A DNA stretch of 64,000 bases, taken from contig CAXAFE010000005.1 in assembly GCA_963968165.1 (NCBI GenBank), forward strand, positions 24,047 through 88,046, written 5' to 3'. Made by a program: the position numbers and the translations under genes. Below, one piece after another: positions 1 to 64,000 of the stretch (positions are counted from its first letter, which is position 1; each line of letters begins with the position of its first letter). Under the pieces are notes generated by a model. It was not told the origin of the DNA. It was given only the letters and a program-made list of their open reading frames with translations, and did not search any database. The DNA is from an uncultured Candidatus Poseidoniales archaeon. GTDB taxonomy: Archaea; Thermoplasmatota; Poseidoniia; Poseidoniales; Thalassarchaeaceae.

Positions 1-2
1 CT

Positions 3-959
3 GATGTAATCGTAAGGGCAAATGATGGAAAACAATACTCTGATACTACTATATCTTTTCATATTATCAATATAAATGACCCCCCTTCTATCGATTTGTC
101 TGATTATGATGACTTTGAAGTAAAAATTAATGAAGTTACCACTATCAATATTTTAGACTGTTTAAAGGATATCGATGATCCAACTAATGAAATTTGGTCA
201 TCTATATCTTCATCTTCTGGAGGCATTTTGAATCTAAATCCAGTTACTGGAAATATGAGTATGATGTGGGATGAAATTGGTCAAAAAAATATTGAAATAT
301 CGGTTACTGATAGGCATGGAGCTTCGAGTAGTTCAACAATTACAATAGATGTATTGGCAAATAAAGTATTAATTTGGAAAAATGGAATGGAAAATGCTGA
401 CTTATCAATTAATTTTGATTCCGTCGCATACAAAACAAATCCTGTCTTTGAAATTAATAATATTGGTGATTTACAACTATCGGACATAAAAATTACCTGG
501 ACCATATGCAATAGTATTACCGGGATTTGTCATTCCCACGGGATTTCAGATTCCTTCGGTTCTTTTACTACAATGTCTCAAAGCGGAGGAGGATTAGTTA
601 ATGGAGACTACATAACCATCGAAGTTTCAGGATTTGATTCTGAAGGTTGGGTCAGAGAATCATCTGAAATATTAAAAATATTTGCTCAAAAACCTGATTC
701 TGATAATGATGGTATACAAGATTCTGATGACGTATTTCCCAATGATCCATTGGAATCAAAAGATTCAGATGGAGATGGAGTTGGAGATAATTCAGATGCC
801 TTCCCATTTGATTCTTCAGAAACAGAAGATATGGATGGCAATGGCGTGGGAGATAATCAACAATATTCTGATGGCCAAGCTATTCCAGGATTCTTACTAC
901 CTCTAAATATTATCTCACTGCTTGGAGCACTAATGTTATTTAGGAACAGAGAAATATGA
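3..959 (+). CDS. Cell-surface protein, C-terminal part (5' end lies outside the window): cadherin-like repeat, thrombospondin-type-3-like Ca-binding Asp repeats, PGF-CTERM anchor
   Basis: Frame 3 is open from nt 3 (DVIVRANDGKQYSDTTISFHIININDPPS looks like the end of a cadherin repeat), so the TTG at 96 in the ORF track is not the real start. Asp repeats DSDNDGIQDSDD, DSDGDGVGDNSD, DMDGNGVGDN. C-terminus PGFLLPLNIISLLGALMLFRNRE = PGF + TM helix + basic tail. Confidence 0.6.
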   Translation, partial: DVIVRANDGKQYSDTTISFHIININDPPSIDLSDYDDFEVKINEVTTINILDCLKDIDDPTNEIWSSISSSSGGILNLNPVTGNMSMMWDEIGQKNIEISVTDRHGASSSSTITIDVLANKVLIWKNGMENADLSINFDSVAYKTNPVFEINNIGDLQLSDIKITWTICNSITGICHSHGISDSFGSFTTMSQSGGGLVNGDYITIEVSGFDSEGWVRESSEILKIFAQKPDSDNDGIQDSDDVFPNDPLESKDSDGDGVGDNSDAFPFDSSETEDMDGNGVGDNQQYSDGQAIPGFLLPLNIISLLGALMLFRNREI

Positions 960-1075
960 TTATTCCAACTATTTGATTAAAGCAAACTCCAGACATAACC
1001 TATCTGTCTGTTTGTGATAATATTAACACAACTTCAAGAAGGTACCATGTTCAGCATCCTATAAGAGGGGACCGA

Positions 1076-3127
1076 ATGAGTGTAGATTCTGATGATAATG
1101 CTAATTCTAAATCAAAGCAAGATCCTTTAGAATCTTGGGTAGATGGTGCTGCTTTTGGAGTGTCTGAGGATACAGATGAAATATGTGAAATACCAGTGGA
1201 GGAATGGATTGAAGATATCAAAATGGAGTCTACCAAAGATGTACCAATACCTACAAAATTAGTTGATAGGGTAATTGGTCAAGAGGCTGCATCAATAGTA
1301 ATTAGAAAGGCAGCAGAACAACGTAGACATGTCATAATGGTAGGAGAGCCAGGAACTGGTAAATCTATGCTTGCCCGCTCAATGACTGAATTTTTACCAA
1401 AAGAGCATTTAGAAGACATATTAGTTTACAGAAATATCGACGACGAAAATGAACCAAAGGTCCGCACAGTTCCGGCTGGACGGGGCTCAAATATACTATC
1501 TGAGAGAAAAGCGCATATTAAAATCCAAAGAGAAAAGACAAATCGCACACTTTTGTTCATTGTTTTAGTAGTTGGAGCAGCTTTATTACTTGCGACTATT
1601 AGCTCAGGAGAAATTTTAACATTCATATTCGGTTCATTTTTGCTAATATTTGGATACTTTTTCTTAAGGACGAGATTAACGTCTGGTGATGAATCAAATA
1701 TTCCAAAATTATTAATCAAGCACGAAATGAGTGATGAACCTCCTTTCATAGATGCGACTGGTACACTTGCTGGCGCTTTATTGGGAGATGTTAGACACGA
1801 TCCTTTCCAATCAGGAGCAGATCTGGCCACTCCGGCCCATGAAAGGGTTGAACCAGGTGCAGTACACAGGGCGAATAAAGGAGTTCTTTATATTGATGAA
1901 ATTAGAATGTTAAGGATGGAAGAACAGCAAGCATTGCTCGTTGCTATGCAAGAGAGAAAATTAGCAATTAGTGGACGCTCTGAAAGATCTTCAGGTGCGC
2001 TGACAAAGTCTGAGCCAGTACCAAGTGATTTTATCCTCATAGCCGCCGGTAATCTAGACGGAATAAAAAATATGCATCCTGCCTTGAGAAGTCGTATACG
2101 TGGATATGGATATGAGGTTTACGTCAATACAGACATGAGAGATACTGCTCGAAATCGACGTCGCCTTATACGTTTTATAGCCCAAGAAGTAAGTAATGAA
2201 CAATCTAAATCTGCCGGTAAAGATATACCACATTTTGATAGAGAATCTACATCATTGATATTAAAAGAAGCACAAAGGCGAAGCGGCAGGAGAGGAAAAC
2301 TATCGCTTAGGTTAAGGGAACTAGGGGGTCTAGTGAGAATTGCAGGAGATTTAGCCGCTGAAGAAGGAGCCCCATTGACTCGCTCAGAACACGTTGTAAG
2401 GGCAAGAATGATAGCGAAACCTCTCGAACAACAAGTTGCAGACAGATATATAGAAAGGCAAGCAGATTATTCCATGCTAGTTAACAGTGGAAACAGGATA
2501 GGTAGAGTAAATGGGCTCGCTGTACTAGGCGCGGACAGTGGACTTTCTGACTATTCAGGCATTGTTCTCCCTGTTGAAGCAATGATTACTCCTTCCCAAG
2601 GTCGTTCTGGACACGTCATTGCAACAGGAGGTTTATCTGACTTAGCAAAAGAAAGTGTAGTAAATATAAGTGCAGTAGTGAAAAAATTAACTGGTAAAGA
2701 TATCAAAGATTATGATATACACGTTCAATTCCCGGGGACTCATAATGTAGACGGAGATAGTGCTTCAATTACTATGGCTACTGCAATCATAAGCGCATTT
2801 GAAGGAATTCCAATAGATCAGAACTTAGCCATGACCGGCTCATTATCTGTAAGAGGTGAAGTTTTACCAATTGGAGGAGTTACAGCGAAAATTGAAGCAG
2901 CAGCAAAATCCGGCATCACTAGGATTATCATACCAAGATCAAATTTACAAGACGTATTAATTGATGAAAAATGGGAAAAGATAATTGAAATAATTGCCGT
3001 TGATTCTTTAGATGAGGTCCTACACAATGCCCTAGTAGGATCAGAAGAAAAAATAAGCTTAGTAGAAAGATTGGCTAATGTCGTCGATACAATTTCAACA
3101 GGTAAAGATACTCAACCTTCTGCATAA
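1076..3127 (+). CDS. lonB: Archaeal membrane-bound Lon protease (LonB)
   Basis: Walker A GEPGTGKSM, Walker B VLYIDEI. Two TM helices (LLFIVLVVGAALLLATI, FIFGSFLLIFGYFFL) are inserted in the AAA+ module as in LonB. Protease Ser in DGDSASITMATA and Lys in GGVTAKIEAA. Confidence 0.9.
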   Translation: MSVDSDDNANSKSKQDPLESWVDGAAFGVSEDTDEICEIPVEEWIEDIKMESTKDVPIPTKLVDRVIGQEAASIVIRKAAEQRRHVIMVGEPGTGKSMLARSMTEFLPKEHLEDILVYRNIDDENEPKVRTVPAGRGSNILSERKAHIKIQREKTNRTLLFIVLVVGAALLLATISSGEILTFIFGSFLLIFGYFFLRTRLTSGDESNIPKLLIKHEMSDEPPFIDATGTLAGALLGDVRHDPFQSGADLATPAHERVEPGAVHRANKGVLYIDEIRMLRMEEQQALLVAMQERKLAISGRSERSSGALTKSEPVPSDFILIAAGNLDGIKNMHPALRSRIRGYGYEVYVNTDMRDTARNRRRLIRFIAQEVSNEQSKSAGKDIPHFDRESTSLILKEAQRRSGRRGKLSLRLRELGGLVRIAGDLAAEEGAPLTRSEHVVRARMIAKPLEQQVADRYIERQADYSMLVNSGNRIGRVNGLAVLGADSGLSDYSGIVLPVEAMITPSQGRSGHVIATGGLSDLAKESVVNISAVVKKLTGKDIKDYDIHVQFPGTHNVDGDSASITMATAIISAFEGIPIDQNLAMTGSLSVRGEVLPIGGVTAKIEAAAKSGITRIIIPRSNLQDVLIDEKWEKIIEIIAVDSLDEVLHNALVGSEEKISLVERLANVVDTISTGKDTQPSA

Positions 3128-3179
3128 GTAATCAGTTAACTGACAATATGATATACGAATGACCTATGTCTGATGGCAC

Positions 3180-4517
3180 ATGGCTCAGACTTCACGATCA
3201 CCAATGGGGATTTTGTTTCTCGTCGTGTTCGTCGATATGATTGGATTTACAATAGTTATTCCGTTTTTGACTTATTTTGTACAGGATCTTGCTGTTTCCG
3301 ATGGAATAACAGATATTGGAAGAAGAGATATATGGGTTGGCATAATAATATCAATTTATTCATTTGCACAATTTTTATTCACTCCAATATTGGGCTCATT
3401 CAGTGATCGTATAGGTAGAAGGCCAATATTATTATTCGGATTATTCATGAATACCATATTCTTCACAGTATTTGGTCTTTCTAAAAGTTTAATGATGGCT
3501 CTTATTGCACGATTTCTGGCAGGTGCAGGCAATGGAAATATAGCCGTGGCAAGGGCATATATTGGCGATATAAGTGAACCCGAGATGGTCGCTAAAAGAA
3601 TGGGTGCGATAGGTGCTGCATTTGGTTTGGGATTCATGATTGGTCCCTTTATAGGTGGTTTACTATCTAATCCTGCTACAGGAATTGGAGGACTGTTTGA
3701 TACTGAGTTTTGGAGAAACTATCCTTATTTGCTACCTTGCTTATTATCTAGCCTATTATCTACAATATCATTATTATTAGCGATTACAATGTTACCAGAA
3801 AGTCTAGATAAAGAAAAGATGATTTCTTCTACCAATTCAATTTTTGAAGGATTAAAAAGTACTTTTACTGATATTGTTAATGTTGTTAAAATACCAACGA
3901 TATCTACACTAATTTTTACTAATTTCTTATTCTTATTGGGATTTAGTATGATGCATGGGACATTTATTCTTTTTACTGCCATGAGTCCATCTCAAGGTGG
4001 GTTAGGATTTGACGCCATGCAAAATGGATGGGTATTCGCATTTATTGGGTTAATGGGAGTAATAATTCAAGGAGGATTAATTGGCAGGTTAACAAAAATA
4101 TTTGATATGAAAAAATTAATGATTTTTGGAACTATTGCATGTGGTATTGGAATAACTAGTATACCTTATGTCCCAAGTGAAATTAGTTGGTTAATATTCT
4201 TATCTTCAGCATTAATATCAGTTGGTAATGGCCTATTTTCTCCCACACAATCATCATTGTTGACCTTTGAATCTTCTCAAAGGGGATACGAATTAGGGAT
4301 GGTAATGGGCGCACAAGAAGGTTATGGTGCTTTAGCTAGAATTTTCGGTCCCCTTCTTGCAGGATATCTATGGTCTATAACTGTGGAAGGATCAGGATTT
4401 TGGACATATCATACTTCGTTTAGATTGGCTGGACTGATATTTATATTTGCAGCCATTCTTCAAATTAGACTAACCAATAATTCAGAAATATCAAAAGTAA
4501 GGAGTAACCAGACTTGA
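3180..4517 (+). CDS. MFS transporter
   Basis: About 12 hydrophobic segments; MFS motif A GSFSDRIGRRPILLFG after TM2. Confidence 0.8.
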   Translation: MAQTSRSPMGILFLVVFVDMIGFTIVIPFLTYFVQDLAVSDGITDIGRRDIWVGIIISIYSFAQFLFTPILGSFSDRIGRRPILLFGLFMNTIFFTVFGLSKSLMMALIARFLAGAGNGNIAVARAYIGDISEPEMVAKRMGAIGAAFGLGFMIGPFIGGLLSNPATGIGGLFDTEFWRNYPYLLPCLLSSLLSTISLLLAITMLPESLDKEKMISSTNSIFEGLKSTFTDIVNVVKIPTISTLIFTNFLFLLGFSMMHGTFILFTAMSPSQGGLGFDAMQNGWVFAFIGLMGVIIQGGLIGRLTKIFDMKKLMIFGTIACGIGITSIPYVPSEISWLIFLSSALISVGNGLFSPTQSSLLTFESSQRGYELGMVMGAQEGYGALARIFGPLLAGYLWSITVEGSGFWTYHTSFRLAGLIFIFAAILQIRLTNNSEISKVRSNQT

Positions 4518-4521
4518 GGAT

Positions 4522-5313
4522 ATGACAATACTCGCAGTCGTGGCGCATGGAGGGGCTGGACCCGGACCTGAAAGAAATAAGAATGTAGAAATAGCAGTAA
4601 AAGGAGCTGCAGAAATATTACAATCAGGTGGATCTGCAGTAGATGCAGCTGTTAAAGCATGTATAATAATGGAAAATGATCCAGTTTTTAATGCCGGAAC
4701 TGGTAGTGTAGTCCGCACGGATGGTTCCGTTCTTCTTGATGCGTCTATTCAGACCTGCGATGGTAGAATTGGCTTTGTCATTGCAATTGAAAATACTCCC
4801 AATCCCATTGAATTAGCGGCGGCACTTTTGGATGAGGAAGTAAACGGCCTTACCGGCAACGGTGCTAGAGAATGGGCAGACAGTATGGGATTTGAAAACT
4901 CAATAGTCCAAGGAAGATCTCCAACTGAAGGAATTGGAGATACTATAGGAGTTATAACTAGAGATAAAGATGGTTACATTGCATGTGCAACTAGCACCGG
5001 AGGATGTTCATATCGTCCACCTGGAAGAGTGGGGGACGTTCCTTTGCCTGGCTCAGGTTTCTGGGTCGAAAAAGGAATTTCTGTCGCTGCAACCGGCAAT
5101 GGAGAAGAAATTACAAAGAATTTATTAAGTTACAAGGTATTAAATAAAATACATAATTCTAAACTTACGATGCCGGAAGGTATGTCTTGGGGACTAAATG
5201 AATTCATTGAAGACTCAATTTCAGTAGGACTAATCGCACTTGGCGATGAAGGAAAAGGATATGGAGTATCAAATACAGATATGCCCTGGTCTACTTGGAC
5301 TGGCAATTTATAA
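4522..5313 (+). CDS. Isoaspartyl peptidase / L-asparaginase (asparaginase-2, Ntn hydrolase)
   Basis: VVAHGGAG, NAGTGSV, nucleophile Thr context GDTIGVITRD, ATSTGG. Confidence 0.8.
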   Translation: MTILAVVAHGGAGPGPERNKNVEIAVKGAAEILQSGGSAVDAAVKACIIMENDPVFNAGTGSVVRTDGSVLLDASIQTCDGRIGFVIAIENTPNPIELAAALLDEEVNGLTGNGAREWADSMGFENSIVQGRSPTEGIGDTIGVITRDKDGYIACATSTGGCSYRPPGRVGDVPLPGSGFWVEKGISVAATGNGEEITKNLLSYKVLNKIHNSKLTMPEGMSWGLNEFIEDSISVGLIALGDEGKGYGVSNTDMPWSTWTGNL

Positions 5314-5373
5314 ATAATTCAAAGGGGATGTGCTTAAGGATGAACCTCCAGTCGCGGCATCAGAGATGATGTC

Positions 5374-5643
5374 ATGTCAAACCTTGAGACCCGTATACAA
5401 CAAATCGCTCAAGTACTTGGGCAATTAGATGACACACAAGTTCCTAGAAATATACGATCTTCTGCAAAAGAAGCAGTAGATAAGTGGCTGCTAAATAAAA
5501 ATAAAGATATGGATATAAGATTGGGTATGACTGCTTCCACTTTAGATGATATTTTTAATGATCCGAATTTACCAGGGCATTACGGTCCTTTGTGTTTACA
5601 AATACAGACGGCATTAGAAACATTACTTGCTGAAGTACGTTAA
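5374..5643 (+). CDS. UPF0147-family small helical protein
   Basis: QVPRNIRSSAKEA and LDDIFNDPNLPGH match the archaeal UPF0147 pattern as I recall it; 89 aa. Confidence 0.55.
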   Translation: MSNLETRIQQIAQVLGQLDDTQVPRNIRSSAKEAVDKWLLNKNKDMDIRLGMTASTLDDIFNDPNLPGHYGPLCLQIQTALETLLAEVR

Positions 5644-5702
5644 CATCAAAAATAATGAAATAATTAATATAGGCGTAATACGAGTCCTCGTTTGAGAAGA
5701 TC

Positions 5703-6836
5703 GTGATAGAAAGACCCCATAAATGGACTAATTTGTCCTTTGCTAATATCGCAACAACGTCTGCTGCTGCTTATCAGGCTAATTTAGAATGGGCTCTTTC
5801 CTTAGCCAATGGCGGTGCAGCAGAGTTTGATGGAGATGCGGAAAAAAATGCTATGATTCCGCTTAGAAAATCTGCTGCCAATCTTTTAAATTGTAGTATC
5901 AAAGATATCTGTATTGGATCGAGTGCAACTGAAATACTTTGTTCATTAGCATGGTCAATAGCCCCTAAGAAGGGAGAAAATATTGTCTCAACTAAAGCAT
6001 CTTTTCCTTCCACCGTATATCCTTGGACCAGAGTTTCATTAGAATTTGATTCAGAAATAAGGCTGGCTAACCACGATGAAAACTTTTACACCGATCCTTT
6101 AGAAATTTTGAAACTAATAGATAAAAATACCTCTGTAGTTACCTTGTCACATGTAGAATATGCGACAGGACAACGTTATGATCTTAATTTGTTTTCTGTC
6201 GCCGCGCACAAGGTAAATGCTCTCTTAATTATTGATGCTACCCAATCAATGGGCATTATCCCGATAGATTTGTTGGGGATAGACGCAATGGTTTCCTCGG
6301 GATATAAGTGGTTAAGGGGAAGTTTTGGGGCTGCCATTGGCTATATTTCTCCTAATCTACAGAATTCTCTAATTCCCGGACTTCTTGGTTTTAGGAGCCA
6401 TAACCAAATATGGGATATGAAATCAGAAAGGTTCGAACTACCTGATGATGCAAGCCGTTTTGAATTTTCTACAATTAATTTCGGAACCGCTCTCGGTTTA
6501 GCAAAGTCCGTAGATGAAATCAATGAACTTGGTATAGATGATGTTTGGAAACACAGCCTTAAATTAACTAATTTAATTATCTTAGAATGTAAAAAAAATA
6601 AATTAGATATAATTTCTCCATTACGTAATAATGAAAGAAGCGGCATAATAAGTATTGGTTTACCTTCCAATTTCAATTCTAATGAAATAGTAGCTAGTTT
6701 GCAGGAAAAGTACGGAATCTTAGTAACAAGTCGTTCAGGATTTATACGGATTTCCCCTCATATAGATAATGATGAAAGAGAAATAAAATATTTTTTCACC
6801 TGTTTAATGAAAATTTTAGATTCCAAGATGTGGTGA
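5703..6836 (+). CDS. PLP-dependent aminotransferase class V / cysteine-desulfurase-like enzyme
   Basis: GTG start; SSGYKWLRGSFG (PLP-lysine context); IIDATQS; size typical of fold-type I class V. Confidence 0.7.
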   Translation: MIERPHKWTNLSFANIATTSAAAYQANLEWALSLANGGAAEFDGDAEKNAMIPLRKSAANLLNCSIKDICIGSSATEILCSLAWSIAPKKGENIVSTKASFPSTVYPWTRVSLEFDSEIRLANHDENFYTDPLEILKLIDKNTSVVTLSHVEYATGQRYDLNLFSVAAHKVNALLIIDATQSMGIIPIDLLGIDAMVSSGYKWLRGSFGAAIGYISPNLQNSLIPGLLGFRSHNQIWDMKSERFELPDDASRFEFSTINFGTALGLAKSVDEINELGIDDVWKHSLKLTNLIILECKKNKLDIISPLRNNERSGIISIGLPSNFNSNEIVASLQEKYGILVTSRSGFIRISPHIDNDEREIKYFFTCLMKILDSKMW

Positions 6837-7436
6837 AATTATAAATCCTGCTACTGTAAACATTATTCCCGCAATTGACATATCAATTATCCTCCAAGAC
6901 TTGGGATTATTCAGGACTGGCGACATAAGTCTAGCTCCGTAACCTAAGGAGAAGAAGAAAATAAAAGATGCGGTTGCTGCACCAATCCCGAATATAATTT
7001 GCTCATTCCCCGAGTACCTGCTAGATGCTCCGCCGATTAGAAGCAAGGTATCAAAATAAACATGAGGATTTAGATAAGTAAATGCTAAACCTGCTAGTAT
7101 GGTGCTTTTAACATCACTAAGACCATCTTCATCAATCTCCATCCCTACTGGATATAGTGCAGATTTGATTCTCATAATGCCATAGGCTATCAAAAATAAT
7201 GACGCCATAATTGCAATCCATATCTGTATTTCCTCAATCTCAGATATAAAAGAACCGACACCAAGAACGCCAGCACCAATCAATAGTGCATCAGAAAGGG
7301 CACAAACTAAACAAGAAATAAACACATGTTTTTTCATCAACCCTTGTCTAAGTACGAAAACATTCTGAGGACCTAAAGCAAAAATTAATGTTATACTTAT
7401 TAGAAAACCTTCGAGCCAAACAGACTCTAAAGACAA
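6816..7436 (-). CDS. LysE/ArgO-family amino-acid exporter
   Basis: N-terminal GPQNVFVLRQG motif; about 6 TM segments; 206 aa. Confidence 0.75.
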   Translation of the reverse strand: MSLESVWLEGFLISITLIFALGPQNVFVLRQGLMKKHVFISCLVCALSDALLIGAGVLGVGSFISEIEEIQIWIAIMASLFLIAYGIMRIKSALYPVGMEIDEDGLSDVKSTILAGLAFTYLNPHVYFDTLLLIGGASSRYSGNEQIIFGIGAATASFIFFFSLGYGARLMSPVLNNPKSWRIIDMSIAGIMFTVAGFIISPHLGI

Positions 7437-7437
7437 A

Positions 7438-7593
7438 TCACGTCGACCTTCTTTCTACTGCCTTTGGCCTTAGTTTATTATAGCCACACTTTCTACAACT
7501 TCTTGGTTTTGTACCACGATGAGTTGCTGAGCAATTCATACAAACCCACTTCTTCAGAAGCCTCTCTTCTGCAACTGGATGCCTAGTAGCCAT
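7438..7593 (-). CDS. rpl40e: 50S ribosomal protein L40e
   Basis: Missing from the ORF track (51 aa). My translation: [51 protein letters not shown]. CxxC...CxxC zinc ribbon plus the LRPK tail typical of L40e. ATG at 7593, TGA at 7440-7438. Confidence 0.8.
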
Positions 7594-7647
7594 ATTAACC
7601 GCGGGACTGTAAGTCCTTCATAATCGCTTCCCATAAATAATGCCCAT

Positions 7648-9783
7648 CTAATTATAGACAATGGGTAAGAAAGCATTGGCAGCATCTTCACAAGCATTTG
7701 CAACATCATCTAATCTCTGTAAGACTCTATACATATGCACTGCTCCTAAAGGGTCATCACTGCCGAATTTAAATACAAAACCAGCCGCTTTACTTTCCAT
7801 TAAATCTGCTTCATGTTCTGCAAGATTTACTCTTTGGATAAATCTTCTTAATTCGTCCCTATCCGCCTTTGTATGACCAGAAAGAGTTAAATTTCGTAAA
7901 TGTAATACAGTATCTTCATACATTGATGCAGTCTTTTTGACAGATTCTGCCATTTCCATAACCATTTTTCTAGCCTTCTCATTTTCATATAAGGTTCTAA
8001 ATGATAATTGCTCTGCGACATTTTGAGCATAGTCTGCAATTCTATCTTGACGCCCCAACATATAGATAAATTCATCACTATCTATTAATAACTTCCATTT
8101 ACCTTCACCAACTTTTTCTCGGAGAATATTTTTTAACTCATCTGCCTTTAATTCTGAAGCTATTGTTTTCTTTATTTCCTCAGACGGGTCTTCACCATTT
8201 GTTGCCTTAGATACTGCAGTAAGCATATGTTCAACAGTTTCTTCGACGATTACGGCATGAGAATGAAATAATTCGAAAATAGTTGGCATCGAATCTTTAT
8301 TTCCTCCGGCTTCGGCTAATGCATCCTCAACATAGACTTCATTATCCCTAGTTCTCCACATCACATAGCCAACAAGTAGGAATGCAATTGGCAATACTAC
8401 AATTAATTTCAGCGGATCAGATCCCATCGCCATGTAAATCGTAACCGATCCAAAGGCAGCAGCGGGTAAACTTGCGACCCATGATGCAGCAATCTTTCCG
8501 AAGACTCTGAAATCTACATTTTTTGCTCCTCCTGCCAATCCTACTCCGACTACGCTTCCAACTAATGTGTGCGTAGTAGAAACAGGAACTGCCAAAAACG
8601 GCATCGAAAATATCAGTATCGTTGTTGCTGCACCAAATTCTGCTGCGAAACCACGAGTTGGAGTTATGTCAGTAATTTTTGTTCCAATTGTTTCCATTAC
8701 TCTCCAACCCCAAGTCATTACTCCTATCGCTATGCCAGCTGATCCCAACAGGACAAGCCATAATGGGACATCCACTTTGGAAGATAGTTCACCGCCACTC
8801 GATAAAATATCATAAACAGCCGCCATAGGGCCGATTGCATTGGATCTATCATTTGCACCATGGGCAAATGCTACATACGCCGCAGTAATAATTTGTAGCC
8901 AAACAAATATTTTCTCCACGCCTTGAAATCCGTCATCTTGTCGTTTAAATTCATAATTTCTTAATACAAACCATAATACTGAGGAAGCAACTAAACCAAT
9001 TAATGCTGATATGATTAAGGAATTAATTGGAAACCAAGCATTTTCAGCCATCGGATTAAATACTCCATTCTCTTTTACTGGTAACCAATCATATTTATTT
9101 TCAATCCATCCATTTGATGCTGCTTTAGAAATAAATCCCTTTAATGCCTTAAATTGAAGTGCCAACCCCAAAGTGAAAAAAGTTGGAAATGCTAATATTG
9201 GGGCCAACCATCTTGATCTCGATATTGGATCATCCGATTCTAGGATTAATAATCTTATTATGGAGAATGTAAAAAATGCTAGTAGCCCACCCATTAATGG
9301 ACTTGCAACCCAGGACATTACTACCTTACGAACAACTTCCCAATCTATCAGAGAAGCGCTATGTTGAACTTCGAGTACTAATCCAATGCCAACAATTCCT
9401 CCAATTATTGAATGAGTTGTAGAAACAGGTAATCCAAATCTAGTTGCTATAGTTAACCAAACTGCTGCAGCCATCATGGCAGAAATGAAACCATACATCA
9501 AATCATTAGCAAAATCATCAGTAACAGTTTCAAAATCTACGGTTAGTATGCCCTTACGAACCGTATCTGTAACGGCGTCTCCAGCAAAAAATGCACCACA
9601 GAATTCGAATATTGCCGCTATAATTACTGCTTGCTTCAAAGTTAGAGCCTTCGAACCAACCGAAGTACCCATTGCATTAGCAACATCATTAGCTCCTATG
9701 TTCCATGCCATGTAAGCACAAACCATTACAGAAAGAATTAGTACAACAGTCATTATGGGTTCCATAATCTGTATACGATACAT
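7648..9783 (-). CDS. PiT-family inorganic phosphate transporter fused to a C-terminal DUF47/PhoU-like (Pit accessory) domain
   Basis: Duplicated PiT signatures GANDVANAMGTSVGS and GANDRSNAIGP; about 10 TM. The last ~215 aa are soluble and helical with two repeat halves (ELKADELKNILRE..., LAEHEADLMES...DDVANACED), like Pit-associated PhoU-like proteins. Confidence 0.85.
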   Translation of the reverse strand: MYRIQIMEPIMTVVLILSVMVCAYMAWNIGANDVANAMGTSVGSKALTLKQAVIIAAIFEFCGAFFAGDAVTDTVRKGILTVDFETVTDDFANDLMYGFISAMMAAAVWLTIATRFGLPVSTTHSIIGGIVGIGLVLEVQHSASLIDWEVVRKVVMSWVASPLMGGLLAFFTFSIIRLLILESDDPISRSRWLAPILAFPTFFTLGLALQFKALKGFISKAASNGWIENKYDWLPVKENGVFNPMAENAWFPINSLIISALIGLVASSVLWFVLRNYEFKRQDDGFQGVEKIFVWLQIITAAYVAFAHGANDRSNAIGPMAAVYDILSSGGELSSKVDVPLWLVLLGSAGIAIGVMTWGWRVMETIGTKITDITPTRGFAAEFGAATTILIFSMPFLAVPVSTTHTLVGSVVGVGLAGGAKNVDFRVFGKIAASWVASLPAAAFGSVTIYMAMGSDPLKLIVVLPIAFLLVGYVMWRTRDNEVYVEDALAEAGGNKDSMPTIFELFHSHAVIVEETVEHMLTAVSKATNGEDPSEEIKKTIASELKADELKNILREKVGEGKWKLLIDSDEFIYMLGRQDRIADYAQNVAEQLSFRTLYENEKARKMVMEMAESVKKTASMYEDTVLHLRNLTLSGHTKADRDELRRFIQRVNLAEHEADLMESKAAGFVFKFGSDDPLGAVHMYRVLQRLDDVANACEDAANAFLPIVYN

Positions 9784-9889
9784 ATCTCGTTTATCAATAT
9801 TAAATTATATAATCTATATAGTTAATGTAAAAAACGTGATACTGCGACTAATATATAATTATATATATGACAATACCTTCGTACTATTT
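9784..9889. promoter_or_regulatory. AT-rich divergent promoter region between the PiT fusion gene and the PhoU-type regulator gene
   Basis: 106 nt, very AT-rich, with several TATA-like elements (TTATATAAT, ATATATAATTATATATAT). It lies between two divergent phosphate-related genes. Confidence 0.4.
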
Positions 9890-10945
9890 GTGTCAGTTAA
9901 GGGTGGGCCAAACTCTGAGGTAAGAAAAATTCAGCTTACTGGAGGTTCATCCTATATAGTCAGTCTTCCTAAAAAATGGATTACTGAGCATGGATTGGAG
10001 GCTAAAGATGAAGTAAGAATTGAATGGCGTCCATCAGGTACTCTAAGGGTTATTGCAGATGCGTCAAAAGTTGTTAGAAACAGGATGGTTGAAATAAATT
10101 GTAGAGAAATACCTGATCATATGATTTTCGATCATTTAGTCGCGGCTTATTTATCCGGTGCAAATAAGATTATTATCTATTCAAAAAATGATTTTTCCAG
10201 GAAACAGAGTAAAATCTTTCGTAATTTCATCAAGTCAACTAGAGGTTTAGAGATTGCGAATGACCAAGGAAATAAGTTGGAAATGATTAGTTTATTGAAT
10301 CCTTCAGAAATGCCATTATATTCTAGTATAAATAGAATGTATTTGTTGATTTCAAGACAAGTAATAGATTTTTCAGACGTACTAATTGGAGGTGATTTAG
10401 ACATTCTAGAAGATTCAGCAGAAAGGGAAGCTGAAGTTGACGCATTAAGGCTTCTTTTGGAAAGGCAGGTAGGGCAAATTCTAGAGTTTTCTACTATTGA
10501 AGATTCTCTCGGGACATCGAGATGGGAGGCTTCTGAATTATGCAAGTTGGTTAGAACTCTAGAAAGAATGGGTGATCATAGTTTTGCTTTATGCGATTTA
10601 GCTAATTCTTACAAGTTCCCTAAATCAATCAGCATGACTTCTCTGCCGATTTCAGTAATACCTATCTGGCAAATGTCAATAAAGCTACTGATTTCTAATC
10701 TTAGAAAAAGAAAAATCTCAGAAATACATACAGCAAAATCTCAACTCATCTCAGCGCAAAAAGATTTATTGCAATACGAAGAAGAACTGAGATCTAGTAT
10801 TATCGATATTCAAGACGCATTATTTTTAGATAGAGTATCTGAGTCATTAAGGAGAATTTGTGCTTATTCAATTAATATGGCTGAAATTTTAATGAACATC
10901 CAAACTCATAGAGATTCCAAACAAACATACCATAATCAAAATTAA
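9890..10945 (+). CDS. Phosphate uptake regulator: SpoVT/AbrB DNA-binding domain + PhoU repeats
   Basis: RKIQLTGGSSYIVSLPKKWITEHGLEAKDEV is an AbrB-type domain, followed by two PhoU-like helical repeats. I place the start at GTG 9890; the 45 extra codons of the track ORF (from 9755) translate the AT-rich promoter and overlap the PiT gene. Confidence 0.75.
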   Translation: MSVKGGPNSEVRKIQLTGGSSYIVSLPKKWITEHGLEAKDEVRIEWRPSGTLRVIADASKVVRNRMVEINCREIPDHMIFDHLVAAYLSGANKIIIYSKNDFSRKQSKIFRNFIKSTRGLEIANDQGNKLEMISLLNPSEMPLYSSINRMYLLISRQVIDFSDVLIGGDLDILEDSAEREAEVDALRLLLERQVGQILEFSTIEDSLGTSRWEASELCKLVRTLERMGDHSFALCDLANSYKFPKSISMTSLPISVIPIWQMSIKLLISNLRKRKISEIHTAKSQLISAQKDLLQYEEELRSSIIDIQDALFLDRVSESLRRICAYSINMAEILMNIQTHRDSKQTYHNQN

Positions 10946-10951
10946 TCCTAA

Positions 10952-10960
10952 TTTTTTTTT
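10952..10960 (+). terminator. Oligo-T tract (T9) right after the PhoU regulator stop; candidate archaeal terminator
   Basis: TTTTTTTTT followed by A8, 6 nt after the TAA at 10943-10945. Confidence 0.4.
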
Positions 10961-11037
10961 AAAAAAAACCACAACATAATATGCTATGCGGTTCAGGGTT
11001 ATATATCCATTAATTGATAATTGGTTGGAGTTTTAAT

Positions 11038-11772
11038 ATGTCAAAATCTGGAATATTGATTGCAGTTGAAGGAATGGATGGCTCTGGAAAGAGTACACAA
11101 GCAAAACTACTTTATCACTGGCTACGAGCAAAAGGACTTCCAGTTTATCACACCGAATGGAACTCTAGTAAAATTGTAAAACAAGCTACAAAATTGGGTA
11201 AAAATGAACAAAGACTTTCACCAATTACATTCCATCTTATCCATGCCGCTGATTTCGCAGATAGGTGGGCAAAGCAAATAGAGCCAGTATTGAAAATTGG
11301 AGGGATAGTGATATGTGATCGATATAAATATACTGCAATGGCAAGAGATGGATCTAGAGGTGTTCCACTAGATAAAATAGAAAAAACCTACTCCTTTGCC
11401 AGAGAGCCCGATTTGACAATATACTTTGATGTGCCAGTAGATGTCAGCTATGAAAGAATTGCAAAAGGAAGGCCAAATCTAAAATTTTATGAGGCAGGAA
11501 TGGATATGAATTGGTCTCAAGATATATTTGAATCATATCGTATTTTCCAATCAAAGGTTTCTGAAATATACAACTTACTTGTTCGAGAGCAAAGAATAGA
11601 GCGTTTAGATGCAACAGGAACCGTCCCCGAAGTCCAAAAAAGAACAAGAGTTTTATTTGAAAATAAAATAGATTTATCTGAAATATTTGTCATAGATCAT
11701 GCTGATAGACTAGCAGAAAACCTGAGTAAATCAGATATAGACTGGTTAAGCTATCGCCAAGGAGTTGAATAA
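11038..11772 (+). CDS. tmk: Thymidylate kinase (dTMP kinase)
   Basis: P-loop VEGMDGSGKST; DRY-type motif ICDRYKYT. ATG at 11038 is preceded by GGTTGGAG; the track start 11014 is less likely. Confidence 0.75.
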   Translation: MSKSGILIAVEGMDGSGKSTQAKLLYHWLRAKGLPVYHTEWNSSKIVKQATKLGKNEQRLSPITFHLIHAADFADRWAKQIEPVLKIGGIVICDRYKYTAMARDGSRGVPLDKIEKTYSFAREPDLTIYFDVPVDVSYERIAKGRPNLKFYEAGMDMNWSQDIFESYRIFQSKVSEIYNLLVREQRIERLDATGTVPEVQKRTRVLFENKIDLSEIFVIDHADRLAENLSKSDIDWLSYRQGVE

Positions 11773-12441
11773 TTGAAATATCCAGGAAAATTAATTGTGA
11801 TAGAAGGTCCCGATCAAGTCGGTCGAAGCCTCCATGCAAGATTATTATCTGCAAGACTCGAAGCCCACGGCGTAGCAACTCACAATATAGGATTAGCACG
11901 TTCAAAATTGATGGGAGAATTATTAAAATCACACACAAGTGATATCCATCAATTAAATTGGCGAACTAGGGCGTTGCTGTATGCAACAGATTTACATGAT
12001 CAAATTAATAATGATATCCAGCCGCTACTCAATGCAGGTTTTGTCATCATCGCTGATAGATATGATATTACTCCAACAATCAGGGAAAAAGTAAGAGGGG
12101 GCGACTCAAAATGGATAAGGGAACTATACTCTGACGTACCTGTACCTGATTCTGTATTAATCCTTCATTGCGGCCCTAGAAGATTATTAAACAGAATAAT
12201 GTTTGGTGAAAAATTAGAAACATTAAATCATTTTGAATCAGGCATGGATTTAGCATTATCAACTTCAATTACTTCTTCATTTCTTTCATATCAAAAATTA
12301 ATGAGGAATGAATTTGAAATCATGGGTTCAGAATTAGGTGCAATCATGATTCCAACCAGAGGAACCGTGGAAACCGTACATGATGACATATGGAATCAAA
12401 TTCAACCAATAATTGGCGACTTGTGCCAACCAATTAATTAA
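11773..12441 (+). CDS. Thymidylate-kinase-like paralog with degenerate P-loop
   Basis: Same fold signatures (LIVIEGPDQVGRS, IIADRYDIT), but the P-loop reads GPDQVGRS (Gly to Gln, Lys to Arg). The TTG start directly abuts the tmk stop codon. Confidence 0.6.
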   Translation: MKYPGKLIVIEGPDQVGRSLHARLLSARLEAHGVATHNIGLARSKLMGELLKSHTSDIHQLNWRTRALLYATDLHDQINNDIQPLLNAGFVIIADRYDITPTIREKVRGGDSKWIRELYSDVPVPDSVLILHCGPRRLLNRIMFGEKLETLNHFESGMDLALSTSITSSFLSYQKLMRNEFEIMGSELGAIMIPTRGTVETVHDDIWNQIQPIIGDLCQPIN

Positions 12442-13891
12442 TATAATTCATAATTGTAACGATTAATTCTGCTTGTGTCAGGTAAATCAATAATCCTACT
12501 CCAGCAAATATCATCATCCAAGAACCAATATTCTTAATCATTAATGATGATTTTCTCAATATTCCTATCATGCCCTTTTTCCCAAAGCCAACTAGTACTA
12601 CAACAGTTATCATAAGTGAAGTGACCGATATTATTAATCCCATAATGCCCGAAATAAAAGCCTCCTGACTTATGGTGATTAACCATGCCATGAATGGAAA
12701 AACTGCGGCAGCAGTACAATCCACAGATGCCGCAGAATAACCAATTCCCCATAGATACATATTCCTTCGAGGAGTAAATACTTGATCACGTTCTGAATTT
12801 TGATATTTATCCAATACTTTTTGTAATTTTGATAATATATTTGAATTCCACCCAAGGAGCATAAAAAAACCAAGAGTCGTCAATATCAATGCAACAAATA
12901 CGGCAACTTCATGTAAAAATCCAGATATATTAAAAATCCCATTTAGGCCGAATATGATCACTCCAATTACAAGGAAAAATGTTAATTGCCCTAATGCTGC
13001 AAACCCTCCTACTTCAAAGGAATTAGGAATTCTTCCGGATAATTTACCATTATTAATTAACTCATCTTCTCTTAGGCTTAAATTTAGATAATAGGTAATA
13101 AAAGATGGCAATACTGGAAACGCACATGGGCTAAAATACACTAATATACCTATAAATAATCCTATTAGAAATACTCCAATAACCGAATCATCACTTTTAG
13201 ATAAGCCAAAACGTAATTCTTCAGCTTGACCAATATTAGCTAATTCTACAGCAGAATCCAAAGATTTCCACTGATCCAATGGGAATCCAGTATTCTCTCG
13301 GGCAACAGCAAATCCTTCATGATCAATAACCAAAACATATGGTGGTAATCTGACATTATAGTACTCCAAAATATCGCCCCGCGCCTCGTCTAATATTATG
13401 GCATCTGAACTACCATTAGCTACAGTCCAACGCATGAATTTATCCGAATTTTCATGCCCAAATGTTTTATTTATTTGGTCAAATGTCTCGAGAGAATACC
13501 ATGAGGCAATTGATATAACTATTACTGGATATTGACCGTTCAAACTATTCCAATTATCTAATTCTTGATCTATATGCTCTTGGACTAAGTGGCAATTACT
13601 ACAATCTATGGCCATGAAATCTAATACTACTACATTTCCTCGAAGATCTGATAGTTTTATTATCCCGTCTCCGTCTTTATCTATGATGTCATCGATGCCC
13701 GTTCGATTCATCGTAGCAACTTCAAAATCTGGAGTTGTTTGAACACTTTCAGAAATTCCATATGTTGATGTTGATAAATTGAATAATGATAGTGAAGAGT
13801 ATCCAATGATACTGAATAATACTAATGCAATAAAAAATGATTTCCAAGTATCATTATGTTTCAATATACTGAAGTCCAGTTCATTGATCAC
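12434..13891 (-). CDS. DsbD-like thiol:disulfide protein: external thioredoxin/redoxin domain (CSNC) fused to a CcdA/DsbD membrane core
   Basis: N-terminal TM, then a redoxin fold (VVVLDFMAIDCSNCHLV). The C-terminal polytopic part has membrane-embedded Cys in FSPCAFPVLP and SVDCTAAAVFPF, as in CcdA. Confidence 0.75.
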   Translation of the reverse strand: MINELDFSILKHNDTWKSFFIALVLFSIIGYSSLSLFNLSTSTYGISESVQTTPDFEVATMNRTGIDDIIDKDGDGIIKLSDLRGNVVVLDFMAIDCSNCHLVQEHIDQELDNWNSLNGQYPVIVISIASWYSLETFDQINKTFGHENSDKFMRWTVANGSSDAIILDEARGDILEYYNVRLPPYVLVIDHEGFAVARENTGFPLDQWKSLDSAVELANIGQAEELRFGLSKSDDSVIGVFLIGLFIGILVYFSPCAFPVLPSFITYYLNLSLREDELINNGKLSGRIPNSFEVGGFAALGQLTFFLVIGVIIFGLNGIFNISGFLHEVAVFVALILTTLGFFMLLGWNSNILSKLQKVLDKYQNSERDQVFTPRRNMYLWGIGYSAASVDCTAAAVFPFMAWLITISQEAFISGIMGLIISVTSLMITVVVLVGFGKKGMIGILRKSSLMIKNIGSWMMIFAGVGLLIYLTQAELIVTIMNYIN

Positions 13892-13934
13892 GCTAACTCC
13901 ATCGAGCCTCTACTTTTGATTACTGTGAAGGATA

Positions 13935-14720
13935 TTATTCCCATCCAACTTCCTTCGCTATTTCTTCAGCACCCCTAGCAGATATAATTTCAAGGACTGG
14001 CTCATAAATTCTCCATGCAATAACTCCTACTATTAATCCAGTAAATAAATCAAACATATAGTGTTGCTTTGTTGTTAAAATACTGACACATAATAACACC
14101 CATTCAATCCAAAGGGCTACTAAAAATAGATAAGAAAATTTATTTTCTGAGTAATTATTCTTTATCCAGTACGTCATTAATCGTGCTAAGCAATATGAAT
14201 GAACAATATGTAAACTGGGCCATGCGTTCCATGGTTTATCAGAAGTATGTATAAACTCAAAAAGTAAAACTTCTAAATTATTCATAGAATCCCAGTTAAT
14301 TGCATCTCTCATATCGATTTCAGCAGGAAAGATCAGAAAGAAAACTACACAAATTATATTTGCAAGAATCAACATCTGCATCGCGCTAATAAGCTCCATT
14401 CTTCCCTTGTCATTTCTTGGTGCCAATAGTAATGTTACTGGATAAAATAAATATAATGCAGCATAGGGAATTATCATCCAATTTATTACTGGTATAGATC
14501 TATCATATGAGTTCTCAGGAAATGTTTTGAAAGTATCTTCTAGATACAGATTAGCAATATTATTTGATCCAAAATATGGTACGGCAATAAATATTGCTCC
14601 AAATATAAAAATTTCTAAAATAAACCAATTTCCAGAAAAATTATTCCGTCTTTTCCAGGTATAATGCCAGAATCTTTTCCAAGGCATCATCAATTTAGAT
14701 GTCAAGCCCGCACTATTCAC
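13935..14720 (-). CDS. PAP2-superfamily membrane protein (lipid phosphatase / phosphotransferase-like)
   Basis: About 6 TM; WPSLHIVHS and TKQHYMFDLFTG resemble PAP2 motifs C2 (S-x-H) and C3 (H-x3-D). Confidence 0.5.
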   Translation of the reverse strand: MNSAGLTSKLMMPWKRFWHYTWKRRNNFSGNWFILEIFIFGAIFIAVPYFGSNNIANLYLEDTFKTFPENSYDRSIPVINWMIIPYAALYLFYPVTLLLAPRNDKGRMELISAMQMLILANIICVVFFLIFPAEIDMRDAINWDSMNNLEVLLFEFIHTSDKPWNAWPSLHIVHSYCLARLMTYWIKNNYSENKFSYLFLVALWIEWVLLCVSILTTKQHYMFDLFTGLIVGVIAWRIYEPVLEIISARGAEEIAKEVGWE

Positions 14721-14750
14721 TCCTATACCTAATAGTTGGCATATATGAGA

Positions 14751-15377
14751 TTAATTACTTAATTCATTATTATCGGTTCGTAAATGAATTATTCTATCTG
14801 CTATTTTGTTAGCAATATTTGAATCGTGGGTGACATATATCGCAGATATATCTAAATTTTTAAGTAAAATTTTTACTTCTTCTGCTAATTCTTCTTTAAT
14901 GGCTGCATCAAGACTTGAGAAAGGCTCATCCAGCAATATCATTTTCGGCCTAGCAATCAATGATCTAGCCAAAGCAACCCTTTGAGCCTCTCCTCCTGAC
15001 AATGTTTGAATTTTACGTTTTTCGAAACCCTTTAGCCCTACCAAATCTAACATATTAGAAATTTCTATTATTTCAAATCCCGGAGGTAAGCCGAATTTCA
15101 GATTGCCATATACATTAAGATGTGGAAATAATGCTAAATTTTGAAAAACCATTCCTATTCCTCTCTTTTCCGGAGGAATATTTTTTAAATTTTGACCATT
15201 AAAGATTATTTCTCCAGAATTAGGTTTTTCCAGACCAGATATTATTTTTAATAATGTAGATTTTCCTGAGCCCGAAGGCCCGAGTAATGCAACAATTTCA
15301 CCAGTATTCACTTTAAGATTGAAATTTATCAATAATTTATCTGAATATGTTTTATTAATTTTTTCGCATATTAGCAT
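14751..15377 (-). CDS. thiQ: ABC transporter ATPase, ThiQ-like (thiamine import)
   Basis: GPSGSGKST, LSGGEAQRVALARSL, ILLDEPFSSLD. Short form (208 aa) with no C-terminal regulatory domain, as in ThiQ; operon context with ThiP/ThiB-like genes. Confidence 0.7.
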   Translation of the reverse strand: MLICEKINKTYSDKLLINFNLKVNTGEIVALLGPSGSGKSTLLKIISGLEKPNSGEIIFNGQNLKNIPPEKRGIGMVFQNLALFPHLNVYGNLKFGLPPGFEIIEISNMLDLVGLKGFEKRKIQTLSGGEAQRVALARSLIARPKMILLDEPFSSLDAAIKEELAEEVKILLKNLDISAIYVTHDSNIANKIADRIIHLRTDNNELSN

Positions 15378-17038
15378 TAAAACTCTCCTCCGCCACCAAC
15401 GGGCCTAAACCTCTCTACACACATAAACAATATTAATGTCATTAAAAGCAAAACTGTACCTGCAGAGTTAGCTGCAGACCTAACGACTGGATCGAACCCT
15501 GGACGACTGAGTATGTCTCCAATCATAACTGGTAGGGTCGTAAATTCCGTAAATCTAAGAACGACCCATGATGCCCCAAACTCACCTAATGATATAGCAA
15601 ATACTAAACTCGAAGAAACTAAAATCGAGGGAATCAACATTGGAATCTTTATTTTATATATTCTCTCAAGATGTCCCGCCCCGAGTAGTGCCGCAGACAT
15701 TTCATAATCGGGATTAAGATTACGAAATGCAGGTAATAAAACTCTAACTACAAATGGAGTAGTCAACATTAAATGGCCATAAATTGGTATCCACCACGAC
15801 CTCACTATCTCTGGATCAGTTCTTATTATTCCGACCAAAACTCCTAGCCCCACCATAACTGCAGATAAGGCGAGAGGTAGCATTACAATCACATCTAAAA
15901 TTATTGCATATGTTGTATTCCCACTTCTTTCTAATTCATTTATGGTATCTGAAAGTATAAATCCTATCGGCAAAGCAATTAAAACAGTAATAATGGCATA
16001 TTTAATCGATGAAAAGACTGCCTGATACATATTTGTTGGTGAATGAGTACCTCCAAAAGCTGCACTCCAACCTCTTGTTGACCATGCCATTTCATCGCCA
16101 TTTCTAATAAAAAATGAAGATGAAATTAATGATAATAAAGGCAGTATAATTAAGATTAACATGATTAATATATAGATCCCCCGTATACTAAAGAATGATT
16201 TTTCAATTCTCTTATCATCTAGACTTGAAATGTGATGACTAAATGATTTTGATTGTAGTTTTGATGATATTGCCAAAGCTATAATTATTACAGCCAATTG
16301 AATGCTCGATGAAGCAAGGATAATTTCGGAAGGAACTCTTCCCAAGGCCGGAATGTCAACTCCAGCCCACTCTGCCTGATTAGACATTACTACTTCCAAA
16401 TTTCTCTTACTAGGAATTAAAAATTTCACCAATGCAAAAGATGTGAATGAAAAAATGAAGATTAAAGACGCAGATGCTATGATATTTGGCCAAAGAAGGG
16501 GCCACCAAAGATTTTTTAATCTCCTAAATTTAGTATTTCCTTTTGGTAGAAGTGATGCAGATTCTTCATAAGAAGAATCAATAGTCGAAAGAATGGGCTC
16601 ACAAAATCTTATAACTAACGCTAAATTAAACCACGCATGCGAGAATAGTAGTGCATAGAGTCTTAATTGCTGAGAATCATTAATTCCTAGATATAATTCA
16701 AACCAATCTAAAAGTGATAAAAAACCCATTGCAACTAATATGGATGGCATAACAAAAGGTACAGTAAATATACTTCTAAGTAAATTACTATATTTCCATT
16801 TATATCTACCTAAATTCCAAGCCAATGGGACTCCTAGTATTAAAGTTAAAATTGTAGAGTAAGATGCAATTAAAAATGTAAATTGCATAGATCCTTGTGT
16901 TTGAAATCTGTTATCAAAATCCATTATTGTCTCAAATACATTTCTTTCCGCAATAAAATCAAGCTGTTGAAAAGCAATAATTGGTGGCCCAATAACAAGG
17001 GCAGACCAAATTAGAATAATTAATATTTTTAATCGCAT
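15377..17038 (-). CDS. thiP: ABC transporter permease with duplicated transmembrane domain, ThiP-like
   Basis: 553 aa, about 12 TM, two tandem binding-protein-dependent permease modules. 1-nt overlap with thiQ. Confidence 0.7.
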   Translation of the reverse strand: MRLKILIILIWSALVIGPPIIAFQQLDFIAERNVFETIMDFDNRFQTQGSMQFTFLIASYSTILTLILGVPLAWNLGRYKWKYSNLLRSIFTVPFVMPSILVAMGFLSLLDWFELYLGINDSQQLRLYALLFSHAWFNLALVIRFCEPILSTIDSSYEESASLLPKGNTKFRRLKNLWWPLLWPNIIASASLIFIFSFTSFALVKFLIPSKRNLEVVMSNQAEWAGVDIPALGRVPSEIILASSSIQLAVIIIALAISSKLQSKSFSHHISSLDDKRIEKSFFSIRGIYILIMLILIILPLLSLISSSFFIRNGDEMAWSTRGWSAAFGGTHSPTNMYQAVFSSIKYAIITVLIALPIGFILSDTINELERSGNTTYAIILDVIVMLPLALSAVMVGLGVLVGIIRTDPEIVRSWWIPIYGHLMLTTPFVVRVLLPAFRNLNPDYEMSAALLGAGHLERIYKIKIPMLIPSILVSSSLVFAISLGEFGASWVVLRFTEFTTLPVMIGDILSRPGFDPVVRSAANSAGTVLLLMTLILFMCVERFRPVGGGGEF

Positions 17039-17047
17039 ACAATATAC

Positions 17048-18181
17048 TCAAACCATTGCGGTATCCCATTCATCTAACCAATTTACGATATTATCATTAA
17101 TTTCTGAAATTTCAATTTCGCAATCAACAGGCACTACTGAGTGCCACCTATATCCCGAATCTTCAATTATATCTCCTCCAATTATGGCTGGATACATCCA
17201 ATTTATAGTTGACATTTGAGAATTTATCTCATTAGAAACTAACCAATCTACAAATATATTTGCAGATACTTGTTCATCGGTTCCTTTAAGCATAGAAATA
17301 TATTCAATCTGTGAAAATGAGGCTCCATTTATATTCAAAGCCACTGAAGTTGTCCAATTATCTCCATAATAAGCCTCAACTCCTGGTGAGTGACAATATG
17401 AAACAACTGCATGCGCATCTCCTATGAAACCATCTCCCCATTGGCCATAACCTCCTGAGTAGTGTGATTCATATGCTGTTGTCCAACTATCTGTAATTAT
17501 CACGTCATTATCTTTCATATTACTCCACCAATCTATATAATTGGTAAGTTCGTCTTCATCATTATTAAAATAATCAACCGTTGAAATGAAGAACGCTCTT
17601 CCAGGACTACTTGTCCTCGGATTCTCTATTGCAATCTTTCCATTCCAGTCGGGGCTAGTAAAATCCCATAAAGAAGTTGGTATACTTATATTTTCACCAT
17701 CGACATATGTGGAATCATAATTAATACAAACACTTCCAACATCCATTGGAATTGCTAAATTACCATCATAAGATGCGAGTGCCCGGCCTGAAAATATTTC
17801 TCTGTTTGTATCTAATTCTTCAAATATATCTGCTTCCAATGCTGTTCCAAGATATGAATTATCTATTCCTACTGATAAGTCGAATAAACCAGTTCCCTTT
17901 GTTTGTATAGCCATTGAGAGAACGCCTCCTGCATCTCCGGACCTTGTTATCTCAATATTAATTCCAGTATCATTTGTAAATTGATTTAGTAAATCTTGAC
18001 TCATCCCAAATGCATCATAAGAAATAATATTTAATGTTATATTCTCTTCGCTCTCATTATCTCTCAAACATCCCGAAAGTACTGAAGAAGTAACAATTAT
18101 ACACAATGTTATAGTTTTTATCATTTTTATTTTTATCATATTAATATTCTCCATTTTTTTCAAAAATTTTATGTTTGACAT
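17048..18181 (-). CDS. thiB: ABC substrate-binding protein, ThiB/TbpA-like, lipobox-type N-terminus
   Basis: Signal/anchor ending VLSGC; ITLNIISYDAFG...FTNDTGINIEITRSGDAG is typical of thiamine/iron-type binding proteins. The start may be an internal Met. Confidence 0.65.
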   Translation of the reverse strand: MSNIKFLKKMENINMIKIKMIKTITLCIIVTSSVLSGCLRDNESEENITLNIISYDAFGMSQDLLNQFTNDTGINIEITRSGDAGGVLSMAIQTKGTGLFDLSVGIDNSYLGTALEADIFEELDTNREIFSGRALASYDGNLAIPMDVGSVCINYDSTYVDGENISIPTSLWDFTSPDWNGKIAIENPRTSSPGRAFFISTVDYFNNDEDELTNYIDWWSNMKDNDVIITDSWTTAYESHYSGGYGQWGDGFIGDAHAVVSYCHSPGVEAYYGDNWTTSVALNINGASFSQIEYISMLKGTDEQVSANIFVDWLVSNEINSQMSTINWMYPAIIGGDIIEDSGYRWHSVVPVDCEIEISEINDNIVNWLDEWDTAMV

Positions 18182-18972
18182 ATTGATATTAGTTGATTGA
18201 CCATTTTAGGCAAATCTTCAACAGTGTCTGATGCTAAATACAGGCTAGGTTCCCAACCGAAATCACCCCTGTCAATTAAGATATTAGCATTTTTACCAGG
18301 TTTACCTTTTGGCGCATCAGATATTTCAAGTCCTAATTTATTTGATAAATCTCTTATTATTATATTATTAGGTAGTTTTAAATTAATTATTACACTAGCA
18401 TTAGAGCCTTTACTACGCAGCGACATTAACACTTCGGATAGGTGCTTACTTGCTCCAATTTGAGGAGGTACTTGTTGGAGAACTTTACCCTTAGATAGCC
18501 TCAACCTACCAGGGAAGGCTAATACTTCTGAATTTTCTTTAACATTTTTCGAACATGCTGCAATATTTATTCCAACTGCAGGAATTAGTTCTTCTGGTAA
18601 TTTTGAAAACAGTCTAATCATTCTGGACATAGAATTGATCAAATGATTATTTACAGAATTACTTCCCTGACCGATCATCGATAAGGAGATTTGTTCCTTT
18701 TCTTCACCAATACTTATTTCAAATGATATATTTTTTGGGACACCCTTCTTAGATAACTGTGAAGATAAAAAAATTGCTATATTATCAATTCCTTGATTAT
18801 CGCCGACAGAACTTAACTCAACAGTCGGCTTTTCTTTCCATCTACTGATGGTACTTTGAGTTGTTCCAAGAACGTTCGCTATCTGGTCCTGCTGCCAACC
18901 ATTTTTTGATAATTCTAATGCAATTTGGGAATGCAAACGAACTTGCCAAAATTGCGCGTTCACACCCAGCAT
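18169..18972 (-). CDS. HTH + ThiN-domain protein (ThiR-like thiamine regulator or ThiN-type thiamine-phosphate synthase)
   Basis: HTH QDQIANVLGTTQSTISRW; ThiN motifs LIPAVGINI, AFPGRL, IGASKHL, IDRGDFGWEP. I prefer ATG 18972 (MLGVNAQ...); the track start 19020 adds 16 AT-rich codons that look like promoter DNA. Confidence 0.65.
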   Translation of the reverse strand: MLGVNAQFWQVRLHSQIALELSKNGWQQDQIANVLGTTQSTISRWKEKPTVELSSVGDNQGIDNIAIFLSSQLSKKGVPKNISFEISIGEEKEQISLSMIGQGSNSVNNHLINSMSRMIRLFSKLPEELIPAVGINIAACSKNVKENSEVLAFPGRLRLSKGKVLQQVPPQIGASKHLSEVLMSLRSKGSNASVIINLKLPNNIIIRDLSNKLGLEISDAPKGKPGKNANILIDRGDFGWEPSLYLASDTVEDLPKMVNQLISICQT

Positions 18973-18998
18973 GTTGTGTGCAATATCAAGTATTATAT

Positions 18999-19024
18999 CA
19001 ATATGCATATTAATATGCAATATG
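18999..19024. promoter_or_regulatory. Candidate operator/promoter of the thiR-thiBPQ operon: 12-bp perfect palindrome AATATGCATATT plus AATATGCA direct repeats
   Basis: AATATGCATATT at 19000-19011 is self-complementary. AATATGCA recurs at 19012-19019. On the minus strand a TATAA element sits about 25 nt before ATG 18972. Confidence 0.3.
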
Positions 19025-19029
19025 TATAA

Positions 19030-20643
19030 TCAATTTAAAAATGAATATTTCCAGTCCTGTGGAATATCTATTGTCCTTTTTATTGATCGTGGACTAACCC
19101 ATCTCAGTAGGTTTAATGGCCCTCCAGCTTTATCGTTCGTGCCGCTAGCTCTAGCGCCGCCAAATGGTTGTTGGGCCACAACTGCGCCTGTTGGTTTATC
19201 ATTAATATAAAAATTCCCTGCTGTGAATCTCAGATAATTAAATGCTTTCTGTATATCTTCTTCTTGATTCGCAAAAATAGATCCTGTAAGCGCGTAAGGT
19301 GAAGATTCATCACATATTTTCAATACACTATCAAAATCTTCATCTTCATAAACAAAAATCGTCAAAACTGGGCCAAATATTTCCTCTACCATGGTTTCGG
19401 ACAATGGATCCGATGTGACTATTACAGTCGGCTCTATAAACCAACCAATTTCATCTGAATAATTACCTCCTACTATGATTTTACTTGATTTTGATTCTTT
19501 AGCCCTATCAATATACCCAGCTATTTTTGTAAAAGAACGCTCATCTATTACTGCAGTCATAAAATTAGTGAAATCCAATGCATCTCCCATTTTTATTTTC
19601 TTAATTTCATTGCATAAATCTTCTGAAATGGAATCCCAAACGCTATCTGGAATATATGCTCTACTTGATGCAGAACATTTTTGACCCTGATACTCGAAAG
19701 AACCACGAAGTAATGCAACTAATAATCCCTGATGATCACAATCCTTGTGCGCGACTATGAAGTCTTTACCTCCGGTTTCTCCCACAATCCTTGGGTATGA
19801 GCGTAGTAAGGGCAATGCTGTTCCAATTTCTTGCCACAATCCTTGAAATGTGGCTGTTGATCCAGTAAAGTGCAGTCCTGCAAAATCAGGATTCGATAGA
19901 GCCGCTTTTGTAATTTCTTCTCCAGACCCGGGAACAAAATTTATCACGCCTGCCGGTAATCCCGCTTCCATCATTAATTCCATCAGTATATAATTTGAAT
20001 AATATGAATTACGACTTGGTTTCCAAACTGAGGTACATCCAACAATTGCAGGAGCGCTAGGGAGGTTTGCTGCAATACTTGTGAAGTTGAATGGAGTAAT
20101 GGATAAAACAAAACCTTCTAATGGCCTTATTTCAGTGGAATTCTTAACTCCTGGGGGAGATACTAATGGTTGTAAATAGTCATGAAAACCTCGTGCATAA
20201 TGGCAATTAAATCTCCAAAAATCAATTAGTTCACAAGCTGAATCTATCTCTGCCTGAAATGCCGTTTTAGACTGATTTAGCATTGTCGAAGCATTCACCT
20301 TCATCCTCCAGTCTCCTGCCAACAAGTCAGCACATTTTTCAAATATAGCACAACGGCCCTCTAGGCCCAAATCTATCCACTCTTTTTGAGCAGCAACTGC
20401 AGCAGTACATGCAGCTTCCATTTCATTCCTTGTTGCCAAGTGAACTTTAGCAATAATGTGTTTATGATTATGTGGAATTATTTGATTAACTGTATTTCCA
20501 GTAAATATTTTTTCCCCATTTATTATACAAGGTATCTCAATCACTTCGCCCATTTGTTTCTTTAATTCAATTTCAATCGAAAGACGTTCATCAGAACCAG
20601 GCGCATATCCAAGTATAGGTTCGTTGATTGGCTGACCACTCAT
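19030..20643 (-). CDS. 1-pyrroline-5-carboxylate (glutamate semialdehyde) dehydrogenase, ALDH4-type
   Basis: Aldehyde dehydrogenase Glu/Cys motifs VGETGGKDF and FEYQGQKCSASSR; 537 aa, P5CDH-like length and N-terminus. Confidence 0.8.
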   Translation of the reverse strand: MSGQPINEPILGYAPGSDERLSIEIELKKQMGEVIEIPCIINGEKIFTGNTVNQIIPHNHKHIIAKVHLATRNEMEAACTAAVAAQKEWIDLGLEGRCAIFEKCADLLAGDWRMKVNASTMLNQSKTAFQAEIDSACELIDFWRFNCHYARGFHDYLQPLVSPPGVKNSTEIRPLEGFVLSITPFNFTSIAANLPSAPAIVGCTSVWKPSRNSYYSNYILMELMMEAGLPAGVINFVPGSGEEITKAALSNPDFAGLHFTGSTATFQGLWQEIGTALPLLRSYPRIVGETGGKDFIVAHKDCDHQGLLVALLRGSFEYQGQKCSASSRAYIPDSVWDSISEDLCNEIKKIKMGDALDFTNFMTAVIDERSFTKIAGYIDRAKESKSSKIIVGGNYSDEIGWFIEPTVIVTSDPLSETMVEEIFGPVLTIFVYEDEDFDSVLKICDESSPYALTGSIFANQEEDIQKAFNYLRFTAGNFYINDKPTGAVVAQQPFGGARASGTNDKAGGPLNLLRWVSPRSIKRTIDIPQDWKYSFLN

Positions 20644-20691
20644 ATATCGCGGAAGGTAAACTTATCTATATCCTTACGCACTAATTAGTTA

Positions 20692-20979
20692 TTATGACCA
20701 AGCATCAGGTTCATCTTTCTTATGCTTCTTTCCTATCTTGTAACATGCTTTACAGAGAGTCACTCTTCTAGAATCATTTGAAATTCCCGAATCTCCCCAA
20801 ACATCTACAGCCCAGTCATAGGCCTTCTTTCTACCACCGATTTTTTTATCAGCCCAATTTGTACAACCTGCAACGTCGCATTTAATTTCTCCCACAAATT
20901 CCTCTTTCTTCCCTTTCTCGATTCTACCTGTGGAAACGGCATCTTCTTTCTTCTTACGGGCATTGGCTTTGAATCCCAT
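20692..20979 (-). CDS. Small basic Cys-containing (putative zinc-binding) protein, function unknown
   Basis: 95 aa, Lys-rich. Cys at IKC, AGC and the pair CKAC could form a 4-Cys site. No family recognised. Confidence 0.4.
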   Translation of the reverse strand: MGFKANARKKKEDAVSTGRIEKGKKEEFVGEIKCDVAGCTNWADKKIGGRKKAYDWAVDVWGDSGISNDSRRVTLCKACYKIGKKHKKDEPDAWS

Positions 20980-21002
20980 ATTTCTCCGACCTTGTTTATT
21001 GA

Positions 21003-22349
21003 TTAGAACATTGCCTCGGTATCGGGTAAATCAAAAGGGCCATTTGTTGAAGCTATGGATGCCTTTCTGTCTGGGCCAACTCCTATGCTCACAATCGGTA
21101 CTCCTGCCAAATATTCTATTCTTTTTATGTAATTTTTAATTTTATCTTCTAATACTTCGAAACCAAGCTTTCCTTTTCTCGAGCTATCTGCCATCTCTAT
21201 CCACTCTTCATCAGATAATTCTCCAAATCCAGGATGAGTTTCGTAAATTGGTTTACATTTAGCTAAATCTGTACTAGTTGTTGGCATTATATGTAGTAAT
21301 TTACCTTCCATCTCATACCCTATACAAATTTTTATTTCATCTAATCCTCCTAATACATCGAGTTTAGTAAGCACCAGTCCTGTGTAACCGTTTAGCCTAT
21401 TACTTTCTTTGAGGGCTACTATGTCTAACCATCCTGTTCTCCTAGGTCTCCCTGTTGTTGTTCCAAATTCATTTCCAACTGTGGCCATATGTTTTCCTGG
21501 ACCATCATCAAGTGATAATTCCGAAGGAAAAGGACCATTCCCAACTCTTGTAGTGTATGCCTTTGTGATACCAAAACATTCCTTTACGTGCCCCGGATGA
21601 ATACCTGCTCCATGAGTAGCATTAGCTCTGCATGTAACTGAAGATGTTACGAATGGATAGGTCCCCTGATCAATATCTAACATTGCACCTTGTGCCCCTT
21701 CTAATAGAACATTCTCTCCATTTTTTAATGCGAAATCAACCATTAAACCAGTCGGTTTAATCGAATCTCCATATCTGTCTTTTATCCATTTTAAATCTTT
21801 TTGTAATGACTCTAAATCTATTTTGACATCAACCTTAACAGATTCTAATTGTTTATTCATTCTCTCTACAATTATATTCAATTCTTCCTTATCTTTGATA
21901 ATATTTTCAATATCTGCAAATCTGATGCCTACTCTTTCGATACGATCTCTGTAAGCAGGTCCTATTCCTCTTCCAGTAGTACCGACAACCTTGTCCGCAC
22001 TGTCGTACAATCTATGGTAAGGAAGAATGATCGAGGCTCTTTCGCTAATGAATAAACGCTTCCCTTCTGGCCGTTCACCTGAAATTTCAAACCAACTTTC
22101 TAACTCCCTTTCTAAAACCCAGGGATCTATTACCATTCCATCTCCCAATATCATTGAACAATGCAATGAAGTAACTCCGGATGGTATTTGGTGAAGTTTT
22201 AGAGTTGTATCTCCAAAAACTACTGTATGACCTGCATTATTTCCTCCTTGGAATCTAACGGCCCAATTGGAATCTGCTGCAAGTTGGTCAATTGCCTTTC
22301 CTTTTCCTTCATCTCCCCATTGGGCTCCAAGTATTACAGTCGCAGGCAC
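21003..22349 (-). CDS. purA: Adenylosuccinate synthetase
   Basis: GAQWGDEGKGK, GGNNAGHTV, GTTGRGIGPAY, GTTTGRPRR; GTG start. Confidence 0.92.
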   Translation of the reverse strand: MPATVILGAQWGDEGKGKAIDQLAADSNWAVRFQGGNNAGHTVVFGDTTLKLHQIPSGVTSLHCSMILGDGMVIDPWVLERELESWFEISGERPEGKRLFISERASIILPYHRLYDSADKVVGTTGRGIGPAYRDRIERVGIRFADIENIIKDKEELNIIVERMNKQLESVKVDVKIDLESLQKDLKWIKDRYGDSIKPTGLMVDFALKNGENVLLEGAQGAMLDIDQGTYPFVTSSVTCRANATHGAGIHPGHVKECFGITKAYTTRVGNGPFPSELSLDDGPGKHMATVGNEFGTTTGRPRRTGWLDIVALKESNRLNGYTGLVLTKLDVLGGLDEIKICIGYEMEGKLLHIMPTTSTDLAKCKPIYETHPGFGELSDEEWIEMADSSRKGKLGFEVLEDKIKNYIKRIEYLAGVPIVSIGVGPDRKASIASTNGPFDLPDTEAMF

Positions 22350-22438
22350 GTACAGTTCCCATGGCCGACGGTGTTTGAATACTTTGTAAGAAAATACAAA
22401 TTAATGAGCAACTTTAGTAAATAATAATTAAGTATTTA

Positions 22439-23536
22439 TTAGGAATATTTTAACTCAAATCTCTTCATAAAGTCTACTAATAATATTACGCTTTCCTTTG
22501 GAAGATAATTGTACATACTTGCTCGTATACCTCCTACACTCCTATGTCCTTTCAAACCTCCAAATCCTTCTTTCATAGACTCTAACAAAAATTTATCTTC
22601 TAATTCCTTATTCTTTAACCTCCAAGTCACATTCATCCTTGACCTTGATTCTTTAAATGCATGAGGGTGCCAAAAATCAGTCCTATCTAGTTCATTATAG
22701 AGAATATCGGACTTTTCCAGATTTCTTTTGATTGAACCCTCCATCCCTCCATTTTTTTCCAACCATGCAAATACTCTATTTAACACAAATATGCCAAATG
22801 TGTTTGGGGTATTAAACATTGATTCCTTAGTAGAATGTATTTGATAATCAAGCATCGTCGGAAGATCTTGACCAACTCTTGACATAGCCCACGGCGATAA
22901 GATAACCATAGTGACTCCGCTAGGACCTAAATTCTTTTGAGCACCTGCATACACTACATCATGCTTAGAAATATCTAACTCTACACCGGTAATATCCGAA
23001 CTTGCGTCTACGACTAATGGCTTACCATTACTATTGGGTATCGAATGATATTGGGTACCATAAAGAGTATTATTAGAGGTGTAATGAAGATAAATCGAAT
23101 CCTCTCTGACCATATAATCTTCAGAATTGGGCACACTTCTAAAACCATTTTCTTCATCACTCCAAACAGATTCTGCGTCCCCAATTCTTTTCGCCTCTTT
23201 TAGTGCTTTTTTCGACCATCCCCCAGTAACTAAAAAATCAGATTTTTCCCCCTCATTTAACAGATTTAATGCAGTCATATAAAACTGCAAAGAGGCACCA
23301 CCTTGAAGGAATAGTACTTCATAATTTTCTGGTATTTTCAGAACTCTTCTGGCACTACTTTTAGCCTCATTTATAATTTCTTGAAAAACATCACTTCTAT
23401 GAGATATTTCTAATAGTCCAAATCCACTATTGTATATGTTTGGTAGTGATGCCGCGACTTCCTTGACAACTTCTATTGGTAATACGGCTGGACCTGCTCC
23501 AAAATTATGAATTCTGCCCTCTTGTTCCATACCCAT
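22439..23536 (-). CDS. serC: Phosphoserine aminotransferase
   Basis: NFGAGPAVLP, YAGAQKNLGPSGVT (PLP-Lys), 365 aa. Confidence 0.9.
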   Translation of the reverse strand: MGMEQEGRIHNFGAGPAVLPIEVVKEVAASLPNIYNSGFGLLEISHRSDVFQEIINEAKSSARRVLKIPENYEVLFLQGGASLQFYMTALNLLNEGEKSDFLVTGGWSKKALKEAKRIGDAESVWSDEENGFRSVPNSEDYMVREDSIYLHYTSNNTLYGTQYHSIPNSNGKPLVVDASSDITGVELDISKHDVVYAGAQKNLGPSGVTMVILSPWAMSRVGQDLPTMLDYQIHSTKESMFNTPNTFGIFVLNRVFAWLEKNGGMEGSIKRNLEKSDILYNELDRTDFWHPHAFKESRSRMNVTWRLKNKELEDKFLLESMKEGFGGLKGHRSVGGIRASMYNYLPKESVILLVDFMKRFELKYS

Positions 23537-23621
23537 CGCACACTACAACAGGTCTTTGACTACATCGGAAGAATACTTCTTCAGGGGAGAGGTTCATTTC
23601 ATATTGGCTCAACCGAAGCAT

Positions 23622-24233
23622 GTGATTAACATCGGACTAGTGATGCTCCAGGGTGCAAGGCACGTCCATATCAGTGCCCTGCATGAAGCTTCATATAATT
23701 CTAAAATTGATGTTGATATCATAGAATTAAGAACCTCTGCCGATCTTGAGTCATCAAAAATTGATGGATTAATAATGCCCGGTGGCGAATCAACAACTAT
23801 GCGTTTAATGGGTAATTCTGATATTTCAGGGCTAATGCCTCCCTTGCTGAAATTTATCCGTGAAAATCCGAAAATGCCAGTCATGGGTACATGTGCAGGA
23901 GCTATAATAATGGCCGATCCTCAAGACGGAAAAAGTCCCCTTGTTGATGCATCAATCAGTAGGAATGCATATGGCCGCCAGACAAATTCATTTGAAGCAA
24001 TGATATACTCTTCATTATTAAAAAGAAGTTTCCCAGGAATTTTCATAAGGGCCCCAAAATTTCAATCCATTGGTAATGATACTTATGCAATAGCGAACTA
24101 TGATGAACAAATAGTTGGAGTAAAAAAAACGAATAGGATAGCATTATCATTCCATCCAGAATTATCACAGGATACGGGATTTCATCAATGGATATTGGAA
24201 CAAGCCAAGACATATGCAGGGGTAACAAAATGA
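23622..24233 (+). CDS. pdxT: Pyridoxal 5'-phosphate synthase glutaminase subunit PdxT
   Basis: IGLVMLQGARHVH, nucleophile GTCAG, FHPEL. Start placed at GTG 23622; the track start 23556 adds a non-homologous extension. No pdxS adjacent. Confidence 0.8.
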   Translation: MINIGLVMLQGARHVHISALHEASYNSKIDVDIIELRTSADLESSKIDGLIMPGGESTTMRLMGNSDISGLMPPLLKFIRENPKMPVMGTCAGAIIMADPQDGKSPLVDASISRNAYGRQTNSFEAMIYSSLLKRSFPGIFIRAPKFQSIGNDTYAIANYDEQIVGVKKTNRIALSFHPELSQDTGFHQWILEQAKTYAGVTK

Positions 24234-25375
24234 TCCACCAACTAAGATTACCACAAGTTCCAACGCTACATGAAGCGCCCGAAATTACAGATACCGAAGG
24301 TTGTCTACAATGCCAATTGGGCAGTAAATTAGTATTATTCATTACAGGGCATTGCCATTGGCAGTGTGATTATTGTCCCCTCTCTGAAACTAGGAGAGAG
24401 ATAGATTGGATGTATGCAAACGAGCGAAAGTGCGAAAACTTCGACGAGGTAATAGAAGAAGCAAAAGCGATGCGTGCTACGGGTGCAGGCATTACGGGAG
24501 GAGATCCTCTGATGGCCAGGGAGCGGACTATAGAGGGAATTAGAAGACTCAAGGATGAATTTGGTCCGAATTTTCATTTACATATGTATACTAGTATTCC
24601 TTTCAATGTTAAGTATGCAAAAGATTTTGCAGACGCAGGTCTAGATGAAATAAGGTTTCATTTTCTCAAATTAGATGCTGCAAAGTATAAGGAGACTATT
24701 ACGGCATGCCATAAAGCTGGAATTCTAACTGGAGTAGAGTTACCTTGTGAACCTGATAAAGAATCAGAATTACTAAATTTATTGGATGAATTGAGAACTT
24801 TTGATATATCATTTATGAATGTAAATGAATTGGAAATAACTGTTGGAAATCACGGTAATATGGAATTAAGAGGATTTAATCTTTCATCAGGAATAACAGC
24901 AGGCGCTAATGGTTCGGCAGAATTAGCTACAATGATGAGGAATAGAATCAATTCAGCAGAAATTGGAATACCTGATCCAATTGATAATTTAATCAGGAAA
25001 CCATATGGTTATAGTCTAAAATTTTGTACCGCTGTTTACAAGGACGCTGGACAACTTCGACGACGCTTCCTCCGTCGTGGTGAGGCAACCATTGCTCCTC
25101 ATGAAACATTGACAGAAGACGGTACCTTAATTTTCGGTGCGATTTATTCCGTAGAGGATGAACAAGAATCTTGGATTTCAGAAATAATGGATGAGACCAA
25201 TTTACCACGAAGATTTTTATTCTGGGACAAAGAAAACTCCAGGATAGAACTGCCCTTAATTGTTGCAGAGTCAATAGCAGGAGAAGTAGAAGCTCCAGTA
25301 TCACTAGTTGAAGTTTTACCGACCTTTGAAAGAATTGAAATGTCAATAATTTGGCTGAATGAATTCCCAAGATAA
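24230..25375 (+). CDS. Radical SAM protein (PflA-related, uncharacterised subfamily)
   Basis: CHWQCDYC = CxxxCxxC cluster motif. ATG 24230 overlaps the pdxT stop (ATGA). Confidence 0.75.
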   Translation: MIHQLRLPQVPTLHEAPEITDTEGCLQCQLGSKLVLFITGHCHWQCDYCPLSETRREIDWMYANERKCENFDEVIEEAKAMRATGAGITGGDPLMARERTIEGIRRLKDEFGPNFHLHMYTSIPFNVKYAKDFADAGLDEIRFHFLKLDAAKYKETITACHKAGILTGVELPCEPDKESELLNLLDELRTFDISFMNVNELEITVGNHGNMELRGFNLSSGITAGANGSAELATMMRNRINSAEIGIPDPIDNLIRKPYGYSLKFCTAVYKDAGQLRRRFLRRGEATIAPHETLTEDGTLIFGAIYSVEDEQESWISEIMDETNLPRRFLFWDKENSRIELPLIVAESIAGEVEAPVSLVEVLPTFERIEMSIIWLNEFPR

Positions 25376-25423
25376 GATATTTTTTGAACACATTCATAGA
25401 GTTTAACACATGAAGGGATTATA

Positions 25424-27262
25424 TTGCCGGTCAGAAAAGCCAACTTAGAAAATTCGAAAGTTAGCCCATTTCGTAGATTGTCAGCGTCACAAGTTATTGC
25501 ATGGAATAATTGTCCAAGATTGTGGTACTATGGTTGGAGAGAACGTCTAAAATCTCCACTTCCACCACAAATTATCAGAGGCAATGCAGTTGAAGAATGT
25601 ATTTGCAGAGTATTAAGAGATTCTCCAGTCTTCTTATATCATGATTCTGATATAGACATGAAATCACCGTTACTCGAGGATGGTTCTCCCGCTTTAGATG
25701 ATAATTCAGGATGGATTGGGCCAACTTTATTGCCATTACCCAGCACTAAATGGCCAAAAAATAGATTAGAATTAGATGAATGGTCCCAAGGAAGAGCCAC
25801 ATATCACTTCAACGGTTGTTGGGAGAGGGCTACTCATGAATGGGAATCCAATCCAAACAGAAAAGGAAACTCATCTGATATCGACCCAAAAGAGGGAATG
25901 TCCATGGTCCTATCTGGTTTGAAATTACACTTAGATGAATTGGAAAAGTGTGTTTCCGAAGGTGGAGGAAAAGATTTCCTAAAGTGGAGGAGAGGAAAAA
26001 ATAGGAATATATGGCCCTCTCCAGATGGCTTCCCGAGAGTATTCGACATTCCAAATCCAGCTGTATCGAAGGGTAATATTTCATGGACTGAAGCGTGGGA
26101 ATATGCTAGACCATGGTTTGTCGATCCGGACGCAAAATCTTTTTCACAAACTAGTTCTCATCCTGAGGAATGGTTCCAAGGCGAATATGATTTGGTATAT
26201 CGATGGACAGGTAAACCAAATATTGTGGACTTAAAAGCATCTATAGGCAAGGGAGATAGATCTGCAGGATATCTTGAACAACTCCGTCTCTATGCATGGC
26301 TGTGGTGGGAAACGCACAATCGTCTAGAAGAAGTTGATAATCTTGAAATATGGTATCTCGGAACCGGAACCTCAAAGAAAGTCAAGACTCCTGATAAAGC
26401 AGAAATGATGAATTTAAGTATCGAATTAAAAGAATTATATGATTTAATTCATGCAAAAAATCCTGATATTTCAGATTGTCCACCATCTCCCTCTCCATTA
26501 AATATATTCAATGAAGGCGGAAATCCTGCAAATCCTCCAATCGATGATACTCCACAATCTAGGTGTAAAAAATGCGAGGTCAAGGCTGTATGTGAAGGTA
26601 GTGATTATGAGAATAATCTTCCTAATATGGATAGAATAGAACGTTTTGGGCATGCATGGCCTGTGACTCCATTGGGTGATTTGAAAACTAGATTCACGGT
26701 AATGGGAGAAGTAATTCATTTGAAAGGTCCTGAATTTGGTAATAATAATTCCATAGTTTTATCTTTCACCCTTCAAAATGGCTATGATCGTGCTTCAGTG
26801 AGATCACATAGAAATGGAGGCCCAACAAGAGTATCTCGTCAAATTTCTGAGGGAGTTTGGGTCCGTATTGATAATGCCCTTGCATCATTATGGAAAGGTC
26901 AATTAGTGATAGACATGGATGAAATATCAAAATTATCAGTTGTAAAAGAATCTTCTGACCATTCGATTGTAGAAGTTGAAACGCGAGCGACTGTCGTCGG
27001 GAGAGTTTGGTCCATTAACGCATTTCCCGATGGTAAAGGCATTAGGAGGTGGGCAATATCCTTAGTGGATAAATCAGGATCAGGAGGGGCAGTTGCGTTT
27101 AAGCAATTTATTCCAAATTCTGCTGCTGCAATTCAAAGGGGTGATGAAATTGCTATTCTTAATGGAGAGTCCGGTGAATTCGCAGGTAGACCCCAAATAA
27201 GAATAGGGCCAGGTACTCGAGTTGTAATATTAAAAGACTCAGATGACTTAATTCCCTTTTAG
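25424..27262 (+). CDS. Cas4/EXO5-family PD-(D/E)XK nuclease with 4Fe-4S Cys set, fused to two C-terminal OB-fold domains
   Basis: SASQVIAWNNCPRLWYYGW (N-terminal Cys motif); EYDLV ... IVDLKAS (D...DxK); YLEQLRLYAWLW (QxxxY); CKKCEVKAVC (Cx2Cx5C). Residues ~420-505 and ~518-603 look like OB folds (ATVVGRVWSINAF...WAISLVDKSGSGGAVAFKQF...GDEIAILNG). TTG start. Confidence 0.65.
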   Translation: MPVRKANLENSKVSPFRRLSASQVIAWNNCPRLWYYGWRERLKSPLPPQIIRGNAVEECICRVLRDSPVFLYHDSDIDMKSPLLEDGSPALDDNSGWIGPTLLPLPSTKWPKNRLELDEWSQGRATYHFNGCWERATHEWESNPNRKGNSSDIDPKEGMSMVLSGLKLHLDELEKCVSEGGGKDFLKWRRGKNRNIWPSPDGFPRVFDIPNPAVSKGNISWTEAWEYARPWFVDPDAKSFSQTSSHPEEWFQGEYDLVYRWTGKPNIVDLKASIGKGDRSAGYLEQLRLYAWLWWETHNRLEEVDNLEIWYLGTGTSKKVKTPDKAEMMNLSIELKELYDLIHAKNPDISDCPPSPSPLNIFNEGGNPANPPIDDTPQSRCKKCEVKAVCEGSDYENNLPNMDRIERFGHAWPVTPLGDLKTRFTVMGEVIHLKGPEFGNNNSIVLSFTLQNGYDRASVRSHRNGGPTRVSRQISEGVWVRIDNALASLWKGQLVIDMDEISKLSVVKESSDHSIVEVETRATVVGRVWSINAFPDGKGIRRWAISLVDKSGSGGAVAFKQFIPNSAAAIQRGDEIAILNGESGEFAGRPQIRIGPGTRVVILKDSDDLIPF

Positions 27263-27270
27263 TGAATTAA

Positions 27271-27355
27271 GGCGCCGAGAGAGGGATTTGAACCCCCGAG
27301 TCCAAAGGACAATGGATTTCGAATCCATCGCAATACCGGGCTATGCGATCTCGGC
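27271..27355 (-). tRNA. tRNA-Ser (anticodon CGA)
   Basis: Hand-folded cloverleaf: acceptor GCCGAGA/TCTCGGC, anticodon arm ATGGA-TTCGAAA-TCCAT, long variable arm with GTCC/GGAC stem, T arm GGGGG-TTCAAAT-CCCTC, discriminator G; CC follows in the genome. Confidence 0.85.
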
Positions 27356-27410
27356 CTTATGTGGTCCAAACTTGGATTAGAAATAAGTCTGACTAGTACT
27401 TCGGAGGGCT

Positions 27411-27611
27411 ATGAAGATACAAGTAACAAGCGAAGGTAAGATTTTAATCGTGGAATCCGAGACTCCCATAACAGTGAATGAAGTATTAAAGAAATTAGAG
27501 ATTTCTCCTTCGACTGTACTCGCAGTCTTTGATGGAACCATTATTCCCCATACTTCTTTGATAGAATCTGATTTAAGTATTGAATTAGTAATTGTTTCTT
27601 CTGGTGGTTAA
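27411..27611 (+). CDS. ThiS/MoaD-type ubiquitin-like small protein ending in Gly-Gly (SAMP-like)
   Basis: 66 aa; C-terminus ...LVIVSSGG-stop; beta-grasp-like alternating pattern. Confidence 0.6.
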   Translation: MKIQVTSEGKILIVESETPITVNEVLKKLEISPSTVLAVFDGTIIPHTSLIESDLSIELVIVSSGG

Positions 27612-28043
27612 ATTAATATAATTTCCTTTACAAATCTTATATTTCGTTGTTCTTCATTTTCTTCAAATGGATGAATTCCTATGTTGTCTTGATAACCTAT
27701 TCTCCCAAAGCCCTCATTTTTGGAAATAACCGTTTCAGAAAAGTCATGGAGTGCGTGAGTATCACCTCCATCTTACCTATATCCTGTGATAATATGTAAT
27801 GGCCCAGGATCTATAATTTCAAAATTTCATTACTAAATACCAATAATGATGTTGCTAAAATTATACTTCCAAATATTAGTAGTTTCCTGAATCTGGTTCC
27901 GAGGGTACGAAAATTGGAGAAGTAATCCATTATTTTGTAAATTTCTTCTGACGTGACCACTCCGGACCAAGATTTGTTATACAAAAGAAGGATTAGTAAC
28001 CGTTAATTTTAATGAAAATTTGCAATCATAAATCACTAAGAAA

Positions 28044-28151
28044 TCACTGTTTTGCTCTTTTTCTAGATGCTTTTCGTCGGCGGAGTTTCTTCTTTCTCCA
28101 TTTCCAACGCTGCTGCCCTCGCTTCTTCCATGCACGAGAGCCACGCTTCAT
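28044..28151 (-). CDS. rpl41e: Highly basic 35-aa micro-ORF, ribosomal protein L41e-like
   Basis: Missing from the ORF track. My translation: MKRGSRAWKKRGQQRWKWRKKKLRRRKASRKRAKQ. The RWKWRKKKLRRRK core resembles archaeal/eukaryotic L41e (KWRKKRMRRLKRKRRK). A TATA-like element sits ~27 nt upstream, which would give a leaderless mRNA. Confidence 0.45.
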   Translation of the reverse strand: MKRGSRAWKKRGQQRWKWRKKKLRRRKASRKRAKQ

Positions 28152-28173
28152 TCGGGCCGCCGACCTACTGTCC

Positions 28174-28181
28174 CTATATGA
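28174..28181 (-). promoter_or_regulatory. TATA-like box (minus strand CATATAGG) ~27 nt upstream of the L41e-like ATG
   Basis: The spacing fits an archaeal promoter driving a leaderless transcript that starts at or near ATG 28151. Confidence 0.3.
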
Positions 28182-28208
28182 TAGGTTCGTGCCTCAACTT
28201 TTTTTTTG

Positions 28209-28285
28209 TGGTGGGCAATACAGGATTCGAACCCGTGTCGCCGGCTTAGAAGGCCGGCATGATATCCAGACTACACTAATCGCCC
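28209..28285 (-). tRNA. tRNA-Arg (anticodon TCT), CCA encoded
   Basis: Acceptor GGGCGAT/ATTGCCC, anticodon arm CCGGC-CTTCTAA-GCCGG, T arm ACGGG-TTCGAAT-CCTGT, discriminator A, genomic CCA. Confidence 0.85.
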
Positions 28286-28342
28286 TTGACCATTCGCGCT
28301 GGCATCTCTTTCATGAACCTAACACATGACATAGCATCATAT

Positions 28343-28870
28343 TTATTTATTTTTGAAAAATCTTGCACACTTCGGACATCTTTTTGGCACACTGACTCTT
28401 CTTCTGTCCCAAGTATGCCCACATTCTCCACATATCCACTGTCTTTCAGGTAGTTTATCTAAAACCTGCTGCCTTAATTCTCTGAGAACTGCGGAATCTT
28501 TTAGTTTTGGTGCCGGTGCAATTTTATTTACCATTTCTCTATGCTTATCTGTGTGGTCAGTTAGGCCTGCAGCATGCAATAATTCATGAGCAAGAGTGTG
28601 ATTAAATAATAACTCATCTAAAGATAATATTGGATTAAGGGCAATTATAATGGGTCCAGGTGACATCTTCAATCTCTTTCTTCTGAAAATTTCATTATGA
28701 TCGTATTCAAATCTTGTAAATCCTAGTCGAGTCTCTTCTTTCTCTGCCCAAATCAATTTAACCTGACTCTCTAGAAAATCTATAAAAGGCGCTTTTGTAT
28801 CTTTTAGTGTATTTTTTATAGAATTTATCATACCAGAAGGTACTTCAGGGTTTTTAGATACATCTATCAT
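28343..28870 (-). CDS. SprT/DUF45-like zinc metalloprotease with C-terminal zinc ribbon
   Basis: HELLHAAGLTDH (HExxH plus a downstream His); C-terminal CGECGHTW...RCPKCARFF = CxxC...CxxC ribbon. Confidence 0.6.
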   Translation of the reverse strand: MIDVSKNPEVPSGMINSIKNTLKDTKAPFIDFLESQVKLIWAEKEETRLGFTRFEYDHNEIFRRKRLKMSPGPIIIALNPILSLDELLFNHTLAHELLHAAGLTDHTDKHREMVNKIAPAPKLKDSAVLRELRQQVLDKLPERQWICGECGHTWDRRRVSVPKRCPKCARFFKNK

Positions 28871-28936
28871 ACGCTATAACTCCTTATATCCGTAGTCCAT
28901 TCTACTTAAATGGTCACCGTTATAGGAACTCTTGAC

Positions 28937-29013
28937 GGGCGTGTGGCGCAGCTTGGAAGCGCGCTTCCTTGGCATGGAAGAGGCCCCGAGTTCAAATCTC
29001 GGCACGTCCACCA
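28937..29013 (+). tRNA. tRNA-Ala (anticodon GGC), CCA encoded
   Basis: Acceptor GGGCGTG/CACGTCC with the G3:U70 Ala identity pair, D arm GCGC-AGCTTGGAA-GCGC, anticodon arm CTTCC-TTGGCAT-GGAAG, T loop TTCAAAT. Confidence 0.9.
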
Positions 29014-29110
29014 TATTTTGAATTATGTTCGGACATATTATAATTTTAAAAAAAGAATGTTTATGTTAAAAATTTAGATAGAGGTTTGGCTGTATTAGAA
29101 ATAAATTAAA

Positions 29111-30379
29111 TCAATCCTTTGTAGGATAAAGAGAACTTTCAATCCTTTGAAATTTTCTAAATGGTGGTATCAAAATACCAATTGTTGTTACTAAAACCAT
29201 TGCCGATACAGCAATTATATACGTAAATAATACACTCGTATCTTCTATCAGAAATCCTCCAAATAGTGGTGCCAAAGGTATGAAAATTAATGAACATAAA
29301 CTATCCAATGAATTTACCCTACCTCTCAAATATTGATCAACGCTATCTGATATCGATGTTCTCCATATTACAATCAACGATCCTCCCATGACTCCTTCGA
29401 TAACAACAAAAATTAATATTAACCAATATGGTATAGGCATAGCCCACATCAGCATCGACCAAGATATCAATCCAATCAATATGTAGAAAACCATGCCTCT
29501 ATATTTCTTAGGAATTGGATATATTCCCATTAAAGCAGAACCAATTAATGCCCCTAATGCTCCCAATGCCCCAAATATACCAAACATTATTGCTATTCCA
29601 TTCTCAGAAATTCCCATCTCAATGCCCTTTGTAGTAACAATAAATGGAATTCCTATATCGATTGCTGAATTTCCAAAGTGCCATATCATAGCTATTATTA
29701 GCCCTGCAAATAACCATGGCTGTGTTTTAACAAAACCAATTGCTTCGAATATTTCTAACTTCATACTTCGATGTTCATTTTTACCCTTTATCTGAACCTC
29801 GGAGATCGTCCAAAGAATAATGCCACTTACCAAGAATGTGACTACATCTACCATAAAGCAAAATTCTATACCCCACTTTCCAACGAGAATTGAACCTATT
29901 AAGGGTCCAATTATCCAAGCTATCTGTGTGAAAACTCCTCTTATTGAATTAGCCTGCGCTAGTAACCTTTCTTCTACTAAATCAGGAATAAGGGCATTAA
30001 CTGCTGGTATTGAGAAAGCAGATGCTCCTCCAACAAGAAACGCTGTAATTAGTAATGTATTGATGATGGGAGCCCCCATAAACATCATAATTGCGCTAAC
30101 TGCTATTATTCCTGCTTCAACTAAATTTGCAATTAAAGCTACTGTTCTCCGGGGTAATCTATCAACAACCATGCCTGCATACATCAAAAGAGGTAGATGG
30201 CCTAGAAAATACGCAGTAAAAATTAATCCATAAGCCCGGGGCCCTCCAACCTGTGCCACAACCCAACTCATACTAATTATGAAAATAGAATTCCCAATAG
30301 TATTGATTCCATTTCCTATCATGAAGCGTCTAAATTCAGGGATAGCCCAAGCTTCCCTCATAGACATGCCACCGCCCAA
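29111..30379 (-). CDS. MFS transporter (EntS/macrolide-efflux-like subfamily)
   Basis: About 12 TM; N-terminus EFRRFMIGNGINTIGNSIFIISMSWVV is typical of the MFS_3-type family. The exact start among the first Met codons is uncertain. Confidence 0.75.
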   Translation of the reverse strand: MGGGMSMREAWAIPEFRRFMIGNGINTIGNSIFIISMSWVVAQVGGPRAYGLIFTAYFLGHLPLLMYAGMVVDRLPRRTVALIANLVEAGIIAVSAIMMFMGAPIINTLLITAFLVGGASAFSIPAVNALIPDLVEERLLAQANSIRGVFTQIAWIIGPLIGSILVGKWGIEFCFMVDVVTFLVSGIILWTISEVQIKGKNEHRSMKLEIFEAIGFVKTQPWLFAGLIIAMIWHFGNSAIDIGIPFIVTTKGIEMGISENGIAIMFGIFGALGALGALIGSALMGIYPIPKKYRGMVFYILIGLISWSMLMWAMPIPYWLILIFVVIEGVMGGSLIVIWRTSISDSVDQYLRGRVNSLDSLCSLIFIPLAPLFGGFLIEDTSVLFTYIIAVSAMVLVTTIGILIPPFRKFQRIESSLYPTKD

Positions 30380-30513
30380 CCAATTTATGCCTTTGAATAT
30401 GGTCTAAATAATTTGTTAAATTATTTTTTATTATTGAATTATCATTTGTTCATATAACTAAGATAAAATAAAAAACTGTAAATACAAATGAAAAAATTAA
30501 TTTTAAATAACTT

Positions 30514-30523
30514 GACAATTGTC
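30514..30523. promoter_or_regulatory. Perfect 10-bp palindrome GACAATTGTC in the AT-rich divergent intergenic region upstream of glnA
   Basis: Self-complementary, ~96 nt upstream of glnA ATG 30619, inside a 240-nt spacer that is extremely AT-rich. Confidence 0.3.
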
Positions 30524-30618
30524 TAGTTTTATTCAATTTAAAAATTATTATAGTTAGTATTATATTAAAAATGTACTCAATCAAATATATAATAAACCTG
30601 AATATCATCGCAGTCTAT

Positions 30619-31629
30619 ATGATGAATAAAGCGAAACTCGAATATATATGGTTAGACGGATATTTCCCTACTCAAAATATGAGAAGTAAAACTATGATAA
30701 TTGAAGATTTCAGTGGCGATTTAGAAGATTGTCCGACTTGGTGCTTTGACGGAAGCTCAACAAAACAAGCCGAAGGAAACTCCTCAGATTGTTTATTAAA
30801 GCCAGTTGCTATTTATCCAGACCCAATGAGATTGAATGGTTACTTAGTTATGAATGAAGTTTTAAATCCTGATTCTAGCCCTCACATATCAAATGGAAGA
30901 TCTACGATAGATGATGATGATGATGATTTTTGGTTCGGTTTCGAACAAGAATATTTCATTATGGATGTCCAAACACAGTTACCTTTAGGATTCCCTTTGG
31001 GAGGGTACCCAGGCCCTCAAGGATTATATTATTGTTCAGTAGGTGGCAAGAATACGCATGGACGAGATTTTGTTGAAGAGCATGCAGACTTATGCTTGGA
31101 TGCCGGAATAAACTTTGAAGGAATAAATCAAGAAGTTGCCTGCGGCCAATGGGAGTTTCAATTATTCGCCAAAGGAGCAAAAAAAGCTGGCGATGAATTG
31201 TGGATAGCCAGATATCTATTGGATAGATTAACTGAAAAATATGGATATTACATCGAATATCATCCTAAGCCAATTAAGGGAGACTGGAATGGCTCAGGAA
31301 TGCATGCTAATTTTTCCGATACAAATTTAAGATCAAGTGGAAGTAAAGATATTTTTGATAAGGTATGTATGGCATTTGGAGAAAATATAAAGATGCATAT
31401 GGATGTTTATGGGGCCCATAATGAATTAAGATTAACGGGCCTCCATGAGACTCAATCTATACATGAGTTCTCTTATGGTGTTTCTGACAGAGGTGCATCA
31501 ATTAGAATACCAATCGGTACGGTCGAGGATGGTTGGAAAGGTAGGTTAGAAGATAGAAGGCCAGCATCAAATGCTGATCCTTATAAAATTGCATCTGTAA
31601 TTGTAAAAACTACAAAATCTGCGTATTAA
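30619..31629 (+). CDS. glnA: Glutamine synthetase, type II (eukaryote-like)
   Basis: LEYIWLDGY, WCFDGSSTKQAEGNSSD, WFGFEQEYF, GYPGPQGLYYCSVG, ACGQWEFQ, GSGMHANFS are GSII-type motifs. Start placed at ATG 30619. Confidence 0.85.
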   Translation: MMNKAKLEYIWLDGYFPTQNMRSKTMIIEDFSGDLEDCPTWCFDGSSTKQAEGNSSDCLLKPVAIYPDPMRLNGYLVMNEVLNPDSSPHISNGRSTIDDDDDDFWFGFEQEYFIMDVQTQLPLGFPLGGYPGPQGLYYCSVGGKNTHGRDFVEEHADLCLDAGINFEGINQEVACGQWEFQLFAKGAKKAGDELWIARYLLDRLTEKYGYYIEYHPKPIKGDWNGSGMHANFSDTNLRSSGSKDIFDKVCMAFGENIKMHMDVYGAHNELRLTGLHETQSIHEFSYGVSDRGASIRIPIGTVEDGWKGRLEDRRPASNADPYKIASVIVKTTKSAY

Positions 31630-32576
31630 TTATTGTGTAAAATTTCAATCACTTCATCGGCGCATCCCCAAGACAGCGTTACGCCTGATCCGCCATGACC
31701 ATAATTATGAATGATTATTTTTTCTTCAATTGATTCTTTTTCAAGTCGTACCTCATTTCTGGAAGGTCGTAAGCCAACTGATACGCCAATGATTTTTTCT
31801 CTGTCCAATTCCGGCCATAATGACTCACATTTAATCAAAATATCTTCAGTGTCCTCTTCCCTAATTTCCATTGACCAATCATTTATCTGAGCAGTCCCTC
31901 CTAAAACTGTTACATCGTTTCTTGGTATGGTGTATGTCAGAGTTTCTGGTTGTTGATCATATCTCCCAATTCCGGGGTCTTGTTCGATGTACAGAACCTG
32001 CCCCCTTATCGGCGTTACCTGCAAATCTTTACACAGTTCTCTTGCTCCAAGTCCCACACAATTAATTATAATATTTTCATCTAAATCAGAGAAATTTATC
32101 AATTTTTTTTCTTTAAATTTACAATTCATTTTTGTTAATTCATTTTTCATCCATGGCATATAAAGATTCATTTGAATGACAGGAGCCTCAAATTCCCAAC
32201 CAAAAACATAATCATTTACTAGCTCATCATTATTCAATATCCTAAATCCATTTATTCCTTGGGTCCATTCGTGAGGACTTATAATTTCTCTTAGAAATTC
32301 TCTTCCCTTTCTAATTGTAACTCCAGATTCTGGAAATTCTTCTGCTAATCTATATAATTCTGCATAAGTTTCTAAACCCCATCTGTTAGTTTTTTCTATC
32401 GGATATGATAAGAATGGATACCAAACCGCAGCGGCAACATCTGAAACAGTATTTGGACTGAATTTATCTGCATAAATTGTTACTTTATGATTATTTTGTA
32501 ACAGCCTCATTGCAGAAGACATACCTGAAATTCCAGCGCCTATAACTCCGCATTCCATATGTTCCGTAATACTCAC
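31626..32576 (-). CDS. D-amino-acid oxidase-like FAD flavoprotein
   Basis: Dinucleotide fold CGVIGAGISGMSSA; SDVAAAVWYPF; C-terminal HNYGHGGSGVTLSWGCA, typical of the DAAO family; 316 aa. Confidence 0.75.
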   Translation of the reverse strand: MSITEHMECGVIGAGISGMSSAMRLLQNNHKVTIYADKFSPNTVSDVAAAVWYPFLSYPIEKTNRWGLETYAELYRLAEEFPESGVTIRKGREFLREIISPHEWTQGINGFRILNNDELVNDYVFGWEFEAPVIQMNLYMPWMKNELTKMNCKFKEKKLINFSDLDENIIINCVGLGARELCKDLQVTPIRGQVLYIEQDPGIGRYDQQPETLTYTIPRNDVTVLGGTAQINDWSMEIREEDTEDILIKCESLWPELDREKIIGVSVGLRPSRNEVRLEKESIEEKIIIHNYGHGGSGVTLSWGCADEVIEILHNN

Positions 32577-32641
32577 TAGTCCATAAGTAGACTACACAAT
32601 TTACTTGAATGATATACCTTTTAGGTAATCTTGGTGGTATC

Positions 32642-32827
32642 ATGCCAAAGGTAAAGAGGCCTAAAAAAGGATGGTTTCGAATATCGAAGAAACGTATATT
32701 TCGAGGACCATCAATAAAAGCAAGCGAAAAAGGCCTCCCACCATGTCCGGCCTGCAACTTATGGACAATGCAAAGAGATAACAAACGCAATGAATTATAT
32801 TGCGGGTCCTGCGGTGCAATCCTTTGA
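32642..32827 (+). CDS. Small basic protein with TFIIB-type zinc ribbon
   Basis: 61 aa from ATG 32642 (GGTGGT upstream). PPCPACNLWTMQRDNKRNELYCGSCGAIL matches the CPxC...ExxCxxCGxxL pattern. Confidence 0.4.
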   Translation: MPKVKRPKKGWFRISKKRIFRGPSIKASEKGLPPCPACNLWTMQRDNKRNELYCGSCGAIL

Positions 32828-32867
32828 AAACGGTAAATCCAATATGGTACAATAGTGTCGGAGGTAC

Positions 32868-32932
32868 GCCACTGTGATGAAAAACCGCACCGGGCACATC
32901 AGGTGTCAAGAGTGATGGGCGATCTGAGTGGC
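32868..32932 (+). ncRNA. Candidate box C/D sRNA (free-standing)
   Basis: Perfect C box GTGATGA (32874-32880) and D box CTGA (32924-32927). They are flanked by a 5-bp terminal stem GCCAC/GTGGC with a 3-nt bulge, the canonical k-turn layout. Total 65 nt. The internal D'/C' boxes are degenerate (GGCA / GTCAAGA). Confidence 0.5.
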
Positions 32933-32948
32933 ACATGGAATTGAGACA

Positions 32949-34496
32949 ATGTCAGGAGATAAGATAATTATCGATTCAATGAATAGGAAATTTAGAATAC
33001 CTGCTCCAATAAGTTTAACAAATCCTCCTAATAATATACAATTTGCAAGAAAAAGTAAACCATGGAAAATTTATTTTGAAATGTTATCTACTGTTTTACC
33101 TGCCTTCTTTTTGTTATATACCTCATTATTTATCATAATTGGAATCATAAATTTTGATCCTTTAATGACTCTTTCTGGAGGATTTTGCAGTTTACCTCTC
33201 TTGATGATATTACTTCGTCTCCATAGGCCAAATTTAATCCATGTTCAGGTTGCAACGCCGGTTGATGATGGAAATTTCATACACTCACTACCTGGAGGAG
33301 GTTCGATTAATACTATAGTCAAAACACATTTCAAGAGATTTATAGTTAGGGATGACTCAGTTCTTGAGATGCCACCAAGTAAACAATTATGGATGCTTTT
33401 CTCGATAGTATTGGGTATTGGAATTCTTTCCTCATTTATTTTTCTCTCTCAAAATTCTCAAGATATAGGATTAATTCTTTTTGTGATTGTAGCCCTGCCA
33501 CTTTGGTTAATTGGATTTTCTCTCCCAGTTTTAGCATGGTGGGGGACTTCTACACAATCACTGGGTATGCCAACAAAGAAAAGAGATGCAGAATCATGGT
33601 TATTAGCAGGTATGGCTGCAGCATTTCCGGCTTTCATTTTCAATAGTTTTGTGGCACCTTCAATTATCCCAAATAACTTTCCCTCATGGGCGAACGAATT
33701 AGCTATATTAGCAATAAGTGCTCCTCTTTGTGAAGAATTATTTAAAGGGCTAGCAATAGCATTCTTTTTACCTTTAATAAAAGGCCCCAAACACGGCTTC
33801 CAAATCGGCTTTACCGTCGGATTAGGTTTTGCATTAATAGAAAATTTTCAGTATGTCGGATTATCCTTAGCCGGAGGGCCACTGGGAGTGACTATGACCA
33901 TACTAGTAAGGGGCATTGGATCAATTCCTGCTCATGCGGTATGGGCAGGTGTAACTGGAACAGCAATAGGATGGTTATCACTAGAACCTAATATTAAAAA
34001 TAAAATTAATAATTTTAGCAAAATAAATTTAATAAATAATAAAGTCAATAATCATACTAATATAAGCAATTATAAATATAATTTAATTACTAATCCCGAC
34101 AGTATTAGTCCATTAGGAAATAATATTTATGATGAAAATAAGCCATGGCTCCTACTCGATAAAAACTCAAATATTATAAATGAAAATAGCCATAAAACGT
34201 ATGATTATTATGAAAATAGTTACTCTACACACAAAGAAACCGTTTATAATAAATATGAAAATTCAGGTTTAATGCCTCCAAAATCAATACTAAATGCATT
34301 ATTTATAGCAATTTTTGGCCATTCATTTTGGAACGCTACTTCTTACATGGCTTACTATCTACCAGAATCAAATAATTTCAATACCAGTTATGTAATATTA
34401 ATATCAATAGTTTGGACTATTTTTCTAGTCTTATGTGTATTGTATATTGCAATTCAATTACTAAGAGGTGTTAGATCGATTGATATTCCTAATTAG
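32949..34496 (+). CDS. PrsW-family intramembrane protease-like protein with an Asn-rich insertion
   Basis: PLCEELFKG (EExxK), GFALIENFQY, PAHAVWAGVTG, FGHSFWNAT (HxxxN). The start may be ATG 32949 or GTG 32928; I prefer 32949 because 32928-32932 is the sRNA stem. Confidence 0.55.
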   Translation: MSGDKIIIDSMNRKFRIPAPISLTNPPNNIQFARKSKPWKIYFEMLSTVLPAFFLLYTSLFIIIGIINFDPLMTLSGGFCSLPLLMILLRLHRPNLIHVQVATPVDDGNFIHSLPGGGSINTIVKTHFKRFIVRDDSVLEMPPSKQLWMLFSIVLGIGILSSFIFLSQNSQDIGLILFVIVALPLWLIGFSLPVLAWWGTSTQSLGMPTKKRDAESWLLAGMAAAFPAFIFNSFVAPSIIPNNFPSWANELAILAISAPLCEELFKGLAIAFFLPLIKGPKHGFQIGFTVGLGFALIENFQYVGLSLAGGPLGVTMTILVRGIGSIPAHAVWAGVTGTAIGWLSLEPNIKNKINNFSKINLINNKVNNHTNISNYKYNLITNPDSISPLGNNIYDENKPWLLLDKNSNIINENSHKTYDYYENSYSTHKETVYNKYENSGLMPPKSILNALFIAIFGHSFWNATSYMAYYLPESNNFNTSYVILISIVWTIFLVLCVLYIAIQLLRGVRSIDIPN

Positions 34497-34571
34497 AATA
34501 TAAGTTGCTCTATTTGACATTCGGAGGGAATCCTTCTTGACTATTGATACTAGCAGGAATGCAAGGATAAG

Positions 34572-35309
34572 GTGGAACTCATGGATGAAGAATTAATTTC
34601 TATACTCTTAGTTTCAGTCTTACTCATAATATCCAAGGTGTATGATTTCTTGGACGTTGGTGGCCTTTTGGCCGCTTTAAGTATAGGTTTAATAATCTCA
34701 TTATTCGGCCATTGGACATGGTTAATAGTCCTAATGTCCTTTTTAATTATGTCTTCAATTGTAACTAAATGGAGATATGAGGAAAAATCTCTACTATCCG
34801 TAGAGGAGTCCAATGAAGGTACAAGAGGTTGGAAAAACGTAATTGCCAATGGAGGCGCGGCATCCATAGTTGCGATAACTCATTACATAATCGGCGGTCA
34901 TGAGATATCTTATTTTGCCTTTTGTGCGTGTGTAAGCGTTGCATCATCAGACACAATGGCTTCTGAAATTGGAAGTTTAGACCCTCGTACAAGAATTATT
35001 ACTACGTTAGCTGCTGTCCCCGCAGGTACAAATGGCGGAATGTCTCCGACCGGAACTATTGCGGCATTTTATGGTGGATTAATGATAGCAATCATTTCTA
35101 CATTATTGGGGGCATTAAATGGGGACCAATTATCTCCATTATTCTTTTTCCTTACAATAACTGCTATCGGATGGCTTGGGTGCCAAATAGACTCATTATT
35201 GGGTGCAATATTAGAAAATAGGGGATATCTTGGAAAACATAGTGTAAACTTTATTTCTACTCTTGCAGGGGCATTCATGGCGTTATATGCCGTATATATT
35301 TTTATTTAA
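34572..35309 (+). CDS. DUF92/TMEM19-family integral membrane protein
   Basis: About 7 TM; GTRGWKNVIANGG resembles the conserved DUF92 loop. The start could be ATG 34581. Confidence 0.5.
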   Translation: MELMDEELISILLVSVLLIISKVYDFLDVGGLLAALSIGLIISLFGHWTWLIVLMSFLIMSSIVTKWRYEEKSLLSVEESNEGTRGWKNVIANGGAASIVAITHYIIGGHEISYFAFCACVSVASSDTMASEIGSLDPRTRIITTLAAVPAGTNGGMSPTGTIAAFYGGLMIAIISTLLGALNGDQLSPLFFFLTITAIGWLGCQIDSLLGAILENRGYLGKHSVNFISTLAGAFMALYAVYIFI

Positions 35310-35338
35310 TGGATTAAATTTCAAAAGGACGGAATGAT

Positions 35339-37672
35339 ATGTCAAGAAATTTTAAATCTGGATTTATTTTATCAATTATATATTTTTTATTTCTTATGAC
35401 TAGTTTCACTCCTGTTAGTATTGCTCAGAACTACGAACAATATGATGGTCCGGGAATATCGTTTGAATACCCTGACAGTCATATGCTTTTCCTGAAGGGT
35501 TCCGAAGATAATACATATTTGGATCGTAATTGGTCAGTATTGACAGGTTTACCACAAGGCAGTGCATCTTTTACTCGGGCCAGTGCAGCTACTTCACCTA
35601 ATTTAATAAATGCAAATTCTGCACCTTTAGAAGAAGCATTTAGATTCAATGGAAATTTATCCATATCTCTTTTTGCATCTCTGGAAGGCACAGGTACTAA
35701 TTCTTGTAAATCAACTAGTATCTTGCCCAGCCCGGTAAGTTCCGAGACACAATTTACAGTAACTTTCTCGATGGGAGGAGTTATAATTTTAGATCAAGAA
35801 AATACCAATTCTATCTCTATGTCACAAGGCTACACCGAACCTCATGAATTTATAGTACAAGCTTCAAATGTTAACTTAAGTTTAGGAATTGGCGATACTA
35901 TTGATATTTCTGTCGATGTAAGGCACGAATGTATCGAATCTGGATCATTATGGTGGGGGTCATATGATGTAAGGTCAGGCATTACATTTGAAGGTAAATT
36001 CCTGGAAGTTGAATTGGATGCCATTGTTGATGCAAACAGGATGGTAAGAGTTGAGTTAATGCCAATATCTCCATGGGGGATTGGAGATTTCACTCATCAA
36101 GTAATAGAAATCGTTGGACCGACATATTGGACAAGTATGTATCATGGTGAATGGGATAATGAAGACTTACGTCAATATCATTTCGAAACTCCTCAAGGTA
36201 CACGTACAGGGGAGGGAAATAGGACAATATTAACTTGGACGTCTGATAAGCCATTAGAACCAGGAAATTATATGGTTGATGTATGTATTGACCTTTCTGA
36301 TCAAAATCCTGGTGATACTTGCAATATAATTGTCGTATTAAGATTCAATATACCTGAAGATCCTAAATCTCTTATCAATGGTGAATGGGCTGCTATTATC
36401 ATACCGTTTGGAATAATTACTTGGATTTTTATCTCTCTTCGTGGAGCAATGCTCCCATTGCCTGCTTATGGAGTTATAATTTTACTAGCATTTGCAAGTT
36501 TAGGCCCTGCAATGGATTTACCTGATATTGATTCCCAACCATACAGGGAAAATGGTGCTGCCCCATCTTTCCTACTATTATCTCATAATCCAGATACCGG
36601 CTCTATTTCTCTCTCAGATCTATTATCAGATTGTGATGTAGTTGTAATTGGTATGTTCCAACCGGGTTCTCCAAATGCCTTACTTCAATTTAGGGATTTT
36701 TCAAATTCACAGAAATATAATGATGAAAATATAAAATATGTCCAGATTGCCACCGGAGAAGGATTAAGGGCAACAGATTTAGATTCTTATGCAATTATGC
36801 TAAATAACTCATGGCCCTTACTAATTGATGAGGCCGACTCAAATGTAGGTTTCTCTTTACCAAATAGGGCAAGCGATGCAGTTTTGATTATAGACGCGGC
36901 TGGATTTATTTCTGAGTGGAAACCTGGCTCAATGTCGTCGGTTGAGATTGATGAGGCTTCAAGAAAATCATCATGGGGCTCAGGAAATAATCCAATTACA
37001 ATCATTTCTCTATTATTTTCATCAGCATTACTTCCAATAATCGTTTTATCTATGCCAAGGGAACGTAAATTCAAATTTCCTGATGAACCACTTATACCCG
37101 GTGCAGGTAGTATATTGATTTTTTATTCTTCAATAGTAGGATTTTCCTATTGGGCTATCCCGATTGCATTATTGGCTTCAATAGGTGCAGGTCAATATTG
37201 GATATATGTCGAATTAATTTTGACATTACTTCTAATTTATCATGGGATATCAATTTTACGCACCGGTAAAATAAAAGAAATTGAATTCTTGTCTAAATAT
37301 GCATATTCAAAACTTCCTACAATCTATAAAGACTGGAAAAACTATGAAAGCTTTAATGAAGATACATATTTGGGATTATGGTTGGCTTGGCTGGTTTGGA
37401 TACAAATTCCCGACTTAATATCTCAAGGCGTCGGCTCAATCGCACAAACAGGTGTATTTGGCTCATTTTTATCAATATTTTTTATGTTAGGATATATTTT
37501 ATGTGGTGGAATTTGTATAATATTAGCTAGAAATCTAGCATTAATTATGGGCCCAATATCAAGAATTTTTGGTGAGATGAGCATTGGACTGAGACCAAGG
37601 GCATGGGGACTAGCATCAGCAATCTTCGGATTTTGGATTATGCTTAGTATCTTACTTGGGCCACTAACATAA
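35339..37672 (+). CDS. Large envelope/membrane protein: signal peptide, external beta-rich region, Cys-less thioredoxin-like domain, polytopic C-terminus
   Basis: N-terminal signal (ILSIIYFLFLMTSFTPVSIAQ). Residues ~405-540 look like a redoxin fold (APSFLLLSHNPDTGSISLSDLL...VVVIGMFQPGSPNALLQF) with GSPN where CxxC would be. At least 8 TM segments. No family recognised. Confidence 0.5.
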   Translation: MSRNFKSGFILSIIYFLFLMTSFTPVSIAQNYEQYDGPGISFEYPDSHMLFLKGSEDNTYLDRNWSVLTGLPQGSASFTRASAATSPNLINANSAPLEEAFRFNGNLSISLFASLEGTGTNSCKSTSILPSPVSSETQFTVTFSMGGVIILDQENTNSISMSQGYTEPHEFIVQASNVNLSLGIGDTIDISVDVRHECIESGSLWWGSYDVRSGITFEGKFLEVELDAIVDANRMVRVELMPISPWGIGDFTHQVIEIVGPTYWTSMYHGEWDNEDLRQYHFETPQGTRTGEGNRTILTWTSDKPLEPGNYMVDVCIDLSDQNPGDTCNIIVVLRFNIPEDPKSLINGEWAAIIIPFGIITWIFISLRGAMLPLPAYGVIILLAFASLGPAMDLPDIDSQPYRENGAAPSFLLLSHNPDTGSISLSDLLSDCDVVVIGMFQPGSPNALLQFRDFSNSQKYNDENIKYVQIATGEGLRATDLDSYAIMLNNSWPLLIDEADSNVGFSLPNRASDAVLIIDAAGFISEWKPGSMSSVEIDEASRKSSWGSGNNPITIISLLFSSALLPIIVLSMPRERKFKFPDEPLIPGAGSILIFYSSIVGFSYWAIPIALLASIGAGQYWIYVELILTLLLIYHGISILRTGKIKEIEFLSKYAYSKLPTIYKDWKNYESFNEDTYLGLWLAWLVWIQIPDLISQGVGSIAQTGVFGSFLSIFFMLGYILCGGICIILARNLALIMGPISRIFGEMSIGLRPRAWGLASAIFGFWIMLSILLGPLT

Positions 37673-37744
37673 TTATTTCAATAAAATTTATACATTTGAC
37701 CGAGAGCATCTTAAAAGAAAGGTTACTGCGAATGTTATCCCTAC

Positions 37745-37933
37745 GGGGGTATAGTATAACCTGGTAGTACAGCGGGCTCCAGTTGCACGGGAATGACGAC
37801 GAGAAGGTTTTCTGATGGTTTTGATGACCAACTGGAGCACCGACCCATCGCAACCCGAGAGCGTGCGCCTGCCGGGTGCACGCTAGGCGGAAGATACCCG
37901 CTGATCTGGGTTCAAATCCCAGTGCCCCCACCA
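37745..37933 (+). tRNA. tRNA-Trp (anticodon CCA) with a 113-nt intron at the canonical 37/38 position; CCA encoded
   Basis: Exon 1 37745-37782 (acceptor GGGGGTA, D arm GTAT-AACCTGGTA-GTAC, anticodon stem GCGGG, loop CTCCAG). Exon 2 37896-37933 (A, CCCGC, TGAT, CTGGG-TTCAAAT-CCCAG, TGCCCCC, A, CCA). Splice positions inferred from the cloverleaf, uncertain by a few nt. T5 follows. Confidence 0.85.
37789..37846 (+). ncRNA. Intron-encoded box C/D sRNA guiding 2'-O-methylation of tRNA-Trp C34
   Basis: C ATGACGA (37793-99), 12-nt guide, D' CTGA (37812-15), 6-nt loop, C' TGATGA (37822-27), 12-nt guide CCAACTGGAGCA, D CCGA (37840-43), terminal stem GGG/CCC. The D guide forms 10 contiguous base pairs with 37776-37785 and puts C34 (37779) opposite the fifth nt upstream of box D. 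Confidence 0.7.
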
Positions 37934-37999
37934 TTTTTACTACACTTAGTTATACTTTTACGGGATTCTTTCAAGTCTTATGTGTACTTCGCATATCTC

Positions 38000-40129
38000 A
38001 TGAATCATAAGCTACTGTGTTTAGTAACTTGTATAATTATCGTAACTCCTCTCTCTGGTAGTATTTTTAACACAGAAATATCCTCAAAAAAACTAGCTAA
38101 TCAGTTATTTGATGATAATCAATCTCTGTATCCACCTAGTCAAGAAAATAGCCCATTTAATTATTCAAATGAATGGTGGATTCATTCCTCATTAGACTCC
38201 GATAGAAATGGGATACACGATTCTCTTCAAAACACTACTGGTATTGTAAATATTGGACTTTCATATTCTGAATCTTTTGATGATAATCATAGAAATAATT
38301 TATCTTCATTAGGCTTAACCGTCAAACAAGAATTACATTCTGTTAACGCTATTCTATTAGGGAGTATCAATGCAAGTTTGATTAATTCCATTTCTGATCT
38401 TGAAGGAGTAATTATGGTTGAAAGATATGGTTCGGTAGTATTCTATGGAGATATACAAACTCCTACTGTTAAAGCTAAAACTACTCCATTATATCCAGGA
38501 GCATGGGACTTGGGCGTTTCTGGTCTAGGTGTTAATATCGCATTAACCGACACAGGTGTAGATGAAGAACACCCAGGATTAAATGGTAAATTTGTAGCAG
38601 GTTATGATGCGGTCTGTTTCTTACACTCAGATCCAACTTGCGTCCTCGCAGGAGGAAGGGAAACTGATGGTTCTTTCAATCCAGATGATGCAAATCAACA
38701 TGGGACTGCGTGCATGGGAATGGCAGCAGCTACGGGAATAGAAAGCGATGGAAGTATTTCCAATTTTACAGGTTCCGCACCAAATGCATCAACTATTGAT
38801 GTCAGAATCGGTACCGATGCTGGGGCAGGTCCATTTGAAAACTACATCTTAGAACAGGAATTTTATGAATCAGCAATGAATGGTTTACAATGGATAATCG
38901 ATCACAAAGATGATGCATGGCAAGGCGCTTCAGAAGAAAATTATGGCATTGATATTATTTCCCTATCATGGGGAATAACTAGTCATGAAACAGGAGGCTC
39001 CGATGGCAGTGACATGCATAGTCGTATTCTTGATGAAGCAATGGAGGCCGGAATTACGGTATCAGCTGCTGCAGGTAATGACGGTCCAGATAATGATGGA
39101 CTATCGGGAATGGGATCTTCATCATTGTCTATAACCGTTGGAGCAACTGACGATCAAAATAGCATAGATCGTGATGATGATACAATAGCGTCTTACTCCA
39201 GTAGGGGGCCAAGAAGAGATAATGGAAATGATAACCCTCTTGATGAACTAAAGCCCGAGATAAGTGCCCCGGGTAGTAATATAATTCAGGCTGAAGGATG
39301 CGTGTCTTCTGGACAATGTAACAATAATATTCCGGGCCAAGATGCCTCTGAAAATACCTACACTGGAAGAGGTAGTGGCACATCATATGCAACTCCATCA
39401 GTTTCAGGAATCATAGCATTAATCATCGAAGCCAATGATGATTTATCACCAGCACAAATAAAGGAAATCTTGAAACAAACAGCAGAAAGAAAGGGAGATC
39501 CAACCTTTCCTGATATCGACCCATATTGGAATAGGGATTTTGGTTATGGTATGGTAGACGCATATGCAGCAGTTTCTATGGCTATATATCTCAAAGAAAC
39601 ATCCCAAACTAGTAGTATTAATGAGCATCTACAAAATCATTTACTGAATCAGAGTTTAAAATCTGGAATTATTAATATCACAGGACACGCATGGGGCCAA
39701 GGAATGTCGGTTGCAAAAATAGAATATAGGATCGATGGAGGCCTATGGAATGATGCTACATACTCTTATACAAACTCCTCTATAGATTCACTTACTCCAT
39801 TTTTATGGCATATTATTTTGGATTCTTCAAAAATAGAGGAAGGAACTCATCAAATAGAAATACATGCAAAATATGATGAGTATAATTCATTGCCAATTTT
39901 ATTAGAAATAGAGGGTACAAATGGTGACTTCGAAGATAACAAAATTCCATTATTAGCAGTCATGGGAATATCTTCAGTCTTCTTAATCTGGATTATGGCC
40001 ATAATCTTTGTTGGACTCCGTGGTGATGATAATATAAATCAAAAAATTTCAAAAATTAAAGATATTATAAAATCAAAAACAGGGAATACAAATGAAGATA
40101 ATTTTTTAGAAGCTGAATTGGTATCTTAA
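38000..40129 (+). CDS. Secreted/anchored subtilisin-like serine protease (peptidase S8)
   Basis: Catalytic triad contexts ALTDTGVD, HGTACMGMAA, GSGTSYATPSVSG. Signal peptide after ATG 38000 (MNHKLLCLVTCIIIV); C-terminal TM LLAVMGISSVFLIWIMAIIFVGL. The track start 37793 runs through the tRNA-Trp gene and is rejected. Confidence 0.85.
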   Translation: MNHKLLCLVTCIIIVTPLSGSIFNTEISSKKLANQLFDDNQSLYPPSQENSPFNYSNEWWIHSSLDSDRNGIHDSLQNTTGIVNIGLSYSESFDDNHRNNLSSLGLTVKQELHSVNAILLGSINASLINSISDLEGVIMVERYGSVVFYGDIQTPTVKAKTTPLYPGAWDLGVSGLGVNIALTDTGVDEEHPGLNGKFVAGYDAVCFLHSDPTCVLAGGRETDGSFNPDDANQHGTACMGMAAATGIESDGSISNFTGSAPNASTIDVRIGTDAGAGPFENYILEQEFYESAMNGLQWIIDHKDDAWQGASEENYGIDIISLSWGITSHETGGSDGSDMHSRILDEAMEAGITVSAAAGNDGPDNDGLSGMGSSSLSITVGATDDQNSIDRDDDTIASYSSRGPRRDNGNDNPLDELKPEISAPGSNIIQAEGCVSSGQCNNNIPGQDASENTYTGRGSGTSYATPSVSGIIALIIEANDDLSPAQIKEILKQTAERKGDPTFPDIDPYWNRDFGYGMVDAYAAVSMAIYLKETSQTSSINEHLQNHLLNQSLKSGIINITGHAWGQGMSVAKIEYRIDGGLWNDATYSYTNSSIDSLTPFLWHIILDSSKIEEGTHQIEIHAKYDEYNSLPILLEIEGTNGDFEDNKIPLLAVMGISSVFLIWIMAIIFVGLRGDDNINQKISKIKDIIKSKTGNTNEDNFLEAELVS

Positions 40130-40199
40130 ACATATCAAATATTGAGTTTTAGACTTTTCCTCAATCCTTTTTAAAACCATTACCTATACCTCACGCCAC

Positions 40200-41351
40200 A
40201 TGGTTAAGTTCTCCGAGCGTGCGAATAGCATACAACCTACAGGAGTCAGGAGAATGTTCGACATGGCTGGTGATGATACCATTCAATTTGGCTTAGGTGA
40301 GCCCGACTTCCAACCTCCGAAGATAGCTATTGAAGCATTTAATCAGGCTATGAGAGAAGGTAAAAATAAGTACACAACTACTGCTGGTCTTCCCAAACTC
40401 AGGGAGAAAATAGCAAAAGAATGGATTCATCTTTCTCCAAACCTTGATGAATCAAATGTATGCATTACAATGAGCGGAACTAATGCATTACTGGATGTTT
40501 TCCTCGCAATTGTTGATCCAGGTGACAATGTTTTAATTCCTGAACCATATTTTCCACTCTATCCTCCAGATGTAGTAATCTGCGGTGGTGAGCCTAAACT
40601 TTACCCTTGCAAATTCCATAATGGTTTTGTGCCAGAAATTGAGGACCTTGAAAAACTAGTTAATGATAAAACAGTTGCAATTTTGTATAATTTTCCAAGT
40701 AACCCTACAGGTGCGACAGTTACGATAGAAGAACGAGATAAATTGGTAGATTTTGCCATCCGCCATGATTTATGGATAATAAGTGATGAAGTTTACGATA
40801 GAATAGTCTACAATGATTCTCATGTTTCCTTTTTGGGAGCCGGACACGATAAATTATTCTTAATCAATTCATTTTCCAAAACTTTTGCTATGACTGGATG
40901 GAGAATTGGCTACATCATATCCCCCGAAGAGGAAACTATGATTCAAATAAATAAAATGCAGTATTATGTTACAGCGTGCAGTAATGATGCTATGCAATAT
41001 GCAGTACTTTCGGCACTTGAAAATGCTTCTGATTATCCAGATATCATGTGCGCTGAATTTAAACTTCGCCGGGACTTAATTTGTTCTAGATTAAATGCTA
41101 TGGATGGAGTTACATGTCACGTTCCTGAAGGTGCATTTTATGTATTTCCAAAAGTAGAAGTTGATGGTTATAATAGTCAAGAATTGGCAGTTAAAATATT
41201 AGAAATGGGAGAGGTGCTGTGCTCTCCTGGTACTGCATTTGGTAAAGCAGGAGAGGGGCATCTGCGCTTCGCATATACTCTAGATAGAGAAGGTATTTCG
41301 GAAGGCATGGATCGTCTAGAAGAAGTATTAATCAAATTAAGAGGAGAATAA
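40200..41351 (+). CDS. Class I/II PLP aminotransferase (aspartate aminotransferase-like)
   Basis: NPTGA, SDEVYDR, NSFSKTFAMTGWRIGY (PLP-Lys), 383 aa. Confidence 0.85.
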   Translation: MVKFSERANSIQPTGVRRMFDMAGDDTIQFGLGEPDFQPPKIAIEAFNQAMREGKNKYTTTAGLPKLREKIAKEWIHLSPNLDESNVCITMSGTNALLDVFLAIVDPGDNVLIPEPYFPLYPPDVVICGGEPKLYPCKFHNGFVPEIEDLEKLVNDKTVAILYNFPSNPTGATVTIEERDKLVDFAIRHDLWIISDEVYDRIVYNDSHVSFLGAGHDKLFLINSFSKTFAMTGWRIGYIISPEEETMIQINKMQYYVTACSNDAMQYAVLSALENASDYPDIMCAEFKLRRDLICSRLNAMDGVTCHVPEGAFYVFPKVEVDGYNSQELAVKILEMGEVLCSPGTAFGKAGEGHLRFAYTLDREGISEGMDRLEEVLIKLRGE

Positions 41352-41352
41352 A

Positions 41353-41613
41353 TTGCTAAATTTCTTGTCCAACTCTCTATTATTAATTTTAGGTTTCTTT
41401 ATCCCAAATGCTATGAAATTTACATCTCGAGTTGAGATTCTTCATAATAATTCAATTTTTCTCTATTTTGCTTTTATTTTATTTTCATTACTTTTCCTTT
41501 ATATGTATGGCCCCAATTCACTGGCTTTTGGAATTTTTATTGGTACAGGTTGGAAATTACTAAATATTTTTTCAAATTATTCATTTCCAACCATTATTAA
41601 TACCGATAACTAA
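41353..41613 (+). CDS. Small hypothetical membrane protein
   Basis: 86 aa, TTG start, 3 hydrophobic segments; no recognisable motif. Confidence 0.35.
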   Translation: MLNFLSNSLLLILGFFIPNAMKFTSRVEILHNNSIFLYFAFILFSLLFLYMYGPNSLAFGIFIGTGWKLLNIFSNYSFPTIINTDN

Positions 41614-41616
41614 GTC

Positions 41617-42597
41617 TTATACATTTTCTAGTTCATCTTCATTGGGTGCATCCAATATCTTAGATCTTAGATTTTCTAATTTTGCTTCTTGCCCTATCAT
41701 CCAATCAGGAATTTCTCTGTAACCACTCAACACTGAGATTGTAGTAAAAGTAGCCATTGGAAGAACTGAAATTGCCACAATATAATCTAATATTGCTGTA
41801 TCCGGAATTGTTGCAGCGGGAGCAATAGTTTGTATTATCATTTGTTCTAATTGAATCTCATGCCACTGTTCATAATTGATGCCTAGCCAACCAAGCGATA
41901 GCGAAAGAACAAATCTTGCAAATAACCAATACAACAATAAAGGTAATATGGATGAAACTCTTCCTAATTTACCTAAAAATAATCTAAATATATATGCTAA
42001 ACCAACTAATCTTTCACAAATAATTGGATGTAATCTTATAGATGCCCACAATGCTACTAGATAACCTATCATACCCAGTTGAAAAGCTGAATCTGGTTTT
42101 ACAATGTTATTTGGCATTCCTTCCATAATTATTAATGGTATTGCGATTAAAATAACTTGCATGGGGACTGCTAATAACTGCAATCCTCCGTGTATAGCCA
42201 TTATATCGTAATCTTCATTTTTCATTTTTAGATAGACCAATCTACTCATTCTCCCATAAGGGCTAGAATATGCTGCCAATCTTGCTCTATCTACTATTTC
42301 CGGATTATTCATTCTGTTATTATACAACAAAAGTGTCAACCATCCACCCTTATTTGACACATATAAAGGAGTAAAGTTACCCATTATTAATGCTAATATT
42401 AGAGAAATTACTCCATATGTTATTCCTGCAATTATTACCCATCCAAACATTTCAGTTCTTATTCCTACACTAGCATTGTTTATGTCCAAATCAATTAGAT
42501 ATGCAATAGCGAAAAGTAATGTTGGAACAATTGTAACCTGACAAAACATAATTAATGTCAAATGGAATCTACTTAGTAATTTTCTAGCATGCCCCAT
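41617..42597 (-). CDS. Hypothetical polytopic membrane protein
   Basis: 326 aa, about 8 TM, acidic C-terminus; no family recognised. Confidence 0.5.
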   Translation of the reverse strand: MGHARKLLSRFHLTLIMFCQVTIVPTLLFAIAYLIDLDINNASVGIRTEMFGWVIIAGITYGVISLILALIMGNFTPLYVSNKGGWLTLLLYNNRMNNPEIVDRARLAAYSSPYGRMSRLVYLKMKNEDYDIMAIHGGLQLLAVPMQVILIAIPLIIMEGMPNNIVKPDSAFQLGMIGYLVALWASIRLHPIICERLVGLAYIFRLFLGKLGRVSSILPLLLYWLFARFVLSLSLGWLGINYEQWHEIQLEQMIIQTIAPAATIPDTAILDYIVAISVLPMATFTTISVLSGYREIPDWMIGQEAKLENLRSKILDAPNEDELENV

Positions 42598-42752
42598 AGA
42601 CCTACGTGACCCCCTCTGAAGATAAGTTCTTCATATGTTTTATAAATTTAAATTGATATTTTATGATAATGAGATGAATTCCATTATAAGATTTACATTC
42701 AAACTTAGACCCCATACTTTCATACACATATGTTTAGTCGTATTACTTGTCT

Positions 42753-45700
42753 ATGCGCAGTCTGTATTCATATATCGTCGTCGCCCTCTTTCTTCTAGTC
42801 AGTGCATCTCCAGCTGTTGTAGTTTCAAATTTTGAAGATTCTAAAGTATCTAAAATTGGTCCAAAAAGTGACGCAGTCGATTTTAAGGTTTTAGAAATAG
42901 AATTAGGAAATTCTTCTAGCGTACCATTGCAATGGGAGCAGCCAGACACATCAATGCAAGAATATATAATTAAAGGAAATGCTATCCAAATTAACGTCAC
43001 ATTTGTTCAGTTAGGTTTTACACCAACTCAAGTCACTGCAAATGCAACCTTACAAGTCTGGCATCCTATAGGGTTTTTAATCAAAGAATGGAATTTCAAT
43101 GTAACTTTATCTAGTTCTCAGCAAGATAGAAAGAACTTCATTTGGACTCCGAATGCTGCCCACAGTATACTTTCTGATAATGGCTACCTTGGAGGAGGTA
43201 TGGTGATAGTTGGCTTGGTTGATGCCGGGTTACAAGATGGTGACAATACTAATGATAGGGCAGAAAGGTCAGTTCCAGTAGCAGCTTGGTTCGATGATTT
43301 AGATAACGGCTACTGCGCAGATGAGGGTAGTGAAGGAAAATACTGCTCAAATATCCCTCAAGGATATGGTAGACCAAATTGGTTCGGTGCGGGTTATGAG
43401 CCAAATGGTATAACTTTAGATGGTGACTTTCCAACTGGAACATGGAGGATGGAAAACAGTTCCAGCTCTATTGGCGAATGGCACTGGAAAGTTTCTGGTG
43501 ATGATAGTGATAGGTATGCATCAAATAGGCATGATAGGCTACATTGGGGGTGGGTAACTACCAATAATCAAGATGGTTGTGCTGATGGAGTATGGGGAGA
43601 TGGATATAGTCATGAGTTGGGGCAAGGTGAATTTTCATCTACACTTTCTTCACTATATTCGTCATATTTATGCAAGGTAAAAATTAAAAGTCCTAATTTC
43701 TTTTCAATGCAAATAGTTACAAATGCTTGGGGCATAATGGATTCTGGAGATTCCATAGAATTAGAAACAGATTCTGGTTATGAACAACATTATTATAATT
43801 ATACTACTCAAAACTTATCACAATCCGAGGGCGACTGGTCACGATTAATTTGGAATGTATCTAATCTTCATCAATCGGGAGGCTTTTCATTATCATTCTT
43901 GTTTAAATCGGATGGTTCAGATGCCAATGAAGGGATTCACATTGATTCATTTCTAATCTTTGGAATAGAAAGATATCCGGAATATACTCTTAATGCAGTT
44001 TGCAACGACCCCCTTCCTAATTCTTACATAGTACTTGCAGCCGATCCGCGCCCCCCCTCATTGCATTGTCGAGTTTTCAATAAAGGATACATTGACATAA
44101 CCTTGAGATACTTTACTACTTTATCGAATCAATCTTGGATGTATCAATATCCACTTAGAATAGACTCTAACAATAACGTGGATCATGATAATTTTGTTGT
44201 AAGCAAGGTCATTAAAGCAAGAACTGTTACTGATGTGTGGTTCAATTTGTCTATTCCTGATGGAACGCTTGTTCAGGAATTAGATTGGATTGTAAATATC
44301 AATGATGGTGTCCTTAATAATTCGAAATACTCGCTTGTGCTGCCCGTGAAAGTCGATCCTACATATTCAATAATACTAGCACCAGATAAACTCTCTAATC
44401 CTGCAGCAACATTACTTCCTGGAGAAAAGACGAATATAACTATGAATTTAAAAAATAATGGCAACCAAGTTGCGACTTGGAATCTTGGTGGAGCGTTTGA
44501 CACAAATGAATGGCCAGCACAATATATTCAGTGGTATGATTCATCAAATGGAGATGCTATATCTCTCCTAAACTCTTCTATAAATGAAGAATTTATTCTA
44601 AATGCAGAAATCACTGTTCCAGAAGGTTTAGCACCTGGAATTTACACGTTGACCCTTATAGCAAATGGTCGTGCTCCCGCGATCTTTCAATCAGAAACAG
44701 TTCTCTACATAGAAGTCCCAGTTTATCATAATTTAGTAATCGCACCCATAACAAATTCATTGATGGCTCCAGCAAATGGTTATGGAAAAATTGTTGAAAT
44801 ATTTTTAATAAATAATGGAAATACTGAAGAATCATTTGATATCACTGTTACTTCTGATAATTATCGGTTAAAGGCTACATCAAGCGCAGAATTAACTCCT
44901 GGAATACCAGCAAATGGCGGAGATACTTCAATTTCTCTGCTCTTGCCCATGCCAAAAGGAATCCTAAATGGTACTTACAGGATAACAATCTATGCGACAA
45001 GTACAATCAATCCAGATTATACCTCCAGTTCGAACATATATCTTACAGTGCCTGTGACTAATTTAGTTGAAATTCCTGACTTGGATATGACTGAGGAAAT
45101 ATTTAGTGCAGGTAGCGACGACAGGACACTAAGATGGGAAATATTGAATACTGGAAATATTGCTGATTCTTTTGAGATTTCTTTCTCTCACACATCTGAT
45201 GTATACACTTCTGCTCAAGGATTAAATGAAGGTAGGACTCCATATATTAAACCAGGTTCTTCATATAATATATCTCTAAGTTATTCGTTTGGTGAAAATG
45301 CCGATGGTACAAGAATAATCACGCTTGAAGCAACTAGTGTCGAAGCTTCGAAAAATGACATTTTAGTTGTCGGAAGCGGAGAGGCACTATTCAACGTCGG
45401 GACAGTGGGGTGGCTCAGAGTGTTGACGCCTCCTACAGACTCTGATGCCATGGACATAACAGAAGCTGGCGATGAATATTCGCTTCAATATACGGTTCTA
45501 AGCATGCACCCAACAGATGACCAGCAAGTGAGATCCGAAGTTGAACTAGAAAATCAATATACTGTCTACAGCGCAAGAATAGGCGAGGAAGATAGAGACT
45601 TTGTACTAAAAGCAGGTGAATCTAGAAGTGTAACTATATACTTAGATATACGAGAAGAAGATTTAGAAAATTTAAATATGGATCAACTAGATTTTGATGT

Positions 45701-46187
45701 TTCACTTCTGGTGACAAGTGAATTAGATGTTTCCAAAAGAACAACATCTATTTCATTGACTAAACCAACTCCGATAGAAGTTGGTAGAGACGCTGGAGAC
45801 TATGTTTGGATAACTGGAAATATAGTAATAATTCTCATAGGTACTGTAATATTTTTGGGGTTATCTGTGATAACCTTTAGAATAGTCAGAAAAGCTAATG
45901 CACCTCTGGAAGAAATCTCTACTCTAGATGGTTATGATATGTCAATAGATACGTGGGATAATGAGGTTGGTAGTAAATCCTTGCCATCTGCAGATATGAT
46001 TGCAAACTCAATGTTTGGAGGTTCAGAAGATATATTCCAACAATCTTTGAATAATTCCGACGCTGTAGTCGAAAATAATGATTTAGATATCACTCCTCCT
46101 TTGCCCTCTTCAGGTTTACCGGAAGGATGGTCCATGGAGCAGTGGGTACACTATGGCCAAGAATGGCTCGATGATAAAAAACTTTAA
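42753..46187 (+). CDS. Very large surface protein (S-layer/adhesin candidate) with repeated CARDB/NEW3-like beta-sandwich modules, C-terminal TM and cytoplasmic tail
   Basis: Signal MRSLYSYIVVALFLLVSASPAVV. Repeats with LLPGEKTNITMNLKNNGNQVATWNL, IVEIFLINNGNTEESFDITV, LRWEILNTGNIADSFEISF. TM WITGNIVIILIGTVIFLGLSVITF followed by a ~125-aa acidic tail. An alternative TTG start lies at 42747. Confidence 0.6.
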   Translation: MRSLYSYIVVALFLLVSASPAVVVSNFEDSKVSKIGPKSDAVDFKVLEIELGNSSSVPLQWEQPDTSMQEYIIKGNAIQINVTFVQLGFTPTQVTANATLQVWHPIGFLIKEWNFNVTLSSSQQDRKNFIWTPNAAHSILSDNGYLGGGMVIVGLVDAGLQDGDNTNDRAERSVPVAAWFDDLDNGYCADEGSEGKYCSNIPQGYGRPNWFGAGYEPNGITLDGDFPTGTWRMENSSSSIGEWHWKVSGDDSDRYASNRHDRLHWGWVTTNNQDGCADGVWGDGYSHELGQGEFSSTLSSLYSSYLCKVKIKSPNFFSMQIVTNAWGIMDSGDSIELETDSGYEQHYYNYTTQNLSQSEGDWSRLIWNVSNLHQSGGFSLSFLFKSDGSDANEGIHIDSFLIFGIERYPEYTLNAVCNDPLPNSYIVLAADPRPPSLHCRVFNKGYIDITLRYFTTLSNQSWMYQYPLRIDSNNNVDHDNFVVSKVIKARTVTDVWFNLSIPDGTLVQELDWIVNINDGVLNNSKYSLVLPVKVDPTYSIILAPDKLSNPAATLLPGEKTNITMNLKNNGNQVATWNLGGAFDTNEWPAQYIQWYDSSNGDAISLLNSSINEEFILNAEITVPEGLAPGIYTLTLIANGRAPAIFQSETVLYIEVPVYHNLVIAPITNSLMAPANGYGKIVEIFLINNGNTEESFDITVTSDNYRLKATSSAELTPGIPANGGDTSISLLLPMPKGILNGTYRITIYATSTINPDYTSSSNIYLTVPVTNLVEIPDLDMTEEIFSAGSDDRTLRWEILNTGNIADSFEISFSHTSDVYTSAQGLNEGRTPYIKPGSSYNISLSYSFGENADGTRIITLEATSVEASKNDILVVGSGEALFNVGTVGWLRVLTPPTDSDAMDITEAGDEYSLQYTVLSMHPTDDQQVRSEVELENQYTVYSARIGEEDRDFVLKAGESRSVTIYLDIREEDLENLNMDQLDFDVSLLVTSELDVSKRTTSISLTKPTPIEVGRDAGDYVWITGNIVIILIGTVIFLGLSVITFRIVRKANAPLEEISTLDGYDMSIDTWDNEVGSKSLPSADMIANSMFGGSEDIFQQSLNNSDAVVENNDLDITPPLPSSGLPEGWSMEQWVHYGQEWLDDKKL

Positions 46188-46278
46188 TATTTTATTTGAT
46201 TTTTGTTGACGAGCACGTGCGAGGACTTATGACTACTAGTACGGTCCCATGGTTACCTGATAATGGAAGTGATTTTCA

Positions 46279-47889
46279 ATGTACAATGGACAACAACCAA
46301 TTTTCATAATGAAAGAAGGAACTCAAAGGACTAGCGGTAAAACTGCTCAAAGCAATAATATAGCCGCCGCGAAAGCTGTCGCAGATGCTGTCCGTTCAAC
46401 ACTAGGTCCGAAAGGAATGGATAAAATGCTGGTTGATAGTATGGGTGATGTGGTGATTACTAATGATGGGGCAACCATTCTAAAAGAAATGGATATTGAG
46501 CACCCAGCTGCAAAAATGATAATTGAAATAGCTAAAACACAGGAACAACATTGCTATGACGGCACAACCAGCGCTGTGGTAATTGCAGGTGAATTGCTAA
46601 AGAGAAGCGAGGACTTAGTCGAACAAAATGTGCACCCAACAGTTATCTGTGAAGGATTTAGATTAGCCGCAGACAAGGCGGCAGAAATAATCGATTCTCA
46701 TGCAATTTCTGTAACTCCATCTTCCTTAGAAGAAGTTGCAAAAACTGCTCTAACAGGTAAAAGTGCGGGCGCCGTTAAAGAATTTCTAGCCGATATAAGC
46801 GTAAGGGCAGTGATTGCTGTTTCACAGGAAATAGATGGAGAAGTAATAGTGGATCTGAATGATGTGAAAGTTGAGAAAAAACAAGGCGGCTCAATACGAG
46901 ATAGCTCTTTAATCGATGGAATAATTATGGATAAAGAAAGAGTCCACAGCGGAATGCCTAGATCAATTTCTGATGCCAAAATAGCACTCATTAATTCCGC
47001 AATAGAAGTAAAGAAAACAGAAGTCGATGCTAAAATACAAATCACAGATCCAAATATGCTATCTCAATTTCTAGATGAAGAAGAAAACTACCTAAAATCA
47101 TTAGTTGAAAAAATTATAAATTCAGGTGCTAATACAGTAATTTGTCAAAAAGGAATAGATGATTTAGCTCAACATTATATGGCAAAATCTGGAATATTTG
47201 CCATAAGGAGGGCAAAAAAGAGTGATATGGAAGCACTTTCAAAAGCAACTGGAGGCAAAATAGTAACAAACATAGATGATTTATCTTCCACCGATTTAGG
47301 TGCAGCTTCAAAAGTTGAAGAGAAGAAAATAGGTGATTCTGATATGGTTTTTGTCACAGGGTGCCCAGAAGCAAAAAGTGTATCTGTACTTCTAAGGGGT
47401 GGTACAGAACATGTTGTTGATGAAATACGTCGGGCATTTGATGATGCAATTGGAGTAGTAGCAGTGGCCCATGAAGATGGGGCAATATTGACCGGAGGCG
47501 GCTCAGTACTTGCGGCAATTAGTAGAGACCTGAGATCTTATGCAGAAGGAATTGGAGGCAGAGAACAGATGGCAATTGAGGCATTTTCGGGCGCATTAGA
47601 AGTCATTCCTAGGACATTAGCTGAAAACGCAGGATTAGATCCAGTAAATACGATTATAGAAATGAGGAAGGCACATTCTGAGGGCAAGTCTACATTTGGA
47701 GTAAATGTTTATGAAGGCGGTGTTGCCAATATGGAAGAGGCCAAAGTATTCGAACCAAGTAGGGTTGTCGAACAAGCTATTCAAAGTGCATCTGAAACAG
47801 CAGTAATGATTCTCAGAATTGATGATGTGATATCCAGTAAAAGTTCCGGGCCAATGGATGCTGGGGATTTCGATGGAATGGGAATGTAA
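46279..47889 (+). CDS. ths: Thermosome subunit (group II chaperonin)
   Basis: [46 protein letters not shown]-terminal GM-rich tail. Confidence 0.92.
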
Positions 47890-47981
47890 TTATCATCAAC
47901 TTTCACTGTTTATCTGATAACTAATAAACGAGAGTTATAATAATCGGTTGCATGTGGACATGATAACACAAAGGTGATTAT

Positions 47982-50168
47982 ATGTCCGATGATAGATCTT
48001 TACTCATTTTATATGGCTCCCAGTCCGGTAATTCCGAAGAAGTAGCAATTCAAGCAGGAAAATTAGCCCTAAATCACAATCTCAAAGCAACAGTTAGGGC
48101 AATGGATGAAATCTCCATACCAGAAATAGTAAACCAAGGTAGGATAATGATATGTTGTAGTACATGGGGCGACGGAGAGCAACCCGACAATGCTGAAGAT
48201 TTATGGGAAGCTGCTAATTCTGCAGATGTAAATTCTCTCTCTAGTCTTAATTTCTCTGTTCTCGCATTGGGTGATTCATCTTATGATTTATTCTGTGAAT
48301 CAGGAAAAGAATGGGATAATTGGTTTGAAACAAAAGGTGCAAATAGAATACATGCCCGAGTGGATTGCGATGTGGACTTCGAAGATAAAGCAAAAATTTG
48401 GATGGATGAGACATTATCAAAATTATCGAATATACAAGTGAATTCTACTAGTGGCGAAGTATCAGAAGAAATTCCAGTTTTAGAAAAACCAATTGATGCC
48501 ATTGTTGAAGATACTGCAGATACCGCTTCGTCTGGAGATGATATTGAAGGTTTTATAAAGTCGGGAGATAGAAATTTGACCGTCTTATTCGGATCTCAAT
48601 CCGGAAATTCCGAGGAGTTAGCAGCTAAAATTGCAAAAAATGCTGTAGATTATGGATTAAAGGGTACAGTTTTCGATATGGATGGTTTCGATTTTAATAC
48701 TTTATCTGAACATAAAAGAGTTCTAATCGTCTGTTCAACATGGGGCGAAGGAGAAATGCCCGATAATGCAGAAGAACTCTGGAAAGTTGCTACACAAGAT
48801 AATGCTCCCAAACTCAACTCCACAAATTACTCTGTGCTTTCCCTAGGGGACTCAAGTTATGATTTGTTTTGTCAATCAGGAAAAGATTGGGATAAAAGAT
48901 TTGAGGAACTTGGTGCAAAACGTCTTGTAAATAGGGTTGATTGTGACGTAGATTACGAATCTTTGGCAACACAGTGGTCCCTGGATGCACTATCTTCAAT
49001 GGCGGCAGTAGATGATACTGGAAACTTCCATGAAAGTAAACTAGAGATGATAAAACAATATGCTTCAGGAATGGATGCTGTCGGAGCCTCGGGCGATGAT
49101 GGTTTTAAGATACCAGATTTAATTTCCAGGAAAATAGAATTGGAAGTATCCATATTCAGATATGATCCTGAATCAAATACTAGTGGAAAAGATACGTGGG
49201 CCTGCTCTTTACCTGGTAATATGTCCGTTTTAGAAGTATTAAGGACTCTAAAAAATACACAGGATGGAACATTAACTTTCAGAGACGGGCCTTGTACAGA
49301 TCCTAATACTGCACTTTCAATCAATGGCCGTCTAGTATTGCCGGGCACTATTTCTCTGGACTCCATACATACAACCACAGAAGAAAAATTGAATTTAAGA
49401 ATTGAACCTCTGTCCTCGTTCCGAATTATTCGTGATTTATTAGTAGACACGTGGTCACTAGAAAGAGATAGAGAATCTAGTAAACCATGGATGATGGCAG
49501 CAACTCGGGAAGGAAAAAATACTCCTCAGGGACCAATAGGAGTTATGAGTCAATCTGATGCATGTTATCTACACTCTATCAAAAACTTCCAAAGTCCCAT
49601 ATTATTACATGCAAGTTCAGACACAACTCCTTTCTCAGAATCATATGTCGGACCTTCTTTAATAGCCTCCGCTTGGGCTAGAAGAAATGATCCAAGAACT
49701 TCCAAATCTAAGAAGAAGCTAATTGATGATTTTATAGGTTCCAAAAATGGAATAAAGGCAGAAACTGATTTCTCCTCTATCAGGCGTCAATCTTCCAATA
49801 ATATCGCAATTTCCAATGCTCTAATGGATGCACGAACTTCAGCATTAACTCAATCATCATTTAATGGGCGCCATGGGAAGCATGTTTGGTGGTATACTTG
49901 GTCAATTAAAAGCAGTGGTAAAGTAAATGATACTGTATTATTTAGGCAAGTTCTGGGTCCAATTGGACTGCTTAGTAATCTGTTTTCCGGAGTGACTGCG
50001 AGAATGCTATTAGGATTTACCCGTACAGGTGGAAACATGATAAATGATGGTCTGGGAATGGTCCTTCCTCCTGCTGGCATAGGTAAAATGCCACGCCAAT
50101 TCAATTCATCTGTTAATAATCACCATGAAGTGATATCCATTTTCAATGAATTGGATGGTAGATTTTAA
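47982..50168 (+). CDS. Fusion protein: two tandem flavodoxin-like FMN domains + SdhB/FrdB-like domain lacking the Fe-S ligand cysteines + unknown C-terminal region
   Basis: Fld1 LLILYGSQSGNSEE/CCSTWGDGEQPDNAE/LALGDSSYDLFCESGK. Fld2 LTVLFGSQSGNSEE/VCSTWGEGEMPDNAE/LSLGDSSYDLFCQSGK. SdhB-like LEVSIFRYDPES, MSVLEVLRTLKN, LTFRDGPCTDPNTALSINGR, FRIIRDLLVD, YVGPSLIASAWARRNDPR. AGGTGA SD upstream. Confidence 0.7.
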   Translation: MSDDRSLLILYGSQSGNSEEVAIQAGKLALNHNLKATVRAMDEISIPEIVNQGRIMICCSTWGDGEQPDNAEDLWEAANSADVNSLSSLNFSVLALGDSSYDLFCESGKEWDNWFETKGANRIHARVDCDVDFEDKAKIWMDETLSKLSNIQVNSTSGEVSEEIPVLEKPIDAIVEDTADTASSGDDIEGFIKSGDRNLTVLFGSQSGNSEELAAKIAKNAVDYGLKGTVFDMDGFDFNTLSEHKRVLIVCSTWGEGEMPDNAEELWKVATQDNAPKLNSTNYSVLSLGDSSYDLFCQSGKDWDKRFEELGAKRLVNRVDCDVDYESLATQWSLDALSSMAAVDDTGNFHESKLEMIKQYASGMDAVGASGDDGFKIPDLISRKIELEVSIFRYDPESNTSGKDTWACSLPGNMSVLEVLRTLKNTQDGTLTFRDGPCTDPNTALSINGRLVLPGTISLDSIHTTTEEKLNLRIEPLSSFRIIRDLLVDTWSLERDRESSKPWMMAATREGKNTPQGPIGVMSQSDACYLHSIKNFQSPILLHASSDTTPFSESYVGPSLIASAWARRNDPRTSKSKKKLIDDFIGSKNGIKAETDFSSIRRQSSNNIAISNALMDARTSALTQSSFNGRHGKHVWWYTWSIKSSGKVNDTVLFRQVLGPIGLLSNLFSGVTARMLLGFTRTGGNMINDGLGMVLPPAGIGKMPRQFNSSVNNHHEVISIFNELDGRF

Positions 50169-51028
50169 TGCCCCTGAAATATGCATATCACCCAGGTAAT
50201 GTTTCACATAGTAGCGCGCCTGAAGTAAAAGATACTCTATTCCCTATTATTAAATCTCTAGGAATAGAATTAACTTTGCTGGAAGGGGCTACAAGTTGTG
50301 GAGCTGGAATTATTAGACAAGCTAACAATAGGCTACAACTTACATTAAACGCACGTACTTTTGCTATGGCTGAATCAATGGGACTGGATATAATGACTCC
50401 TTGTGGCGCTACTGCAGGTAACTTGAATGAAGATTTACAAACACTATTAAATGATAATATTCTTCTAGCAGAAATAAATGTTATTTTGAATAAAACTTGT
50501 GGTTTGGAATTTAGTGGTGGGATAAAAGTTCACCACCTACTTCACGTTTTAGTCGATGATGTTGGTTTAGAAAAAATTGAAAAAAATGTTAAAAATCCCT
50601 TGAATTTTTCTATTGCAGGATATTATGGCCCAAATATGCAACAGCATGGTATGTGTGGAAAAGATGACGTTTATAATCCATCATATTTGGAAAAATTAAT
50701 CGTTGCGGTAGGTGGAAAGGCAGTCGAGTGGGATAGCCGGACACAAAGCGTTGGTGTACCAGGAATATTATCCGAAGAGCCCACGGTTTTACTGCAATCT
50801 GCTAACGTAATATTGGATGCTAAAGATGAAGGTGCAGACATAATTGTAAGCGCTTGTAATTTATCTCACACTATTTTAGATGTATACCAAGGAAAAGCAT
50901 CTCGAGTTTCAGAACGTCCAATCAATATTCCTGTAATGCATTTAACAGAAATGATCGACTTTGCATTTGGTCATCATAATACTAGATTAGCACAATTAAG
51001 AACAAGGATAGCAGTTATAGGAAACTGA
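50168..51028 (+). CDS. HdrB / type-E SdhC(SdhE)-like protein with degenerate CCG cysteine motifs
   Basis: Two-halved architecture: YHPGN...TSCGAG...TPCGATAGN and YYGPN...VGVPG...GADIIVSACNLSH. It parallels the PGC...CCG...CxxC repeats of CCG-domain proteins, but most Cys are replaced. TAATG overlap with the upstream gene. Confidence 0.6.
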   Translation: MPLKYAYHPGNVSHSSAPEVKDTLFPIIKSLGIELTLLEGATSCGAGIIRQANNRLQLTLNARTFAMAESMGLDIMTPCGATAGNLNEDLQTLLNDNILLAEINVILNKTCGLEFSGGIKVHHLLHVLVDDVGLEKIEKNVKNPLNFSIAGYYGPNMQQHGMCGKDDVYNPSYLEKLIVAVGGKAVEWDSRTQSVGVPGILSEEPTVLLQSANVILDAKDEGADIIVSACNLSHTILDVYQGKASRVSERPINIPVMHLTEMIDFAFGHHNTRLAQLRTRIAVIGN

Positions 51029-51029
51029 T

Positions 51030-52754
51030 TCAATCATATTCGTCCAATCCCTTTTGGGCCTTTGATTTAAAATCTAGTATTTTACGACTTCTTTCCTTAT
51101 TGATTACTTCAGTTTCATCAAAATTAACTACTTTAGGCCGTATTTTGTACTGTTCTCTGATTATATAATCATTTGCAGATATGACATTATCTTCAAAATT
51201 TACATAAAAGTTATCCAATTTTTTCCTATCTAAATTCTTGGGATGAGGTAAATTTCTCTTGACTCTTTGTACAGCTTTCCTCATATTCAATTCTCTTCTG
51301 GATGCAGCAATACTTGCGCCCTCATCTCTCGTTCCTTCAGCAATTAGTACAATCACTTCTCCTTCCCTATGTCTTCCAGTACGGCCCCTTCTTTGTATTG
51401 TTCTAGTTTCACTGGAGACAGGCTCATAAAAAATTACTAAATCAGCACTAGGTATGTCTAAACCTTCTTCTCCTACTGATGTCGATAAGAGTATGTTGTA
51501 TTTTCCTAGTTTAAATTGTTCCAATCTTTCAATCTGTTCCTTAGGTTTCATTCCCATTTCCCCAATTCTTTTAGATTGCCCTATAAATTGAATCGGGGAT
51601 GCCCCGCTTAAATCTTCCAAAGCTTTTTCTAGGACCTTTATCGTGTCCCTATAATTTGCAAATATTATTATTCTGCTATTTTTATTTCGACGAAGCCTCT
51701 CTCTAACCAATCTCCTTACAGCACTAATTTTGGAATGTATTTCATCATTTTGATTTATCCCCTGTTTAAGTTTTTGAATTCTTAAATCTCTCATAAAAGT
51801 TAATATTGATTTTGTTTTTTTGTCGTTTGACAAACGATTAAGAAATTCATTTGAAGCTGCTGTACCCTGGCATAATAAGTGATTTATTAGATGATGTAAA
51901 CGCATTGCTGTGGCAATTTGGGAAACTGATGTATATCCTGTCTTATCTCCTCTAACTATAGAGTTTTGAGCTCTTTCCATAGCATTTGAAAGTCCGATAT
52001 GATTAATATCTCCTGGCATCACATATCTTCCTCGCCTCCTTTCTTGATCTACAATTCCTTGCTGCCAAATCTTTAATGGTTTGACCATTTTATGAATTTC
52101 TTGAGGTACAGTGACTTTTATTTCTTGTATTTCCAAATTAGATAAGTATACTGAAAGCATCGGATCATCTGGATTTCTTAAGTGAATTCTGTTAATGCAA
52201 AGTCTTCTACATATTTCTTCAACATTGGATATTTTATATCCCGGACTTGCAGTCATTGCAAGGATTATTGATTTTGAAGATGCAAAATTATACATTTCTC
52301 CTAATTCAGCCATTGCGTGATTACCTGTAGCATGATGTGCTTCATCTAATATCATCAATGAGCATTTTGAAAGATCTAAAAGTCCGGATTTTACGTCATT
52401 TCTGGCTACTTGGGGCGTAGCTATGATTATTTTAGATGATTTCCATAGATTCAATCTAGTATTGGAAGGATTCTGACCTGTAATTGATAATGGTTCAAAA
52501 TCATGCTTAATAATTCGTTTCATATCCTGCAAGTGTTGGTTAACTAATGCTACAGTGGGAGCAATCATTAATATCCAATCATCATCAAGTAATTTTTCTG
52601 CAGCAGCCATCCATGCCACTGCTGTTTTACCTGCAGCCGTAGGTAATACTAGTAACATAGAATCAGATAATATCTCATTTAATGCCTCTAGTTGATATGC
52701 ACGAGCCTCCACCGTCATTTCAGATAAGTTTTCGTGCCTTACCATCGGGTGCAT
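51030..52754 (-). CDS. Hef/FANCM-type (ERCC4-related) superfamily 2 helicase, helicase part only
   Basis: ARAYQLEAL, LPTAAGKTAVA (motif I), ILDEAHHATG (DEAH), TSVGEEGLDIP, QRRGRTGR (motif VI). No XPF-type nuclease domain within the 574 aa. Confidence 0.8.
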   Translation of the reverse strand: MHPMVRHENLSEMTVEARAYQLEALNEILSDSMLLVLPTAAGKTAVAWMAAAEKLLDDDWILMIAPTVALVNQHLQDMKRIIKHDFEPLSITGQNPSNTRLNLWKSSKIIIATPQVARNDVKSGLLDLSKCSLMILDEAHHATGNHAMAELGEMYNFASSKSIILAMTASPGYKISNVEEICRRLCINRIHLRNPDDPMLSVYLSNLEIQEIKVTVPQEIHKMVKPLKIWQQGIVDQERRRGRYVMPGDINHIGLSNAMERAQNSIVRGDKTGYTSVSQIATAMRLHHLINHLLCQGTAASNEFLNRLSNDKKTKSILTFMRDLRIQKLKQGINQNDEIHSKISAVRRLVRERLRRNKNSRIIIFANYRDTIKVLEKALEDLSGASPIQFIGQSKRIGEMGMKPKEQIERLEQFKLGKYNILLSTSVGEEGLDIPSADLVIFYEPVSSETRTIQRRGRTGRHREGEVIVLIAEGTRDEGASIAASRRELNMRKAVQRVKRNLPHPKNLDRKKLDNFYVNFEDNVISANDYIIREQYKIRPKVVNFDETEVINKERSRKILDFKSKAQKGLDEYD

Positions 52755-53034
52755 GATTCAACTTGATGTAAGACATAGTTCTAAATGGTTCACACTTAAA
52801 TGACTAAAACTTCTGGAATGAAAAATGTAACAAACCCGATTCGTTCAAATAGGGTATGTTAGTCGGAAGGCCGCTCACAACGTGAGATACCAGACACCTA
52901 GGGCTCTGTTTAATATCCCAATTGTTGGTTTTACACTCGTAAAATCAATAACGGTGTCACGGTATTTCCTTTGCGTAATGAGCCCATTTAGGCCTTATTA
53001 GGCAAAAATTGGAGAAAAACAGGAGAAATGCGAT

Positions 53035-54114
53035 ATGGCAGATAAAAGTAAACCGCGCAGAGGTAGTATGGGCTATAGCCCTAGAAAACGTGCTGTCCGA
53101 CAATTTCCGCGTATTTCATCTTGGCCTGAACAAGAATCTTCAGAAATTAGAATTCAGGGATTTTCGGGATGGAAAGCTGGCATGACACATATATTGATGA
53201 AGGATAATAATTCCAATTCGACTTCTGCCGGTCAGGAAATAAGAAAGGCCGTAACTGTGGTTGAAGCACCTCCAATGAAAGTATTAGCTGTAAGGGGTTA
53301 CAGAAGTACTCCATATGGCATGCAAACAGCTGGAGAGGTATGGGCAGACCCAACACAATCGGGACCTGACGGACTCATGCCTCGACTCGCTAATGATTCA
53401 AAGGGTAAGAGGGACGCAGAAGATGGAAAAAAACCAGCTAAAAGAGCAGGTAGAATCCCTTCTAGGAATGGAGAAACAATAGAAAAATCATTTGATGCAT
53501 TAAGATCAAATAATCTATGTGAAATTAGATTAATTGTTGCTACCCAACCTAATCTCGTCAAAAGTATACCTACCAAAACTCCAGAAATCATGGAAGTTGG
53601 ATTAGTCGGAGGAGACGAAAACTCACGACTTGAATGGGCAAAAGAGAAACTCGGAGATCACGTCACAGTCGAGGACGTTTTCAAAGTGGGCCAAGAAATA
53701 GATGTTGTAGGCGTCACTAAAGGTAAAGGCTGGCAAGGTTCAATAAAAAGGTGGGGAATCAAATTATTAAGTCACAAAAATAGTAAACGCCGCAGACAAG
53801 GTGGTAATATGGGTGACTTTGGTACAGCTTATGTAAGGAAAACCATCAGGCAAGCAGGTCAAGTTGGATATCATAAAAGAACCGAATTGAATAAAAGAAT
53901 TTTACGAATATCAAATCCAGAAGAGTCCGAGGTTACTCCAGCAGGTGGATTCTTACACTATGGAGAAGTGAATAATCCATATATCATTTTCCAAGGAAGC
54001 CTTCCCGGGCCCGCAAAAAGAATGCTTCGCTTCAGAGACCCAATTCGCCCTAAAGATATGAAAGAAGAAGTAGAGATAACTTATCTCAGTACTTCAAGCA
54101 AGCAGGGTGTGTGA
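53035..54114 (+). CDS. rpl3: 50S ribosomal protein L3
   Basis: KPRRGSMGYSPRKRA, FSGWKAGMTHI; first gene of the conserved operon. Confidence 0.92.
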   Translation: MADKSKPRRGSMGYSPRKRAVRQFPRISSWPEQESSEIRIQGFSGWKAGMTHILMKDNNSNSTSAGQEIRKAVTVVEAPPMKVLAVRGYRSTPYGMQTAGEVWADPTQSGPDGLMPRLANDSKGKRDAEDGKKPAKRAGRIPSRNGETIEKSFDALRSNNLCEIRLIVATQPNLVKSIPTKTPEIMEVGLVGGDENSRLEWAKEKLGDHVTVEDVFKVGQEIDVVGVTKGKGWQGSIKRWGIKLLSHKNSKRRRQGGNMGDFGTAYVRKTIRQAGQVGYHKRTELNKRILRISNPEESEVTPAGGFLHYGEVNNPYIIFQGSLPGPAKRMLRFRDPIRPKDMKEEVEITYLSTSSKQGV

Positions 54115-54118
54115 TTAA

Positions 54119-54997
54119 ATGAAGGTTAAGACATACAATTTAGTTAATTCAGTAGTTCAAGAAGAACTTGATGCAGGACTATTAGCAGAGTCATATGAAG
54201 TCGAAACTAATGATGGTAAAAATATATCATTACCGGAAATATTTGATTCTGAAATACGTCATGATTTAGTGAGATCCGCAGTACATGCTTCTCGGGCTAA
54301 CCGAAGGCAACCATACGGCCATCGGGAACATGATGGAAAGCGAGCACCACAACCCGGAATGAAACATTCTGTAGAGTGGTGGGGCAAAGGACGAGGTGTA
54401 TCCAGAATTATGAGAAAGACAGGTCAAAGAACAGCAGCCCAAAATCCACACACACGCGGAGGTAGGAGGGCCCATGGTCCTATGGTTGCTAAAGATTGGT
54501 CCCAAAAATTGAATACAAAACAAAGAGTTATGGCTAGAAATTCCGCAATAACTGCATCAATAGATCCAATGATGGTATCCTCTAGAGGACACCAATTTAA
54601 CGAAAATTTAAGATTCCCTATCATAATTGAAGATTACGTAGAATCAAGAAATGGAAATGAAGAGAAATATGAATTAGAATCAATCCCATTACAGTATTCA
54701 ACCAGAAAATTCATCGCTATGATGGAAGGACTGGGTCTTGGTGCTGATTTAAATCGGGCAAAAGATGGACGCAAAATAAGGGCTGGTAAGGCTACTATGA
54801 GAGGCAGAAAATATCGTACCCCTAAGAGTATATTGCTCGTCGTATCAAAAAAGGATGGCTTACATAGGGCAGCAAACAATGTCCCGGGAGTTGATGTCGT
54901 TTCAGCTAAAGATTTGTGTGCTGAGGATCTCGCACCAGGTGGAGATTTAGGTAGATTAACAGTGTGGACAAAATCCGCAGTAGAGGCTTTGGAGTGA
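54119..54997 (+). CDS. rpl4: 50S ribosomal protein L4 (L1e)
   Basis: RRQPYGHREHDGKR...WWGKGRGVSRIMR; position after L3. Confidence 0.88.
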   Translation: MKVKTYNLVNSVVQEELDAGLLAESYEVETNDGKNISLPEIFDSEIRHDLVRSAVHASRANRRQPYGHREHDGKRAPQPGMKHSVEWWGKGRGVSRIMRKTGQRTAAQNPHTRGGRRAHGPMVAKDWSQKLNTKQRVMARNSAITASIDPMMVSSRGHQFNENLRFPIIIEDYVESRNGNEEKYELESIPLQYSTRKFIAMMEGLGLGADLNRAKDGRKIRAGKATMRGRKYRTPKSILLVVSKKDGLHRAANNVPGVDVVSAKDLCAEDLAPGGDLGRLTVWTKSAVEALE

Positions 54998-54999
54998 TT

Positions 55000-55293
55000 A
55001 TGATGGTTGATCCGTACAGTATAATTTTAATGCCATGGATAACTGAAAAGACTCTCGAGGCTAGAAGGGTTGCAGACTTTGATGGTAACTATAAAGAAAA
55101 TAATAATAGAATTGAATTTATAGTAAGAAGGGAAGCAACTAAGCCACAAATACGTGCAGCAGTAGAGAAATTATTAGATGTTAAAGTTGATAAAGTCAAT
55201 ACAAAAATTACTAGATCCGGTAAGCATGCTAGCATCCGTCTTGCTGAAGGTTACGACGCAGAAGAGGCTGCATTAAAGCTAGGTGCTTTCTAA
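55000..55293 (+). CDS. rpl23: 50S ribosomal protein L23
   Basis: DPYSIILMPWITEKT, EFIVRREATKPQIRAAVEKLLDVKV. Start placed at ATG 55000, just after the L4 stop, rather than the track start 54964. Confidence 0.88.
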   Translation: MMVDPYSIILMPWITEKTLEARRVADFDGNYKENNNRIEFIVRREATKPQIRAAVEKLLDVKVDKVNTKITRSGKHASIRLAEGYDAEEAALKLGAF

Positions 55294-55306
55294 TTAAGGT
55301 GATATT

Positions 55307-56020
55307 ATGGGTAAAAGAACACGTTCACAACGCAGAGGTTCAAGTCCTAAAAACAGAGTTAACTCTCATCGATTCCCGGCATCTAATAAGTTACCTCGAA
55401 AATCTGACGAAGTTGCTGAAATTGTAGATTTAATTCATAGTCCGGCACATACCGCTCCTTTGGCTAAAATTAAGTTTGAGGACGGAACAGTTGGACACTT
55501 TGCTGCTCCTGAAGGAACATCAATTGGTCAAAATATAGCATTTGGTGAAAATGTAACGTTGAGGCCTGGAAATGTTACTACCTTGGACAGGATTCCAGAA
55601 GGAACTCCAGTTTGTAATGTTGAATTAAGACCAGGAGATGGAGGAAAATTCGCTCGTTCTGGTGGAAACTCCGCCATATTGGAGACTAGGATGGACGATA
55701 CTGTTAGAGTAAGGTTACCCAGTGGACGACTCAAGGAACTACCTTCTAAATGTCGCGCCACTATCGGAATTTTAGGTGGACATGGTAGAACAGACAAACC
55801 ACTCATGAAAGCTGGAGCTGCTCACCATAGGGCAAAAGCACGTGGTAAACTGTATCCAACTGTCAGTGGAGTAGCTATGAATCCTGTAGACCATCCTCAT
55901 GGTGGTGGAAATCACCAAGCTGTGCATGGTCCGAACTCAGTAAGTCGAAACTCACCTCCTGGAATGAAAGTTGGTAATATAGCCCCTAGCAGAACGGGTA
56001 GAGGAAGAAGGAAGGAGTGA
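55307..56020 (+). CDS. rpl2: 50S ribosomal protein L2
   Basis: GRLKELPSKCRATIG, NPVDHPHGGG. Confidence 0.93.
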   Translation: MGKRTRSQRRGSSPKNRVNSHRFPASNKLPRKSDEVAEIVDLIHSPAHTAPLAKIKFEDGTVGHFAAPEGTSIGQNIAFGENVTLRPGNVTTLDRIPEGTPVCNVELRPGDGGKFARSGGNSAILETRMDDTVRVRLPSGRLKELPSKCRATIGILGGHGRTDKPLMKAGAAHHRAKARGKLYPTVSGVAMNPVDHPHGGGNHQAVHGPNSVSRNSPPGMKVGNIAPSRTGRGRRKE

Positions 56021-56027
56021 ATAAAAT

Positions 56028-56528
56028 ATGGCCCGTAAATCCAAGAAAATGTTCCGATCACCTAAACTCGCAAGACGTCAAGCAAGAAAGCGAAGATCTA
56101 AGATTAGTGAACGTAGGAAGAAGGAATTTCTATGGCGAGGATACACTCTCGTGGAACTATTAGCTATGCCATTATATCCTCCAGAAGATAATCCTGAAGA
56201 TCCGTGCATAGCAACTTTAATGCCTTCTAGGGCTAAACGATCTCTAGCAAGAGGATTGAGTCCAGAGTGTGAAAAATTACTACTTAAAATAAGAGAAAAT
56301 GAAGGAGATAAAATAGTCAAAACTCATTGTAGAGGCATGTATGTACTCCCTGAAATGGTGGGGACAAATATGGGCATACACAATGGAAAATCATTTGTTA
56401 ATGTAGAAATAATTCCAGAAATGATAGGACATGCATTAGGAGAGTTTGCTAGAACAAGAGCCTCTGTAACGCATACGGGCCCGGGAGTTGGTGCTACCCG
56501 TTCATCTCAGCACGTATCCCTAAAGTGA
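56028..56528 (+). CDS. rps19: 30S ribosomal protein S19 (S15e-type)
   Basis: [39 protein letters not shown]. Confidence 0.9.
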
Positions 56529-56537
56529 GGTAATATT

Positions 56538-57062
56538 ATGAGCAGAGAAGTAGGTAAACCACAATCAGGATACACTCAATTATTAGAAGGTTCATACCTG
56601 TCCACAGCAAGGGCAGTTAACATAAATGTACATCACAAGCACTGTTATCATGTTGCTAAGGCTCTAAGGGGAATGAATACTTTAGACGCGTTAGCCTACT
56701 TGGACGATGTGATCAATAAAAAGCAAGCAATACCATACACTCGTAGGTCTAGAAAAGGTAGAGGAGGGAATACTATGGCTGGCCACAGAAAAGGAAAGGT
56801 CGGACCTGGTGCTTATCCTAACAAAGCGTCCAAGGAGTTTGTAAAGTTGATATCAAGTGCTATGGACAACGCTCGCCAAAGATACGATACAATAGAACCA
56901 GATGATATGATAATTACACACATAGCGGCCCACAGAGGTCAAATCGCAACTAACTGGAGGCCAAGAGCTCAAGGTCGAGCCACTCCGAGCAATCATTATC
57001 AAGTAAATCTTGAAGTTTTCTTAGAATACTTTGGAGATGAGGAAGAAGAGGAAGATTTTTGA
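56538..57062 (+). CDS. rpl22: 50S ribosomal protein L22 (L17e-type), with an acidic C-terminal tail
   Basis: ARAVNINVHHKHCYHVAKALRGM, AIPYTRR; ends GDEEEEEDF. Confidence 0.88.
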   Translation: MSREVGKPQSGYTQLLEGSYLSTARAVNINVHHKHCYHVAKALRGMNTLDALAYLDDVINKKQAIPYTRRSRKGRGGNTMAGHRKGKVGPGAYPNKASKEFVKLISSAMDNARQRYDTIEPDDMIITHIAAHRGQIATNWRPRAQGRATPSNHYQVNLEVFLEYFGDEEEEEDF

Positions 57063-57071
57063 GGTGAAATT

Positions 57072-57791
57072 ATGAGGCAAAATACTATTCGTACAATACT
57101 CAATCGTAATGTTGAGCGCCAATTAGTTCGAGAATATCTACTTAAAGAGACTGAAAGAGCTGGTTTTGGAGGACTAACTTTCAATAGGACTCCTGAGGGA
57201 ACTAAAGTCACCCTCAAGGCAGAACAAGTTGGTAGAGTAATAGGAAGAAGGGGCAAAGTTATACATGAATTACAACGTAGACTCCAAGAAGACTTTAATA
57301 TTCACGAACCACAACTAGAAGTTGATGAAATTGAGGAATCTCGTCTTAATGCACAAGTTATGGCTAGTAGACTAGCCAGTTCGTTAGAAAGAGGATGGTT
57401 TTTCCGTAGAGCCGGACACAGTACTGCTCAGAATATTATGGATGCTGGCGCCCGTGGGTGCCTCGTAATTCTTAGTGGAAAAATTACTGGAGCCAGGCAC
57501 AGAGTAGAAAAATTCCAACAAGGACATATTAAATTCTGTGGCGAAACAGCCTTAGAATTTATGGATACAGGTTTTTCTACAGCAGTAAAGAAACTTGGGA
57601 CCATTGGATGCACAGTTAGAATCATGAGGAAAGGGGTAAAATTGCCTCATGAAGTAACAGTATTAGAACGTCATGAATCCGGCTTAGCTGCATTAGAAGA
57701 AGTAGCTATGATTAAACCCGAAGAAACCAATGACGACAAACTATTTGATTCAAATATTGTGGATAATATCGTAACCTCGGAGGAAGAATGA
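57072..57791 (+). CDS. rps3: 30S ribosomal protein S3
   Basis: KH domain VGRVIGRRGKVIHELQ; LASSLERGWFFRRA. Confidence 0.9.
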   Translation: MRQNTIRTILNRNVERQLVREYLLKETERAGFGGLTFNRTPEGTKVTLKAEQVGRVIGRRGKVIHELQRRLQEDFNIHEPQLEVDEIEESRLNAQVMASRLASSLERGWFFRRAGHSTAQNIMDAGARGCLVILSGKITGARHRVEKFQQGHIKFCGETALEFMDTGFSTAVKKLGTIGCTVRIMRKGVKLPHEVTVLERHESGLAALEEVAMIKPEETNDDKLFDSNIVDNIVTSEEE

Positions 57792-57994
57792 TGAGTCACG
57801 TTAAGTCTAGAGATATTGATTCTATGAATTTGGAACAAAGGGAACGTCGCCTATTAGAACTAAAAGAAGAATTATTACAATTAAGAGCTCAACAAGCTTT
57901 AGGCGGGTCTTCCGCAGATGCTGGTGCTTACAAACAAACAAGAAGATCAATAGCCCGATTAATAACCAAAATTAATCAAGGGCCCAAGGAGTAG
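57788..57994 (+). CDS. rpl29: 50S ribosomal protein L29
   Basis: LLELKEELLQLRAQQALGG; ATGA overlap with S3. Confidence 0.85.
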   Translation: MMSHVKSRDIDSMNLEQRERRLLELKEELLQLRAQQALGGSSADAGAYKQTRRSIARLITKINQGPKE

Positions 57995-58000
57995 AAATAA

Positions 58001-58300
58001 ATGGCAGGTATATGTAATCTATGCGGACTACCTGATGAATTATGTATATGTCAAGAAATAGCAAAGGAACAACAAAAAGCAATAATATCAGTAGTTAGAA
58101 GGAGATATGGAAAAATGGTTACTATGATAGAAGGCATCGATGATACTGCTATAGACATTAGCCAACTTGCTAAGATATTGAAAAGTGCATGTGCTAGTGG
58201 CGGAACTGTGAAAGATAGAACCATCGAATTACAAGGAGACCATAAGAAAAGAGCTTCGAAAGTTCTTGAACAAAATGGTTATCAAGTGGAGGTAAGATAA
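58001..58300 (+). CDS. Translation initiation factor SUI1 (aSUI1/eIF1)
   Basis: CNLCGLPDELCICQE N-terminal Cys motif; RRYGKMVTMIEGID; ELQGDHKKR. Confidence 0.85.
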   Translation: MAGICNLCGLPDELCICQEIAKEQQKAIISVVRRRYGKMVTMIEGIDDTAIDISQLAKILKSACASGGTVKDRTIELQGDHKKRASKVLEQNGYQVEVR

Positions 58301-58561
58301 ATGACTAATGTTATCAATTTACCTTGGATTGCTAGAAATTTGTCCGTAACAGACTCTTCAGACCCAAGCCTAGTAGGAGTTTCTGGATTGATCCTAGATG
58401 AAACAAAAAGAACAATATCTCTAGATTGTAATGGACATAATATTAAATTAGCAAAGAATGTAATCCATTTTACATTAGATAATAATACAGAGAAAATTGA
58501 TGGTAGCTTGGTTTCCCAAAGGCCAGAAGACCGAATAAATCGAAAATATAGGAGAAATTAA
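58301..58561 (+). CDS. rnp1: RNase P protein component 1 (Rpp29/Pop4 homolog)
   Basis: LVGVSGLILDETKRTISL, KLAKNVIHFTL; conserved position between SUI1/L29 and S17 in archaea. Confidence 0.75.
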   Translation: MTNVINLPWIARNLSVTDSSDPSLVGVSGLILDETKRTISLDCNGHNIKLAKNVIHFTLDNNTEKIDGSLVSQRPEDRINRKYRRN

Positions 58562-58562
58562 A

Positions 58563-58895
58563 ATGAGAGATATTGGAGTAGATGTAAACCAGCCCCAGGG
58601 AGAATGGGACGGTAATATGAATTGTCCTTTCTATGGAAATTTAAGGGTTAGAGGACAAATAATAGAAGGAATAGTGTCCACTTCATCTATGCAAGACGCT
58701 ATAGTAGTAGAGAGAAGGATGGAACGGTACATGAAGAAGTATGAGAGATATGAAAAGCGAACACGTCGTTATTCAGCACACTTACCCTCATGCATAGGGG
58801 AATTAAATCCTGGTGACAAAGTAAGAATTATGGAATGTAGGCCATTATCAAAAACAATAAAATTCTGTGTAATTGATATGGAGGCGAGTAAATGA
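58563..58895 (+). CDS. rps17: 30S ribosomal protein S17
   Basis: CPFYGNLRVRGQIIEG, GDKVRIMECRPLSKT. Confidence 0.9.
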   Translation: MRDIGVDVNQPQGEWDGNMNCPFYGNLRVRGQIIEGIVSTSSMQDAIVVERRMERYMKKYERYEKRTRRYSAHLPSCIGELNPGDKVRIMECRPLSKTIKFCVIDMEASK

Positions 58896-59290
58896 AGGGA
58901 ATTGCAGGCAAGGTAACTGCTGGATTACCAACGCAAGCTAAATTAGATTGTGTTGATAATACGGGAGCTAAAATTGTTCAACTAATAAATGTCCCAAAAA
59001 AGGGAGGTGTTGCTAGTAGATACCCAGCTGCTGGAGTTGGAGACATGATACGCGTAACTGTCAGAAGAGGAACTCCAGAAACAAGACGACAAATATTTAA
59101 TGCCGTAATAATCAGACAAACAAGGCCATTTAGAAGAGTCGATGGAACTTGGGCAAGATTCGAAGATAATGCATGTGTATTGACAAATGAGCGTGGTGAT
59201 CTGCAAGGTTCAGACATCAAAGGCCCTGTTAGTAGAGAAGCAGCAGAACGCTGGCCACGTATAGCGGCTACAGCAAAACAAATCGTATGA
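58892..59290 (+). CDS. rpl14: 50S ribosomal protein L14
   Basis: LDCVDNTGAKIVQLI, GDMIRVTV, ARFEDNACVL. Confidence 0.93.
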   Translation: MKGIAGKVTAGLPTQAKLDCVDNTGAKIVQLINVPKKGGVASRYPAAGVGDMIRVTVRRGTPETRRQIFNAVIIRQTRPFRRVDGTWARFEDNACVLTNERGDLQGSDIKGPVSREAAERWPRIAATAKQIV

Positions 59291-59301
59291 GGTGAGATGA
59301 T

Positions 59302-59736
59302 ATGGCAAGTAAAAAAGCAGGAAAACAACGTCTAGAACAACGTAAATCGCCTCTTCACACCAAGCGTAAAAGAATGAGGGCAAGATTAGTCAGCGATGAT
59401 CCTGATTTGCTATATATTCGAACTGTAACAGTAAGAGTTGGAGATGAGGTCGAAGTTTTAAGAGGGGACTTCAGTCATCCGAACAGCGTCAAAGCCGAAT
59501 CCAGAGGAAAGCGCCTAGGTCAGTCAAGAGGTAGAGCCGGCATAAAGTCCAAAGTAGTTGATATTGATGCTAAAAACGACAGAATCTACGTAGAGGGATT
59601 AACTCAAAATACGGCTGATGGGAAAGAAGAAGCTGTGCCAATAAGGCCATCAAACTTAATTGTAACCAAATTATATGAAGGTGATCCATTACGAATTAAA
59701 AGAATTTCAGAAAGATCCTTATCTGGAGGTCAATAA
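59302..59736 (+). CDS. rpl24: 50S ribosomal protein L24 (L26e-type)
   Basis: KOW motif VRVGDEVEVLRGDF; position after L14. Confidence 0.88.
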   Translation: MASKKAGKQRLEQRKSPLHTKRKRMRARLVSDDPDLLYIRTVTVRVGDEVEVLRGDFSHPNSVKAESRGKRLGQSRGRAGIKSKVVDIDAKNDRIYVEGLTQNTADGKEEAVPIRPSNLIVTKLYEGDPLRIKRISERSLSGGQ

Positions 59737-59737
59737 T

Positions 59738-60436
59738 ATGAGTAGCAGTCACATAAAGAGATTAATGATGCCACGAAGTTGGCCATTACCAAGAAAAACT
59801 AGTATATGGGTACAAAAACCCAATCCTAGTGGACATAGCATAGAAAACTGTATGCCACTAACGCTAATTCTTAGAGATATACTAACAGTTGCGCACACTA
59901 AGCGTGAGGCAAAGAAAATATTACATTCCAGACAGGTCATGGTAGACGGAAAAATTGAAACAGATTCCGGTAGAGGAGTTGGATTGATGGATGTTTTAAC
60001 AATTGGCGATTTAAATTATCGATGTATATTAGATACAAATGGAAAATTAAGATATAGGGCCATCAGCAAGAAGTCTGCAGAAACTAAGATTTGTATGATA
60101 ACTGGTAAAACTACAATCAAAGGAGGGTTAACACAAATTCACTTACATGATGGACGTAATATTGTCATGGATTCTTCAACTGATTACAACACAGGCGACT
60201 CAGTAGTCCTGTCTCTTCCTAGTCAAGAAATAAAGACTCACCTGCCGATGAAAAAAGGTTCCTTATCATACCTAATTGGTGGAAGTCACATAGGAGAAAC
60301 AGCTACTATAGTAGATTTCACAGTAAAAAGATCATCAAAACCTAACGAAACTAGTTTTGAAAATTTTGGAACCGTTTCAGAATATGTATTCATTATTGGG
60401 AAGGAAACAGACCTGCCATTGGAGGATAAATCATGA
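59738..60436 (+). CDS. rps4e: 30S ribosomal protein S4e
   Basis: HIKRLMMPRSWPLPRKT. ATG 59738 is preceded by GGAGGT; the track start 59675 overlaps L24 and is rejected. Confidence 0.9.
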   Translation: MSSSHIKRLMMPRSWPLPRKTSIWVQKPNPSGHSIENCMPLTLILRDILTVAHTKREAKKILHSRQVMVDGKIETDSGRGVGLMDVLTIGDLNYRCILDTNGKLRYRAISKKSAETKICMITGKTTIKGGLTQIHLHDGRNIVMDSSTDYNTGDSVVLSLPSQEIKTHLPMKKGSLSYLIGGSHIGETATIVDFTVKRSSKPNETSFENFGTVSEYVFIIGKETDLPLEDKS

Positions 60437-60960
60437 GTGAATCAAAAAACCCTATGCTTACGCCAAGGGCGACTAAAGTTACTGTCAACATAGGCGTTGG
60501 AGAAGCAGGACAAAGACTTCAATTGGCTGAGAAGGTATTAGAAATTTTAACCGGGCAAACTCCAGTTAGAACTCTTTCAACCCAAACAAATAGGGATCTT
60601 GGGACGAGAGAAGGGGCACCAATTGGTTGTAAAGTTACAATCCGTGGTGAAGAAAAGATAAACTCATTTCTAAAAGATGCATTTTGGGTCAGAGAAAATA
60701 CGCTCCCAGCATATAATTTCGATAATCAAGGAAATCTATCATTTGGTATTTCAGACTATACAGATTTTCCTGATCAAAAATATGACCCAGAGATAGGAAT
60801 ATTCGGAATGGACATTAATGTTCTTTTAGAACGCCCTGGTCATCGAATTAAGCATCGCCGAAGAAGAGGATCAAAAGTATCAACCAACCATCGCGTATTC
60901 CGTGAAGAATCAAAAATATGGTTTACAGAAAAATTTGGCTTATCAATAGTGGAGGAGTGA
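60433..60960 (+). CDS. rpl5: 50S ribosomal protein L5
   Basis: [28 protein letters not shown]. Confidence 0.92.
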
Positions 60961-60965
60961 GTGAT

Positions 60966-61118
60966 ATGGCAAGAGATCATGGAGAGGAAATAGGAAGAAC
61001 AACTGGTTGTCGTAGATGCGGTCGTCGCAGAGGCTTAATCCGCCGTCATGGATTACATCTTTGTCGTCAATGCTTCCGCGATGTAGCAATAAATATAGGA
61101 TTTAAAAAATATTCATGA
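60966..61118 (+). CDS. rps14: 30S ribosomal protein S14 (zinc type)
   Basis: 50 aa from ATG 60966: [24 protein letters not shown]. The track start 60918 overlaps L5. Confidence 0.9.
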
Positions 61119-61129
61119 GGTGATTAAGT

Positions 61130-61519
61130 ATGCAATTCGACCCCCTAAGTGACGCTTTTACGCGTATATTCAATGCAGAGCAAGCAGGCCATTATGAGGT
61201 ATCTGTTAAACCAGCCAGTAAACTTCTAGGTAGCATGCTATCTATAATGCAAAACTCCGGCTATATAGGAGAGTATGAACAAATTGAGAATGGCAGAGGT
61301 GGCGGTTTCAGAATAGAACTAATTGGAGCTATAAATCGCTGTGGAGTTATAAAACCTAGATACTCCGTTCAAAGATTAGATTATGATAAATGGGAATCAA
61401 GATACTTGCCTGCAAGGGATTTTGGATTACTTATTCTTACAACTAATCAAGGCATAATGAATCATTATGATGCAAAAAAGGAGAGAGTTGGAGGGCGTTT
61501 ACTCGCTTACATCTTTTAG
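61130..61519 (+). CDS. rps8: 30S ribosomal protein S8
   Basis: DPLSDAFTRIFNAEQAG, GLLILTTNQGIM. Confidence 0.92.
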   Translation: MQFDPLSDAFTRIFNAEQAGHYEVSVKPASKLLGSMLSIMQNSGYIGEYEQIENGRGGGFRIELIGAINRCGVIKPRYSVQRLDYDKWESRYLPARDFGLLILTTNQGIMNHYDAKKERVGGRLLAYIF

Positions 61520-61531
61520 GAGGGATAAAAA

Positions 61532-62083
61532 ATGGTAAAAATAGATCATATTGCACATAAAATTCCATTAATGGATGGAGTAAATGCTACTTTATCTGGC
61601 GACTTATTATCAGTATCAAAAGGAAATAATTCTCTTTCCCGAGAATTCGTACACCCAAAGATCGAGTTAAGAGTATCGAATGAAGAAATAATTGTATTCT
61701 GTAATCTACCAAGAAGGGCTGAAAAAGCACTTTCTGGCACTTGGTCAGCACATATTAATAATATGGTAAATGGAGTTGATGTGGGGTATGAATATCATTT
61801 GAAGGCTGTCTACAGTCACTTTCCTATGACTTTGAAAGTTCAAGGAGATATAATGACAGTAACAAACTTATTCGGGGAAAAGGTACCAAGAGTGGCTAAA
61901 CTCCCTTGGTCTCCTTCCGATGTGGAAGTCAAAATATCAAACAAAACAGACGTCGTTGTGAAAGGTATCGACAAAGAGAAAGTCGGACAAACCGCAGCAA
62001 ACATAGAAAGATCTTGCCGAATCAAAAATAGAGATAGAAGGGTGTTCCAAGATGGAATTTACATAACTTCTAAAGGTGCATAA
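61532..62083 (+). CDS. rpl6: 50S ribosomal protein L6
   Basis: Two-domain L6 pattern, YEYHLKAVYSHFPM, RVFQDGIY. Confidence 0.9.
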   Translation: MVKIDHIAHKIPLMDGVNATLSGDLLSVSKGNNSLSREFVHPKIELRVSNEEIIVFCNLPRRAEKALSGTWSAHINNMVNGVDVGYEYHLKAVYSHFPMTLKVQGDIMTVTNLFGEKVPRVAKLPWSPSDVEVKISNKTDVVVKGIDKEKVGQTAANIERSCRIKNRDRRVFQDGIYITSKGA

Positions 62084-62802
62084 TGGAGGAATTAGAGATG
62101 GAATACGATAATATGACTGTCGCACAGTTGAAAGACTTATTGCGTGAAAATAATCTACCAGTTTCTGGTAAAAAATCGGAATTAATAGATAGATTATCCG
62201 AGATTGAATCCGTGCCGGATGCAGTTGAAAAAGTATCAACAACACCCGAAATTGTAGATGATGAAATCATAAATGATGATGATTCTGGTGATAGTAGTGA
62301 TGAATCTACTGAAAACGATGAATTCTTTGAAGAAGATGATGATTTCTATGAAGATTTCGGCGGAGTACATACCGCACGCCAAAAACCAGTTTTAAGTGAT
62401 GAAACAAAAGAAAATTTAAAGATTCGGGCTGCTCAGAAAAAGAGACAGCCTGCATTTCGCCGGCAAGAATGGTTCAGATACAAAAGACTATCACACTCCG
62501 GCTGGAGAAAACCAACAGGTTACCAATCAAAACAGCGTCTCAATATGAAATATAGGACGCCTATGGCTAGAATAGGCTGGGGTAAGATAGCTGCAGTTAG
62601 GGGCCTTCATTCATCAGGTTTTGACGAAGTCCTTGTACATAAAATAACTGATTTAGAAAATCTAAATCCTGAATTACAGGCTGTAAGGATTGGCTCCTCT
62701 GTTGGAAATAGAAAGAGATTAGCAATTCATGACCGTGCAGACGATTTAGGAGTTAGGGTCCTCAATCGAAGAAGAATTGATAGGAAGGGGGACTTACAAT
62801 GA
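62083..62802 (+). CDS. rpl32e: 50S ribosomal protein L32e with N-terminal SAP motif and acidic linker
   Basis: L32e core RQPAFRRQEWFRYKRL...GWRKPTGYQSKQR...HSSGFDEVLV. N-terminus MTVAQLKDLLRENNLPVSGKKSELIDRLSE is a SAP-type helix-extension-helix. TAATG overlap with L6. Confidence 0.85.
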   Translation: MEELEMEYDNMTVAQLKDLLRENNLPVSGKKSELIDRLSEIESVPDAVEKVSTTPEIVDDEIINDDDSGDSSDESTENDEFFEEDDDFYEDFGGVHTARQKPVLSDETKENLKIRAAQKKRQPAFRRQEWFRYKRLSHSGWRKPTGYQSKQRLNMKYRTPMARIGWGKIAAVRGLHSSGFDEVLVHKITDLENLNPELQAVRIGSSVGNRKRLAIHDRADDLGVRVLNRRRIDRKGDLQ

Positions 62803-63275
62803 TGATTACTAATCAAAAAAGGATGGCCGCTGATATTCTTACAAAAAAAGAAGGAAGAGTTGTTGGAATCCATCGTGTTTGGATTCATCCAGATTATCTT
62901 GACGAAGTAACAAGTGCTGTTCAAAAAGACGACGTTAGGCAATTAATCGAAGATGGAATAATTAAAGCAAAACCTATTGTTGGTATAAGCAGGTCAAGGG
63001 CACGCAAAGTTGCATCCCAAAAAGCAAAAGGACGACGAAAGGGCCAAGGGTCCAGAAAAGGTTCAGCGAATGCTAGAACTCCTAAGAAAGAACGATGGAT
63101 GAGAGTAATTAGATCTCAAAGAAGAGTATTGAAAGAATTTAGGGAAGATGAAACACTCTCTCCTTCAAAATATAGATATTATTATCGTAAAGCCAAAGGT
63201 GGTTCATACCGTTCTGTTGCAGATATGAAAAGAAATATGGAACTAGACGGTATTGCGTTTGGAGGTGAACAATAA
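62799..63275 (+). CDS. rpl19e: 50S ribosomal protein L19e
   Basis: NQKRMAADILTKKEGRV, WIHPD, RRKGQGSRKG. Confidence 0.9.
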   Translation: MMITNQKRMAADILTKKEGRVVGIHRVWIHPDYLDEVTSAVQKDDVRQLIEDGIIKAKPIVGISRSRARKVASQKAKGRRKGQGSRKGSANARTPKKERWMRVIRSQRRVLKEFREDETLSPSKYRYYYRKAKGGSYRSVADMKRNMELDGIAFGGEQ

Positions 63276-63790
63276 TGGCACATGGTAAGAACCAGAGATT
63301 AAGATTCAAAAGACGTCGTAATGGTCAGACAGATTACAGAAGAAGGATGAAGTTATTGCGCGGAGATGTTCTACGAGCAGTAGTCAGAGTCTCCAATACT
63401 CAAGTCACATGTCAATTAGTCGAATTTGGTACAGGCGGAGATAAAATAATATCATCCGTTACTGGCCAAAATCTAGTGGATAATTATAAATGGCCTGCAG
63501 ATGCCTCTAAAAAATCTATTCCCGCTACTTATTTAGTTGGTATGGCACTTGCCAAGAAAGCAATATCGTCCGGGCATAAGGAAGCTATACTGGACATAGG
63601 ACTCGCGGCTTCTTCATCAGGAAGCAGAGTTTTTGCAGCTTTGAAAGGCATGATTGATGGAGGTTTAGAAATACCTCACAGTGATTCCGTACTACCAGAT
63701 GAAGATAGGATAAATGGAACACACATAGATGAATCTCTTACCAAATCAGTTAAAGCTACTATGAAAGCTATCGAGGGGGCAAAGAAATGA
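63275..63790 (+). CDS. rpl18: 50S ribosomal protein L18 (L5e-type)
   Basis: RFKRRRNGQTDYRRRMKLL, VRVSNTQVTCQLV. Confidence 0.9.
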   Translation: MAHGKNQRLRFKRRRNGQTDYRRRMKLLRGDVLRAVVRVSNTQVTCQLVEFGTGGDKIISSVTGQNLVDNYKWPADASKKSIPATYLVGMALAKKAISSGHKEAILDIGLAASSSGSRVFAALKGMIDGGLEIPHSDSVLPDEDRINGTHIDESLTKSVKATMKAIEGAKK

Positions 63791-64000
63791 CAGAATCAAC
63801 CGAAGAAATCAAAGAAGAGGTAGTTGCATTAGCTCCCGGATTAACTATGGCATTATATCCTTCAGAATCCGAAGAACCGGCACAAAGACGTCGCGGACCT
63901 GATCCTTTAGCTGGCCTAAGGACATGGGTTCCAAGGACTAGGTTGGGAAAAATGGTCCGTGAAGGGCAAATCCTAACCTATGAAGAAGCGGTGGATACTG
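63787..64000 (+). CDS. rps5: 30S ribosomal protein S5, N-terminal part (runs off the window end)
   Basis: Missing from the ORF track (no stop in the window). The ATG at 63787 overlaps the L18 stop (ATGA). Translation MTESTEEIKEE...WVPRTRLGKMVREGQILTYEEA matches the S5 N-terminal dsRBD region. Confidence 0.8.
   Translation, partial: MTESTEEIKEEVVALAPGLTMALYPSESEEPAQRRRGPDPLAGLRTWVPRTRLGKMVREGQILTYEEAVDT

What the first reader, a model, noticed from the sequence alone, without database searches (positions are those of the whole stretch)
25424..27262. Cas4/EXO5-type Fe-S nuclease fused to tandem OB folds, with no CRISPR context
The N-terminal ~395 aa carry the full PD-(D/E)XK Cas4/EXO5 motif set: NNCPRLWYYGW with the N-terminal Cys, EYDLV, IVDLKAS, YLEQLRLYAWLW, and the Cx2Cx5C triad CKKCEVKAVC. 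A ~190-aa insertion separates motif I from the catalytic core. The C-terminal ~200 aa look like two RPA-like OB folds (nt ~26681-26939 and ~26978-27233). No cas genes or CRISPR array exist in the window. An Fe-S end-processing nuclease covalently joined to two ssDNA-binding modules suggests a self-contained ssDNA end or flap resection enzyme, in repair or anti-mobile-element defence. It lies directly beside a tRNA-Ser gene.
Basis: partly seen in the sequence, partly recalled or inferred. Interest (0 to 1): 0.6.

Follow-up and report, generated by a model that had tools for sequence, protein, structure and literature searches.

The report
Iron-sulfur nuclease fused to RPA-like domains
This is a real, conserved housekeeping gene of the abundant ocean archaea Marine Group II that joins a Cas4/Dna2-type iron-sulfur DNA-cutting domain to two single-strand-DNA-binding modules; it is not a CRISPR or defence gene, no member has been studied, and its exact repair or replication role is still open.

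Summary
ORF 25424-27262 (+, 612 aa, TTG start) has three parts:
- a PD-(D/E)XK nuclease with all RecB/Cas4 catalytic motifs and the 1+3 cysteine "iron staple";
- a conserved ~190-aa insertion;
- two C-terminal RPA-type OB folds (AlphaFold pLDDT 88.6; Foldseek and profile matches to RPA).

Independent metagenome assemblies span the fusion, so it is not a chimera.

Full-length copies occur in 63 of 64 sampled Poseidoniales genomes. None occur elsewhere in the phylum or on viral contigs. Most genera carry two tandem paralogs (A and B) downstream of ABCE1. The window's clade kept only B, moved it next to tRNA-Ser, and added a bacterial-SSB-like acidic tip ending in Phe.

Cas1 is almost absent from the order, and the neighbours are housekeeping genes, so the defence reading is not supported.

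The order lacks Mre11, Rad50 and NurA but keeps RadA and RPA. This genome also encodes an AddAB-like helicase-nuclease, the likelier main end-resection machine.

Best reading: a motor-less, Dna2/EXO5-like nuclease for single-stranded DNA ends or flaps, with a built-in RPA-like DNA grip. It is a new domain architecture made of known parts. Interest is moderate.

The parts
25424..27262 (+). Whole gene: 612-aa Fe-S PD-(D/E)XK nuclease plus tandem OB protein (paralog B type), TTG start
   Evidence: Searches show the ORF. Ortholog N-termini coincide. Pfam PDDEXK_1 scores 45.8 bits. AlphaFold gives pLDDT 88.6 and pTM 0.85.
25463..25618 (+). N-terminal helices carrying the first cluster cysteine (C30, NNCPRLWYY) and motif I (E57)
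   Evidence: C30 and E57 are invariant in A1. The family profile gives a weak match to Cas4 4R5Q here, E=0.0045.
25619..26158 (+). Family-specific ~180-aa insertion (aa 66-245): two long helices plus conserved Trp/Pro-rich loops (W120, W140, P198, P200, W225, R229-P230-W231, D234-P235)
   Evidence: Invariant columns. High pLDDT; helices 114-141 and 155-178.
26159..26458 (+). Catalytic core (aa 246-345): motif II D256 (EYDLV), motif III D269-x-K271 (VDLKAS), motif IV Q286-x3-Y290 (QLRLY)
   Evidence: Invariant in both paralog clades. Pfam PDDEXK_1 aligns to aa 251-391. Foldseek matches Dna2, ACE1, AdnAB, RecB, Cas4, MGME1 and EXO5.
26564..26593 (+). Cys triad C381-x2-C384-x5-C390, which together with C30 forms the 1+3 'iron staple' ligand set
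   Evidence: C381 and C384 are invariant. C390 is conserved in all B-type proteins. Cluster binding itself was not tested.
26633..26944 (+). OB fold 1 (aa 404-507), RPA-like; conserved aromatic-x-Gly (W493) before the last strand
   Evidence: DSSP strands. Foldseek tandem-OB hits. Weak profile hit to the Ta0387 OB protein. The profile matches the host RPA repeats.
26984..27235 (+). OB fold 2 (aa 521-604), homologous to archaeal RPA OB domains; conserved aromatics F560 and F586
   Evidence: The profile matches Replication factor A 8AA9 at E=6e-9 and Sulfolobus SSB at E=1e-3. Pfam tRNA_anti-codon scores 19.6 bits. Match to the genome's own RPA.
27236..27259 (+). C-terminal acidic tip ending in Phe (…DSDDLIPF), resembling the bacterial SSB C-terminal tip
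   Evidence: 121 of 121 close homologs end in F or Y, and 111 of 121 have at least 2 acidic residues in the last 7. The tip is absent from distant two-copy-type representatives. The resemblance to SSB-Ct rests on my own knowledge.
27271..27355 (-). tRNA-Ser(CGA), a convergent neighbour; conserved synteny marker of the single-copy clade, not a functional part
   Evidence: The same arrangement appears in 13 loci from single-copy genera.

Best explanation
**Proposal.** The gene encodes a lineage-specific (order Poseidoniales), vertically inherited housekeeping DNA nuclease. Its N-terminal domain is a RecB/Cas4/Dna2-type PD-(D/E)XK nuclease stapled by a four-cysteine Fe-S cluster and enlarged by a family-specific insertion. 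Its C-terminal half is a pair of RPA-derived OB folds. I propose that the OB pair binds single-stranded DNA and feeds a free end or flap into the nuclease site, so the protein acts as a motor-less Dna2/EXO5-like processor of ssDNA ends or flaps. It would trim RPA-covered tails, long flaps or gaps during replication and recombinational repair.

**Paralogs.** In most of the order it works beside, and probably in complex with, a sister paralog A. In the window's clade A was lost, and B gained an SSB-like acidic C-terminal tip. That tip probably recruits partners or folds back on its own OB groove.

**Shown here:**
- the domain architecture;
- conservation of the catalytic and cysteine residues;
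- order-wide vertical inheritance;
- RPA homology of the OB folds;
- absence of any CRISPR or defence link.

**Inferred, not shown:** Fe-S binding, ssDNA substrate, polarity, A/B complex formation, the function of the tip, and the pathway.
For: **Architecture and residues**
- Pfam PDDEXK_1 is above threshold.
- C30, E57, D256, D269, K271, Q286, Y290, C381 and C384 are invariant across both paralog clades down to 26% identity.
- The model is confident and compact: pLDDT 88.6, pTM 0.85.
- The nuclease part matches Dna2 best (5EAN, probability 0.99, 412 columns). ACE1, AdnAB, RecB, Cas4, MGME1 and EXO5 follow; by established knowledge these act on DNA, and several need free single-strand ends.

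**OB module**
- It matches RPA70 DBD-A/B, POT1 and Teb1 by fold.
- It matches archaeal RPA by sequence profile at E=6e-9.
- It matches the genome's own RPA repeats.

**Distribution and context**
- Full-length copies are in 63 of 64 sampled Poseidoniales and 24 of 24 high-quality relatives.
- The A/B duplication predates the split of the families, and both copies keep their catalytic residues.
- Neighbours are housekeeping genes: ABCE1, PAC2 and eIF2-alpha in two-copy genomes, or pdxT, a radical SAM gene and tRNA-Ser in single-copy genomes.
- RadA is in 25 of 25 and a canonical RPA in 21 of 21 genomes, so ssDNA intermediates of recombination exist.
Against: - No biochemistry exists for any member.
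- Structural similarity of the nuclease domain to any solved protein is low (TM about 0.3; best Foldseek E=1.7e-3).
- No helicase or other repair gene is a conserved neighbour, so the pathway is unassigned.
- Neighbours in two-copy genomes are translation-related (ABCE1, eIF2-alpha, ribosomal proteins). OB folds can bind RNA, so an RNA substrate is not excluded.
- Transcription evidence is minimal: one 266-nt metatranscriptome contig at depth 2.
- A/B complex formation and the role of the acidic tip are pure inference.
Confidence: 0.6

Rival explanations
1. It is the main DNA double-strand-break end-resection nuclease of Poseidoniales: a motor-less replacement for the missing Mre11-Rad50-HerA-NurA machinery that generates 3' tails for RadA.
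For: The phyletic patterns are complementary in one 301-genome phylum sample.
- The family is in 63 of 64 Poseidoniales and has no full-length copy in the 237 others.
- Mre11/SbcD is in 217 of 237 others but gives only 2 weak hits in 64 Poseidoniales.
- NurA is in 76 of 237 others and 0 of 64 Poseidoniales.
- No Rad50 is detectable: the Zn hook is in 0 of 41 genomes, and AAA_23 hits only SMC.
- RadA is present in 25 of 25 genomes.
Against: - This genome encodes an AddB-like/AddA-like helicase-nuclease pair (UvrD helicase plus two PD-(D/E)XK nuclease domains), the classical bacterial resection machine.
- Its AddB-like subunit has 141 homolog clusters in marine archaeal MAGs. Earlier scan notes, not re-tested here, call the pair order-wide.
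- The complementarity is a single clade and therefore a single evolutionary event.
- The protein has no motor domain and no helicase neighbour.
Confidence: 0.15
2. It is a solo-Cas4-type defence or CRISPR-adaptation-related nuclease, or another anti-mobile-element factor.
For: - Cas4-like motifs and the Fe-S cysteine pattern are present.
- There are weak hits to Cas4 models: TIGR00372 at E=0.13 and PADLOC Cas4 at E=9.7e-5.
- By fold, the nuclease domain resembles ACE1 and phage RecB/Cas4-family exonucleases.
Against: - Cas1 is in 1 of 41 genomes of the order and absent from this genome.
- The window has no CRISPR-like repeats.
- The gene is universal in the order, single-locus and syntenic among housekeeping genes.
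- No PADLOC system matches.
- No relatives lie on viral contigs.
- All Cas4 model scores are far below their cut-offs.
Confidence: 0.04
3. It acts on RNA, not DNA: an RNA end-processing or decay nuclease linked to translation or ribosome quality control.
For: - In two-copy genomes the A/B pair lies directly downstream of ABCE1, sometimes overlapping it. Opposite lie PAC2, eIF2-alpha, S27e and L44e.
- The Pfam OB hit is to the 'tRNA_anti-codon' family.
- Some PD-(D/E)XK enzymes such as DXO cut RNA; DXO gives only a very weak Foldseek hit.
Against: - The OB folds match RPA/SSB much better than any RNA-binding OB: E=6e-9 to Replication factor A, plus the genome's own RPA.
- The best-scoring structural relatives of the nuclease domain are DNA enzymes.
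- By established knowledge, the 1+3 Cys iron-staple nucleases (AddB, Dna2, Cas4, EXO5) are DNA enzymes.
- The ABCE1 linkage is lost in the window's clade without loss of the gene.
Confidence: 0.1
4. It is mainly a specialised single-strand-binding (alternative RPA) protein whose nuclease domain is structural or regulatory and not catalytic.
For: - It has two RPA-like OB folds plus an SSB-like acidic C-terminal tip in the window's clade.
- A dimer would carry four OB folds.
Against: - All catalytic residues are invariant over deep divergence in both paralogs, which argues for an active enzyme.
- A canonical multi-OB RPA is present in 21 of 21 genomes.
Confidence: 0.06

Closest known systems
Dna2 nuclease-helicase (eukaryotes; PDB 5EAN, 5EAX, 5EAW)
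   Same: - It is the best structural match to the N-terminal 415 aa (Foldseek probability 0.99, 412 aligned columns).
- By my own knowledge of the Dna2 structure, Dna2 also pairs a Fe-S-stapled PD-(D/E)XK nuclease with an OB fold in the same chain, acts on RPA-coated ssDNA flaps and ends, and threads ssDNA into the nuclease.
   Different: - There is no SF1B helicase domain. The protein ends with two OB folds and an acidic tip.
- The OB folds are C-terminal and RPA-derived.
- TM-score is only about 0.3.
- Pfam Dna2 (PF08696) does not hit this protein. Paralog A scores 17.4 bits, below the 22.4 cut-off.
Cas4 / solo-Cas4 / ACE1 small Fe-S PD-(D/E)XK nucleases (PF01930, PF12705; PDB 4IC1, 4R5Q, 9IAB)
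   Same: - It has the same catalytic motifs and the 1+3 Cys pattern.
- It belongs to Pfam PF12705.
- Foldseek hits to ACE1 and Cas4 reach probability 0.9-1.0 over the core.
   Different: - It is about three times larger, with a ~190-aa insertion and two OB folds.
- It has no cas, CRISPR or Argonaute context.
- Cas4-specific models score far below their cut-offs.
Archaeal/eukaryotic RPA (Replication factor A; PDB 8AA9, 1JMC) and bacterial SSB
   Same: - The C-terminal tandem OB folds are homologous to RPA DNA-binding domains.
- The aromatic-x-Gly motif before the last strand is shared with each OB of the host RPA.
- The C-terminal acidic tip ending in Phe resembles the SSB C-terminal tip (the resemblance is from my own knowledge).
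   Different: - It is covalently fused to an apparently active nuclease.
- It lacks the Zn-ribbon region seen in the genome's canonical RPA.
- A canonical RPA is encoded separately.
AddAB / AdnAB helicase-nucleases (PDB 3U44, 4CEH, 6PPU, 7SJR)
   Same: - They contain a Fe-S-stapled RecB-like nuclease, as in AddB and the AdnAB subunits.
- They use two paralogous nuclease subunits encoded side by side, which is analogous to the A/B pair.
- Foldseek hits to AdnA/AdnB and AddB appear.
   Different: - Neither A nor B has a helicase or helicase-like domain.
- A separate, genuine AddAB-like pair exists in the same genome.
Phage RecB/Cas4-family exonucleases (e.g. Thermus virus P23-45 A7XX28; Haloarcula tailed virus HCTV-1 R4TI04)
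   Same: They are the best viral structural matches to the nuclease part (E 1e-7 to 1e-6, target TM 0.55-0.67).
   Different: - The viral proteins are about 260-280 aa without OB folds.
- No viral protein matches the full architecture (query TM at most 0.30).
- No relatives were found in IMG/VR contigs.

Membership tests
PD-(D/E)XK nuclease superfamily, Pfam PF12705 (PDDEXK_1) | Match to the family model above the gathering threshold | tested here: met
   45.8 bits against a cut-off of 22, E=9.8e-12. Orthologs score up to 61.6 bits over the full model.
RecB/Cas4/AddB/Dna2 'iron-staple' nucleases | Catalytic motifs: E (motif I), D (II), D-x-K (III) and Q-x3-Y (IV) | tested here: met
   E57, D256, D269, K271, Q286 and Y290 are invariant in 28 sequences of both paralog clades.
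RecB/Cas4/AddB/Dna2 'iron-staple' nucleases | One N-terminal Cys plus a C-terminal C-x2-C-x5-C set that binds a Fe-S cluster | tested here: inconclusive
   The pattern is present (C30, C381, C384, C390). C30, C381 and C384 are invariant. The fourth Cys is shifted in some paralog A proteins. Actual cluster binding cannot be tested in silico.
CRISPR-associated Cas4 (PF01930 / TIGR00372) | Match to Cas4-specific models above their cut-offs | tested here: not met
   PF01930 is not reported even at E<=10. TIGR00372 scores 12 bits against a cut-off of 65.
CRISPR-associated Cas4 (PF01930 / TIGR00372) | Genomic association with cas1/cas2 or a CRISPR array | tested here: not met
   Cas1 is absent from this genome and present in 1 of 41 genomes of the order. 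The window has no CRISPR-like repeats.
EXO5 (PF09810) | Match to the EXO5 family model | tested here: not met
   No PF09810 hit at E<=10. Only a weak Foldseek hit to human EXO5 7LW9 (E=0.38, probability 0.51).
Dna2 | Fe-S nuclease domain with a Dna2-like fold | tested here: inconclusive
   It is the best PDB fold match (5EAN, probability 0.99, E=1.7e-3), but query TM is only 0.32. Pfam Dna2 does not hit this protein.
Dna2 | C-terminal SF1B helicase domain | tested here: not met
   The 612-aa chain is fully accounted for by the nuclease, the insertion and two OB folds. No P-loop or helicase family hit was found.
RPA/SSB-type OB-fold ssDNA-binding domains | OB fold with sequence or structure homology to RPA DNA-binding domains, in tandem | tested here: met
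   The Foldseek top 50 are all tandem-OB proteins, including RPA70 1JMC. The profile matches Replication factor A at E=6e-9 and the genome's own RPA. Pfam tRNA_anti-codon alone is sub-threshold at 19.6 bits against 27.
RPA/SSB-type OB-fold ssDNA-binding domains | Actual ssDNA binding | not testable with these tools
   Only conserved aromatic positions (W493, F560, F586) are seen.
AddB / AdnAB subunits | Helicase or inactivated helicase domains N-terminal to the nuclease | tested here: not met
   No UvrD-type domain is present. By contrast, the genome's real AddA-like protein carries one.
Known anti-phage defence systems (PADLOC-DB) | Match to a defence-system protein model and defence-island context | tested here: not met
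   Only a weak Cas4 domain echo, E=9.7e-5 at 20.7 bits. Neighbours are purA, serC, pdxT, a radical SAM gene, tRNAs and glnA.

The most novel reading that the evidence does not exclude
The A and B nuclease-OB proteins form a previously unrecognised, helicase-less ssDNA-end processing complex specific to Poseidoniales. It would have two Fe-S nuclease sites plus four RPA-like OB folds; in the window's clade it would be a B-only version with an SSB-like recruiting tip. The complex would work on the single-stranded products of the lineage's AddAB-like enzyme. It would trim or hand over RPA-like-bound tails to RadA, as part of a hybrid bacterial/archaeal recombination pathway that replaced Mre11-Rad50-HerA-NurA in these abundant ocean archaea.
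Probability: 0.2. Interest if true: 0.75.

Novelty: new variant of a known kind. Interest (0 to 1): 0.5.

Why it matters
- **Abundance.** Poseidoniales (Marine Group II) are among the most abundant archaea of the surface ocean and are uncultured. Their genome-maintenance machinery can only be read from sequence.
- **Unusual repair toolkit.** This work shows that the order has lost the canonical archaeal Mre11-Rad50-NurA toolkit. It keeps RadA and RPA, carries a bacterial-type AddAB-like enzyme, and has an order-specific Fe-S nuclease fused to RPA-like OB folds.
- **New arrangement.** The fusion puts into one chain what eukaryotes achieve with Dna2 plus RPA. That gives a compact model for how an ssDNA-binding module delivers substrate to an iron-staple nuclease.
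- **Testable.** The protein is small enough for recombinant work, so the hypothesis can be tested directly.
- **Annotation.** Databases currently label it 'hypothetical' or a generic 'PD-(D/E)XK nuclease family protein', and a naive reader would mislabel it Cas4.

Tried and rejected
- **Single-sequence PDB search.** phmmer with the single sequence gave only chance hits. The profile search was needed.
- **Masked nuclease relatives.** Foldseek with the full model returned only OB proteins and hid the nuclease relatives. A second model of aa 1-415 was needed.
- **Genome collection scans.** The A4 alignment found nothing. The AddB-like protein also found nothing.
- **Viral contigs.** The scan found no relatives.
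- **Rad50 Zn-hook model.** It proved insensitive, ringing in only 3 of 14 controls. I therefore added AAA_23 and confirmed that its only full-length hit is SMC.
- **DUF87/HerA.** The result is ambiguous. A protein of about 830 aa occurs in Poseidoniaceae and mostly nothing in Thalassarchaeaceae. I did not pursue it.
- **NurA complementarity.** It is weaker than it first looked, because only 32% of other Thermoplasmatota have NurA.
- **RNA evidence.** One metatranscriptome holds a 266-nt fragment at depth 2. That is too little to claim expression or operon structure.
- **'Sole replacement for Mre11-Rad50-NurA'.** I considered this reading and then down-weighted it after finding the AddAB-like pair in the same genome.
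- **Third Cas4-like ORF.** I considered that the ORF on contig C21 is a 'nuclease + one OB' relative. hhalign supports only shared core motifs.
- **tRNA-Ser as integration site.** Rejected, because the arrangement is conserved vertically and the gene is universal in the order.
Full report
**1. The observation.** The window holds an uninterrupted ORF at 25424-27262 on the + strand. It is 612 aa long with a TTG start. Orthologs from a dozen related genomes begin at the same residue with MPV(R/N/S), which supports the start. A purine-rich AAGGGA lies 5 nt upstream of the TTG, and the 48-nt spacer to the preceding radical SAM gene is AT-rich. tRNA-Ser(CGA) lies 8 nt past the stop on the opposite strand. 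No CRISPR-like repeats exist in the 64 kb.

**2. Not an assembly artefact.** Contigs from independent marine metagenome studies cover the gene. A 10.1-kb contig has 0 differences across 24100-27300. From another study, an 1811-nt contig covers 25490-27300 and so spans the nuclease-OB junction.

**3. Nuclease domain.** Pfam places aa 251-391 in PDDEXK_1 (45.8 bits, cut-off 22). The OB-fold family tRNA_anti-codon hits aa 523-593 below threshold. NCBIfam gives only weak echoes of archaeal SSB/RPA and Cas4. An AlphaFold model built on a 28-sequence alignment is confident and compact (pLDDT 88.6, pTM 0.85).

A second model of aa 1-415 (pLDDT 82.7) finds these relatives:
- the Dna2 nuclease domain as best match (5EAN, probability 0.99, 412 columns, but TM only 0.32);
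- then ACE1, AdnAB, RecB, Cas4, MGME1, EXO5 and AddB.

Among viral models, the nuclease part resembles 260-280-aa phage RecB/Cas4-family exonucleases. No viral protein shares the whole architecture.

**4. OB module.** Foldseek of the full model against the PDB returns only tandem-OB proteins at E~1e-9 and probability 1.0: RPA70 DBD-A/B, POT1, Teb1 and HIN-200. A family profile hits Pyrococcus Replication factor A at E=6e-9 and Sulfolobus SSB at E=1e-3 over OB2. It also hits a Thermoplasma OB protein weakly over OB1. The OB profile matches the OB repeats of this genome's own RPA. An aromatic-x-Gly motif before the last strand is shared by OB1 (W493), OB2 (F586) and each RPA repeat.

**5. Conservation and paralogy.** C30, E57, D256, D269, K271, Q286, Y290, C381 and C384 are invariant in an alignment reaching 26% identity. 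The ~190-aa insertion is conserved too, with its own invariant Trp/Pro signature (W120, W140, P198, P200, W225, RPW229-231, DP234-235).

In most other genera a second gene of the same architecture, about 28% identical, lies immediately upstream. The order there is ABCE1, then A, then B, followed by PAC2, eIF2-alpha and ribosomal protein genes on the opposite strand. The genes often overlap by 4 nt.

A maximum-likelihood tree shows:
- an A clade (100/100) and a B clade (81/75), each containing all three families of the order, so the duplication is ancestral;
- the window's protein in a well-supported single-copy clade (100/99) nested within B.

In that clade A is gone. B also sits in a new place: pdxT, then a radical SAM gene, then B, with tRNA-Ser convergent.

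**6. The C-terminal tip.** All 121 close homologs, which form the single-copy clade, end in an aromatic residue after an acidic stretch such as …SDDLIPF or …SEDLDPF. Distant B and all A proteins lack this. From my own knowledge, it resembles the bacterial SSB C-terminal tip (…DDDIPF), which recruits partner proteins.

**7. Distribution.**
- An exhaustive HMMER scan of 1.84 billion cluster representatives finds only 160 hits.
- In a 301-genome sample of the phylum, full-length matches occur in 63 of 64 Poseidoniales and nowhere else. The other hits are weak and partial.
- IMG/VR contigs hold no relatives.
- A few distant, shorter proteins (394-477 aa, nuclease plus one OB) exist in metagenomes. 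One lies in a bacterial-looking chromosomal context with F-ATPase, MiaB, Crp and FtsEX genes.

**8. No CRISPR or defence link.**
- Cas1 is absent from this genome and found in 1 of 41 genomes of the order.
- PADLOC gives only a weak Cas4-domain echo.
- The published phylogenomics of Cas4 notes that PF12705 proteins are not CRISPR-associated. It describes helicase fusions and mentions no OB fusion (PMC5704561).
- I found no paper describing this family.

**9. Repair-gene inventory.**

| Gene | Poseidoniales | Other Thermoplasmatota |
|---|---|---|
| NurA | 0 of 64 | 76 of 237 |
| Mre11/SbcD | 2 weak hits in 64 | 217 of 237 |
| Rad50 | not detectable (Zn hook 0 of 41; AAA_23 hits only SMC, confirmed by its hinge domain) | not tested |
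| RadA | 25 of 25 | not tested |
| Canonical RPA | 21 of 21 | not tested |

The Mre11/SbcD model rings in all four archaeal control genomes. This pattern first suggested that the nuclease-OB pair substitutes for the lost resection machinery.

A motif screen of the whole genome then turned up an AddB-like gene (1191 aa, C-terminal Fe-S PD-(D/E)XK). It overlaps an AddA-like gene (1626 aa: UvrD helicase plus a C-terminal nuclease). The best NCBIfam matches are AddA and RecB, all below their cut-offs. The AddB-like protein has 141 homolog clusters in marine archaeal MAGs.

Earlier notes of this scan say the pair is order-wide. An AddAB-type enzyme is the more economical explanation for how these archaea resect breaks. 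I therefore lowered the 'main resection nuclease' reading to about 0.15.

**10. Mechanism.**

Shown:
- an apparently active RecB/Cas4/Dna2-type nuclease with an iron-staple cysteine set;
- covalent linkage to two RPA-derived OB folds in a compact predicted structure;
- strict vertical conservation in one archaeal order.

Inferred:
- The OB pair binds ssDNA and presents an end or flap to the nuclease. The protein would then behave like the nuclease half of Dna2, or like EXO5 or MGME1, with its own RPA-like grip.
- It would trim ssDNA tails, long flaps or gaps in replication and recombination.
- A and B probably act together.
- The acidic tip in the B-only clade probably mediates partner recruitment or self-regulation.

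Polarity, substrate and pathway are unknown.

Rivals:
- main resection nuclease, 0.15;
- RNA-directed nuclease, 0.10, suggested only by translation-gene neighbours;
- non-catalytic alternative SSB, 0.06;
- defence or Cas4 role, 0.04.

**11. Verdict.** The protein belongs to PF12705 and the iron-staple nuclease group. It is not a Cas4, EXO5, Dna2 or AddB family member by their defining features. Its architecture (Fe-S nuclease, family-specific insertion, tandem RPA-like OB folds, and in one clade an SSB-like tip) appears undescribed. I rate it a new variant of a known kind, built from familiar parts, in an ecologically important uncultured lineage. Interest is moderate (0.5). The boldest reading not excluded is a helicase-less A/B end-processing complex working with AddAB-like and RadA proteins. 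I give that about 0.2.

Noticed in passing
Same genome, outside the window: G000 contig C17, 10563-19015 (minus strand); held as L038:2567-11016: A bacterial-type AddB-like gene (1191 aa, C-terminal PDDEXK_1 with CRYCSVRETC) overlaps by 4 nt an AddA-like gene (1626 aa: UvrD-helicase, UvrD_C and a C-terminal PDDEXK_1). The best NCBIfam hits are addA and recB, all below their cut-offs. The AddB-like protein has 141 homolog clusters in marine archaeal MAGs.
   Followed up: partly
Order-wide (genome search): Poseidoniales lack detectable Mre11/SbcD (2 weak hits in 64 genomes, against 217 of 237 other Thermoplasmatota). They also lack NurA (0 of 64) and Rad50 (only SMC is found). They keep RadA (25 of 25) and RPA (21 of 21).
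   Followed up: yes
Same genome, G000 contig C21, 14200-15384 (minus strand); L039:2204-3385: A third iron-staple-type nuclease: a stand-alone 394-aa PDDEXK_1 protein (E=7.6e-22) with CGFCEWKPWC. Only its catalytic core aligns with the nuclease-OB family (hhalign probability 93% over 53 columns).
   Followed up: partly
window 23556-25375: pdxT, then a 395-aa radical SAM gene (CHWQCDYC; only generic MoaA, NrdG and PflA-type matches, none near any cut-off), lie directly upstream. The order pdxT, radical SAM, nuclease-OB, tRNA-Ser is conserved in all single-copy genera examined. A functional link is unknown.
   Followed up: partly
window 26158-26211: In four metagenomes, contig depth jumps about six-fold over this 54-nt stretch, which encodes HPEEWFQGEYDLVYRW. 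High-depth contigs of more abundant relatives match it with 5 differences. This is the most conserved nucleotide stretch of the family.
   Followed up: no
Metagenomic proteins P0209, P0214, P0216, P0259, P0269: These are distant shorter homologs (394-477 aa) with the same nuclease motifs plus a single OB fold. P0216 lies on a 33.5-kb contig with bacterial-type genes (F-ATPase a, c and I subunits, MiaB-like, Crp, FtsEX). They form the outgroup to the archaeal A and B clades.
   Followed up: partly
Poseidoniaceae genomes, e.g. G033:C21:14512-15357 and G026:C1:223741-224589: A protein of about 830 aa with a DUF87 (HerA/FtsK-like ATPase) domain is present in most Poseidoniaceae but mostly absent from Thalassarchaeaceae. 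It is not a canonical ~500-aa HerA.
   Followed up: no
G018:C35:950-1792: This is the only Cas1 gene found among 41 genomes of the order (E=8.4e-84), in a genome of a two-copy genus.
   Followed up: no
window 27411-27611: A 66-aa ORF ending in GG gives weak ThiS and SAMP2 matches (E~1e-3). It lies just past the tRNA-Ser.
   Followed up: no

What the first reader, a model, noticed from the sequence alone, without database searches (positions are those of the whole stretch)
47982..51028. Cysteine-depleted SdhB-like and HdrB/SdhE-like pair fused to two flavodoxin modules: possible iron-sulfur-free electron-transfer module
The 728-aa ORF has the architecture Fld-Fld-SdhB-like-unknown. Two tandem CysJ/flavodoxin-type FMN modules (nt ~47982-48430 and ~48570-49000) repeat the same three motifs. 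They precede a region (nt ~49131-49800) that I can align by eye along its length with succinate dehydrogenase/fumarate reductase Fe-S subunit SdhB: LEVSIFRYDPES, MSVLEVLRTLKN, LTFRDGPCTDPNTALSINGR, IEPLSSFRIIRDLLVD, YVGPSLIASAWARRNDPR. At the positions of the 2Fe-2S, 4Fe-4S and 3Fe-4S ligand motifs nearly every Cys is replaced. For example, the Cx2Cx2Cx3CP motif reads CYLHSIKNFQSP here, and the second Cys cluster region reads IRRQSSNNIAISNAL. The next gene is coupled by a TAATG overlap and has the two-halved layout of HdrB or the CCG-domain SdhC/SdhE of type-E succinate dehydrogenases. Both of its CCG motifs are also eroded: PGC becomes PGN and GPN, CCG becomes SCG and VPG, and only one Cys is left of each CxxC. 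Both partners therefore keep fold-level signatures but seem to have lost all cluster sites, while two FMN sites were gained. No SdhA-like flavoprotein is adjacent. Hypotheses: a flavin-for-iron substitution in an electron relay (analogous to flavodoxin replacing ferredoxin under marine iron limitation), or a catalytically silent scaffold or regulatory paralog. I do not know of a described system with this composition.
Basis: partly seen in the sequence, partly recalled or inferred. Interest (0 to 1): 0.85.

Follow-up and report, generated by a model that had tools for sequence, protein, structure and literature searches.

The report
Cluster-less SdhB/SdhE pair with tethered flavodoxins
A two-gene module found throughout the abundant ocean archaea Poseidoniales descends from the iron-sulfur subunits of succinate dehydrogenase, has lost nearly all of its iron-sulfur ligands, and carries fused ferredoxin or flavodoxin domains (two flavodoxins here); its function is unknown and databases mislabel it.

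Summary
ORF A (47982-50168, 728 aa) is Fld-Fld-SdhB-like. ORF B (50168-51028, 286 aa) is an SdhE/HdrB-like CCG protein joined to A by a TAATG overlap.

All 12 SdhB cluster cysteines are replaced in 85/85 family members. B keeps 3 of 10 CCG cysteines plus a new one (C163); the three are invariant and C163 nearly so.

- It is present in at least 579 species-representative genomes, always at one syntenic locus.
- It is under strong purifying selection.
- It derives from a type-E sdhB-sdhE pair.
- The N-terminal carrier slot varies: Fd-Fd, Fd, Fd-Fld, Fld or Fld-Fld.
- Deep branches keep one intact CCG motif (44 of 214 proteins). The crown, including this window, has none.

The core lost its clusters before flavodoxin appeared, so FMN did not replace the SdhB relay. 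The iron-sparing swap is Fd to Fld in the tethered slot.

Most likely, a cluster-less scaffold presents mobile FMN carriers to a remodelled four-cysteine site in B. The chemistry (disulfide versus quinone reduction) is unresolved. No description exists in the papers searched, and one paper mislabels the genes.

The parts
47935..47978 (+). Putative promoter and ribosome-binding site of gene A: TATA-like TTATAATAA (47935-47943) and GGTGAT (47973-47978)
   Evidence: Read directly from the sequence. This is inference only, with no functional test.
47982..48431 (+). Flavodoxin module 1 (residues 1-150), occupying carrier slot 1
   Evidence: One of two Pfam Flavodoxin_1 stretches. 52% identical to module 2. 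Net charge -15. Relatives have a Fer4_13 ferredoxin or nothing in this slot.
48432..48572 (+). Acidic linker 1 (residues 151-197), ending in the conserved GDDIEGFIKSGDR motif
   Evidence: 25% Asp+Glu and 48 residues long. The SGDR motif is shared with Fd-Fld relatives such as P0243.
48573..49001 (+). Flavodoxin module 2 (residues 198-340), occupying carrier slot 2, orthologous to the single Fld of most relatives
   Evidence: Pfam best stretch 201-325. The FMN motifs GSQSGNSE, STWGEGE.PDNAE and LGDSSYDLFC are invariant in the family. 66-69% mean identity to slot-2 Fld modules of other clades.
49002..49136 (+). Linker 2 (residues 341-385) with the conserved GDDGF.IP motif
49137..49871 (+). SdhB-like core (residues 386-630): ferredoxin-fold N-domain plus helical domain, with all 12 cluster ligands replaced
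   Evidence: Fer2_3 1.4e-10. SdhB NCBIfam models match. Foldseek to SdhB/FrdB E 1e-11. Ligand positions are non-Cys in 85/85 members, with D440, S546 and E594 fixed.
49872..50168 (+). Conserved C-terminal extension (residues 631-728 plus stop): the most constrained part and a probable interface with protein B
   Evidence: Aligns with the C-terminal extension of long type-E SdhB, plus a family-specific insertion. dN/dS 0.024-0.047. pLDDT below 50 when folded alone.
50168..51028 (+). SdhE/HdrB-like protein with two CCG-fold halves (286 aa). Neither CCG motif is complete. C44, C79, C163 and C230 are conserved.
   Evidence: PDB HdrB E 7e-36. TM 0.81-0.83. 35-37% identity to type-E SdhE versus 29% to HdrB. 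Site pattern NSCCT/P-C-SV-C-S in 168 of 214 proteins.

Best explanation
Shown:
- This is the Poseidoniales version of a lineage-specific two-subunit module descended from the sdhB-sdhE pair of a type-E succinate:quinone reductase.
- The SdhB-derived core has lost all three Fe-S clusters in every member.
- The SdhE-derived subunit lost its second CCG site in every member. In the crown group, including this window, it lost the first site as well.
- It retains C44, C79 and C230, plus C163.
- The place of SdhA is taken by one or two low-potential one-electron carrier domains (ferredoxin or flavodoxin) fused to the N-terminus. Here these are two FMN flavodoxins.

Inferred:
- A and B form a complex held by the highly conserved C-terminal extension of A.
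- The SdhB-like core is a non-redox scaffold.
- The acidic Fld domains, on acidic linkers of about 46-48 residues, act as swinging carriers. They take electrons from an external low-potential donor, for example a 2-oxoacid:ferredoxin oxidoreductase.
- They deliver the electrons directly to the remodelled cleft of B.
- That cleft most likely performs thiol/disulfide chemistry. In deep branches it would use one noncubane [4Fe-4S] plus Cys, as in DsrK or FTR. In the crown it would use cysteines alone, or one residual four-Cys metal site.
- Replacing Fd by Fld and dropping exposed noncubane clusters fits life in oxic, iron-poor surface water.
For: - Homology and fold.
- Origin: the nearest Cys-containing relatives lie in sdhA-sdhB-CCG operons. 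B is closer to those SdhE proteins than to HdrB.
- Cluster loss in the core: 12/12 positions in 85/85 members, with fixed replacements.
- Bimodal CCG state: 170 crown versus 44 deep proteins with motif 1 intact, and no intermediates.
- Residual cysteines: C44, C79 and C230 are invariant in 121/121 and C163 is present in 120/121.
- Variable carrier slot: Fer4_13 and/or Flavodoxin_1.
- FMN motifs are invariant.
- Complex formation: adjacency with an overlap or a gap of at most 11 nt in every locus inspected.
- Selection: dN/dS 0.02-0.16, lowest in the A C-terminus.
- Tether: acidic carriers, long acidic linkers and a basic core.
- Spread: at least 579 species-representative genomes and a constant synteny.
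- Precedents: DsrK uses one CCG cluster plus a conserved orphan Cys (PMC10861901). Exposed Hdr-type noncubane clusters are expected to be O2-sensitive, and CCG sites change cluster type on loss of a single Cys (PMC13083937).
Against: - No biochemical or expression data exist for any member.
The proximity of the four cysteines, and of the Fld domains to B, is untested.
- The cysteines retained (equivalents of HdrB C42, C78 and C231) are not the bridging Cys81/Cys234 that PMC13083937 describes on the catalytic iron of each Hdr cluster.
- FMN-to-disulfide transfer from a flavodoxin-type domain is unusual chemistry.
- No substrate or donor gene is linked to the locus.
- The type-E SdhE ancestry points equally to quinone as the acceptor.
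Confidence: 0.4

Rival explanations
1. Peripheral ferredoxin/flavodoxin:quinone reductase. The degenerate SdhB/SdhE pair keeps the ancestral role of type-E SdhE as a monotopic membrane and quinone-docking module. The tethered FMN reduces quinone directly, giving Poseidoniales a route to feed low-potential electrons into the respiratory chain.
For: - The pair descends from type-E sdhB-sdhE.
- SdhE is proposed as the monotopic anchor and quinone site of type-E SQR, and CCG subunits occur in other quinone-linked dehydrogenases (PMC2754724).
- MGII genomes have only RnfB of the Rnf complex, so it is not established how they reoxidise ferredoxin (PMC6336850).
- The most hydrophobic stretch of A lies in the conserved C-terminal region.
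- From general knowledge, flavodoxin-fold FMN proteins such as WrbA reduce quinones.
Against: - There is no transmembrane or strongly hydrophobic segment (KD19 maximum 1.34).
- It does not explain the strict invariance of C44, C79, C230 and C163.
- In EtfD the quinone site is in the membrane and haem domain, not in the CCG domains.
Confidence: 0.22
2. The module is not truly metal-free. The four conserved cysteines of B (two per pseudo-symmetric half) bind one unconventional Fe-S cluster or a mononuclear metal at the interface of the two CCG halves, and this site accepts electrons from FMN. This overlaps with the best explanation and differs only in the nature of the site.
For: - Exactly four invariant or near-invariant Cys remain.
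- H123 and H234 are also conserved.
- EtfD shows that a CCG site lacking one Cys binds a four-Cys linear [3Fe-4S].
- A Zn site with S3(N/O) coordination was reported spectroscopically for HdrB and SdhE (PMC2754724).
Against: - The four Cys come from two different former sites, and their geometry is unknown.
- C163 is absent in 20 of 44 deep-group proteins.
- No known cluster type uses this ligand set.
Confidence: 0.2
3. One reading: a succinate-dehydrogenase-like electron relay in which FMN has replaced the Fe-S wire (flavin for iron), possibly still serving an SdhA-like flavoprotein encoded elsewhere.
For: - The SdhB N-domain, which contacts SdhA in complex II, is well conserved and confidently folded (pLDDT above 90).
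- Fd-to-Fld substitution does occur in the family.
Against: - The core is cluster-less even where only ferredoxin carriers exist (L007, L094).
- The Fld modules occupy an N-terminal tethered slot, not the positions of the clusters.
- No SdhA-like gene is nearby in any locus.
- MGII have a separate canonical complex II (PMC6336850).
Confidence: 0.08
4. A catalytically silent structural or regulatory paralog (pseudoenzyme), for example an assembly or chaperone-like factor, with the carrier domains acting as redox sensors.
For: - Loss of 12/12 and 7/10 canonical ligands.
- Constant location between the thermosome, helicase and ribosomal-protein genes rather than with metabolic genes.
- No substrate-related neighbour was found.
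Against: - FMN and ferredoxin motifs are strictly kept through repeated remodelling of the carrier slot.
- The residual Cys are invariant.
- Deep branches keep a complete catalytic-type CCG motif.
- dN/dS is as low as 0.02-0.05.
Confidence: 0.1

Closest known systems
Type-E succinate:quinone oxidoreductase SdhB-SdhE pair (Sulfolobus/Acidianus type; also the MFR SdhB/SdhE of Campylobacterota)
   Same: - Gene order: sdhB followed by the CCG protein.
- A long SdhB with a C-terminal extension, aligning collinearly over its full length.
- B is 35-40% identical to the SdhE proteins of such operons.
   Different: - There is no sdhA.
- All 12 SdhB cysteines and 7 of 10 SdhE cysteines are replaced.
- Fd or Fld domains are fused N-terminally.
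- An insertion of about 25 residues lies in the C-terminal extension.
- Scores fall far below the curated cutoffs.
HdrB (with HdrC) of heterodisulfide reductase
   Same: The fold with two CCG halves (TM 0.81-0.83, rmsd about 3 Å), and full-length sequence similarity (E 7e-36).
   Different: Neither noncubane-cluster motif is complete. Poseidoniales is an aerobic, non-methanogenic lineage by the MGII literature. The partner is SdhB-like rather than HdrC.
DsrK (DsrMKJOP), a CCG protein with one noncubane cluster plus a conserved orphan cysteine
   Same: The deep-branch relatives (L007-L010, L094, P0403-P0446) show the same logic: one intact CCG motif plus one invariant Cys from the lost motif (PMC10861901).
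   Different: - The window's protein has lost that cluster too.
- The orphan Cys is the first Cys of CxxC, not one of the CC pair.
- There is no DsrM-type membrane partner.
TfrB of thiol:fumarate reductase (SdhB-like fused to HdrB-like)
   Same: The same two modules work together without classical membrane anchors. NF004898 hits both A and B weakly.
   Different: The modules are on separate polypeptides here, there are no clusters and no TfrA/SdhA, and the scores are 27 and 12 bits against a cutoff of 385.
CysJ-type FMN domain and flavodoxin-for-ferredoxin replacement under iron limitation
   Same: The Fld modules match the FMN domain of CysJ (TIGR01931 positions 58-206). Fd and Fld alternate in the same slot across lineages.
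   Different: - There is no FAD/NADPH domain, so this is not CysJ (295 bits against a cutoff of 668).
- The swap is hard-wired in a fusion protein rather than regulated expression of separate genes.
PDB 3kwl (Helicobacter pylori hypothetical protein, function unknown)
   Same: Foldseek matches both models: core E 3.7e-06 and B E 1.7e-07, TMq 0.66.
   Different: No detectable sequence similarity, its cofactor content is unknown to me, and no study of it was found.

Membership tests
SdhB/FrdB iron-sulfur subunit (TIGR00384, PRK05950) | Two-domain fold: a plant-ferredoxin-like N-domain plus a helical bacterial-ferredoxin-like domain | tested here: met
   Pfam Fer2_3 scores 41.6 bits against a cutoff of 27. 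Foldseek to SdhB/FrdB chains gives E 1e-11 and probability 1.0.
SdhB/FrdB iron-sulfur subunit (TIGR00384, PRK05950) | Three cysteine groups ligating [2Fe-2S], [4Fe-4S] and [3Fe-4S]/[4Fe-4S] | tested here: not met
   0 of 12 positions are Cys in the window and in 85/85 family members. All 12 are Cys in the nearest canonical relatives.
SdhB/FrdB iron-sulfur subunit (TIGR00384, PRK05950) | Score above the curated family cutoff | tested here: not met
   TIGR00384 scores 51.5 against 88, and PRK05950 scores 56.1 against 228.
SdhB/FrdB iron-sulfur subunit (TIGR00384, PRK05950) | Operon or complex with an SdhA/FrdA flavoprotein | tested here: not met
   No FAD_binding_2/Succ_DH_flav_C gene lies within 10 kb in any locus or in the 64 kb window. 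Physical association was not testable.
HdrB / SdhE CCG-domain proteins (PF02754, TIGR03288, NF042965) | Fold with two CCG halves | tested here: met
   TM 0.81-0.83 to HdrB chains. Pfam CCG scores 35.3 against a cutoff of 20.6 for the first half.
HdrB / SdhE CCG-domain proteins (PF02754, TIGR03288, NF042965) | Two CXnCCGXmCXXC motifs, each supplying five ligands to a noncubane [4Fe-4S] | tested here: not met
   Motif 1 keeps 2 of 5 Cys (C44, C79) and motif 2 keeps 1 of 5 (C230).
HdrB / SdhE CCG-domain proteins (PF02754, TIGR03288, NF042965) | Score above the curated equivalog cutoff | tested here: not met
   TIGR03288 scores 135 against 345. NF042965 scores 118 against 500. HdrB-like_C scores 27.1 against 33.4.
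Flavodoxin / CysJ FMN domain (PF00258) | Flavodoxin_1 domain with FMN-binding loops | tested here: met
   208 bits against a cutoff of 25, in two stretches. The motifs are invariant in the family. FMN binding itself was not testable.
CysJ sulfite reductase flavoprotein (TIGR01931) | FMN domain plus an FAD/NADPH (FNR-like) domain | tested here: not met
   Only profile positions 58-206 match, and the score is 295 against a cutoff of 668. The label 'sulfite reductase flavoprotein' used in PMC6741140 is a mis-annotation.
DsrK-type single-cluster CCG reductases | One complete CCG motif plus a conserved cysteine from the degenerate motif | tested here: not met
   Not met by the window's protein. Met by the 44 deep-branch relatives.

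The most novel reading that the evidence does not exclude
In the crown Poseidoniales that carry only flavodoxin domains (such as this window), a respiratory complex-II Fe-S module has been rebuilt into a wholly iron-free redox enzyme. Tethered FMN carriers would feed a cysteine-only active site that replaced two noncubane [4Fe-4S] clusters. Extant deep-branching relatives preserve the one-cluster, ferredoxin-driven intermediate. If so, this is a stepwise, still-visible replacement of Fe-S catalysis by flavin/thiol catalysis, driven by oxic, iron-poor seawater.
Probability: 0.2. Interest if true: 0.85.

Novelty: new variant of a known kind. Interest (0 to 1): 0.66.

Why it matters
Poseidoniales (Marine Group II) are among the most abundant archaea in the surface ocean and have no cultured representative. 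This module is present in at least 579 species-level genomes at a fixed locus, and it is as constrained in places as the neighbouring thermosome gene. Yet databases and one paper label it a 'sulfite reductase flavoprotein' and an 'SDH cytochrome b subunit'. That mislabelling can distort metabolic reconstructions.

The family offers three things:
- A natural series of Fe-S loss: two clusters, then one, then none in the CCG subunit, and three to none in the SdhB subunit.
- A hard-wired ferredoxin-to-flavodoxin swap, making iron-sparing protein evolution directly testable by comparing extant orthologs.
- A candidate for the unresolved question of how these archaea handle low-potential electrons.

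Tried and rejected
- Motif-based gene finding missed more than half of the CCG proteins, so I replaced it with BLAST.
- I first suspected a strict correlation between 'ferredoxin present' and 'CCG motif 1 intact'. I rejected it because 23 loci have Fd-Fld with a fully eroded CCG protein.
- A membrane anchor was considered, but no transmembrane segment exists.
- CysJ identity is rejected because only the FMN domain matches.
- Decaying pseudogenes are rejected by dN/dS and the absence of indels.
- A linked SdhA or 2-oxoacid:ferredoxin oxidoreductase was sought in the window and in the flanks, and none was found.
- PDB 3kwl could not be followed up. It shares no sequence similarity with either protein and has no literature.
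- Literature searches for a description of the system found none.
- The taxonomy of the deep-branch contigs (L007-L010, L094) and of the type-E SDH relatives (L091, L092) could not be established.
- Carrier type could not be linked to depth or iron from the record titles alone.
- The module comparison uses mean identities, not a tree. 'Repeated duplication of Fld into slot 1' is therefore only suggested, by within-protein Fld1/Fld2 identities of 52-81%.


Full report
**1. What is in the sequence**

Two co-directional ORFs sit at the reported coordinates. A is 47982-50168 (728 aa) and B is 50168-51028 (286 aa). They overlap in TAATG. Upstream of A lie a TATA-like TTATAATAA and a GGTGAT ribosome-binding site (inference only).

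Profile matches:
- Pfam finds two Flavodoxin_1 stretches in A (E 7.9e-62) and Fer2_3 at residues 389-490 (1.4e-10). It finds CCG in B (1.2e-08).
- NCBIfam matches the FMN domain of CysJ twice. SdhB models cover A 385-650. HdrB and SdhE models cover B over its full length (2.7e-39 and 6.4e-34). All are far below the curated cutoffs.
- Solved-structure sequences give SdhB for the core (E ~1e-5) and HdrB for B (7e-36).

AlphaFold models:
- The core model has mean pLDDT 67.8, with the N-domain above 90. It matches SdhB/FrdB at E 1e-11.
- The B model has pTM 0.75 and matches HdrB at TM 0.81-0.83.

**2. The cysteine loss, position by position**

I aligned 85 family cores with 12 of the nearest cysteine-containing SdhB relatives. 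All 12 ligand positions (4+4+4) are Cys in the relatives and non-Cys in every family member. Several replacements are fixed: D440, S546 and E594 in 85/85, and T443 in 83/85.

The same alignment resolves the 'unknown' C-terminus. Residues 631-728 are the C-terminal extension of long type-E-like SdhB, plus an insertion of about 25 residues.

In B the ten CCG positions read N11, S43, C44, C79, T82 / P155, S194, V195, C230, S233. C44, C79 and C230 are invariant in 121/121 relatives. An extra cysteine, C163, is present in 120/121. B has therefore lost both canonical sites, but it retains four strictly conserved cysteines, two per pseudo-symmetric half.

**3. It is a conserved, functional family, not a relic**
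- Homologs of both genes are abundant in marine metagenomes and carry Poseidoniales, Thalassarchaeaceae or MGII labels.
- A scan of species-representative genomes found 579 stretches encoding the CCG protein.
- Every locus inspected has the same order: aminotransferase, large surface protein, thermosome, A, B, Hef-type helicase on the opposite strand, then the rpl3 ribosomal operon. A and B overlap or lie at most 11 nt apart.
- B is exactly 286 aa in 117 of 120 relatives.
- dN/dS against three relatives is 0.02-0.16 where dS is not saturated. The C-terminal extension of A gives 0.024-0.047, compared with 0.011 for the thermosome gene.

**4.

An exhaustive search of 1.84 billion representative proteins found about 15 family clusters. 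After a gap come ordinary SdhB proteins at 23-26% identity. Pfam on the representatives shows five N-terminal arrangements in front of the same cluster-less core:

| N-terminal arrangement | Examples |
|---|---|
| Fer4_13-Fld | P0242, P0243, P0245, P0248 |
| Fer4_13-Fer4_13 | P0254 |
| Fer4_13 alone | P0253 |
| Fld alone | the common 551 aa form |
| Fld-Fld | the window, P0241, P0244 |

Over 91 loci the counts are Fld-Fld 32, Fd-Fld 23+2, Fld 21 and Fd-Fd 2. The arrangements are scattered mosaically over CCG-protein clades.

The slot-2 Fld is orthologous across arrangements (66-69% mean identity). Fld1 is more divergent. Within single proteins Fld1 and Fld2 are 52-81% identical, which suggests repeated duplication into slot 1 (identities only, no tree).

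**5. Graded loss in the CCG subunit**

In four independent deep-branching lineages (L007/8, L009, L010, L094) the first CCG motif is fully intact (C-C-C-C-C). The second is eroded to x-SV-C-S. Across 214 non-redundant CCG proteins the states are strictly bimodal:

| Group | Pattern | Count |
|---|---|---|
| Deep | CCCCC / …SV-C-S | 44 |
| Crown | N-S-C-C-T / …SV-C-S | 170 |

No intermediates were found. C163 is already present in 24 of the 44 deep proteins.

All deep-group loci seen carry an N-terminal ferredoxin, and their SdhB-like cores are already cluster-less. The inferred order of events is:
1. SdhB loses three clusters, SdhE loses site 2, and SdhA is replaced by a fused ferredoxin.
2. 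In the crown, SdhE loses site 1 and Fd is variously replaced or supplemented by Fld.

The window represents the most iron-poor end state.

**6. Origin**

The nearest cysteine-containing SdhB relatives lie in sdhA-sdhB-CCG operons. One of them is next to succinyl-CoA synthetase. B is 35-40% identical to those SdhE proteins and 29-31% identical to HdrB.

MGII are reported to have a canonical complex II as well (PMC6336850). This module is therefore an additional, derived paralog.

**7. Mechanism**

Shown:
- The architecture and the ligand states.
- The conservation and the ancestry.

Inferred:
- A and B form a complex. This follows from translational coupling, homology to the SdhB-SdhE and HdrC-HdrB pairs, and the most constrained region of A folding poorly alone.
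- The core cannot conduct electrons.
- The strongly acidic Fld modules (net -15 and -11), on acidic linkers of 46-48 residues attached to a basic core (+5), behave as tethered mobile carriers. They would have to reach the acceptor site directly.

The acceptor is most plausibly the former cluster cleft of B, for three reasons:
- Its residual cysteines are invariant.
- Deep relatives retain a catalytic-type noncubane motif plus an orphan Cys there.
- DsrK uses the same arrangement for trisulfide/disulfide reduction (PMC10861901).

Hdr-type exposed noncubane clusters are expected to be oxygen-sensitive (PMC13083937). Their loss in aerobic surface-ocean lineages is therefore understandable independently of iron supply.

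I give this explanation 0.4.

Main rivals:
- A flavodoxin:quinone reductase that keeps the SdhE quinone-docking role (0.22).
- A single residual four-Cys metal or cluster site (0.2; this overlaps with the main explanation). The EtfD precedent shows that cysteine counting cannot exclude it.
- A silent scaffold (0.1).

**8. Comparison with known systems and novelty**

Membership in SdhB, HdrB/SdhE, CysJ and TfrB fails on defining features: ligand cysteines, curated cutoffs, partner genes and the FAD domain. Fold-level homology to the first two is firm, and Flavodoxin_1 membership is met.

No description was found in four literature searches. PMC6741140 noticed the conserved genes next to the ribosomal operon. 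[quoted passage not shown] Both labels are wrong on the evidence above.

I rate it a new variant of a known kind: a cluster-less SdhB/SdhE derivative driven by fused ferredoxin or flavodoxin. It is of real but not extreme interest, because the function remains untested.

Noticed in passing
window 51030-52754 (- strand): The Hef-type helicase next to gene B is 574 aa and has only DEAD/ResIII/Helicase_C domains. The syntenic gene in deep-branch relatives is 753-968 aa and carries HhH motifs; in L007 and L094 it also has an ERCC4 nuclease domain. In L010 the nuclease is a separate 265 aa gene. The nuclease part appears lost or relocated in the window's lineage.
   Followed up: partly
window 42747-46187 (+ strand): A 1146 aa ORF with no Pfam hit on record in relatives, rich in Asn/Ser/Thr and with a C-terminal hydrophobic anchor. 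It is conserved in synteny (1101-1146 aa) upstream of the thermosome gene in all loci seen. It is probably a surface or S-layer-type protein.
   Followed up: no
PDB 3kwl (not in the window): A 498 aa Helicobacter pylori structural-genomics protein of unknown function matches both the SdhB-like model and the HdrB-like model by fold. It has no detectable sequence similarity and no literature. It may be an unrecognised relative of the SdhB/HdrB fusion type.
   Followed up: partly
L029 (PBAZ01000031.1): A contig titled 'Chloroflexota bacterium isolate SP4360' carries the Poseidoniales module at 70% identity. This is probably a mis-binned archaeal contig in a bacterial MAG.
   Followed up: no
window 35339-37672 and 37793-40129 (+ strand): A 777 aa ORF with no Pfam match sits directly upstream of a 778 aa subtilase (Peptidase_S8) with a weak Ig-like domain match below the Pfam cutoff. 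The pair may be an extracellular protease with an unknown partner, which would fit MGII protein degradation.
   Followed up: no
P0251, P0258, P0264 (family fragments): Three divergent family members lack N-terminal carrier modules, and two of them (P0251, P0258) end in arginine-rich, low-complexity tails. They look like frameshifted or truncated gene calls rather than a carrier-less subfamily. P0264 lies on a 909 bp contig.
   Followed up: partly
window 30571-31629 (+ strand) and 31626-32576 (- strand): A short (352 aa) glutamine-synthetase-like protein sits convergent with a 315 aa DAO-family FAD oxidoreductase. The glutamine-synthetase homolog is shorter than the 344-position catalytic-domain profile plus N-domain would predict.
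   Followed up: no
window 27271-29013: Three tRNA genes (Ser-CGA, Arg-TCT, Ala-GGC) are clustered here. No other Rfam family reaches the gathering score anywhere in the window.
   Followed up: yes
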